From contig FLMG01002198.1 of assembly GCA_900088475.1 (NCBI GenBank), positions 1-35,759 on the forward strand: DNA of 35,759 nucleotides. Direction: 5' to 3'. Of this stretch, positions 1-35,759 are shown in pieces. Position numbers and translations under genes: made by a program. Within the stretch, counting starts at the first letter, position 1; each line of letters begins with the position of its first letter. The stretch comes from Hyphochytrium catenoides. Taxonomy: Eukaryota > Protista > Hyphochytriomycota. The notes beneath the pieces are model-generated. The model did not search any database. It saw only the letters and a list, made by a program, of their open reading frames with translations, and was not told the DNA's origin.

Positions 1-844
1 TGTGGTCTAAGGGGAAAATCTATTAATGAATATGATTAGTAGTAGCGGCGGCGCTCTGATAAGCCTAACCAAGAGGCCTTTCCTTATACCTACTGACCTC
101 TTCCCTACCTACCTTCTACCCCCACTCCCCTATTTCACCCTTTTAACTTCTCTACCCCTTTTCGCGATATCCATCCTCCGGACAAATATTGTTGGTGCTC
201 TTTCCCTCCTGGCAACAACTCCCGTCCTCATTAGCTTTCAAAACCTTGATAAAAGCTCCCTTTCTTAGCAACATTCAGCAGATAGACTTGCAGAGATTGC
301 CAAATGCTTTGAAGACTAGTGTGGAGCTGCAAGGAGTATCTGTTCCGGTTGCAATGTGTGCGGGGCCATGTTAGGTTAAAAAGATCCAAAGCAGCCGGAA
401 ACAGTCTTGTACTGCATTGAGTGTATGCCCTCAAACCAACTTGCAGGAAAGGTGCGTCTTTTGAATGACAAGCAGATCTCAGATCTCTCCACCTTCCTTC
501 AGCGCTACACCGTCTAGCCTTTGCCGTGCGTTCCACCTGGAGACTTGCGCCTTACTGTTATTCCAGGCTATAGTCTAGCAGGAAAGCAATTGCTGGACAA
601 GGCTATCAATGACTAGAGAATAAAGAGGAGACAGATCGAGCGTAGCCGTACTCAAGAACAGAACATAGTGGTTCAAACAAGTAGAAAATGGTGAGGAAAA
701 GAAAGGAGAAACGTGAAGAGAGAGAGAGAGGGATGGAAGAGAGGGCCCCATCATCAATTGTCCTTCTCTTCTATTCTTATTTTGATTTCTTTCTTCGTAT
801 AAAAAAACACACACAACCTTCCGTATTCTCCCTCTTTTAATAGA

Positions 845-1287
845 CGATAGAGGGACAAGAAGAGAAAGGCACCAAGGGAGCATCAGAAGGAGCGAGCAGA
901 ATAGAGGACCAGAGAAGAAGAGAGAGAGAGAGAAACGGAAGCAGAGCACTCCTGACTGTTATCGCTAGAAACGCAAGAAGTGCCTCAGCAAGACATGAAT
1001 GAGAACTTAGGGTTCTCTTGTCTTGAAACAGTTGACGAGAGCAGAGAAGAACACTACCGCACTCCCTCTTCCTAAGCAAGGAGCGCATCAGAAACTAGGA
1101 GCGAGAACGATAGAGGGACAGAGAGAGCAGAGAATAGATGGCCACTGTGTCTCCTGAGTGGTATCGCTAAAAGAGCAAGGAGTGCCTCAACGTGGAGAAG
1201 ATAGAAGATGTCCTCTTATCTTAAGGCTGTTGACGAGAGCGGAGAGAAACACTACCTTACTCTCTCTTCATAAGCGAGAGGAGCGTC
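845..1287. repeat. Diverged local direct duplication (copies ~845-1088 and ~1108-1287)
   Basis: Collinear shared blocks in both copies: ACGATAGAGGGACA, CTCCTGA.TG.TATCGCTA.AA, AGTGCCTCA, GTTGACGAGAGC.GAGA, AACACTACC..ACTC.CTCTTC.TAAGC, GGAGCG. Confidence 0.75.
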
Positions 1288-3373
1288 TGTGTTCCCTCGT
1301 CTCCCTCTGTTTCTTCGCTTCCTCCCTCATAGCTCTGTGGGTCTTTCCTTTGACTGCCTACCTCTTTCCATTCTTCTCTTTTCATATTTTTCTCCGTCTG
1401 GCTCCTTCATCCACTTCACTCGCTTCTGTTTCAATCTCCTCTCTCTTTCTCTCCCTCTCTCTCTCTCGCTCTTTCTGGTTCTTGCAGTGATTACGTTAGA
1501 GAAAAAGTGGGGTTCATGGCAAAGGCAACATACAGAAGGTAGGTTGGGTTTGTTTCTATTCGCTCTCCTTTGTCCGACGCCCGCTGGAGAGGACAGAGCT
1601 CCTTCTTCCGCCGTCCCAATTATCTGCTTGCAGAATTCCTGCCGAAGATGTCTCCGCGAAGCTTTCCTCCCTCCTTTCGTCCCCCTTATTCTTCTCGGAT
1701 GCAAGGGCATTGACCGAAGAGGGTAATAAGCTCCAGTCAAATTTTTTGATGAAAAAAGAGAGGACGCAGAATTGAGGGATAGCATGAAAAGCAGGGCACT
1801 ATAGCTATACGAGCTGGAGTATAAAGCAATCATCAGTTCAGGGAGGAAGAGGTTCTCGGAAAGACATCACCTCGTTGCTTCGAAAGCAGTGTAAAGAAAG
1901 AGACTCGAAAACGCGGGAAGTAATACGTTGGGACCAACGGTAGGTACGACGAAATACTTAATATGCCTATCAGACATCGTCAACATAGTATCTGCCCATA
2001 ACGCCGGAAGAGCTGCTCCCTCCGTGCCCCTTGGCTACGTAAACCTGATCGTTTATCTTCCTGTCGCTACCGCTTTCCTTCCCCTCAGCTTTTCAACTTG
2101 CAACAGGTTCCTAGTTGCAGAGCTTTCTGTTTGCTGATCTCGTTCTTCAGTCTCTAAATCTGACCATGAAATTATTTCACGCGACTCTTGATCACCTGAG
2201 TAACGCTAGTCAGAGATAAACTTTACTAACGACAATGTAGATTGCAGATGAGGCTGAGAGTTGTGCTCTTTCAGAAATGGAGGAGACTAAGGAATGCTAA
2301 TAGCACTAGGAGCCTGTACATAGGAGAGCAAACAAAACGATATATCGGAAGCCGCTGCAGAGAGAAATGATGAGGTTAGAGGCGAATATTGAAGTTAGGT
2401 ACGCTTGGGAGTTTAGCTGGGAAAGGGTGGAAAAGTAGGCTAGAATAAAGAAGAAGGCTGCGACTTAAAATTGGGTGCCAGCACCACAGAGAGAGAAGAG
2501 GTCCATAAATTGAAGATTCGTTCTTGGAGAGTATAAGATTAAGATAGATGGAGAAATTGTTTAGAGGGACAAAGGACAGAGTGAGAGCATGAGAGAGACG
2601 CTAGGAAGAGAGGGAATGCTTGGAGCAAGAAGTGGAAAATAAATATTAATGAAAAAGGAGGCGCTACGTCATGTATGTATGGTACGTATATGGGGAGAAA
2701 GAGAGAGAGAGACAGAGAGAGAGAGACGCACACAGAGAGAGAGAAAGAGAGAAAGAGAGAGAAGTGAGGAACAAGCGAAGAAGAGTGATGGAGGGGAGAG
2801 GTTGGATAAGGTGGGAGCAAAGGAAAGAGGTGGCAAGTAGAAGTTGGTGAGTTTATCTAAGCGGCGACTAGGGCTCACGGAAAGACGGAAGAGGTAGAGT
2901 ATGCTAAGTTATAGGACAGAAAGCTTGCCGGGAACGAAGAGGGAAACAAAGAGCTGTCTAGCCATTGAGGCAAGAGAGAACAGAATAAGAAGGGTTTTGA
3001 GACTAGGAGAGGGCAAGATGAGGTAAGACGCAGATGGGAAACTCAACCCGCCGTCTTTCATATAGGTCTACGTAGCCAACATAAGTACCAGCTAGGTGCC
3101 AGTAATGGTGCCTGCCATAGGTGCCAGTTTAGGTGCCACCCGAGGAGGCAGCCTCGCTCTGCCCCCTAGGTACCAGTTAGCAGGAACCTGGAATCCAGCC
3201 TAAGGAGCCGCCTATATATATTTACCAGCTCTGTCAAGCACGTACTGATGCAAGTCACAGGTCGCACTACTCTAGCTTCTAGCCTATCAGGAGGCGTCGG
3301 ATGAGGCACCAACCTAGTAGGTACCAACTCAGTGTTGGCCCCGATACCAGCTTGAAAGTGCCAGCCTAATTGC

Positions 3374-3818
3374 TGTTGAGAACCCTTTTTCTTCAGGGGT
3401 CTCTATAGCAAGGAATATTATTCTTCTTGATTCCTTGTCCTACTTTCTTTCTCATCAATTCTCTAGAAATTTGTTCTGGCTTCTTGAATATTTTTCTCTT
3501 TCCGACTTTACTTCTTCCCTTCCTTCTGGCCACCAATTTATTGCCGATTCTCTTGTCTGAGACGATTGATCCCTTGGTGACCATTCGATCACTTTCAAAC
3601 ACTCTCTACTCTCTCCCGCTGCTAAGAGCATTCCTCTCTGCTTTCTCTCTTGCATGTCATTCTTACAGCTTTGCATANNNNNNNNNNNNNNNNNNNNNNN
3701 NNNNNNNNNNNNNNNNNNNNNNNNNNNNNNNNNNNNNNNNGCTCTGCTCGAGCTCATAATCTTCATTTAATCTCATTCTGCTATTTGCACCATAACAACG
3801 AAGAGCTTCCAACCAACA
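3374..3818 (+). mobile_element. Solo-LTR-like dispersed repeat, copy 1 (contains an N gap)
   Basis: Begins TGTTGAG and ends CCAACA (5-bp terminal inverted repeat TGTTG/CAACA, typical of LTR ends). Closely matches the reverse complement of 7673-8092. No clean target-site duplication is seen. Strand assignment is arbitrary. Confidence 0.6.
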
Positions 3819-6800
3819 CTGCCATCTCATCAATTGCCCGTTATGGTGCCATTGTTTGTCACAGCAGCCTTCATGCCAGCCTTATGCGCCGGCTGTAGGA
3901 GGTGGCGGCGTAGGTGCTCGGATGGGTGCCAACCTAGGTACTACTCTTACTGATGGTTTCGACGCATGAGTAGCATTGGTATCAGTCTAAAACCAGCCTT
4001 AGGAATCACACATATACATTACTTTAGATCACTAAACCCGACGATGAGCAGCCTAGGTGCCATAACCTTGCACGCGAGCGCTACTCATTAGCTATTGTTC
4101 CAGCTTATATGTCAGTCTTCGTTGCCAGCCTAATGACAGAGGAGATAAGGAGTCCGAGGTACACCTAGGTGCCAGTCAAAAGGTGCTATTCGAGAGGCCA
4201 TCCTAAGTCCCATCCTTAGGCTAGATGATATTCTGTTTCACCAAGTTAGGTGAAAGCCTAGTAGGTGCCAACCTGAGTTGCCATCAGAGTTGTCATGTTA
4301 AGATCTGACCTGCTAGTTTTTTTGTGCCAGTCTACGTCGTGCCAGGATGCAATCTTAATTTACCTGGCTAAACGCCATCCAATATTACTGCCCTCATCCT
4401 CTTGGTGGAACACTAGGTGGCCGATATGATTGCCAGCTTAGTCAATTCGGTTACAAGGTGCTAGTAGCGTAGGTGCCACCATAGGTCCCAGCTTTAGAAA
4501 TAGCCTTTATCCGCCTTAGAAACCAACGACGGCGTCAGTCTCAGACTTGATAACCTAGCTGCCATCCTAGGAGCCTTCCTGGCAGCCGCCAGCTCTATAC
4601 CGAAATAAAGTGCAACCCAATAGGCCACCTGAGTAGGTCCACGCCTGATAAGGATTGTAACCCACGAGAAAAGGAAGGCCTTCCTGGGGTCCGTTGGCCT
4701 GATAGCTTGACAGACCACACCGCGATGAAGGCAAACAGGCAGAAGAAGACTGTCGCGAAAACTATTCAAAGCGACTTTCCTCCAAAGAGAGTGCTTTACG
4801 TAGATAATTAGCGAATCCTATGAACAGCAAGGGCAATCTGATTGAGAAAGGAAAAAGAGAAGAAAGAAGGCATAAGGGGTGAAGAGAAAGAGTAGGCCGC
4901 AAGACTCTCGAGGCAGTAGAGAGAAACGAGAAGAGGAAGGAAAAGGGTCCAGTCGGTGCTGACTGCAAGTGCCGGGATATATCCTCCCGCGCTTGGCATC
5001 TGCCTTTTAGTCTTGAGTTCTGTCTCCGGTATGCCTGCCAGTTGATACTTTCTATGGCCAAGTGTGCACCAGAGATGGACGAACGACGACTATACTAGCA
5101 AGTACCACACACAGATTAGCTAGGTGCCAGGTGTCCTGAGAAAGCCTGTCTAACCTTCTCTATTAGCATAAGTACCAGCCTGCTGTGTGGTCGACTGGAG
5201 CCAGGCTCGGCTGGAGTCGGACTAGGTGCCAGCTTCTATAGCAACCGGAGGGTGCCAGTCTAATACTGCTGAAGTTCGGACTTTGTACTACTGGAAGTCT
5301 GTCGCGCGCTTTCGCTGCACTAGGCCGTGCTGCTTATCTGCGCCACACCTTGCAGATGGAAGGTCTGATGGCGCTCCGAACTTCTTCGCTGGACACAAGG
5401 ACCGAAGCTCTTGGAGGCCTTCCTTCCTTCACGTTTCTTCTCCAAAGATCCTGCTTCTTCTCTCCCTTACTACTTCTACCTTACTTACCGTGTGTTGCAC
5501 TCTTATCTAAGGACTTAAGGGTGTAAGAGGTAGCTCATCAGTGGTGATAGCTCATAGGTAGAAACTTTGGTACTTTAACTATAAGAACTCTAGCCAAGAG
5601 CTTCATGAGCACTTGTCAGTTGATCAATTCATTCATACATCATTCTCCTACGAAGAGTAGAATCCAGCACTGCCTCTCCATCAGCACGCAACTAAAAAGT
5701 TTCAGCTCAGGTACCAGCGCAGCTTAGGTGCCAGTCTACGTCCCCGCTTAGTGTCAGCCTTCTGTGACGCGAATTCTATCTGATCCCGCTTGGTGCCAGC
5801 GATGGTTACTGCCTTGGTCCGAGCCTAGCTTCCCAGTCTCAGAGCCAGCAGTACGATCCAGCCTAGGTACCAGCCTTTGGGGGATTGTCATAACATCACA
5901 ATAGACAAAAAAGGAACATTGTCATCCGCAAATATGTAGGGCATTCTGGTGCGTAATAAGAGATGGAGATCCTTGCTCTTTCTCGATAAGCTTGGACCAG
6001 CACCGCTTCGGTCGGACGCAATCAAGCCCAGAAGCATGAGCACTGACGCTCTTTATACAGGCGGTACCATGCTCCAGCTTCAACACGAAGAGTCGTGTAC
6101 TTCCAACAGTAAGTAGTTGTTCAAGTAGAGTTGTTCACAAGCACCTTAGCCTTCCTTATCATACAGTTGGTGTCATCATGGTGCTAGCATATTAGCGCAC
6201 GTGTTTGTGTCAGTCCTCCCACTTTATGTAGCAATCTTTACAGAAAGTAGCGGCATCGTTTCTTCTTTCAAAGGGCAAGTAGTGTCGGTCTAAAGCAGCA
6301 TTGTTGGTCGGCTAAAAAAACAAGGGCTAGACACGTTAGTATAGGCTGATTTTACCTTGCGGTCGCATGGGCAAGACCAGACACAGAAGGCTGGCCTCGC
6401 ACCACTGCAAAGCGTGGTAATGTCTACAATCACGTGCTAACTCAAATCTATTGAGATCTGTAGTAGGTAACATGGCACCAGCTAGGAGCACCATTGATTT
6501 GTAAGGACAGACAAAGGGCAAGAGGAGGCAGAAAGTATTCCTCCCGTACAGGTAAGACAAAGGTGAGGATAGGAGCTCAGTGGTTGGCCGTAAGCTTTAT
6601 CTTCAAAATGAATACTGGCCTCGCCTAGGCATCCTCCAACCTTGTGCAATTGTTGTTGCCTCCAGCCTGCTGTCAACCTTTGGTGGTGCCAGATTATGGG
6701 CCAGGATAAGTGCCAACATAAGTGCCAAACAACATAGGTGCTAGCCTACGTTCCAGCCTTAATAGAGTATGTGCCAATACTTTAGGTGTTAGTCTAGGTA

Positions 6801-7672
6801 TCAAGCGGAGGTACTAGTAGCCGATGTATCAGCGTAGGCGTCAGGCTAGGTACCGCCATTGAAAGTAGTATTATACGTGACAATCTCAAATGACATCCTC
6901 CTAGATACGTGGCGTAGGTGTTAGGTTAACCGGCAGTGTTGATTGTCAGCCTACAACCTAGGTGTCCTCCTTCATGCCAGCCAGATTGCCTTGGTGCCGG
7001 TAGAACCCAAGCAATCTTGGCGTCGGCCCTACGTGCCAACGTAGGTGCCAATCTGGGTAATTTCTCGTCGTTCTAGTAGTCTACAGTGCTAGGTTAGGCG
7101 CAAAAAACTCTTCGTGCTAGCCTAGGTGCCATAAATCTCCTCCTTAGCGCTAGCCGTGATGGCCATAAGAAGTGCACCTTTAGGTACCAGTTTAGATACC
7201 ACCCTATGACGACGTACGCGCCTAGCTCCAGCAATTTAAAGTTGGCAGCCTTATTACATGGCAGCCTAGGTTGCAAAAGGCCATTGTAGGTGCCAACCTG
7301 GGTGCGTCTGGAGATGTTTTTGATGCCACTCTTGCTGCCAGCCTGGCTTGAAGCGTAAGCCTCAATCTCGATACCAGAGTAGAAGCTACGAGCCTACTAG
7401 AAGCCGGATTGGTCGATTTAGCCTGGTGGCAGCCGTAGTTGCCCACTTAGATGCCACCCAGACGTGTCCAACAGCTTAGATCTCAACCTTACTTGGCCTC
7501 CTTAGGTAAGCCCTGAGTAGGTGACCTAGGTGATTAATTCTATGTGCCAGTCTTAGCGCTGGACTTTGGGCCAGCATAATATATTTATAGTACCAGGATT
7601 AGTGGTGATCCATCCTCACCCTGCCTTGGTGTCAGCCCAAGTACCACCCTTAAGATCCCCCCCCCCCGGCAG

Positions 7673-8092
7673 AGTTGGTTGGAAGCTCTTCTTCATTGTG
7701 GTGCAAATAGCAGAATGAGATTAATGAAGATTATGAGCTCGAGCAGAGCTCAATGAACTAATGATCCCTTAGTTCTATAAAGCCTAAGTATGCAACGCTA
7801 TGAGAATGACATGCAAGAGAGAAAGCAGAGAGGAACACTCTTAGCAACGGGAGAGAGTAGAGAGTGTTTGGAAATGATTGAATGGTCACCAAGGTATTTA
7901 TCATCTCCAGACAAGAGAATCGGCAATAAATTGGTGGCTAGAAGGAAGGGAAGAAGTAAAGTCGGAAAGAGAAAAATGTTCAAGAAGCAAGAACAAATTT
8001 CTAGAGAAATTATTAGAAAGAAAGTAGAACAAGGAATCAAGAACAAGAATATTCCTTGCTATAGAGACCCCTGAAGAAAAGGGTTCTCAACA
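7673..8092 (-). mobile_element. Solo-LTR-like dispersed repeat, copy 2 (420 bp, inverted relative to copy 1)
   Basis: Reverse complement reads TGTTGAGAACCCTTTTCTTCAGGGGTCTCTATAGCAAGGAATATT...GAAGAGCTTCCAACCAACT, matching 3374-3818 with scattered substitutions and indels. Confidence 0.6.
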
Positions 8093-11000
8093 CTTACTTA
8101 ACACTAAGCAGCAGGTAGCAGCTTAAAAGATGCCAGCCCTTGAAACACTGTGGCGGGGGCTCGAACAACCTGGTGGACACCTACGATACGGGTGACACCA
8201 GTGTTAAGAACCAACCGGCACCAAGGATGACATCAGTGGCGGTCGAGATACCTAGACTGGTATCTACCTTTACGAGCTTCAGTTGTCAGTGTGATTGAGG
8301 CAGTAGATGCCAGCTAGCTATCGACCCCCTCGATGTCACCCTTGTTGCCGGCTTTGGAGACCACCAGGTTGTTCTACCTTACTTGTTGTCAGCCAAGGTA
8401 TAGCCCGGCGTTTGTTCCAGCAAGAAACCAGCTTATTGGTCAATAATCTACCTGCGTGCGCAGATGTCAGCCTAGGTGTCAGTCTCGTAGCAGCCTATTT
8501 GCCGCGGTACTTTGGTCCCAGACGTTAGGACTAGCCTAGCTAGTAGGTACCATTAGCACTGGTCGTTGACCATAGTCCTTCAGCAACGCCAGCCTGGCTG
8601 TCAGCCCTAGAGGTCAGCGTCAACCTAGTTGCCGGAGGAGCTGCCAGAAAGGTTCTACGCTTAGACCAGTCTACTACTTGTACCCCGCATTAATGATTGA
8701 CGCTAACCTTAAGCAAGACCAGCCTAGATGTCCGCTTAGGTATCAGCACTTCCTGCCGCACCCCCCAGACGGACACCAGCTGAGTAGTGTTAACCGAAAG
8801 GGACCAATTTCTGGCAAGGTAGAAGTTAGCCCTGCATGCTGCCAGGAGGAATATGCGCTTCAGTTTTGATGCAATTCTTCTCTTCAGCGGTTGGACCCTT
8901 TCGCCTGCTTGCATGGTGTTTGGAATGAAGGATGATATGGAAGAAGGGCTGAAAAAGAGCGAGCGAGACGGAGAACAGGGGAAGAGGAGGACTACTCAAG
9001 AGGTGCATGCAGAAGGGATCGAACAGACCACCGTAAAGGGTCTTAGAGCAAGAAAAAGAAGAAGAAACACAAGTCGGACATGGACAAGCACGACGAGAAC
9101 ATGCAAGAGCTCACAGGCTACGTATGAGCCTCCGACGAAGTGAAAGTGAGAGAAAGCAAGACTTGACCTAGAGCTAACTACCAGAGACCACCAGAAATAG
9201 AGCAAGAGTAATAAACGGTAGTAAATGAAAGAAAGCGCGGAATGCATGGTAAGGTGAGAAGTAGATCCGAGCGAGAGAGAGACAAAGACATTCTTGAGAG
9301 AGAGAGAGTGAGAAGAGAGAGACATCTAAGAAAGAGAGACATTTGGTGGGAGCTGGTGACGCGCATAGGCGAGGTTCAGTTACAGCTCTCAAGAGAGTAG
9401 AAAGAGACTAGACAGATCAGAAGAGGACTGTGAGCCAGAAAAAGAGGCAGCAGCAGCAAAAAAAGAGAGACAGAAGGATGTAGTGGAAAGCAACGAGAGC
9501 GAAGGGGAAAGGGGCGAGAAAATAGAGACAGACAGAGACCTGGTACAATTGATGATAGTTTTGTTAGCCCGTCCGAGATATGAGGACGCTAACATCATCG
9601 AGGCTAAAGAAAGAAAACAGAGCTATCTGTCTTCTCACTTCCTCTCTCTCTCTCCTTCTTACCTATGTATGTACCTCATCTCAATCTTGTGTCTCTCTTC
9701 TGCGCTCTTGCCGGCTTCGTCGCCCTCTCATATTTCCTCATGTGTCTATCTCGTTTGGACTATACTTCATTTTGTTATCGACTCTGCTCTCTGTTGAACC
9801 TCTTTGCTTCCAAGAACACAGCGCTTCACTTATATCGGGTCATCAAATGTGACCTCCCTCGTTGTCTCTATCTTCACTCTACCTGAAATCGATCCCCCAA
9901 GAGTGAGCAGTAAGGTTGTGACATGATCTATCGTCCTTGACTCTATGTCACGCTACCATAGAAAGGGACAGAGCGAAGTTAAACATAGTACGCCTTCGAT
10001 GCTATTTTGACGGCGGTATTGGGAGCAAAGCAGCGAGAGAGAGAGAATTGAGGAAGCCATGCCTGTATGAGGAGGAAAAGAATCAGAGAGGGTTAGCGAG
10101 ACTACTAGGAGAGAGACTGCAGAGAAGACGGAGTAGTGACCGAGCGATAACAACAGAAGAAGAGGAGAAAAGTGAGAGTGTGCATGTGTGAGAGAGAAGG
10201 AGACAAACAGACAAGCAGCAAGAGAGAAGAGGGGTAGGCGACAGGGACAAGAGTCAGCAGTCCAGTTTGCGCTACGGTGCCGGCGACAGGAAGCAAAAGA
10301 GCACTCAACCATCACAAGAGATTACGATGAAAGACGAAAGATGTTCGGAGACAAAGTGTCCCCGAGATACACGGGAGAATGATAAAAGGGATGAAGGAAA
10401 AGGACGGCGAGGGCGGGCGAGGAGGGGGAGCGAGCGTCAGAAGACTGAGGCTACAGAAAGGAAGAAATGGGCTAGCAGCGGGAGAGGAAAGAGGCGACAG
10501 GCATTTCTTTTGGAAGGGATCCTCACCGCCTTTAAAGCTAGTTTCCCTTGTTGGCACCCAAGTAGAGCATTACCAACACTGCTGGAAAGGGGAAGGGAGA
10601 GCAAAACTCATTAGGAGGAGACCGAAGGCACAAAGAAAAAGAGAGAGAGAAGGCAAGTTTAAAGCAGGAACAAGATGAGAAAGGGGGAGGAGAGAAAATT
10701 TAGAGAGAGCAGATAACAAGTAGAGGGCAAACCGACGGGAATGGGAGACAAGAGCAAGGAGAGAGGAAGAGAAACTGATGCCCACCACCACTTTTGAATG
10801 GACTACTAAGGGTCAAATTCCTATCGAGCGAGCGAAGAAAAAAGAAGTGATGCCATCGTTCCTCGCCCAACCTACTTGGGCATCAGGAAGAGCTAGGAAA
10901 AGGTAAGGGTTGATCCGCAACATGTTTTCCCCACGACGACGACGCCGAAGGTTTTGCACGTCTATTCTCCTGTCTACCCGCGTACGAGTTTCATGATGCA

Positions 11001-11325
11001 GATGGTGAAGAGGGACTCGCGCTTAGCCAAGGATGTGATAACGACATGAGTGGATGGTAGGAGAGACGGCAAACTTGAGCGGCCGGACCCTGAATACCTA
11101 TAGCTTAGCAGCAGAATCATAGGCAGTCCTAAAGCAAGGAGATCGAAGGAAATGCCATCAATGGCAAAGATAGCCATTCTTAATATTATTCTTTAGCAAA
11201 AAGAGCAAAGTGACATCCACTTACACCCAGCACTATTCATTTCATACCTCCCAATGTCTGTCTTAGGCGCTCGCTACCTTGGAGGCCTTCAGTGTCTCTC
11301 TTTCCCGCAGCAGTACACAGCAGCA

Positions 11326-12588
11326 TCACTGTGGTGCCGGGATACAGTTCGGGCCATCTTCTACATAGCCTGTGTCACAGTGGCAGTGGTCCCCATGAAG
11401 ATGACCATGCCCACCGCACTCCTCTTCTTCGTCGTGAGGAGGCAACTCTGTTGGACCCGGAGCAGGAATGCAGGTGACTCCGACTGCAACATAACCTGGG
11501 CTACAGTCACAGTGATCATCGTGCCATGTGCCATGACCACTGCACTCTTCAATGACACAGCTAAGCCCGAGCGCCACATAGCCAGGCTCACAGTCACAGT
11601 GGTTGTCATGTAAGCTCCCATGCCCGCTACATTCCGCTTCTGGCTTAGGGAAGGCCCGAGTGGTCTTGTTGGCAGGGACGCACGTGAGTCCATCAGCTAC
11701 ATAGCCCGGGTCGCAGTGGCAGTGGTCACCATGAAGATGACCGTGTCCGCCGCACTCAGGTCCCTCTGTAGGGGTAGGGGAAGTACTCGTCGAAGGTGCT
11801 CCGCTTGGATTGGCAGTGGTAGGCTTAGGCGTGGCGGCTGGCACACAGCTGAGTCCATCAGCTACATAGCCCGGGTCACAGTCGCAGTGATCGCCGTGAA
11901 GATGTCCATGTCCGCCGCACTCAGGTCCCTCTGTAGGCGTAGGGGGAGTTCTAGTAGTGCTTTCTTTGTCTTCAGCCCTGCAACCTGGAACCCCTGTTCT
12001 CACAGTGCCGCAGTAAGAGCCATTGGGAAGTCCTTCCTGTGGTCCAGGGCAGTTGCCCTTGGGGAAGCCTCCAACACAGATAGGAATTGGGGCGCAGAAA
12101 GTATCGTAGTACTCTACTGACACCGGCAGCTGCCCTGGAGGGCACTTTACCCTTGCTTTCGAAGGAGATTCTACCACCCAAGGCCCCTCGGTTGCGATCT
12201 TTGGCGGCGGCGTACTGACCTCAGATGATGGTGCAATGGTGGTAGTACTTCTGGTGGGAGTAGGGGGCGACGTAGGTGATCGAGGAGATGGAGTTAAGGG
12301 CTGCACACTCGGTTTTTCGGCGGGTGGTGGAGGGGAAGGCGTGGTAGCATCTGCCATGATGGGAACACATGTGGTACCGGAAGGCTTATAACCAGCATCG
12401 CAGTGACAGTGGTCCCCGTGCATCCACCCGTGCCCTCCGCACTCATCTTTGTTTCCGCCCCCTCCTGCTAGCACACAGCGATCTCCTTCCCATGAACCTC
12501 CTTCTGCCAAGCAATCTTCGATACTCAAGCCCGTAGTCAGGGAGATGTTCAGCCCGGCTAGAAGCAGCACTGCGAATAGCCAGCGCAT
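11326..12588 (-). CDS. Secreted His/Cys-rich repeat protein (420 aa) with six 4-Cys His-EGF-like repeats and mucin-like P/T/S linkers; candidate zinc-scavenging protein
   Basis: The ORF track starts at a TTG (12912), but the ATG at 12588 (aaacgATG) opens a signal peptide MRWLFAVLLLAGLNISLTTG. Six C-x10-C-x-C-x10-C repeats (consensus ECGGHGHLHGDHCHCDPGYVADGLTCVP) lie at 12367-12441, 11845-11919, 11680-11754, 11557-11631, 11470-11544 and 11344-11418. A separate 6-Cys domain lies at 11980-12144. No C-terminal TM or GPI signal. Confidence 0.88.
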   Translation of the reverse strand: MRWLFAVLLLAGLNISLTTGLSIEDCLAEGGSWEGDRCVLAGGGGNKDECGGHGWMHGDHCHCDAGYKPSGTTCVPIMADATTPSPPPPAEKPSVQPLTPSPRSPTSPPTPTRSTTTIAPSSEVSTPPPKIATEGPWVVESPSKARVKCPPGQLPVSVEYYDTFCAPIPICVGGFPKGNCPGPQEGLPNGSYCGTVRTGVPGCRAEDKESTTRTPPTPTEGPECGGHGHLHGDHCDCDPGYVADGLSCVPAATPKPTTANPSGAPSTSTSPTPTEGPECGGHGHLHGDHCHCDPGYVADGLTCVPANKTTRAFPKPEAECSGHGSLHDNHCDCEPGYVALGLSCVIEECSGHGTWHDDHCDCSPGYVAVGVTCIPAPGPTELPPHDEEEECGGHGHLHGDHCHCDTGYVEDGPNCIPAPQ

Positions 12589-15500
12589 CGTTTGCTTGAT
12601 CCGGGTCCTTCCGCCCTTAGAGACTGCTGCAGACTGTCTTTTGCTGGTGAAACTTACTAATAACACTCTCTTAGAGTAGGAAAATTGAGGAATGAAAGAG
12701 GACGGTGACTCTGTGGGAAGGGGCATTCTTATTAACCTGACTACATAAGTCTCTGACGGATGGTGCTGTTTGTGGCTCTCCTCTTCTTCTTGTTTCTTTG
12801 TTCTCTTCAAACTCTTCCTAAGACTAAAACTGAGGGAGTCAAACAAGTCCAACGAAGGGGAATGATGACAAGGAAGGGGAGTTTGGAAAAACAGAGGAGT
12901 GTCTCTCAACAAAATGGTTTCTTATCCAACCAGCTTGTACGAGCAGGTTCAATAAAGAGAAGAAGCTACTTCCTCGTGGCACGATCCGACACGGACTTCT
13001 TGAATCCCTTTTAGCCATTATTAATCTTGCAAGAGGCGCTCAACGAGCGGATGCTGATGGAGCCAGGAAGGATGAAAGACGAAGAGGTGACTAGGTAGGA
13101 CAGGTAGCTTATGACGCGAGAGAAGGGCTCCTTCCTCACTCGCTTACCCTTCTGGCCTAGTTGGCGTCGTCAGATAAACTAATTAAGTCATGAGTTATGA
13201 AGGTCAGTAGTGGTGCTCAGTGTAGTGCTGGTTGCAAAATCCTCACGTCTTTCTGTTCTTTGACTTTTGTGGCCCTTCTTTTGCTTCCTGCCTCTCCCTC
13301 TCTTGCCTTCGCCAGTAGTGACAGTGCGATGATTGCAGCAGCGTACAAAAGAGTAAAGGGCACCTCCAGCAGCAGCTTTACCAGAACTACTGCTTATTTC
13401 TTCTACGACGAATGGCTCCATAATAGTTCCTCTATCGCTCGCCACCAGCCATCATCATCTACAAGCTCGAAAGTAGAGCAAATCGTATGGCGAAGATGCA
13501 AGCAGAGCACGTTCATCCAACAGTGTCGTGATGCCTCGTCACTTTCTTCTCCGGCTTTCGTTCTTCGGCGTCCTTCAACGCAAATTATCGCCTTCGGATA
13601 ATGGAGGTCTCAAGTGTACCTCCATTATTCTTCTTAATTAATACTTCCCTTCTCTCTCCATTAGCTCTTTCTTTTCTGGCTCCTCGCTCACTCTTTCTCT
13701 GTCCTCTTTCGCCTCCCCGCAAGTGGTGGTAGTTCAGGAGAAACGAAGCACCACAGCAGGATCCTTTCTTCGCCAGGATCAGTGGTGGTGACCTTCTCCT
13801 AACCAGGGAAAACTTGTCGGAGGAGGAGGAGGATTGCCATGAGGATTGCCCCCTTTTGGTTGTCGCCTCTTTTCCCTTTCTTTTTCTTCCTTCTGCATGG
13901 ACGAGAAGCGGGAAGAAGAAGACAGCCGGCGGAGGCCAAGGAAAAGGAGAGACTCACACTGCTGCTGTCCGTCTCAAAGAGTGCCAGGTTCTTATCCGAA
14001 GGCGCAGCATTCGCACGCTTTGTCATAATACTACAGTAGTGGCGTGGTAGTGCAGGTGGTGGTGGCAGGTGAAGAAGCCAGAGGAGGAGGACAAGGAAGG
14101 GCAACGGAGGAGGAGGACATGCCGATAGATCTGCAGGGAATAAAACAGTTTAGTTCCCTGTACAGCGGTACTCCGAGTGTCGCCATAGTTAATGTTATGA
14201 CGACCCAGCGGAAAAGATACAGCAACAACGCACTTTATTCCCCCTAGTTATCTCACAAGGGTGGGAGGCTTGCTGTACGGCGATGACGCATGTAGCGGCT
14301 AGCCTAAGTAGCTGTGATTAGGGACACGAGCTGAATAACATCAACAACGCACATTTGGCGATAGAGATCGTCATTATCCGAAGGGGAACCATCTTGCCTC
14401 TTCGGGTCCTTTCTCCTCCTCCCTCCTCCTCCCTTGCCGGCTGTTTGTGCTGCACTTCTTGGTGGTATCCGAAGGCGATGATGCCACAAGCTTTGGTTCT
14501 GATTCTCCACAACTCTCTCTCTCTNNNNNNNNNNNNNNNNNNNNNNNNNNNNNNNNNNNNNNNNNNNNNNNNNNCTCTCTCTCTCTCTTCTTTCCTCCTC
14601 CCGCTCTCTTGGTCTCTCCTCTCTCTATATTTTTCTCCTAACTTTCTCTTTCTTCTTTCTCTCTTTCTGTCGTTGTCTCTTTCGTCCCTTCGTGTTTTCT
14701 AAGCTTTCTCCTCGTTTTCTCTCTTTCTTCACTTTATCTCTCACTACTCTCTCCTTTCTCACTCTCTCTTCTCTTTCTCTCACTCTCTCTTCTTGCTCTC
14801 TCTCTCTCCTCTCTCTCTCCTCCTATGCCCCTCGTCATAACGAAGAAAAGTAATAAGAAGGTAACCTTGGCAGAGGGAAGCGAGCGGAAGAAGGAAGAAG
14901 GAGGCAGACTCCGAACACGTGCCCGAAGACCAAGCAGCGCGGTGAATCCTAAGGTTATTCTGCTGCAACACCGTCGGAGCAAAGCAAATCGAGAGAAGAG
15001 AATCGTTAGTTGTTGAATCACAATCAATGGCAGCGGGAGCAGACCCAATTTTGTCGATCGGCGGCACCAATGTGGCCGACCATTAGCACGTCAGAGATGA
15101 CCAAAGCTGCTCTTCAATCCCTTGCCTACAGCCATCAATCCGAAGGCAACATCTCCGTTGCGCTGAGAATTTGAAGGACCAGAGGGCTCCTCCGAAGAAC
15201 TAGAGTAAATCCTGAGGAGGGAGCGACACACACACGTGCATCCAATAGCTGTTTCTTAGATAGCTCCTGTCCTGTCAACATCAGATCAACAATATCCGTC
15301 ACTTCCCTTCTTCTATCCATTCTATTATCTTCAGCAGCTTATCCTGGTAGAGAGGACTAAACATGAGAGGAAAGCCAAGCGTCTACACTTGAGTTCCCTT
15401 TACAGCTTAGCATCGAAGAGCTTTCTGAGCTCTATTTACTAGAGAGAAGCGTTCTAGAGAACTGGTCATTGAGAAAGCGGCGCCGTCAGTTAGAGAAGCG

Positions 15501-15643
15501 AGTGAAGACTGCAAAAGTTAAGAGGAGCCAAGGTTTAGGAGCCTCTAGTTACCCGAAGACAACCACTATAGGTCTCTCTCGCACTTTTGCAGAAGGTCCG
15601 CCCCAGTGCCGCTTCGATCTATCACCTCTAATAGCTGTCAGTC

Positions 15644-17646
15644 ATGCCTGGGTCGGGATGTGCCCAGTCCTTCCTCCACGAGCTGCCGGCTTTCATACCT
15701 CGTCCACGGAAGCTCCTCCTTCTTATCTGTCTTTTAGTGAGTCTTCTGGACGCGGGCAGCGTTGGCTCCTGGCGCTCGCGAAGCTTTGCTGCGGCGGAGA
15801 CAGGGGAGCACCAGGAGCACGCACAGGAAGAGTGCAGCGGCCATGGCAGACTGCATGGCAACCACTGTCACTGCGAGAAGGGATATATCCCTAAAGGAAC
15901 ACTATGTCTTAGCAAGGACGAGGCGAATGCCAAGACCTCCTCGGAACTTCCCGCTGCTTGTCCTAGGCCAGCAGGAATGATAGAATTTGAGCGGTCAGCC
16001 CTGCTGCGGCTAGATCAGGGCTCCTACAGTCTCCAGTTAGCGGGCAATAACGCATCCATGGCGCTGTTTATAATCCCTCTGCCAGGTGCTAATGAAGAAA
16101 CCTTCCAGCAAGATCTGCAGAACTCGCGAGATGAAGCGATGGAGTTGCTCCAGGATGTGGCTTTACCACGGAAGGTTCTAAAGAAAGGAGAGATACTAGT
16201 GCCCTCAGAGAAGATTATGTACGTCATTCCCAGAAACGACGCCGAGAAGCTCCATCAAGAGAAAGAGAAGTGCCTGCAGACACCTGGCAATGTCTGGCAC
16301 GTGGATCATTGCGATGGTCCCGAGAGCGGCCACCGTTTGCGCGTGAGGCAGCGCCTTCTGCAGTCCTCGGTAGACTTCTCTTCCTTCAATCTCACAGTGT
16401 CTACCGCCTCGTACTATGCTCTGCACTTACAACTCGATGCAATGGAGATGTTCGGCATGAAGCTTGTCAACCCTATAACAGGAGAAGCCTTACCCATACT
16501 AGACTCTATTCGCTTGGACGCTGATCCCCCTGGTAGTAGCTCAGATCAGGCGGGCAGTGCTGGTACTGAACGGCTTGATGAGCAGAAGAACGAGGAAGGG
16601 CGCAGTGCCACCTTCTCGGACTGGTGGAAGACGCTAGTGGCTGTGGCTATTGTCACTCTAATCTCCGTCATCGGCGTGCTTCTGCTCATTTTCAAGTGGC
16701 AAAGACTGCAGAGGTTCATTAACCTAATGATCTCCATTGCCTCCGGCGCCCTCTTCTCAGCGTGTGCTATGCACATTCTCCCAGAGTCCATCGAGTTCTA
16801 TAACATCTATGGACAGATGTCGACGGAAGTGAGTCTTCTCTTCTCAACTGGCTTTTTGGTAGCTTTGATCGCAGAGATGACGGTCACGGTTGCACACAGC
16901 AAGCTTCAGCGGGGACATCACCATCACCATGCAGCACCAGCGGAAGCTCCGGTTCTGACGCCTCCTAGCGAGGATCGCTCTTCTCCTATAGTGAACCATA
17001 ACGGAACTACGGTGTTCGAGAAAGCGCCAGCAGAAAGAAGCTCTGTTGGGACTGGCGCTGTAGGAGGGTTGATGAAGGTTGACTGGGACGAGGTGAAGCC
17101 TGTTGCGTACGTCATCCTTCTTGGCGATCTCTTCCATAACTTTGTAGACGGAGTGCTCATTGCCACAGCCTTCTTGGCCTGTGACAGCAGTCTGGGAATC
17201 TCTGTCACTCTGTCTGCCATCCTGCATGAGATTCCACAGGAGTTTGCTGACTTTGTGGTGCTGGTCGATGCCGGCCTTTCTCCTCGTCAAGCCTTGCTGC
17301 TGAACCTGCTAAGCGGGTTGTCATCTTTCCTTGGGGCGATCATTGTTCTGCTTGCTGTGGCTATCAATCAACAGATGCTTGGGGGCCTTTTGGCAGTTGG
17401 GGCGGTAAGAGAGATTATCTGCTTTGGGGCTAATAGTAGACCTGCATCTTAGCATCTGTTCAACCTTTCCTTCCTGCTGTGCTTCCTTTCTTCTAGGGTG
17501 TGCTGATCTATATCGCAGCGACCGACTTACTGCCGCGTGTGGTGCATGGTGTTGGAAGCTGGAAAGACTTCTTCGTCAACATTATGCTCTTTCTAGTAGG
17601 CGGCGTTGCCGTGGGCCTGAGTACGCTGTATCACGTGCATTGCTGA
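15644..17646 (+). CDS. ZIP: ZIP (SLC39) family divalent metal (zinc) transporter, LIV-1-like, with long N-terminal ectodomain; exons 15644-17404 and 17497-17646, ~636 aa
   Basis: N-terminal hydrophobic signal. TM1-3 include SGALFSACAMHILPES. His loop GHHHHHA. TM4 is GDLFHNFVDG and TM5 is HEIPQEFADF. The phase-0 intron 17405-17496 restores the missing end of TM7 (GVLIYIAATDLLP) and TM8, ending LYHVHC-stop. Confidence 0.95.
17405..17496 (+). other. Spliceosomal intron (92 nt) in the ZIP gene
   Basis: Donor GTAAGA; polypyrimidine tract followed by TTCTAG acceptor. Splicing yields the conserved ZIP G-x-x-x-Y-I-A-x-x-D-L-L-P motif in frame. Confidence 0.9.
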
Positions 17647-19354
17647 GGATGAAGAAGAGCGCAGAAGGCCACCCATGAGCTGAGCTCTGTACTTGCAGAG
17701 CTTCTCCTTCGACCGCGGGAGAAGTGAGGCGCTGGAGAAGCTGAGACAGGAGGGTGGAATGCATCATCCCATGTACATAGGTTTAGCTCATCACCGAAAT
17801 GAGAGGCCAAGAAGAGAGAGAGGCCAGGACAACATAGCATGCTTTTGCAGCGCATGTGGACGGGCTGTCGTATCCTAGTCCTCCTGATTTCTGAGACAGG
17901 AAGTAGAGCATCGCCTCCCTCTTCCCTAGTGTCCAGATACCTGCTTGCTGACCTGATGCCTGCGCTCCAATAATAGAAGAGCCTTGATGCTGAGGTTGGT
18001 CGCGTATCATCGTTGAAGTACTATTATCTCACGCACGTCGCTTTTATAAGGTTACTAAAGAAAGAATAAGCCCACCATAAGCATCATTAGTCATGCAGGA
18101 AAGAGAAGAAGAAGAAGGAAGCGCTCCTTGCGGCATAATATCAGAAAAAAATGGTCCCGTTCCCGCGCTAATAAAGAGTCTTTTTCTTGTTCTTCCTCCC
18201 TCTGCTGCCGCTTTGCCTTTGTTCTTCTATCGTTTTACTGATTAATCGTTCTCTGTTGTCTAGCTCTTCCCTTCACCTTCCAGTTCTCGTCGTCTTCATC
18301 CTGCAAGTCCTGGCGTCCTCGTCTCCCTCCTCTAATAACGTAAGAAGAAGAGTGCTGGTGCCTGGAAACGAATGTCAGTAGTGCCATCGATCGTATCGTC
18401 GAGGGAAAGAAGGTAACGAAGCAGGAGAAGAAGACAGGGGAACAAGGATGTCACTGCCAGTGCTAGATATACTGTTTTATCCTCTATTCTTAGGGAGATG
18501 AGTGAGAGTAAGTTAAGGGTTATTATCTTAGGGTTAGGGTTCTGTTTTATAGTTCCTACAAGTAGAGAAAGCAAAAGAGCAAGAAGAGTGGCAAGGGGGA
18601 AGTCTGGATTGTGGATGTTGGTCAGTTCCATGTACAAGTACTACGAACATTGGATGCGAGGAAGAGGAGCCAAAGGCTGCCAGGACGGTGTGGGAGAGGA
18701 AGAGAGAGAAGAGTAGGCTGGTCCACCCACCGGCAATACACCACTCCAAAGTATTGACGATACTTACCTTCACTAAGAGCGCATCCCCAATCGTACCGAG
18801 GTCTATTTTGAATCAGCACATTCTGTCCACCTTCTGTGTCCTCTGTTGGGCAGTGGCCTTGGGCTTTGGGCGGAGCTTCTCTATGCTGCATCGGAGTCTT
18901 GTCTCCTCGTCGTTGATGCGGCGTGATCTGCACTTCCTAGCTTGCCTCAGCACTCAGCAGCAACGCTTCTCTGCTCGCCGCCTCATCTCTCATCTCATCC
19001 ACGCCTCGCCTGATCGCTAGCTCCCTGCCTATTCTTCTTCTGTGCGGCGACCCTACCTTCCCTCGTTACCTTCGTTACCCCCAGCCACACACCGTTGGCC
19101 TTGCGTTTTGTCCTCTGGATATCATCATCCATCTCTCCAGCTGTCCGCCTTGGCAGAGACAGAGTGCTTGGCGCGAAGGTTCCCTTCTCTCGTTCTATGG
19201 GAGAGCGCTGACAACCCGCGGGCGACAGAGGTCGGTGAGTCGTTAGTAGAAGAAGTCAAATCATGAGGACAAATCCAGCTCTTGCCACGATCTGTTAGAT
19301 CTGATCGGCCACCACGGCGGGGCCTGTTGGCTGTTATAGTCGCTGACCCCAATT

Positions 19355-20710
19355 ATGGTAAACGACGGTGCTGCTGCCCAAGAGCGGGCTAAGCATCTCG
19401 TCTCTCGCGCCTGCATGATGACCTACAAATCCTATATGAAAGGGTTCTTCAGAATCGATCATAGAGTCCGCCCGCATCTCCTGCAGAGCATGATCTATAA
19501 AGACTCAATGAAGAAAGGGAAGAAGAAGCGGGTGAAGCTCAGCAAGTTCACGCCGAAGGAGCTCACCGCGGGAAAGCTCTTTCGTCGGATCCTGAAGTGC
19601 TATCCCTGGCTTGTGGCTCGTGTCAAGCCGCAGTTCTACGCCGCCCTGCTCCGTAGGAAGCCTGAATACTTTGACAAGCTGGGCATTGATCGAGAGCATG
19701 GACATGTGATGACCCCTGATGAGGAAGCTCATTATCGAGGTCTATATGAGGTTGATGAGTCTGATAGCGACTGCTATGGCTTCGATACCGATCAAGAGGC
19801 GGAAGGAACTAATCAGCAGACAGCAGAAGCGGAAGTGCAAAGACGGGAGGAAGCAAAGGACAATGACGGGAAAGGAGAAGCAGAAGAAGTGAAGAGGACA
19901 GACAGCGGTGAACCCCGTCAGAGACAGGCCAAGAAGCGACGAGCTTATTCTCTTTCTGTCACAGCGCCACCTTCCTTAGGGCGGATCGTCACACCTACTC
20001 TTCCAGCAGACGAGAAGAGACACCGAGAGAAAGCAGCCTATCCGCGGTCTTCCGATGTCGGTGATGAGGATTCTTCGAGGAACAAGAAGTACAGTGATGA
20101 AAAGCAGGAGATGGAAGAGTCCGAGCCAGAGGTGGAAGAAGGCGGCCAGAGAAGAGAGAGCACCAACATGAGCCACACGCAGAAGAAGAGAAAAGCTGAG
20201 AGACGAGAGAAAGCCAAGAGAGGGACGTTCTCCGGTGAGGGCTCAGATATAGAGTCCGTGGAAGATCTGGTAGATGACATGGGAGACTGGATCCCCATCA
20301 GGGCAAGGAAGTCGCTTCACAGCGATGATGAAGTTGCTGGGCTCCCAGTGGAAGAGTTGGAGGAGATCCGTGTGGACAGCGGCTCGGCCAAGCGCCTAGA
20401 AGATATTTTCGTCGAGAACCAACGGCTTCGAGAGCAGCTTCGGGACTTGAGAATGCGGGAGATCAAAGCCAACAAAGCTGCTAAAAGAGTCCTGAACGAG
20501 GTCCGAGAGGGCCAGAGAGAAGTTCAGGAACAGCTAGAGAGAGTTCGGACTGAGAACAGGCGCTTAAGAGAAGAGGTTCGTGGCATAAAGGAGAGGGAGA
20601 TGAAGGTGAATGAGACCATCATCGACGCTTTGGCGCACGTGGCCCAACTCTTCCCAGGGAGCCTCAGAAAAGCCCAGCCAAGACAGAGAGAGAGAGAAGG
20701 GTTCTTATGA
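19355..20710 (+). CDS. Hypothetical protein (451 aa, possibly 5'-incomplete): basic helical N-terminus, acidic disordered middle, C-terminal coiled coil
   Basis: Long ORF not derived from microsatellite. NLS-like tracts (KKGKKKR, KKRR, KKRK) and heptad-like C-terminus. An in-frame TAG at 19337-19339 could be a splice acceptor paired with a GTGAGT donor at 19235. No family recognised. Confidence 0.7.
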   Translation: MVNDGAAAQERAKHLVSRACMMTYKSYMKGFFRIDHRVRPHLLQSMIYKDSMKKGKKKRVKLSKFTPKELTAGKLFRRILKCYPWLVARVKPQFYAALLRRKPEYFDKLGIDREHGHVMTPDEEAHYRGLYEVDESDSDCYGFDTDQEAEGTNQQTAEAEVQRREEAKDNDGKGEAEEVKRTDSGEPRQRQAKKRRAYSLSVTAPPSLGRIVTPTLPADEKRHREKAAYPRSSDVGDEDSSRNKKYSDEKQEMEESEPEVEEGGQRRESTNMSHTQKKRKAERREKAKRGTFSGEGSDIESVEDLVDDMGDWIPIRARKSLHSDDEVAGLPVEELEEIRVDSGSAKRLEDIFVENQRLREQLRDLRMREIKANKAAKRVLNEVREGQREVQEQLERVRTENRRLREEVRGIKEREMKVNETIIDALAHVAQLFPGSLRKAQPRQREREGFL

Positions 20711-22206
20711 GGAAAGCGCAGGGCGCCATTGTGGTCGAAGTTTGCTGGGCCCATTCTTTCTTCTTCTGGGCAACTAGTCCCTTCTCTGTCTTGTTTGCCA
20801 TGTGTCTGTTTCTGACTTTATGTCCTGCTGTCTTACCGTGCAGAGCAACTCTCTTTTTGTCCTTTTTAGCCGCGCCCACTTTGCTTCCCTCGCTGTGGCG
20901 GCGAAGCGGCCAATGAAGGGCTCTTCTTCCTCCTGATCATGGGCTAGTAGTCTAGGCTTCTATAGAGGGCGCATGGCCCTTCAAAACCAATAAGAAAGTG
21001 CTGTTGTCTGCGTTCCCCTCTCTTTTCCTCTTCCGATCTCTCACTCTCTCTCCCCTTTTAATCCGCCTTATTGTTAGCTTCGCAGCTCCGCTCTAGCTCC
21101 TCCCCTCCCATGCTCGGGTATCGCCAAATAGGAGCTGCTGGTGAATGCTTTGCTCTTAGTATCCCACAACGTCTCCGTCTAGCGCCCTACGGGCAGGCCA
21201 GCCGGTCTCCATCAGAGCTCATCAGTGAGGAGAAGCTGTGTCTCGGTGGAGCCCTAACAGAAGCCGGGTCGGGCAGACTGAGAGACTCTTGGCATTTCAC
21301 GAGGGCAATGGCATCCTTCTCTTCCCTCTCTTTCTCTCTCTCTCTTTCTGCTTGACGGTTCGTGCTCTCAGCAAACGATAGAAGCAGTTCGATTGCGGTC
21401 CAGGTCTCCTCGGCTGAGGCGAGCTATGGCTAGAGAGGCATCATACTCTCTCCAGTGCACGGAGACATACTTGGTGGCAGGCAAGAGAGACGACAAACGG
21501 GAGAGAGAGAGAATGAGCGAGAAATGAAAAAAGTCATTCATGGATTATTGTTCCTTTTAACAGGCGTCTCAAGCTCTTCGCGTCCCTAACTCTGTACCTT
21601 TGTAGCCAAAGCGAGTACTCCGCCGTGCAGCATCATCGCTCTTCTCTCTCTCTCTCCCCAACTCTATTTGTCACTCTGTGCCTTCTCCATCGCCCGCTTC
21701 TCGTCTGTTAGAACCTCCCTCCTATCCTACCTTGCTGTCTTCGAAGGGTTGGGGAGGAAGTGCGAGAGACACAGTTTCCAATTAACGGATTTTCTCTGGG
21801 AAGATAGATCTCTCCTCTCCATCGCGGCTCTCTACCCTTCCGCTCCCACCTGGCCACAGCGCCATCAACACCTCCTTGATCTTATCTATAGAACTAACGG
21901 TTCTGTCTGTCTCTGTGAGCGGTAACGAAGGACAGAAGAGACAGAGAGGGTGGTGTCATAAACCGGGACAGACAGAGATGAACGAGATGGAGAAATGGAA
22001 TAATAGAACTCAAGAAGGCAACGAGACAGAGCAGGTAAGAGGCTTGCCTGGGTACAGTGTTGCAATTCGCATCTTAGATGGAGAAACGGAATAATATAGG
22101 ATTAGGTTTTTTCGCTAACATTATGTTGGGGCTTGATAGAACTCAAGAAGGCTTGCCTAGACACAGAGAGGGAGAGACAGAGAGAGAGACAGAGAGAGAG
22201 AGAGAC

Positions 22207-22251
<45 letters not shown>

Positions 22252-22255
<4 letters not shown>

Positions 22256-22520
22256 CATGCGAGAGCGTTCAGGAGAGAGAGAGGCAGAGCAGCGGATCAT
22301 CCAAGGTGGAGGGGAGCAAGAGAGGAAGAGAAAGACAAACGGAGAGCAAGAAACAGAGGGAGAGAGAGAGAGAAACTAGAAGAGATACTAAAGGAAACGA
22401 GAGAAAGAAGACCACCCGAGACAGTGTCATGCCTTCCTCTTCATTTTCCTTCAGTCTCTCCTGACTCCTCACAGTGCTGGCCGCCAGGTTGTGGATAATA
22501 ACGTGGAAGAACAGACAAAA

Positions 22521-22596
<76 letters not shown>

Positions 22597-22830
22597 GGGA
22601 GCATGCGAGAGTGTTCAGGAGAGAGAGAGGCAGAGCAGCGGATCATCCAAGGTGGAGGGGAGCAAGAGAGGAAGAGAAAGACAAACGGAGAGCGAGAAAC
22701 AGAGGGAGAGAGAGAGAGAAACAAGAAGAGATACAAAAGGAAACTAGAGAAAGAAGACACCGAGACAGTGTCACGACTTCCTCTTCATTTTCCTTCGCCA
22801 GGTGGTGGATAATAACGTGGAAGAACAGAC

Positions 22831-22840
<10 letters not shown>
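22252..22840. repeat. Tandem duplication, ~346-bp period, units joined through (AG)n tracts
   Basis: GGAGCATGCGAGAG.GTTCAGGAGAGAGAGAGGCAGAGCAGCGGATCATCCAAGGTGGAGGGGAGCAAGAG... begins at 22252 and 22598. Both units end in GCCAGGT.GTGGATAATAACGTGGAAGAACAGACAAAA followed by (AG)n. Confidence 0.88.
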
Positions 22841-22884
<44 letters not shown>

Positions 22885-23479
22885 CTGAAGGAATGCTGAG
22901 GATGATGCGCCGGCGGCTGGGAAGAGAAGAAGAGCAGGAAAAGAGCTCCAGGAAGAGGTAAAGCCATATCTCTTTCCAACATCTCTTTCACGTGAGCAGA
23001 GGAACTTTTACTGAGGAATTCTTGTTCTCTGTCTTGCTGTTCAGTGCTCTCTCCTTCGGCCTCAGAGGCCCAAGTCGTGGACTGACACGTCCTCTCCCGC
23101 CCGCCCTGAGAGCAGGCGGGCAGCTGCCCAAATTTGATGAGCTCAATGCTGCGGCTTCTTTCTCTCTCTCTCTCTCTCTCTCTCTGTCTCGCCCTCTCTC
23201 TTTGTTTAGAAGCTTCGTCTCTTACCAGCAGGCTGCTCTCTCTCTCTCTGTTTCTCTCTGTTTGTCCTCGTTGACCTCCACATCATAGGAAAAGCAAGCT
23301 CTCTGTCGGAGAGAGAGAGAGGAGAGAGAACAGTTGAACAGCTTTTTCTTTTCTGTGAGAAAGGGAGATGATAAGTGTGAAAAGTGTGAGAGAGAGAGAG
23401 AGCACTTCTGTTGGGAGTTAAGGCGGAGCCTCTCCCATAGCTGCGGGTGTACAACTCAGAGCGGCAGGTCATCTCTCTG

Positions 23480-23511
<32 letters not shown>

Positions 23512-24014
23512 TCTTTCTCTCTCTGCTAGCTTCATTCCTTGCTTCCTATGGCCGGCTAAGGGAACCGCGTCCCTGCTGAGCCTGGTACATCATCAGCTCT
23601 GATGACACTCTTGGAAGAGGAACAGGCAACTCGAGCAGGAAGAAGATAAGAGAGAGAGAGAAAAAATAACAAATAGAAGAAGAGGCGCTGCATCTCTCTC
23701 TCTCCTGCCAGCGACTGCTGGGCTGCTGCCGCGAGTCTCTTCGACGAAGATTCTCTTCTTTCATTTCTTCTCTCCTGCTCTCTCTCTCTTATTCCAAAGC
23801 AGATGCTGCTGGCTGCGTCCGTGCTTCTTTCCTTCTGTCTGGCTTCCCTACCTCTGCCTCTTCTGGGGCTCTGTCTGTTACATGTTTGGCTGTCCTCCTG
23901 CCCTTTCAGCTCGCTCACTTCAAGAAAGTGAGAGAGAGAGAGAGAGAAAGTGAGAGAGAGAGAGAGAGAAAGNNNNNNNNNNNNNNNNNNNNNNNNNNNN
24001 NNNNNNNNNNNNNN

Positions 24015-24046
<32 letters not shown>

Positions 24047-24413
24047 AAGAAGGGCAATTCTCATTCTGATCCTTCCCCTGCCCTCATCCGGCGTATCTAT
24101 GGGTCATTTCTAGATAATAAAGACGGTCACAGCCTGCCATACGGCGTATCTTTGGATACAGTGAGACCTTTGTGTAGCCTGTACATAGGAGCAGTTTCTC
24201 CGAGAGCCGCTAACCGCCAAGATATCAATCCAATCTTTTACTTAGAAAAAGGAAAAGGAAGAAAGGAAGGGTGTCGGATTCTTCTCATCCATCCCCTACC
24301 CATGCCTGTATAATCTAATGTTTTTCCCCTGCTTTGGGTAGGGTTTACAGTAAGGCCAGCCCTTTGTGCCTGCTTCCACTTGATGTCGCACCACCTTCTA
24401 GGAAACAATCAAT

Positions 24414-24462
<49 letters not shown>

Positions 24463-25345
24463 CCTCTCTCTCTCTCTCTCCCTCGCTCTCTCTCTCTCTC
24501 TCTCCCTCCCACTCTCACTCACTCTCTCTCTCTCTCTCTCTCTCTCTCGTTTCTCCTCTTGCACGCAAGCAACAAAACCAGTCTTCTAGCACCACCTGCG
24601 TCCTGGCTCCTCCTTTGGCAGCGACCAGCAGCTGCCCCGCCGCAGAATCAGAAGCTTGGAACAAAGAAAGGAGAGAGAGAGAGAGAGAAAGAGAAGAGAG
24701 AGAGAGGAGAACAGAGGCGAGGGAGAGAGCGCAGAGGTGAAACAAGCATAAGGACAAGACGGAAGGGAGAGAGAACAGACCGGTTGCAGAGAGAGAAGAA
24801 GGCGGCCATCGAGTTTCCTAAAAATACGACAGACGTCAGCGCTTTTACCTTCTTTCGCTCTCTCTCTCACTCTCTCTCTCTCTCNNNNNNNNNNNNNNNN
24901 NNNNNNNNNNNNNNNNNNNNNNNNNNNNNNNNNNNNNNNNNNNNNNNNCTCTCTCTCTCCCTTTCTTCCTCTCGTCTTCCTCTCCCTTTCTCTCTCTTTC
25001 TGTATCTATCTCTCTTTGGCTTGTATCTTTCTGTCCCCTCTCCCCCTCCTACTGTCACCTGATGGAACTCTCTCTTGGCCATCCTCTCTCCTCTGCTCTT
25101 CTGCTCTCTTCTTCCTCTTCTTCCACATCTGCCGCCAGAAGCGAAGACGCATCTGCCGCCGCAAGATGTCTACACGCAAGAGAGAGACGGACGAGACTAC
25201 ATAGAAATAAATTAGAGAGAGAGAGAAAGACGTCTCGCCGACGCAGCAAGAGAGAGAGAGAGAGACTGGCTACCAGATCTCCAGCAGTAATAGGAGAGAG
25301 AATAAAGACAGAGTGAGAGAGAGAGAAGAGAAAGAGACAAAAGCC

Positions 25346-26689
25346 ATGGGTCTTTTCAGCCGACATCGCTCTAATAAAGAGTCGGAGGAGGTCAGTGGCG
25401 GGGGAAGAGACGCCGGCTTTGGAGAGAAAAAAGTCGGGAAGAGAGGCGAAGAGAGAGAGAGAGAGCCTGAGGCGGAGCCTATTCTTCTCTCGACGCCTAC
25501 GCCTTCCCCTTTCCTTTATCCTCCTGTCTCTTCATCTTCAGCCCCAGGGCCAGCCGCGGGAGGATCTATCGACAACAACGTCTCTCTCTCTCCCTCTTTC
25601 TCTCCTCCCCAGCAGCAGAAGCAGAGAGTGGTTGTGACCAAGAGAAGAAAGAGACGCTTTCTCCCTCGTCTACGGCCTTCTCTCTCTCCTGCCTGGACTG
25701 TCGCTCTCAATAACTCTGTGAGTTCTACCACGGAGAAAGCTCTAGAGAGAGAAGAAGGCAAGCTTGTCGTCGGTCCTCTCCGTACAACCTCCGCCTTTCT
25801 CTCTCGCGGGAACTATGAAGTGCCGCGTCTTCCTCCCGGACGAGTTCTCTCCCACATCAGAGAGAATCTTCATTATTTTCAGGCGAACTATGTGGCGTTT
25901 GGCATTCTTCTCCTGGGAGAGATGTCTCTCTCTTCTCCTGGCATCGTCATTCTCTTCTTCTCTCTCCTGGGAAGCTTCTTTCTTCTTGACACTTGCTTGT
26001 TTAGAGCTGCGATTGCGTCTTCTTCTTCTTCTCTCTCTCTCTCTTCCTCCCCTCCTCCTCCTTCTTCTCTTCCTCCTGCTCCCTCTTCTTCTCCTCTCTC
26101 TTCTTCTCCTCCCGTTCTCTCTCCCTCTTCCTCTTCTTCTTCTGCGCATTCCGCTCGTCTCTCTCTCGCGAGGAAACACCTGGCAATTGCTCTCGTATCT
26201 CTTGGACTCTTTCTCTATGTCAAATTAGGACTCTGGTTCAAAATTGTCGGAAACTCTTTGGTCTGGCTGACCGTGGTGCTGACTCACGCCACGCTGAGGA
26301 CGCGGAGCTGGAACAATCGGATGAAGAGAGAGAAAGACAGAGTCTTCTCTTCTTCTCCGTCCGTAGCCTCTGAGGTTATTGACTGGGTGTTTGACCGGCT
26401 TCCAACAGGGAAGAGAGAGAGAGAGAATGAGATGCAAGTGTTAATGCAGGAGAGAGAAGACGAGAGGAGACAGATGATGGGCGACGGTGGTGCTTGTCCG
26501 TTGTGCACTGGAGGAGGAGAAGGGCAGGCGGGAGCTCTCTCTCCTGGGGTCGCTTCCTGCCCGCAGTGTATGGCCATGAGGAGAGAGAAAGAGAGAGAGG
26601 ACAGGTCATCCTGTCCGCTCTGTCCTGCAGCAGCCCCGAAAGGGGACGCTCCTGCTGCTGCGTCTCAGGCAGTGGCAGCTGTGGGATAA
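25346..26689 (+). CDS. PRA1: PRA1 family (prenylated Rab acceptor 1 / Yip3-like) membrane protein, 447 aa, with low-complexity extensions
   Basis: ATG in gccATGg context at 25346. PRA1 motifs LRTTSAFL...YEVP...IRENLHYFQANY and VVLTHATLR flank two long hydrophobic hairpins. Unrelated to the fungal zincophore also named Pra1. Confidence 0.82.
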   Translation: MGLFSRHRSNKESEEVSGGGRDAGFGEKKVGKRGEEREREPEAEPILLSTPTPSPFLYPPVSSSSAPGPAAGGSIDNNVSLSPSFSPPQQQKQRVVVTKRRKRRFLPRLRPSLSPAWTVALNNSVSSTTEKALEREEGKLVVGPLRTTSAFLSRGNYEVPRLPPGRVLSHIRENLHYFQANYVAFGILLLGEMSLSSPGIVILFFSLLGSFFLLDTCLFRAAIASSSSSLSLSSSPPPPSSLPPAPSSSPLSSSPPVLSPSSSSSSAHSARLSLARKHLAIALVSLGLFLYVKLGLWFKIVGNSLVWLTVVLTHATLRTRSWNNRMKREKDRVFSSSPSVASEVIDWVFDRLPTGKRERENEMQVLMQEREDERRQMMGDGGACPLCTGGGEGQAGALSPGVASCPQCMAMRREKEREDRSSCPLCPAAAPKGDAPAAASQAVAAVG

Positions 26690-27141
26690 GTTAGTCCCAG
26701 GCAGGCAGCTTGATCCGGCGGATAGAGCAAGAAAGAGAGAGAGAAAGGAAGAAAGAGAGAGAGAGAGAGAGAAGCTTTTCGCGCCTTCTTCCTAAGTAGG
26801 CGCTAAGATCTATGATCCTGTCACAAAGAGTATTATCTGTGCAACTTTTCGCCTTCTCTCTTCTCAAGGGCAGACCACGTTGTTAAAGAATAGAAGAAGG
26901 AGAAGAAGAGTAGGGGGAAAGAGAGATAAATGAGAGGAAATAGAAGAAATGAAGCGGCAGGCACCGTTTCTCTTCGTTGCTATCGTTCCTTTCCTCCTCG
27001 GGCAAAAGCACCACGTAGACAGTATAAAGTGAGATTGAAAAGAGAACGAAGAACAGAGGAACAGCTTTAGTAGGGAGGCAGAGAAGAGAAAGGGGAGAGA
27101 GAGACAGTGTGAGAGAGAGAGAGAGAGAGAGAGGAAGTGAG

Positions 27142-27180
<39 letters not shown>

Positions 27181-27559
27181 TTAGGAACAGAGAGAGAGAG
27201 AGGAATAGAGAGAGACACAGAGAGAGAGGAACAGAGAGAGAGAGAGGAGACAGAGGGGAAAAGAGAGAGAAGACCGATAGAGAAAAGAGCAGAGCGAGAC
27301 AGGTACGGAGAAAGAGTGCGGAAGAGTGTTAGACTGAAAAGCCAGAGACGTCAGATAGAAGAGAAAGAGAGAGAAGGCGATTAGAAGAGAAATGTAAGAG
27401 AGAGAGAGAATCATAGCTCAGTCAGTTAGTCGGATACCGAGAGAGAAGACTAACGTCTAACGCCGTCGAGCAGGAAATATCTTTTGTTTAGCTCTTTCTC
27501 TATTCATGTTGGCCCTCTCCTCCTTTCATTCTGCACATACTGAAAATCTATAATAATAG

Positions 27560-27605
<46 letters not shown>

Positions 27606-27645
27606 TCTCTCTTTCTTTCACTCTTGGAGGACCTCCTAAGGTCTA

Positions 27646-29141
27646 TCATGGTGGGTTCGTGCCCTTCGTATTAGCGACGATCCCTGAACCTCCTCCTCCT
27701 GCTTTTCCCGTGGCCAGATAGCTCGCCTTGATCATCTCCCTCGCGGCCTTCACCGCTCCTTGTCTCTTCTCTCTCTCATCGTTTTCTCTCTCTCCCCAGT
27801 TCTTCATCTTGAGTCCTCTTTGCATCCAGACGCGGAACTGGATGATAAAGAAGCCGAGGATGTAGATGAGGAAGTAAGCGATCACCCGCTGGATAAGAGC
27901 GACAGTGTCTCTCACTCTCTCTCTCAAGAGAGGAATAGGACAGATTGTCCCTGCAAAGTTCGGAACATCATAGAAATCTTCCTGGGAGACAATCAGCCAT
28001 TTCCCTGTCTCTCCCTCTTGAGGAGGCTGTCCCTGGTGCTTGGCTAGCGCTGCCACGCAGGCAGACGCGGAAGTGTCCACCACTTCTCCCGCTCTCTTCT
28101 CTCTCTCTTCGGGTGTCTCTCTCCTCAGCTTGATGATGGAGACGACTCTGACGTCTGCCTCGGCCTTGAAGATGAAAGGATAGACCGTGTAGCTCAAGTC
28201 CGTCACCAAGCTCTTCTTGTCAGCGCTGAAGTCTTCAGGAGAGAAGAATGAGAGGAGAGAGAGCAGGCACGAGAGGAGAGAGAGCAGGCGCAAGAGGAGA
28301 GAGAGCAGGCACAAGAGGAGCGAGAGCAGGCAGGAGCGAAAGAGAGAGAGACAAAGGAGAGGGATGGGCGGAACAAGAGAGAATGACGGAGAGAGTGTGC
28401 GGGTGTATGTGAGGGAGAGAGAGAAGAGGTGGCGAGAGAGAGAAAGAGAGAAGAGGTGGTTTTACATACGAAGAGTAACAGAAAGAGGAGAGGAGAGATT
28501 GGTCACTATGATCACTGGTGGACGGATGAGCTAGAGATAAAGAAGAGAGGTTCACCATGGCGGCACTGACGATAATAGACATAGAGAAAGAGAAAGCGCG
28601 AAGAAGAAGATCGTACGTGAAAGACAGGGTCAGACAGACAGAGCGATGGCACAGGCATTACATGGGAGCAACAAGACAAAGGCAGAGAGAGAGAGAGCAG
28701 ACACAGAGAGAGAAAGAGAGAGAAACAGCGAGACAGAGACCGACAGGACAGAGAAAGTGAGAGAGAGAACAAGCGAGAGAGAGAGAGAGATGGACAGAGA
28801 GATACAGACAGACACGGAACAGAGAAAGAGAGAGAGAGAGAAAAGCGAGAGGGAGAGACGACCAGAGAGAGACAGGCAGACAGACAGACAGACAGAGAGA
28901 GAGAGAGAGAGACTCCCGCCTTACATATATCATTCAGCACGACATCTCCCATGCGATAGTTGCTGGAGGCCCAGGTCGTGTACAGATCTCTGATCTCCTG
29001 CCTTCCCTTGAGGATCATGGCCGGATGCTTGAACTGCGCCTCAGGAGCGAAGAACTGGTCCACGACGCCGCCCACCTGGCGCACATCAGAGGTCAGCAGA
29101 CGCTGAAGGAGGCCGTAGAACTCACTCTCAGGCTTCTCCAT
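27646..29141 (-). CDS. NTF2/SnoaL-like domain protein with C-terminal transmembrane helix; exons 29141-28925 and 28232-27646, ~267 aa
   Basis: Joins two track ORFs via a phase-1 intron (GTAAGG at 28924 ... long CT tract ... GAAG at 28233). The product reads MEKPESE...DQFFAPEAQFKHP...KGRQEIRDLY...LNDIYFSADKKSLVTDLSY...VRVVSIIKL...WLIVSQEDFYD. This is the SnoaL-like pattern (F-A-P-D/E-A-x-F-x-H-P, G-R-x-x-I, I-x-x-Q-E-D-x-Y), followed by VIAYFLIYILGFFII. Confidence 0.78.
28233..28924 (-). other. Spliceosomal intron (692 nt), CT-microsatellite rich, with ~4 copies of a 21-bp repeat near the acceptor (28250-28335)
   Basis: Strong GTAAG donor. The AAG acceptor is the first AG after an extended pyrimidine tract and preserves frame. 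The repeat unit on + is GAGGAGAGAGAGCAGGC(A/G)C(A/G)A. Confidence 0.7.
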
Positions 29142-30454
29142 CTTTGTTATTAAAGCTCAGAGTCTGTCGGAGAGGAGGAGGAGCGAAGAAGAGGAGAGAG
29201 AGAGCTGATAGTCTTTATTTTATCTCTTTCTTTATTGCGACGGATAGCTGAAGGTACTTCGAAGGTGGTTTCTCGTCTCTGCTGCAGACTGCGACTTATG
29301 ATCTGCCTGTCTGCTTCCCAGTGCCTCCTGCCTGAGATGCAGTCCTCTCTCTCTCTCTCTCTCTTTCTCTTTCCTTGTCCCTCTCTTGCTCCTCAAGAGG
29401 GAGGATTGGAACACGCTGCCGTTCCTCTCTTCCTCTCTCGTCGGTCTTTCTCTGGCCTTCTTCCATCGCCCTCGAGTTGCTTCATTTTCTTCAGAAGCAA
29501 CGTGTCAGGAGAGTGAGGCCGCCCTGTCGAAGCGTTTTGGACCTCTATTCACAGATCTAAGATCTTTCTGTGCGGTCTATCTCTCTCCCTCCCTTTTAAA
29601 AAGAATGTTGTCTCTCTCTCTCTCTCCCCTCTCCCTCTCTCTCTCTCTCTCTCTCTCNNNNNNNNNNNNNNNNNNNNNNNNNNNNNNNNNNNNNCACAAT
29701 TTCTCTTCCTGTCTACTTCTCTCTGTCTCTCTCTTCTCCTATCTGTCTGTCTCTCCTCCCTCCTTCTGAACGGTCACTCTCTCTCTCCCTCTCTCCTAAC
29801 GCATTTCTCGTCGCTCTGTCTCCTGCTTGTATCTCCATTTCCTCTTCGTCCCTCTCTCTGCCTCTCTCGATTCTCACTCTGCTCCTCTTTGGTCTTTCAT
29901 CGGCACAGCTCTTGCTCTCTGTCTTTTATGTGCCGTCTCTCTGTGTCCCAATTATTCCCCTGTAACACCTCTAGATGACCGTCTGTCTCGCTGTTATCCA
30001 CCTCTGTCCCTCTCTGTCTCTCACCCTGTGCAGGGTCCACGACAAAGGGTACAAAAGAGCTATTTCTAAACATTAACCGCCCATCTGGTCACCTAACCCC
30101 AAGAAGCATTAGGTGGTGGCCCCTATCTCTCCTCTAAGATATGCCGCCTAATCTTCTTTGTAACGGATGAGAGGTCAGAAGATATATTCGGCTAGCGTGG
30201 CCGAGAATAGTAGGCTTCCTTAATAATGACGGCTGTATGGTTCTATGGATATCGTTGCTGCATCATTTCAAAATCCGAACGTGGGAACGGCGCCCGAAAC
30301 GGTGTTGGCTTCCTTTCACTATATTTGGACGCCTATTCTCTCTCTCCCTCTCTCCGCCCTCTCTCTCTCTTTCTTTCTCTCGTCTGCCTCTCTCATCACT
30401 CTCTTCTACATCTCCCTCTCACTCCTGCCTCTCTCTCTTTCTTTCTCTCTTCTG

Positions 30455-30502
<48 letters not shown>

Positions 30503-30917
30503 CTTTTTGTCTCCCTCTGACGCCAATACAGTACAACGCAGTCCAGATCTCTCTGTCCCTGTAAAAAGCCATCTCAACTTCCGATCTCTGTGCGGAGATT
30601 CTTTTCTCTTCGTGCTTGTCTGTCTCTCTTTTATCTTCTGTTCCTTCTTCTTCCCCCTTTCTTCCTCCTTCTACCTCTCTCTTTCTTGTCTCTTGCCAGT
30701 ATTCCTGAGCCAACCATACACTTCCAATCTCTAGGTCTTCCTCTATTATTCTTCCGCGACTCTTAACACGATTGTTCATCCGTCTCTCTCCCTCTTCTCG
30801 CGCCCTCGCCTTTCTGGTCATTGAACAAACAACGAGCCAGACTCAACAGCGATAAGGAAGTAAGGTCTGAACTCTGAACGGCAGCCAGAGGACGAATTAA
30901 TGCAGAAGAGCTGAACG

Positions 30918-30949
<32 letters not shown>

Positions 30950-31056
30950 CAGCAGAGAATCCTTCTCTTTTTTGAAAGAAGAAAGAAGTAAAAAATTTGT
31001 TCCTATTGACGCTTGTTAAAGTAAGCTAAGCCAAAAATCTAGTCTCGAATGCAAGC

Positions 31057-31106
<50 letters not shown>

Positions 31107-31107
31107 T

Positions 31108-33267
31108 TTAGAGCTCCTCCTTCCTCTTCTCCTTCACCAGGATGACCTGCTCGTGCTCTGGCTCAGTCTCTTTGTTCCCTCCTCCGATGGTGCTCTCCTT
31201 GATATAGTTCACCGCTTCCTTAATGTAGCCAAGCACCCCTTCCTTCCCCTCTTCTGTCTTCTCTCCCGTGTAGTCTGCAGCATTCTGCGCCTTCTCCTTG
31301 GCCGCCTGAAGATTCTCTTCTGCTAATCTTCTTCCTTTCTCTCCTGCGCGGCCTGCAGCGTCACGAGCTTGCTCTGCCTTCTCCTGCGTGTAGCTTGCAC
31401 CTCTCCTGCCGCTTGCTTTCAAGTCCTCCTTCTCTTGCTCAGCCTTCTTCTCTCCAGAGTGCACATAGCTCTTCACCGTGTCCTTCAACGACTGGACTTT
31501 CTCTGCAGCAGAGTCTTTCAATGACCGAGCGCTGTCCTTGGTGCTCTCCTTCGTAGCAGCAGCGCTGTCCTGGACTGAAGAAGCGCTGCGACGTGCAGCT
31601 TCTCCTTTCTCTGCGGCTGTCCTTCTGACCGTCTCTCCTGCGTCGCCTGCCTTGTCCCAGACTGTCTCCGCAACATCTTCTGACTTGTCCTTCACATACT
31701 CTGCCCCGCTCTGCACGGTATCCTTGGTCTTCCGCGCCGCGTGAGCCGCAGTCTCGACGCCAGCCTTCGCCGAGTCCCGAACCTTCTCTGCGCCGCTCTG
31801 GACGGTCTCCTTGGTGTACTCTGCAGCGTCTTCAGCCTTGTCTTTGACGTACTCTGCGGTCTCGCCAGCCTTATGAAGTCCGCTTTTAGCCTTGTCCTGA
31901 ATATATTCCGCGGCGCGGCCTACCTGCTCTCTGGCCGCTTCCATTCTCCTCCTGGCAGCGGTCTGCGCGGCGTCCACAGCTTCTCCTGTCTTCTCCATGC
32001 CGCTGCGCGCTGTGTCAGAGACGTACTCAGCGGCCTCACCAGCTCTTTCTCTTGCAGCGCCGACTGTCTCGCCTGCCCGTTGTCTAGCGGCAAAGGCAGC
32101 CTGTTCTGCTCTCTGTCTGGCAGACTCCACGGTCTCCCCAGCTCTTTCTCTTGCCGTGCCAACTGCCTCTCCAGCCTTGTTGACTCCGCTTCTCGCGCTG
32201 TCGGCTACATATTCTGCGGCTCCAGTGGCGCTGTCGCGGACGTACTCTGCAGCGCTGCCAGCCTTGTCCATGCCGCTTCTTGCACTGTCCCTCACATACT
32301 CTGCGGCGTTTCCAGCCTTGTCCATGCCTGCGCGGGCTGCATCTCTTGCCAGGTTTGAGGCGTTCTCCGCTCCTTCAGCGGCAGAGTCCCTGACGTACTG
32401 GGCACCCTCTCCTGCGCGGTTGAGGCCGCTTCTGGCACTGTCTTTGACATAGTCTGCAGCGCTTCCAGCCTTGTCCATGCCACTGCGAGCAGTCTCTCGT
32501 GCGTACTCGCCGGCGCCGCTGGCCTTGTCTCTCGCGGTCTCGGAGGTTGCTTCCATTCTTCTCCTCGCGGTTGCCTGGGCAGAGTCAGCGGCTTCTCCGG
32601 CCCTGTTGAGGCCACTCCTAGTCGTCTCACGAGCGGAGTCTGCAGCCTGTCCAGCGCGCTGTCTGGCAGCATCGACAGTCTGTCCAGCCTTGTCCATTCC
32701 GCTTCTCGCGCTGTCCTTGACATACTCTGCAGCGCTCCCAGCCTTGTCCATCCCGCTGCGCGCGGTGTCCTTAGCATAGTCACGAGCAGATGCAGCAGCG
32801 TCTGCAGCCTTGTCCTTTGCTGCCTGGGCAGAGTCCTTGGTATAATCGATGCCTGCAGCAGCCTTGTCCTTTGCTGCCTGGGCAGAGTCCTTGGTATAAT
32901 CTACGCCTGCAGCAGCCTTGTCTCTGGCTGCCTGAGCAGAGTCCTTGGTATAGTCGACACCGGCAGCGGCCTTGTCTCTGGCTGCTTGTGTCTTGTCTGC
33001 TGCTGAATCCTTGAGGATATCCTTAGAGTCCCCGAGATGCTCCTTCAATGAGATCGCGCCAGACGCGGCCTGCTCTTTTAGAGCTTCTCCGCCCGCAGCG
33101 AGGTGCTCGCCAAAGGATTGTACGCCTGCAGCAGCATGGCCCGCAGCGTCAGATGGCGGCGTATCCTTGTTACCGCGGCCAAAGAACGCAGACACTGGCT
33201 GCTGACTGGCTAAGGCGATAGAGGAAATGCAGAGGAAGAGCCCCACACGGCGGTAAGGCGCTCTCAT
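31108..33267 (-). CDS. Late embryogenesis abundant (LEA, group 3-like) protein, 719 aa, with signal peptide and C-terminal KEEL
   Basis: Intronless ORF rich in A/K/D/E/R/S/G/T. Repeats of 11/18/22 residues such as AQAAKDKAAAGVDYTKDS and ARSGMDKAGSAAEYVKDS. N-terminal MRAPYRRVGLFLCISSIALA signal. Ends ...KEKRKEEL-stop. Confidence 0.88.
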   Translation of the reverse strand: MRAPYRRVGLFLCISSIALASQQPVSAFFGRGNKDTPPSDAAGHAAAGVQSFGEHLAAGGEALKEQAASGAISLKEHLGDSKDILKDSAADKTQAARDKAAAGVDYTKDSAQAARDKAAAGVDYTKDSAQAAKDKAAAGIDYTKDSAQAAKDKAADAAASARDYAKDTARSGMDKAGSAAEYVKDSARSGMDKAGQTVDAARQRAGQAADSARETTRSGLNRAGEAADSAQATARRRMEATSETARDKASGAGEYARETARSGMDKAGSAADYVKDSARSGLNRAGEGAQYVRDSAAEGAENASNLARDAARAGMDKAGNAAEYVRDSARSGMDKAGSAAEYVRDSATGAAEYVADSARSGVNKAGEAVGTARERAGETVESARQRAEQAAFAARQRAGETVGAARERAGEAAEYVSDTARSGMEKTGEAVDAAQTAARRRMEAAREQVGRAAEYIQDKAKSGLHKAGETAEYVKDKAEDAAEYTKETVQSGAEKVRDSAKAGVETAAHAARKTKDTVQSGAEYVKDKSEDVAETVWDKAGDAGETVRRTAAEKGEAARRSASSVQDSAAATKESTKDSARSLKDSAAEKVQSLKDTVKSYVHSGEKKAEQEKEDLKASGRRGASYTQEKAEQARDAAGRAGEKGRRLAEENLQAAKEKAQNAADYTGEKTEEGKEGVLGYIKEAVNYIKESTIGGGNKETEPEHEQVILVKEKRKEEL

Positions 33268-33430
33268 CGTGTCTTCCTCCTTAGAAAGAGCTTCAGATCT
33301 TCAAAATTGAAAAAAAAAATCTGCAGATAAAGCTTCGGAAGTGGGATAATGTTGATCGTAGGGGAAATTGGAAACTGATAGGATCTTTGGATTCTTCCGT
33401 AGAGAGAAAGGGGAGGAAGTCTACAGAGGG

Positions 33431-33472
<42 letters not shown>

Positions 33473-33938
33473 AGAGACGCCCTTTGTCTCGCGAGGTCCC
33501 ATTCTTTCTTCTCTTGCCTGCTTCTTTCTCTCTCTCTCCGCGGCCTCTTCCTCCCCATTTCCCTGCCTGAGTGCAAAGGAGAAAGCTCGAATTCTCCCTT
33601 CCGGGAAGTCGAGCGGAGAGAAAGAATGAAAGAGACAGCAGAATCGATAGCGCTGTAGGAAGTCTGAGGGAGAAAGAGAGACCGACGGGAGCAGAAAGAG
33701 AAAGAGAGAAAAAGGAGTCCACTCTTCTTTCTGTTTTCTCTCTCTCTCTTCTTCCCTAGCATACATAGATCACAAAGAAGAGGGGAGAACAGGGTTGTTG
33801 GACGGAAGAGAGAGATGTACAATGGAATTCTTATCTTCTGATCCTAAGAAGGAGGAAGTAACGGTTGTTTCCTTCGCTTCGCTTCTCTCTCTTTCTTGAC
33901 TCTCTCTCTCTCTCTCTCACTCTCTCTCCTTCTCTCTT

Positions 33939-33970
<32 letters not shown>

Positions 33971-34280
33971 ACTCTCCTTCTCTCTTTCTTTCTCTCTCTC
34001 TCTCTGTGTACCTCCATGCACCAGGAAGAAGTGTGCAAAAGCAGGCTCCAAAGGGAAGATCTTTAAGAGCTTCTGATCGCTCTGGCAAGGCGCCGCTGCA
34101 GAGGTAAAAAGACGGTGAATGGATGGGGAGGAGAAAAGGAGAGAGAGAAAGAGAATGAGAGAGAGAGAAAGAGAGAGACTACTCTGCCGATGGATTGCTG
34201 GCATTGCCCTAAGGAGAGAAGCCCAAAGTGTGCAAAAACCTCTCCTGTTGTCTTCCCCTTCCCCGGTTTGCCCTTTGGTG

Positions 34281-34360
<80 letters not shown>

Positions 34361-34687
34361 CCTCTCTCATCTGTCTTTCCCTCAGTTTGTCCCTGCAAGT
34401 TGCTGGGTTGGCCGCTGTCTGCGAGGTGCTCGCTAGACAGATGACAGCTGACTTCTCCGGTGATCAGAAGAGAGAGAGAGAGAGGCAAAGAGCGAGACAA
34501 TAATCAGGGAGATATAACTAGGAAGAGAAAAGGTGGAGAAAGAAAGGCATAAGAAGAGAGACGAGAGGGAGACAAGAACGATGGGAAAGGAGGAAGTGAG
34601 TGGCGAGAAAAGAGGAAAAGGGAGAGGGAGGGAGAAAAGATCGAGAGAGAGAAAAGAGTGAGAGAAGGAAAATGGAGAGAAAAGCAA

Positions 34688-34718
<31 letters not shown>

Positions 34719-34730
34719 NNNNNNNNNNNN

Positions 34731-34762
<32 letters not shown>

Positions 34763-35189
34763 AAAGAAATGAGAAAGAAAAGGAAGAACAAGCGGCTTTC
34801 AGTCCACGATTTCTTCAACCACGACCACTTATAATCAGTCATATTCTTAATACCTATGAATATGGGGAGTCTATGGCGATATAACGCTCTATCATATTAT
34901 AAATAATGGTCTGTCTCACGATTCTAGGCGTTTGTGACAATAGCGTCCGAAAATGTGTGTACAAACAGCCATGACCAGATGGTGTCCCCCTCTATTCGGA
35001 CCATATATTTTCCTGATAGCTATGACGCGAGCCGGTCCAATCAGAAGGTTGTACAACCTCTTTGCAACCTGTCGTCAAGGTCCTTGGTGTTATTAGCTGC
35101 ATTTAGCTCGGGTTTTTAAGCGATGCGGTCCATACTTCGAGAGTCTAAGAACACCAGCGATGCAGAAGGTTGGTGGTAGAAAGATCAGA

Positions 35190-35759
35190 CTGAAGCTCAG
35201 GCAGGGCTTGGAAGATGAAGCTCAGCAGGGCTTGGAAGATGATGCTCAGCAGGGCTTGGAAGATGATGCTCAGGCGGGGTTTGGATGAAGCTCAGGCGGG
35301 GCTTGGATGAAGCTCAGGCAGGGCTTGGAAGATGAAGCTCAGCAGGGCTTGGAAGATGATGCTCAGGCGGGGTTTGGATGAAGCTCAGGCGGGGCTTGGA
35401 TGAAGCTCAGGCGGGGCTTGGACTGAAGCTCAGGCAGGGCTTGGACATTGAAGCTCAGGCAGGGCTTGGAAGATGAAGCTCAGGCGGNNNNNNNNNNNNN
35501 NNNNNNNNNNNNNNNNNNNNNNNNNNNNNNNNNNNNNNNNNGATGAAGCTCAGGCAGGGCTTGGAGGATGAAGCTCAGGCGGGGCTTGGATGAAGCTCAG
35601 GCAGGGCTTGGAGGGTGAAGCTCAGGCGGGGCTTGGATGAAGCTCAGGCAGGGCTTGGAGGATGAAGCTCAGGCAGGGCTTGGAAGATGAAGCTCAGGCA
35701 GGGCTTGGAAGATGAAGCTCAGGCGGGGTTTGGATGAAGCTCAGGCGGGGCTTAGATGA
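35190..35759 (+). repeat. G-rich minisatellite, 22-25 bp unit GATGAAGCTCAGGC(A/G)GGG(C/T)TTG(GAA); runs off the window end
   Basis: More than 20 tandem units with an internal N gap. Unit variants are 22, 24 and 25 bp long. Confidence 0.95.

What the first reader, a model, noticed from the sequence alone, without database searches (positions are those of the whole stretch)
11326..17646. Candidate new zincophore system: secreted His-EGF repeat protein head-to-head with a ZIP transporter carrying the same module
Seen in sequence: the two genes are divergently transcribed with ~3.05 kb between start codons and no credible gene between them. The secreted protein has six copies of EC[GS]GHGxxH[GD][DN]HC[HD]CxxGYxxxGxxC. 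The ZIP ectodomain has one copy with identical Cys spacing (EECSGHGRLHGNHCHCEKGYIPKGTLC, 15833-15907). Established: Candida albicans PRA1-ZRT1 and Aspergillus fumigatus aspf2-zrfC are divergent pairs of a secreted zinc-binding protein and a ZIP transporter with Cys/His ectodomain motifs. Inference: this locus is an independently evolved equivalent in a non-fungal eukaryote, where a multivalent secreted metal sponge hands zinc (or another divalent metal) to a co-regulated transporter through a shared module. I know of no description of such a pair, but could not search.
Basis: partly seen in the sequence, partly recalled or inferred. Interest (0 to 1): 0.93.

Follow-up and report, generated by a model that had tools for sequence, protein, structure and literature searches.

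The report
Histidine-EGF zinc-scavenging gene pair
A stramenopile genome places a secreted protein with six histidine-studded mini-EGF modules back to back with a zinc-type (ZIP) transporter carrying the same module, and because that module sits in zinc-starvation gene clusters in many bacteria and is fused to ZIP transporters in three eukaryotic groups, the pair is a plausible non-fungal counterpart of the fungal zincophore system, still unproven by experiment.

Summary
The sequence observation holds. A 420-aa secreted protein (12588..11326, minus strand) has six 4-Cys His-rich EGF modules. A 636-aa two-exon ZIP transporter (15644..17646, plus strand) has one module in its ectodomain. The start codons face away from each other across 3,055 bp with no recognisable gene between.

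The N gap (14525-14574) lies in a (CT)n tract of the spacer, outside both coding sequences. No DNA contig bridges it, so the linkage rests on the scaffold only.

The zinc reading is partly supported:
- Of 44 bacterial loci with the module, 29 carry Zur-regulon-type genes (COG0523/CobW, ZnuABC, Fur-family, DUF1826, S14 paralogue), at a median 603 bp. Only 1 of 12 module-less control loci does.
- The module is fused to ZIPs of different subfamilies in oomycetes, Tetraselmis and Sphaeroforma.
- In 4 of 4 oomycete genomes, the orthologous ZIP is preceded by a different secreted His-rich protein.
- The rest of the ZIP ectodomain is a fold shared with extra domains of ZnuA-, CobW- and RcnA-annotated proteins.

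Against it:
- The exact pair is seen only here.
- The secreted protein's modules resemble myxobacterial modules (up to 96%) more than the neighbouring ZIP's (52-64%).
- No RNA or metal-binding data exist.

No Pfam or NCBIfam family and no paper was found for the module. An earlier first-reader note of this scan (s1-360167) flagged the same module on this window.

The parts
11326..12588 (-). Single-exon gene for a 420-aa secreted protein. It has a signal peptide, six His-EGF modules, Pro/Thr/Ser-rich linkers and one stramenopile-type Cys-rich domain. There is no C-terminal anchor.
   Evidence: ORF and translation; Pfam EGF_Teneurin 2.6e-12. Between samples X1 and X2 the coding sequence shows substitutions only, no indels.
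12529..12588 (-). Predicted signal peptide MRWLFAVLLLAGLNISLTTG.
   Evidence: Read from the translation. The cleavage site is judged by eye (inference). Differences between samples are denser in the roughly 300 bp upstream of 12588 (8) than across the 1,263-bp coding sequence (7), which favours this ATG as the start.
12367..12441 (-). His-EGF module 1 (CGGHGWMHGDHCHCDAGYKPSGTTC).
   Evidence: The best outside match is 80%, to the module of a gammaproteobacterial MAG protein (P0006) that lies beside Fur-ZnuABC genes.
11974..12147 (-). Central Cys-rich domain (aa 148-205), homologous to a repeat of secreted oomycete (Globisporangium/Pythium) proteins.
   Evidence: BLASTP against P0022 gives 51-52% identity, E 4e-13. 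P0148-P0152 consist of this repeat.
11344..11919 (-). His-EGF modules 2 to 6, at 11845-11919, 11680-11754, 11557-11631, 11470-11544 and 11344-11418. Modules 4 and 5 almost abut, separated by four residues (VIEE).
   Evidence: Module 3 is 96% identical to a Myxococcus faecalis module (P0002). Read depth and a joint at 11800-11949 hint at a collapsed or polymorphic copy number.
12589..15643 (.). 3,055-bp divergent spacer holding the presumed promoters and 5' UTRs of both genes.
   Evidence: No Pfam hit for its two ORFs tested, including the longest, 134 aa, and no Rfam family or tRNA. Samples differ here by 8 indels, several not multiples of three.
13591..14475 (.). Cluster of four copies of the 10-mer TATCCGAAGG (13591-13600 minus strand; 13993-14002, 14375-14384 and 14466-14475 plus strand). 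Candidate shared cis-element.
   Evidence: Four matches in the window, all in the spacer, against 0.04 expected. The flanks are not conserved, so this is not a repeat element. Any function is inference.
14525..14574 (.). Assembly gap (N run) inside a (CT)n microsatellite.
   Evidence: No contig of runs X1-X3 bridges 14525-14824.
15644..17404 (+). ZIP transporter exon 1 (aa 1-587): signal peptide, ectodomain and the first six of the eight expected transmembrane helices.
   Evidence: Pfam Zip 2e-31; oomycete orthologues at 42-46% identity over 90-96% of the length; AF2 model; match to BbZIP.
15833..15907 (+). His-EGF module of the ZIP ectodomain (C64-C88: CSGHGRLHGNHCHCEKGYIPKGTLC).
   Evidence: Residues C64, G66, G68, H71, G72, H74, C75, H76, C77, G80, Y81, G85 and C88 are invariant in 23 orthologues. 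Two beta-hairpins are predicted, at 68-71/74-77 and 81-84/87-90.
15977..16513 (+). Ectodomain core (aa ~112-290): a beta-sandwich with helices, carrying the invariant motifs W218-H-x-D-H-C-D224, H230 and Y258-A-x-H-x-Q263.
   Evidence: pLDDT mostly above 90. Fold matches to extra domains of RcnA-, CobW- and ZnuA-annotated proteins, to haptophyte ZIPs and to small Myxococcota proteins. No solved structure matches.
17135..17251 (+). Transport-site motifs: TM4 HNFVDG (aa 498-503) and TM5 HEIPQEFAD (aa 528-536).
   Evidence: H498, N499, F500, V501, D502, G503, H528, E529, P531, Q532, E533 and D536 are invariant among the orthologues.
17405..17496 (+). 92-nt gt..ag intron.
   Evidence: Read from the sequence. 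The phase and the exon-2 translation continue the oomycete alignment, and several database models of orthologues read through an intron at the same place.
17497..17646 (+). ZIP exon 2 (49 aa plus stop; last two transmembrane helices; C-terminus ...LYHVHC).
   Evidence: It aligns with the oomycete C-termini ...LHHVHC.

Best explanation
The two genes encode parts of one extracellular zinc-acquisition system built on a shared, previously unnamed metal-binding module.

The module. It is a teneurin/tenascin-type EGF that has lost one disulfide. Its first beta-hairpin (H-G-x-x-H-G-D-H-C-H-C-D) places His4, His8, His11, His/Asp13 and Asp15 on one face and the two cysteines on the other. This is a carbonic-anhydrase-like His-x-His plus cross-strand His arrangement, suited to Zn(II).

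The secreted protein. It strings six such sites on flexible linkers that are probably O-glycosylated, and so acts as a multivalent zinc collector outside the cell or in the wall.

The transporter. It is a ZIP closest to the LIV-1 branch. At the tip of its ectodomain it presents one module, followed by a second domain of a fold that recurs in zinc-uptake proteins. Zinc collected outside is passed to, or concentrated at, this ectodomain and imported.

Regulation. Both genes are probably driven from the shared 3-kb spacer under zinc limitation.

Shown: the anatomy, the conservation, and the association of the module with zinc genes and ZIPs.

Inferred: metal binding and metal specificity, co-regulation, and hand-off between the two proteins.
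For: 1. Bacterial neighbourhoods, first sample. Seven of 8 module proteins looked up lie beside Fur-ZnuA-ZnuC-ZnuB, COG0523/CobW, FolE2, an S14 paralogue, DUF1826 or a TonB receptor.

2. Bacterial neighbourhoods, species-level scan. In 56 species-level loci, 29 of the 44 that carry the module have such markers. The median distance is 603 bp, and 22 lie within 1.5 kb. Only 1 of 12 module-less loci from the same taxa has one (Fisher p = 6e-4). These gene types are established members of the Zur regulon (PMC2770081).

3. Fusions to ZIPs. The module is fused to ZIPs in at least 18 of the 22 aligned oomycete proteins, where it is invariant. It is also fused to a Tetraselmis ZIP of a different subfamily, to a Sphaeroforma arctica ZIP and to a metagenomic ZIP.

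4. Oomycete synteny. In Pythium insidiosum, P. oligandrum, Phytophthora cinnamomi and P. ramorum, the orthologous ZIP is immediately preceded by a small secreted protein. That protein carries an (HD)n or (HE)n tract and a GPI-like tail, and it is head-to-head with the ZIP in Phytophthora. In P. cinnamomi an Nramp gene lies next door.

5. Module conservation. Over 292 distinct modules: H4 77%, G5 97%, H8 87%, H11 65%, H/D13 89%, D15 86%. The hairpin register comes from two AF2 models.

6. Ectodomain core. Its fold relatives are annotated as ZnuA, CobW, RcnA or ZIP proteins.

7. Possible shared control. A 10-mer occurs four times in the spacer and nowhere else in the window.
Against: - The exact pairing of a secreted multi-module protein with a ZIP was found only in this window.
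- The secreted protein's modules are 52-64% identical to the ZIP's module but 68-96% identical to bacterial ones. Nothing in the sequences points to a specific partner fit.
- The Myxococcus and Corallococcus multi-module HAF/DUF3466 proteins are the closest module relatives of the secreted protein. They are mostly not in zinc loci (L003, L047, L053, L054, L058, L060, L065).
- The 3-kb spacer is about ten times longer than the roughly 335-375 bp head-to-head spacers in Phytophthora. This weakens the case for one bidirectional promoter.
- No contig bridges the gap.
- No RNA run was listed.
- No coordinates were available to measure His-His distances.
- Metal specificity is unknown. ZIP8/14-type transporters also carry Fe, Mn and Cd. 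HupE/UreJ and Nramp genes appear in some neighbourhoods.
Confidence: 0.55

Rival explanations
1. Same module and same metal, but no partnership. Both proteins bind zinc through His-EGF modules and act independently. The secreted protein would be a wall-bound zinc store or buffer, or would withhold zinc from competitors. The ZIP module would serve only the transporter's own capture or sensing. Adjacency would give at most loose co-expression.
For: The modules of the two genes are not each other's nearest relatives. The spacer is 3 kb long. Bacterial module proteins occur with several different uptake systems (ZnuABC, TonB receptors, COG0523), so the module is a generic zinc handle and not a partner-specific one.
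Against: The oomycete orthologues keep a secreted His-rich protein directly upstream of this ZIP in 4 of 4 genomes, even though that protein is unrelated. This points to selection for the pairing itself. The fungal Pra1-Zrt1 system sets a precedent for docking of such a partner (PMC5751234).
Confidence: 0.2
2. The metal is not zinc, or not only zinc. The pair would handle nickel, cobalt, copper, manganese or iron, or would protect against metal excess.
For: His-rich sites also bind Ni, Co and Cu. HupE_UreJ_2 lies next to a module gene in L011, and Nramp lies next to the P. cinnamomi ZIP. The best AFDB fold hit for the ectodomain core is annotated as RcnA, a Ni/Co efflux protein. ZIP8/14-type transporters have broad specificity (general knowledge).
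Against: The dominant bacterial neighbours are the zinc-specific set: ZnuABC with a Fur-family regulator, COG0523, FolE2, an S14 paralogue and DUF1826.
Confidence: 0.1
3. Chance neighbours. The secreted protein would be an adhesive or cell-wall mucin-like protein whose EGF modules are structural. It would only happen to lie beside a ZIP that carries a related module.
For: Language-model look-alikes of the secreted protein are oomycete 'carbohydrate-binding' and 'cyst germination specific acidic repeat' clusters, with low scores of 0.72-0.74. The central domain belongs to an oomycete secreted repeat family of unknown function. The pair is seen only once.
Against: The five ligand-type positions are conserved from bacteria to eukaryotes, and 66% of bacterial module loci are zinc loci. 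This is hard to reconcile with a purely structural EGF. The module is rare: an exhaustive search with the secreted protein (modules plus central domain) gave only 181 representative hits in all, many of them through the central domain alone. Two module genes side by side is therefore unlikely by chance.
Confidence: 0.08
4. Scaffolding artefact. The two genes lie on different contigs that were joined wrongly across the N gap, and they are not neighbours in the genome.
For: No contig from three DNA runs bridges 14525-14824. CT-rich tracts are common in this window, so similar flanks prove little.
Against: Both edges of the gap are the same (CT)n repeat on the same strand, as expected when an assembler breaks inside one microsatellite. 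Both samples break at the same place.
Confidence: 0.07

Closest known systems
Fungal zincophore locus: Candida albicans PRA1-ZRT1 and Aspergillus fumigatus aspf2-zrfC
   Same: A secreted metal-binding protein and a ZIP importer are encoded side by side and transcribed divergently. The ZIP has a Cys/His-bearing N-terminal ectodomain. The proposed logic is scavenge outside, then deliver to the transporter (PMC5751234).
   Different: Neither component is homologous. The secreted protein has no Pra1-type domain (no such Pfam hit). The ZIP is not in the fungal-specific Zrt1 cluster; it is closest to LIV-1-type ZIPs. Here both partners carry the same module, which the fungal pair does not. Co-regulation and docking are shown in fungi and untested here.
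Teneurin/tenascin-type EGF repeats (Pfam EGF_Teneurin PF23106, EGF_TEN PF25024)
   Same: The C-S/G-G-H-G ... C-x-C-x-x-G-Y ... C skeleton, the two-hairpin fold and the tandem arrangement. The Pfam hit is above its threshold for the secreted protein.
   Different: There are four cysteines instead of six, because the C1-C3 disulfide is lost. The position of C3 and its neighbours is replaced by a conserved His/Asp set. The genomic context is zinc uptake, not cell adhesion.
LIV-1-type ZIP transporters with large ectodomains (ZIP4, ZIP8/14, ZIP6/10, ZIP12)
   Same: The transmembrane core has the HNFxDG and HExPxExxD motifs and a His-rich cytosolic loop, and the nearest structural neighbours are annotated ZIP8/12/6/10. 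As in those proteins, a large N-terminal ectodomain is thought to help capture zinc.
   Different: The ectodomain is unrelated to the helix-rich and PAL-motif ectodomain of ZIP4 (no Pfam hit). It consists of a His-EGF module plus a beta-sandwich that has no solved relative. The TM5 motif reads HEIPQEFAD, not HEXPHEXGD.
Bacterial Zur-regulon periplasmic or surface zinc-binding accessories (ZinT, the His-rich loop of ZnuA and similar)
   Same: His-rich extracytoplasmic proteins encoded beside ZnuABC, COG0523 or Fur-family genes. The bacterial His-EGF lipoproteins share this context.
   Different: No sequence relation. The His-EGF lipoprotein family matches no Pfam or NCBIfam model beyond weak EGF hits, and no paper was found for it.
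Oomycete elicitin-like GPI-anchored proteins with His/Asp tracts, encoded upstream of the orthologous ZIP
   Same: They occupy the same position relative to the same ZIP. They are secreted and His-rich.
   Different: They belong to an unrelated protein family that looks elicitin-like to the language model (score 0.91). They are probably membrane- or wall-anchored through GPI, whereas the protein here is free, and they have no His-EGF module.

Membership tests
EGF-like domain, teneurin/tenascin type | Sequence match to the family profile above the curated threshold. | tested here: met
   For the secreted protein, PF23106 EGF_Teneurin scores 47 bits against a 24.3-bit cut-off, in six stretches. 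The single ZIP module scores only 14 bits, below the cut-off.
EGF-like domain, teneurin/tenascin type | Six cysteines forming the C1-C3, C2-C4 and C5-C6 disulfides. | tested here: not met
   Each module has only four cysteines, with spacing C-x10-C-x-C-x9-C. By alignment with the CSGHG...CxCxxGY skeleton, C1 and C3 are the missing ones. That assignment is inference.
EGF-like domain, teneurin/tenascin type | Two consecutive beta-hairpins. | tested here: met
   DSSP strands at 68-71/74-77 and 81-84/87-90 in two AF2 models, with pLDDT about 70-85.
ZIP (SLC39) metal transporters | Pfam Zip profile match above the curated threshold. | tested here: met
   PF02535 scores 109.9 bits against a 35.1-bit cut-off. 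Matches to BbZIP by sequence and by fold.
ZIP (SLC39) metal transporters | Metal-site motifs in TM4 (H-N-x-x-D/E-G) and TM5 (H/Q-E/D-x-P-x-E). | tested here: met
   HNFVDG at aa 498-503 and HEIPQEFAD at aa 528-536, invariant among 23 orthologues.
LIV-1 subfamily of ZIPs | The HEXPHEXGD signature in TM5. | tested here: not met
   The motif reads HEIPQEFAD, with the second His replaced by Gln and Gly by Ala. The structural neighbours are nonetheless ZIP8/12/6/10. The protein is best described as LIV-1-like, not as a strict member.
Fungal Pra1-Zrt1 zincophore system | The secreted partner belongs to the Pra1/Aspf2 family. | tested here: not met
   No Pra1-type Pfam hit. Only EGF-type hits were found.
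Fungal Pra1-Zrt1 zincophore system | The ZIP belongs to the fungal-specific Zrt1/ZrfC cluster. | tested here: not met
   All 33 sequence relatives with E <= 0.001 were oomycete or unnamed metagenomic ZIPs; no fungal sequence appeared. Nearest by fold are LIV-1-type ZIPs. The Zrt1 cluster is reported as fungal-specific (PMC5751234).
Fungal Pra1-Zrt1 zincophore system | Divergent, syntenic gene pair sharing an intergenic region. | tested here: inconclusive
   The pair is divergent, with a 3,055-bp spacer on the scaffold. No contig bridges the spacer's gap. No second genome has the same pair.
Fungal Pra1-Zrt1 zincophore system | Co-induction of both genes by zinc limitation, and binding of the secreted protein to the transporter. 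| not testable with these tools
   No RNA run was listed.
Zur-regulon-associated His-EGF proteins of bacteria (unnamed family proposed here) | The module C-x2-[HN]-G-x2-H-x2-H-C-[HD]-C-x2-G-[YF]. | tested here: met
   All six modules of the secreted protein and the ZIP module fit the pattern. About 100 of 114 database relatives carry it.
Zur-regulon-associated His-EGF proteins of bacteria (unnamed family proposed here) | Location next to zinc-homeostasis genes. | tested here: met
   Here the neighbour is a ZIP. In bacteria, 29 of 44 module loci have such neighbours, against 1 of 12 control loci.

The most novel reading that the evidence does not exclude
The His-EGF module is an unrecognised, cross-kingdom extracellular zinc-binding domain. 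Bacteria would use it in Zur-controlled scavenging lipoproteins. Eukaryotes would have fused it repeatedly to ZIP importers. In this stramenopile, a six-module secreted protein and the module-bearing ZIP would form a true protein zincophore-receptor pair that recognise each other through module-module or module-ectodomain contacts bridged by zinc. That would be a second, independently evolved zincophore system outside fungi.
Probability: 0.3. Interest if true: 0.88.

Novelty: new variant of a known kind. Interest (0 to 1): 0.72.

Why it matters
Protein zincophores with a dedicated ZIP receptor are known only from fungi, where they matter for growth under host-imposed zinc starvation.

If this reading holds, it would have three consequences:
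- It defines a compact, easily expressed zinc-binding module of about 25 residues, shared by Myxococcota, Bradymonadia, oomycetes, a green alga and an ichthyosporean.
- It gives testable roles to a family of unannotated bacterial lipoproteins in Zur-type loci.
- It gives a testable role to the conserved but unstudied ectodomain of a ZIP found in oomycetes that are plant and animal pathogens.

It would also show that coupling a secreted metal collector to a cognate ZIP arose more than once, with interchangeable collectors: His-EGF repeats here, and elicitin-like His-rich proteins in oomycetes.

Tried and rejected
- RNA evidence: no RNA run was listed for the ZIP gene. Two further attempts met a busy server. 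Only DNA runs were returned, so co-expression could not be tested.
- Gap bridging: none of the listed contig pieces from the three DNA runs crosses the microsatellite.
- Literature: full-text searches for the motif strings found nothing. Searches for a ZIP with an EGF-like domain in oomycetes, for Zur regulon with EGF, for zincophores in stramenopiles, for Myxococcus Zur, and for Phytophthora ZIP with His-rich elicitin-like proteins found no description of the module or the pair.
- Is the ZIP ectodomain core homologous to the central domain of the bacterial two-module lipoproteins? The profile-profile comparison aligns only the module. Rejected at the sequence level.
- Solved structures for the ectodomain core: Foldseek and VIA-align found nothing convincing, with Z below 5.
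- A gene hidden in the spacer: no Pfam hit for its ORFs, no Rfam family and no tRNA.
- The spacer 10-mer in oomycete loci: not enriched there.
- Other copies of the module gene in this genome: the scan's notes hold none, which means little.
- Local duplication as the source of the shared module: rejected by the module identities.
- A eukaryotic orthologue of the secreted protein: none among the best 150 of 181 hits from an exhaustive search.
- His-His distances could not be measured because model coordinates are not exposed. The same-face argument rests on the strand register only.

Full report
**What is in the sequence**

The minus-strand ORF 11326..12912 is best started at ATG 12588. This gives a 420-aa protein with an N-terminal signal peptide (MRWLFAVLLLAGLNISLTTG), no C-terminal anchor, and long Pro/Thr/Ser linkers.

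It has six modules of the form C-x2-H-G-x2-H-x2-H-C-[HD]-C-x2-G-Y-x6-C, at aa 50, 224, 279, 320, 349 and 391. Pfam reads them as teneurin-type EGF: PF23106 scores 47 bits against a 24.3-bit cut-off, in six stretches. The DNA copies are 65-87% identical, so these are old repeats.

Between modules 1 and 2 lies a Cys-rich domain (aa 148-205). It is 51-52% identical to a repeat of secreted Pythium/Globisporangium proteins.

On the plus strand, 15644-17404 plus 17497-17646, joined over a 92-nt gt..ag intron, encode a 636-aa ZIP transporter (Pfam Zip 109.9 bits). Its ectodomain carries one module, C64-C88, at 15833-15907.

The start codons are 3,055 bp apart and point away from each other. The only discrepancy is that the 27-aa peptide it quotes begins at 15827, not 15833.

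**The gap**

The N run 14525-14574 lies in a (CT)n microsatellite in the middle of the spacer. It touches neither coding sequence, so reading frame is not at stake.

Continuity could not be verified. Contigs from three DNA runs of the same organism stop at 14524 in CTCT... and restart at 14825. Both edges of the gap are the same repeat on the same strand, which fits one microsatellite broken by the assembler. The linkage is nevertheless scaffold-level only. I give a misjoin about 7%.

The same call showed that two samples differ by eight indels in the spacer and by none in the two coding sequences. This supports the gene models and argues against a coding gene in most of the spacer. The spacer ORFs are at most 134 aa and have no Pfam hit. 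There is no Rfam family or tRNA. No RNA run was listed.

Extra depth and a 'goes back 148-150' joint at 11800-11949 suggest the module array may be collapsed or variable in copy number.

**What the module is**

By its skeleton (C-S/G-G-H-G ... C-x-C-x-x-G-Y ... C) it is a tenascin/teneurin EGF that has lost the C1-C3 disulfide.

I collected 292 distinct modules using only the Cys spacing and G-[YFW] as anchors. The non-Cys positions that stand out are His4 (77%, otherwise mostly Asn), Gly5 (97%), His8 (87%), His11 (65%), His/Asp13 (89%) and Asp15 (86%).

Two AF2 models place residues 68-71 and 74-77 of the ZIP in a tight hairpin with a two-residue G-N/G-D turn. In such a hairpin, positions 4, 6 and 8 of one strand and 11, 13 and 15 of the other face the same side. 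The two cysteines (12 and 14) face the opposite side, towards their disulfide partners.

The consensus module GHGHLHGDHCHCD would thus show five His and one Asp on one face. This includes a His-x-His pair beside a cross-strand His, the geometry of the classic carbonic-anhydrase zinc site. This step is inference from the strand register, because I could not measure distances.

**Evidence that the module belongs to zinc acquisition**

Relatives of the secreted protein are overwhelmingly bacterial (Myxococcota, Bradymonadia, various MAGs). About 100 of 114 carry the strict module.

I looked up eight of them. Seven sit in neighbourhoods typical of the zinc-starvation (Zur) regulon:
- directly upstream of Fur-ZnuA-ZnuC-ZnuB (P0007), or 2 kb from it (P0006);
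- among three COG0523/CobW genes and a TonB receptor in Nannocystis punicea (P0072);
- divergent from a Fur-family gene and followed by cobW (P0038);
- divergent from FolE2 (P0051);
- between an S14 paralogue, DUF1826 and cobW (P0058);
- between a TonB receptor, HupE/UreJ and cobW (P0105).

A scan of one genome per species returned 56 loci. I searched them with marker proteins taken from the first loci. Of the 44 loci that carry the module, 29 have COG0523, ZnuA/B, a Fur-family gene, DUF1826 or the S14 paralogue in the fetched flank. The median distance is 603 bp. Only 1 of 12 loci that matched the family's central domain but lack a module has such a marker (Fisher p = 6e-4). These gene types are the recognised members of the Zur regulon (PMC2770081).

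There are exceptions. Most Myxococcus/Corallococcus HAF (DUF3466) proteins with four to six modules are not in such loci, although the Archangium ones are.

No Pfam or NCBIfam model covers the module specifically or the bacterial lipoprotein family. No paper containing the motif or describing it was found.

**Evidence from eukaryotic ZIPs**

The ZIP has orthologues throughout Pythium, Phytophthora and Hyaloperonospora, at 42-46% identity over 90-96% of the length. They share the same intron site and C-terminus. In the 23-sequence alignment the module residues C64, G66, G68, H71, G72, H74, C75, H76, C77, G80, Y81, G85 and C88 are invariant.

The module also heads three other ZIPs:
- a Tetraselmis ZIP of another subfamily, with only 26% identity in TM1-3 and different transport motifs;
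- a Sphaeroforma arctica ZIP that also has the Zip EF-hand ectodomain;
- one metagenomic ZIP.

Fusion of this module to ZIPs has therefore happened, or been kept, in stramenopiles, green algae and holozoans.

The transmembrane core has HNFVDG and HEIPQEFAD. It resembles ZIP8/12/6/10 in fold searches and BbZIP among solved structures. It is LIV-1-like but does not meet the strict HEXPHEXGD signature.

**The rest of the ectodomain**

Residues ~112-290 are modelled with pLDDT mostly above 90, as a beta-sandwich with helices. They carry the invariant motifs W-H-x-D-H-C-D, H230 and Y-A-x-H-x-Q.

No solved structure matches. Among predicted structures the nearest are:
- an extra domain of an RcnA-annotated permease;
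- CobW-family proteins;
- ZnuA-family binding proteins from bacteria and Thermoplasmatota;
- haptophyte ZIPs;
- small standalone Myxococcota and haptophyte proteins, with TM by hit 0.60-0.64 and rmsd 2.2 Å.

TM-scores are modest. The convergence of annotations on zinc proteins is a lead, not proof. It suggests that both parts of the ectodomain are metal-handling domains.

**Synteny**

In Pythium insidiosum, P. oligandrum, Phytophthora cinnamomi and P. ramorum, the gene immediately upstream of the orthologous ZIP encodes a small secreted Cys-rich protein. It has an (HD)n or (HE)n tract and a hydrophobic, GPI-like tail. In Phytophthora it is head-to-head with the ZIP, about 335-375 bp away. Pythium has two paralogues. 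P. cinnamomi adds an Nramp gene.

These proteins look elicitin-like to a language model (score 0.91) and have no His-EGF module. The ZIP thus keeps a secreted His-rich neighbour while the identity of that neighbour changes. This is the best indirect argument that the pairing in this window is functional and not accidental.

- The secreted protein's architecture (six modules plus the stramenopile Cys-rich domain) appears in none of the best 150 of 181 hits of an exhaustive search of 1.84 billion representatives. Each hit has either the modules or the central domain, never both. The pair is therefore a single case.
- The secreted modules are 52-64% identical to the ZIP's module but 68-96% identical to bacterial modules. 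The shared module reflects common family membership and is not evidence of a fitted pair.
- The spacer is about ten times longer than in Phytophthora.
- Metal, regulation and hand-off are all untested.

One small positive point: the 10-mer TATCCGAAGG occurs four times within 900 bp of the spacer and nowhere else in the 35.8-kb window, against 0.04 expected. Its flanks are unrelated, as expected for a transcription-factor site. It is absent from the oomycete spacers.

**Organism**

Notes from other windows of this genome call it a stramenopile. The 42-46% identity to all oomycete orthologues, the shared intron and the shared oomycete-type Cys-rich domain fit a lineage near, but outside, the sampled oomycetes. 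I did not establish the species.

The same notes list two further head-to-head ZIP pairs in this genome, one with a COG0523 gene and one with a multicopper oxidase. I could not check them.

**Verdict**

The module is very likely a zinc-acquisition domain; I put that at about 0.8. The two genes are probably part of one zinc-uptake system; the overall statement gets 0.55. A true zincophore-receptor hand-off remains a hypothesis, at about 0.3.

In kind it is a secreted metal collector beside a ZIP, which is known from fungi. The parts are unrelated to the fungal ones, and the module itself appears undescribed. I therefore class it as a new variant of a known kind, with interest 0.72.

Noticed in passing
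window 13591-14475: The 10-mer TATCCGAAGG occurs four times (one on the minus strand, three on the plus strand), all within the divergent spacer and nowhere else in the window. The expectation is 0.04. The flanks are not conserved. It is a candidate transcription-factor site.
   Followed up: partly
window 11800-11950: Contig depth is two to three times that of the neighbouring sequence, and a 'goes back 148-150' joint appears in two DNA runs. The tandem His-EGF array may hold more copies than the assembly shows, or may vary between strains. One variant changes HCDC to HCHC in module 2.
   Followed up: partly
L002:9117-9665 (-), L013:5083-5628 (-), L001:8695-9267 (+) and 7654-8154 (-), L012:4919-5440 (+) and 3765-4223 (-): In four oomycete genomes the orthologous ZIP is preceded by small secreted Cys-rich, elicitin-like proteins. 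Most have (HD)n or (HE)n tracts and a GPI-like tail. In Phytophthora cinnamomi an Nramp gene (L002:7169-8903) lies next to them. This looks like a conserved oomycete metal-uptake locus that seems undescribed.
   Followed up: partly
window 15977-16513 (ZIP aa ~112-290): The ectodomain core is a confidently modelled beta-sandwich with the invariant motif W-H-x-D-H-C-D. It has no Pfam family and no solved relative. Its predicted-structure relatives are extra domains of ZnuA-, CobW- and RcnA-annotated proteins and of haptophyte ZIPs. It may be a second unrecognised metal-binding domain.
   Followed up: partly
L014-L036 and alignment A2: A family of roughly 240-330-aa lipoproteins in Myxococcota and Bradymonadia has the layout module, central domain (DYATCGTC ... 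C-x-A-H-G-D-H-x-H-C), module. It has no Pfam or NCBIfam model and usually lies beside COG0523, DUF1826 or Fur-family genes.
   Followed up: partly
P0252 (Sphaeroforma arctica XP_014160175.1): An ichthyosporean ZIP combines variant His-EGF modules, a DHDHNHDHEEE tract and the Zip EF-hand ectodomain. The module therefore also occurs on a holozoan ZIP.
   Followed up: no
window 25313-26689 (+): This ORF matches Pfam 'PRA1 family protein', which is the prenylated Rab acceptor family. It is unrelated to the Candida zincophore Pra1, and the shared name is a coincidence.
   Followed up: no
window 2001-3000, 10001-11000, 22001-23000, 28001-30000: These are strongly strand-skewed purine or pyrimidine tracts, with GC skew up to 0.42 and AT skew up to 0.51. 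They are of the same kind as the (CT)n tract that holds the assembly gap. Such tracts probably break short-read assemblies of this genome often.
   Followed up: no

Follow-up and report, generated by a model that had tools for sequence, protein, structure and literature searches.

A histidine-rich, four-cysteine variant of the EGF fold, putatively zinc-binding, in a six-module protein of Hyphochytrium catenoides and its divergently encoded ZIP transporter

A predicted protein of Hyphochytrium catenoides, encoded in a 35,759-nucleotide stretch of DNA (the whole of which is referred to below as the window), contains six copies of a 25-residue, histidine-rich module that represents a variant of the EGF fold in its own right, widespread but as yet without a name. 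A further copy is present in the ectodomain of a ZIP-family metal transporter that is encoded head-to-head with the six-module protein. In the absence of any metal-binding, expression or contact data, we consider it rather probable that the module is a zinc-binding derivative of EGF and that the six-module protein serves as a scavenger for its ZIP.

All six modules fit, over 25 residues each, the pattern C-[GS]-G-H-G-x-x-H-[GD]-[DN]-H-C-[HD]-C-x-x-G-Y-x6-C (see the table for coordinates). The repeats lie where the original prediction had placed them, its span of 11344-12441 being bounded by the end of module 6 and the start of module 1, and the translation also bears out its reading of the motif: HGDHCH in repeats 1, 3 and 6 and HGNHCH in the ZIP copy, with Asp at the third ligand position in repeats 2 (HGDHCD), 4 (HDNHCD) and 5 (HDDHCD), and three to five histidines per module. 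The alternation of His and Asp at this site, position 13 of the module, is a property of the entire family (77% His and 19% Asp among 274 instances). In the window protein, the modules comprise 150 of the 420 residues and hold 24 of the 25 histidines and 24 of the 32 cysteines, so that the repeat pattern and the concentration of His and Cys are far beyond chance. The module copies are 65-87% identical at the DNA level, and the codons for the invariant Cys, His and Gly differ synonymously from copy to copy, which argues that these residues are held by selection rather than reflecting a recent duplication.

Pro/Thr/Ser-rich linkers separate the modules, with the exception of modules 4 and 5, which are only four residues apart. 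Between modules 1 and 2, there is a six-cysteine domain that is unrelated to the module, has no family in Pfam and is common to the Pythium brassicae protein P0022 (51% identity, E = 4e-13); a word search with the window protein did not detect a six-module orthologue in oomycetes. Upstream of the start codon adopted here, there is an alternative in-frame ATG at 12726, and with this start, a hydrophobic segment would become a possible membrane anchor; whether the protein is secreted or membrane-anchored thus hinges on the choice of the start codon and is uncertain. The sequencing runs found for this organism are of DNA only, with no RNA. CT/GA microsatellites and a LEA-like gene were noted as well; a coccidian origin, at first considered on these grounds, was rejected in view of the 42% identity between the ZIP and its best relatives, which are from oomycetes.

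Table. Features of the divergent gene pair in the window
Feature	Position	Strand	Remarks
CDS of the six-module 'His-EGF' protein	11326..12588	-	420 aa, stop included; ATG at 12588, stop at 11326; from ORF list, translation and Pfam
Signal-peptide-like N-terminus, MRWLFAVLLLAGLNISLTTG	12529..12588	-	inferred from the translation by eye, without a predictor
His-EGF module 1, HGDHCH type	12367..12441	-	
Six-Cys domain	11980..12147	-	
His-EGF module 2, HGDHCD type	11845..11919	-	
His-EGF module 3, HGDHCH type	11680..11754	-	
His-EGF module 4, HDNHCD type	11557..11631	-	
His-EGF module 5, HDDHCD type	11470..11544	-	four residues past module 4
His-EGF module 6, HGDHCH type	11344..11418	-	copy used for the AF2 model
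Shared upstream region of the divergent pair	12589..15643	.	3,055 bp between ATG 12588 (minus) and ATG 15644 (plus); no convincing ORF; 50-N assembly gap at 14525-14574
ZIP (zinc/iron) transporter, exon 1	15644..17404	+	587 codons; Pfam Zip, 2e-31
His-EGF module of the ZIP ectodomain, HGNHCH type	15833..15907	+	shortly past the hydrophobic N-terminal leader
ZIP intron	17405-17496	+	92 nt, GT..AG
ZIP exon 2, last helix	17497..17646	+	ends ...LYHVHC, stop included; oomycete orthologues compared by eye

The known domains closest to the module are EGF repeats of the tenascin/teneurin type (Pfam PF23106; EGF_TEN, PF25024), with which it shares the small fold, the C-x-G-H-G start and the C-x-C-x-x-G-Y/F...C end. 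A Pfam scan of the whole six-module protein yielded a match to EGF_Teneurin (PF23106) with 47.1 bits against a cut-off of 24.3, six stretches being matched. The match is limited to positions 4-22 of the 30 positions of the profile, so the beginning of the profile, where the first EGF cysteine (C1) should lie, remains unmatched, in agreement with the proposed description of the module as a tenascin-type EGF with four cysteines. C1 is indeed missing as had been claimed: there is no cysteine just upstream of the modules, and 252 of the 274 family instances have none within the eight preceding residues. A hydrophobic residue (Leu, Met or Trp) occupies what we take to be the C3 site of the tenascin pattern. 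In EGF domains, the disulfides connect C1 with C3, C2 with C4 and C5 with C6; by this canonical scheme, rather than from any model, we infer that two of the three bonds, C2-C4 and C5-C6, are kept in the module.

Apart from having four cysteines instead of six, with C1 absent and the hydrophobic residue at C3, the module differs from the tenascin and teneurin domains in that His or Asp is fixed at positions 8, 11 and 13 and frequent at position 6, and in that it occurs mainly in bacteria and on metal transporters. The histidine of the GHG motif, by contrast, is common in tenascin-type EGF repeats and so need not be a metal ligand. As to whether an existing family already covers the module, a possibility raised in the original prediction, EGF_Teneurin is matched above the cut-off by the whole protein, but there is no dedicated model: the Pfam match is marginal for single-module proteins (25.7, 24.4, 19.5 and 17.7 bits against the same cut-off), and none of the module proteins is covered by a model in NCBIfam. 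A literature search retrieved nothing relevant on the motif, on a His-rich zinc-binding EGF domain, or on a combination of EGF and ZIP in Toxoplasma or Phytophthora.

Structure prediction of a single repeat, which had been proposed as a check, gave an EGF-type fold. The AF2 model of repeat 6 with its flanks (35 aa), built with a 150-sequence alignment of module instances (A1), has a mean pLDDT of 92.3 and contains strands at construct residues 10-13 (GHLH), 16-19 (HCHC), 23-26 and 29-32. The best Foldseek matches of the model were the integrin beta-2 I-EGF1 and a reelin EGF domain (query TM 0.64-0.67, rmsd 1.6-1.9 Å), with E-values above 1 because the domain is tiny, the low scores resulting from its 35-residue size. 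In an exhaustive VIA-align search, 23 chains reached Z>=2, and all 23 are EGF domains, including those of ADAM22, integrin beta-3 and P-selectin and EGF2 of Toxoplasma gondii MIC6 (TgMIC6). No significant match came from searching the PDB by sequence, with either the window protein or P0072 as the query. The module, as predicted by the model, is thus an EGF-type fold composed of two hairpins.

In the first of these, the strands GHLH and HCHC are joined by a two-residue Gly-Asp turn. With such a turn and standard hairpin geometry, positions 6, 8, 11 and 13 (His, with Asp possible at 13) are predicted to share one face of the hairpin, whereas Leu7, Cys12 and Cys14 would face the opposite side; both assignments are inferred, the former from the register of the strands without side-chain distances and the latter from hairpin geometry. 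Zinc sites on beta-sheets use an HxH motif together with a cross-strand histidine, an arrangement that the inferred His/Asp rectangle of the module resembles. We take the His patch to be a site for a divalent metal, in all likelihood Zn(II), this being an inference without binding data.

The word search with the window protein yielded 114 proteins, and 274 distinct module instances were extracted from all fetched proteins. In the resulting family logo, Cys1, Gly5, Cys12, Cys14 and Gly17 of the module are present in 100% of the instances, followed by His8 (95%), an acidic residue at position 15 (Asp or Glu, 93%), an aromatic one at position 18 (Tyr 86%, Phe 14%), His4 (84%) and His11 (76%), and position 6 is His in 41% and Glu in 29%. 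The logo is skewed towards sequences that resemble the His-rich query, so these percentages are upper estimates. The absence of His11 from about a quarter of the instances is one weak point of the metal-binding interpretation; another is that the predicted histidine cluster rests on the hairpin register alone.

The carriers of the module are lipoproteins of Myxococcota and Bradymonadales, fusions with HAF and PPC domains, oomycete ZIPs and ZIPs of a type found in Tetraselmis. The HAF/DUF3466 proteins of Myxococcota contain up to seven tandem modules, and there are also small PPC-domain proteins and CPR-like proteins. Lipoproteins of about 290 aa (alignment A2, Nannocystis-type) form a family with a module at both ends; their linker is acidic and in some cases rich in His, and in their central beta domain a CGTC...HGDHxxC motif is conserved. 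The AF2 model of the central domain (pLDDT 82.8) had no convincing match in the PDB or the ESM Atlas. An ESM Atlas feature search also gave no usable match. One eukaryotic and one bacterial module are nearly identical: repeat 3 of the window protein and repeat 1 of the Myxococcus protein P0002 are identical at 27 of 29 residues.

The closest relatives of the window ZIP, whose two exons were analysed separately and never joined, are ZIPs of oomycetes (Pythium, Phytophthora), which are about 42% identical to it across some 90% of the length. Every full-length oomycete ZIP examined opens with the module directly past the leader; the UniRef name of some of these transporters is just 'EGF-like domain-containing protein'. 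ZIPs of a second subfamily, the Tetraselmis type, share only 21% identity with those of the oomycete type; in them, one to three modules are interleaved with low-complexity stretches of the HDEH or HDEHDH type. That two unrelated ZIP lineages are fused to the module argues for a functional tie to the metal that they transport. In Pythium oligandrum, three small secreted Cys/His-rich proteins of another type precede the ZIP orthologue, a layout that fits a general arrangement of a secreted binder plus a ZIP in this lineage.

The genomic context of the bacterial module genes was read at nine loci. In Nannocystis punicea, the module gene is surrounded by genes for three COG0523 GTPases, a TonB-dependent receptor and a flavin oxidoreductase; at another locus, a Fur-family regulator lies divergently upstream and a cobW-like gene downstream; in another lineage, the divergent upstream neighbour is FolE2, a zinc-independent replacement enzyme typical of Zur regulons; and at yet another locus, the gene order is TonB receptor, DUF6702, HupE/UreJ, module gene and two COG0523-like genes. 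A wider set of 44 loci, one genome per species, was selected by the module pattern alone (14-sequence alignment), and the ORFs of these loci were searched with seeds from the loci read first. A COG0523-like gene was found within 10 kb at 18 of the 44, often within 1.5 kb, and Fur-family genes at 10; by architecture, the COG0523 association holds for 13 of 19 lipoprotein-type loci, 3 of 6 HAF fusions, both PPC fusions and 2 of 18 loci with 'other' architectures. The background frequency for a random 20-kb window in such genomes is about 2%, which is an estimate and not a measurement. At 16 of the 18 'other' loci, no zinc genes were found nearby, and the same is true of the Myxococcus HAF/DUF3466 locus L002. 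The three architectures that occur in the COG0523 context share the module alone, so the module is the likeliest reason for the linkage.

The identity of the metal is the point on which an alternative interpretation survives best. It is conceivable, albeit unlikely, that the module binds Fe(II), Cu, Ni, Co or Mn rather than zinc, the divergent pair being an uptake unit for iron or another metal. Neither COG0523 nor Fur proteins are restricted to zinc, these families including members for Co, Fe and Ni, and His-rich sites are favoured by Ni and Cu as well. The Fur-family neighbour cannot be assigned to Zur, its scores with the models for Fur and Zur being equally poor, and ZIPs carry Fe and Mn besides Zn, one of them moving both Fe and Zn (PMC12875612). 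Against this possibility, two of the COG0523 neighbours pass the curated NCBIfam cut-off for the zinc metallochaperone ZigA (635 and 607 bits against 600). The direct neighbour in one lineage, FolE2, also passes its cut-off (263 against 215) and is a hallmark of Zur regulons, and ligand sets composed entirely of N and O on a beta-sheet are typical of Zn.

The claim that the module is a metal-binding mini-domain is, then, supported indirectly, without any measured binding, by three independent lines of evidence: the location of four His/Asp positions on one hairpin face, as deduced from the DSSP register; the fusion of the module to the ectodomains of two ZIP subfamilies; and the location of bacterial module genes in neighbourhoods of the zinc-starvation type, with genes for ZigA-type COG0523, FolE2, Fur-family and TonB proteins. 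The repeats, the EGF-like fold, the conservation of the module throughout its family, the ZIP fusions and these bacterial neighbourhoods were demonstrated by the analysis; metal binding itself, zinc as the metal and hand-over to the ZIP are all inferred, as is the His face. Below the preceding possibility we rank another, which we find improbable: that the module has no metal function at all and is a structural or adhesive EGF-like spacer that forms a rigid glycosylated stalk or mediates protein contacts, its histidines being a lineage signature or a pH switch. Arrays of EGF domains are classic spacers, Pfam places the repeats in teneurin-type EGF, the GHG motif is shared with tenascin-type domains, and the Myxococcus HAF/DUF3466 fusions have no metal genes around them. 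However, a spacer would leave unexplained why nearly all histidines of the window protein are inside the modules, why His/Asp at positions 8, 11 and 13 is kept across bacteria and eukaryotes, why three bacterial architectures are found beside ZigA, FolE2 and Fur genes, and why two ZIP subfamilies acquired the module. Least probable of all appears to be a docking or regulatory element engaged in homotypic, perhaps metal-bridged contacts (ZIP dimerisation or sensing), with the secreted protein as a ligand, decoy or wall anchor, or else a role in which zinc takes over from the lost disulfide and simply stabilises the fold: the two members of the divergent pair each carry the module, Nannocystis-type lipoproteins have one at each end and Pra1 re-associates with cells via its ZIP (PMC3386192), but it would be counter-productive for zinc-starvation loci to encode structural domains that need zinc, and single-module bacterial proteins without an obvious partner exist.

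Capture of zinc by the module, the interpretation that we prefer, has parallels in several known systems. As in the streptococcal Pht proteins (PhtA/PhtD), there is a literal HxxHxH motif (repeats 1, 3 and 6 and the ZIP copy), short beta units recur along a protein that is secreted or exposed at the surface, and the gene is linked to that of a zinc importer. In PhtD, Zn bound at the HxxHxH site (His83, His86, His88 and Glu63) is handed on to AdcAII, the product of a gene in the same operon (PMC3842936). Unlike Pht, the module is built on an EGF scaffold with disulfide bonds, the third position is Asp in three of the six window repeats, and the partner in the window is a ZIP rather than the binding protein of an ABC system. 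Homology to Pht was rejected: there was no Strep_his_triad match at E<=1 in Pfam and no Pht chain in the PDB sequence search, so that the likeness, as judged from the sequences, is at the motif level only.

The layout of the locus is similar to that of fungal Pra1/Aspf2 and Zrt1/ZrfC, in which a secreted His-rich protein and a ZIP are likewise encoded divergently from a common upstream region. PRA1 and its ZIP gene share their upstream region (PMC3386192), and Pra1 returns zinc to the cell through this ZIP (PMC3386192, PMC12663325). Pra1 is a deuterolysin-like hexamer with an HRxxH+H triad and a CHTHxxGxxHC tail (PMC12663325) and has no similarity to the EGF module; in the window, moreover, the ZIP bears the module of its secreted partner. 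No Pra1-type family was detected in the Pfam and NCBIfam scans, the domain content of the window protein being EGF-like only. The Pra1-Zrt1 and PhtD-AdcAII parallels are, accordingly, analogies and not homologies. A third comparison is with the His-rich loops and ectodomains of other ZIPs, which also place an extracellular, N-terminal segment rich in metal ligands on the transporter; the module, in contrast, would not be a disordered His-rich loop but a domain of 25 residues that folds, is cross-linked by disulfides and has its ligands in a fixed pattern.

The mechanism that we propose is as follows. The hairpin x-H-L-H / G-D turn / H-C-H-C would expose three or four histidines to the solvent, sometimes with Asp at the last site, in a geometry close to that of an HxH motif plus a cross-strand His on a beta-sheet. 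Six such beads on Pro/Thr/Ser-rich linkers would allow the secreted protein to catch extracellular zinc and to pass it to the ZIP that is encoded head-to-head 3 kb away and whose ectodomain starts with a module of its own. In Myxococcota and their relatives, lipoproteins with one or two modules may perform an equivalent job in the cell envelope under zinc starvation. Beyond this, we can only speculate, and doubt that all of it would hold, that the module is a trans-kingdom zinc-capture domain, that the window protein is the first non-fungal protein zincophore and docks to the ZIP via the module (perhaps through a shared metal), that the myxobacterial operons with ZigA are Zur-controlled, and that the similarity of repeat 3 to the Myxococcus repeat reflects transfer between myxobacteria and stramenopiles.

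If the module does bind zinc, a form that captures metal would be added to EGF, which ranks among the most familiar extracellular folds, and a 25-residue unit with two disulfides and a tunable His/Asp site would be a handy model of metal selectivity. A conserved element of the N-terminal ectodomain of oomycete ZIPs would be explained as well; among the oomycetes are major pathogens of crops, for instance Phytophthora and Pythium. Furthermore, a function would be suggested for hundreds of 'hypothetical' lipoproteins in bacterial zinc-starvation loci. Finally, the six-module protein would become a candidate for a protein zincophore outside fungi, to which, according to a recent structural study, such proteins are unique (PMC12663325).

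The histidine-bearing EGF module that is numbered repeat 3 in the six-module secreted-type protein (window 11680-11754) has a close bacterial counterpart: together with its flanks, it shares 27 of 29 residues with repeat 1 (residues 34-62) of P0002, a DUF3466 protein of Myxococcus faecalis, and the copy in the neighbouring ZIP gene resembles repeat 3 less than this bacterial repeat does. The short motif may be strongly constrained, which could explain this closeness, or there may have been transfer between myxobacteria and stramenopiles.

In bacteria, the module-bearing lipoprotein occupies a recurrent gene order, in which a ZigA-like COG0523 GTPase is followed by a flavin/NAD(P)-dependent oxidoreductase (Pyr_redox_2) and then by the lipoprotein itself (loci L001, L014, L020, L043, L044, L047 and others), often with a Fur-family regulator close to this set. 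The central beta domain of the lipoprotein, for which no convincing match was found in the PDB, contains a conserved CGTC...HGDHxxC stretch.

The six-module protein also contains a six-Cys domain for which there is no Pfam family and which is matched by two tandem copies in P0022, a hypothetical protein of Pythium brassicae (51% identity, E 4e-13). In the adjacent ZIP gene, the mechanically listed 602-aa ORF runs on into the intron. Among the other genes of the window, the 719-aa protein shows a weak match to Apolipoprotein A1/A4/E-like and a LEA-like character; the PRA1-family protein is not related to Candida Pra1; and the two ORFs at 27646-29141 look like the halves of a single NTF2/SnoaL-like gene, with either an intron or a low-complexity insert between them. 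Across the window, intergenic DNA holds long (CT)n/(GA)n microsatellite tracts (e.g. 22269-22961, 24334-25062, 28512-29141 and 30237-30734), which give rise to LSLSLS/ERERER pseudo-ORFs. The window includes seven N runs (322 bases in total) and is, therefore, a draft assembly.

Features of the window and of L054, the Pythium oligandrum ZIP locus
Feature	Location	Strand	Remarks
Six-Cys domain	window 11980-12147	-	CPPGQ...CPGPQEGLPNGSYC...GC; between modules 1 and 2
ZIP intron	window 17405-17496	+	92 nt, GT..AG; precedes last transmembrane helix
PRA1-family protein (prenylated Rab acceptor)	window 25313-26689	+	
Two ORFs	window 27646-29141	-	by appearance, NTF2/SnoaL-like gene halves
719-aa secreted-looking protein	window 31108-33267	-	degenerate KDSARSGMDKAG-type repeats
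Three small secreted Cys/His-rich proteins	L054:4433-7440		upstream of ZIP orthologue (8001-9829)

The three small proteins of the Pythium oligandrum locus share the repeated unit C..ACD...KC.DRACH.ALH...FCHGEGPDPE, and one of them ends in a HDHEHEHEHEHEHDH...HHHH tail and a hydrophobic C-terminus. Searches of Pfam with these proteins yielded only sub-threshold matches, none of them convincing. They may represent another secreted metal binder beside a ZIP.
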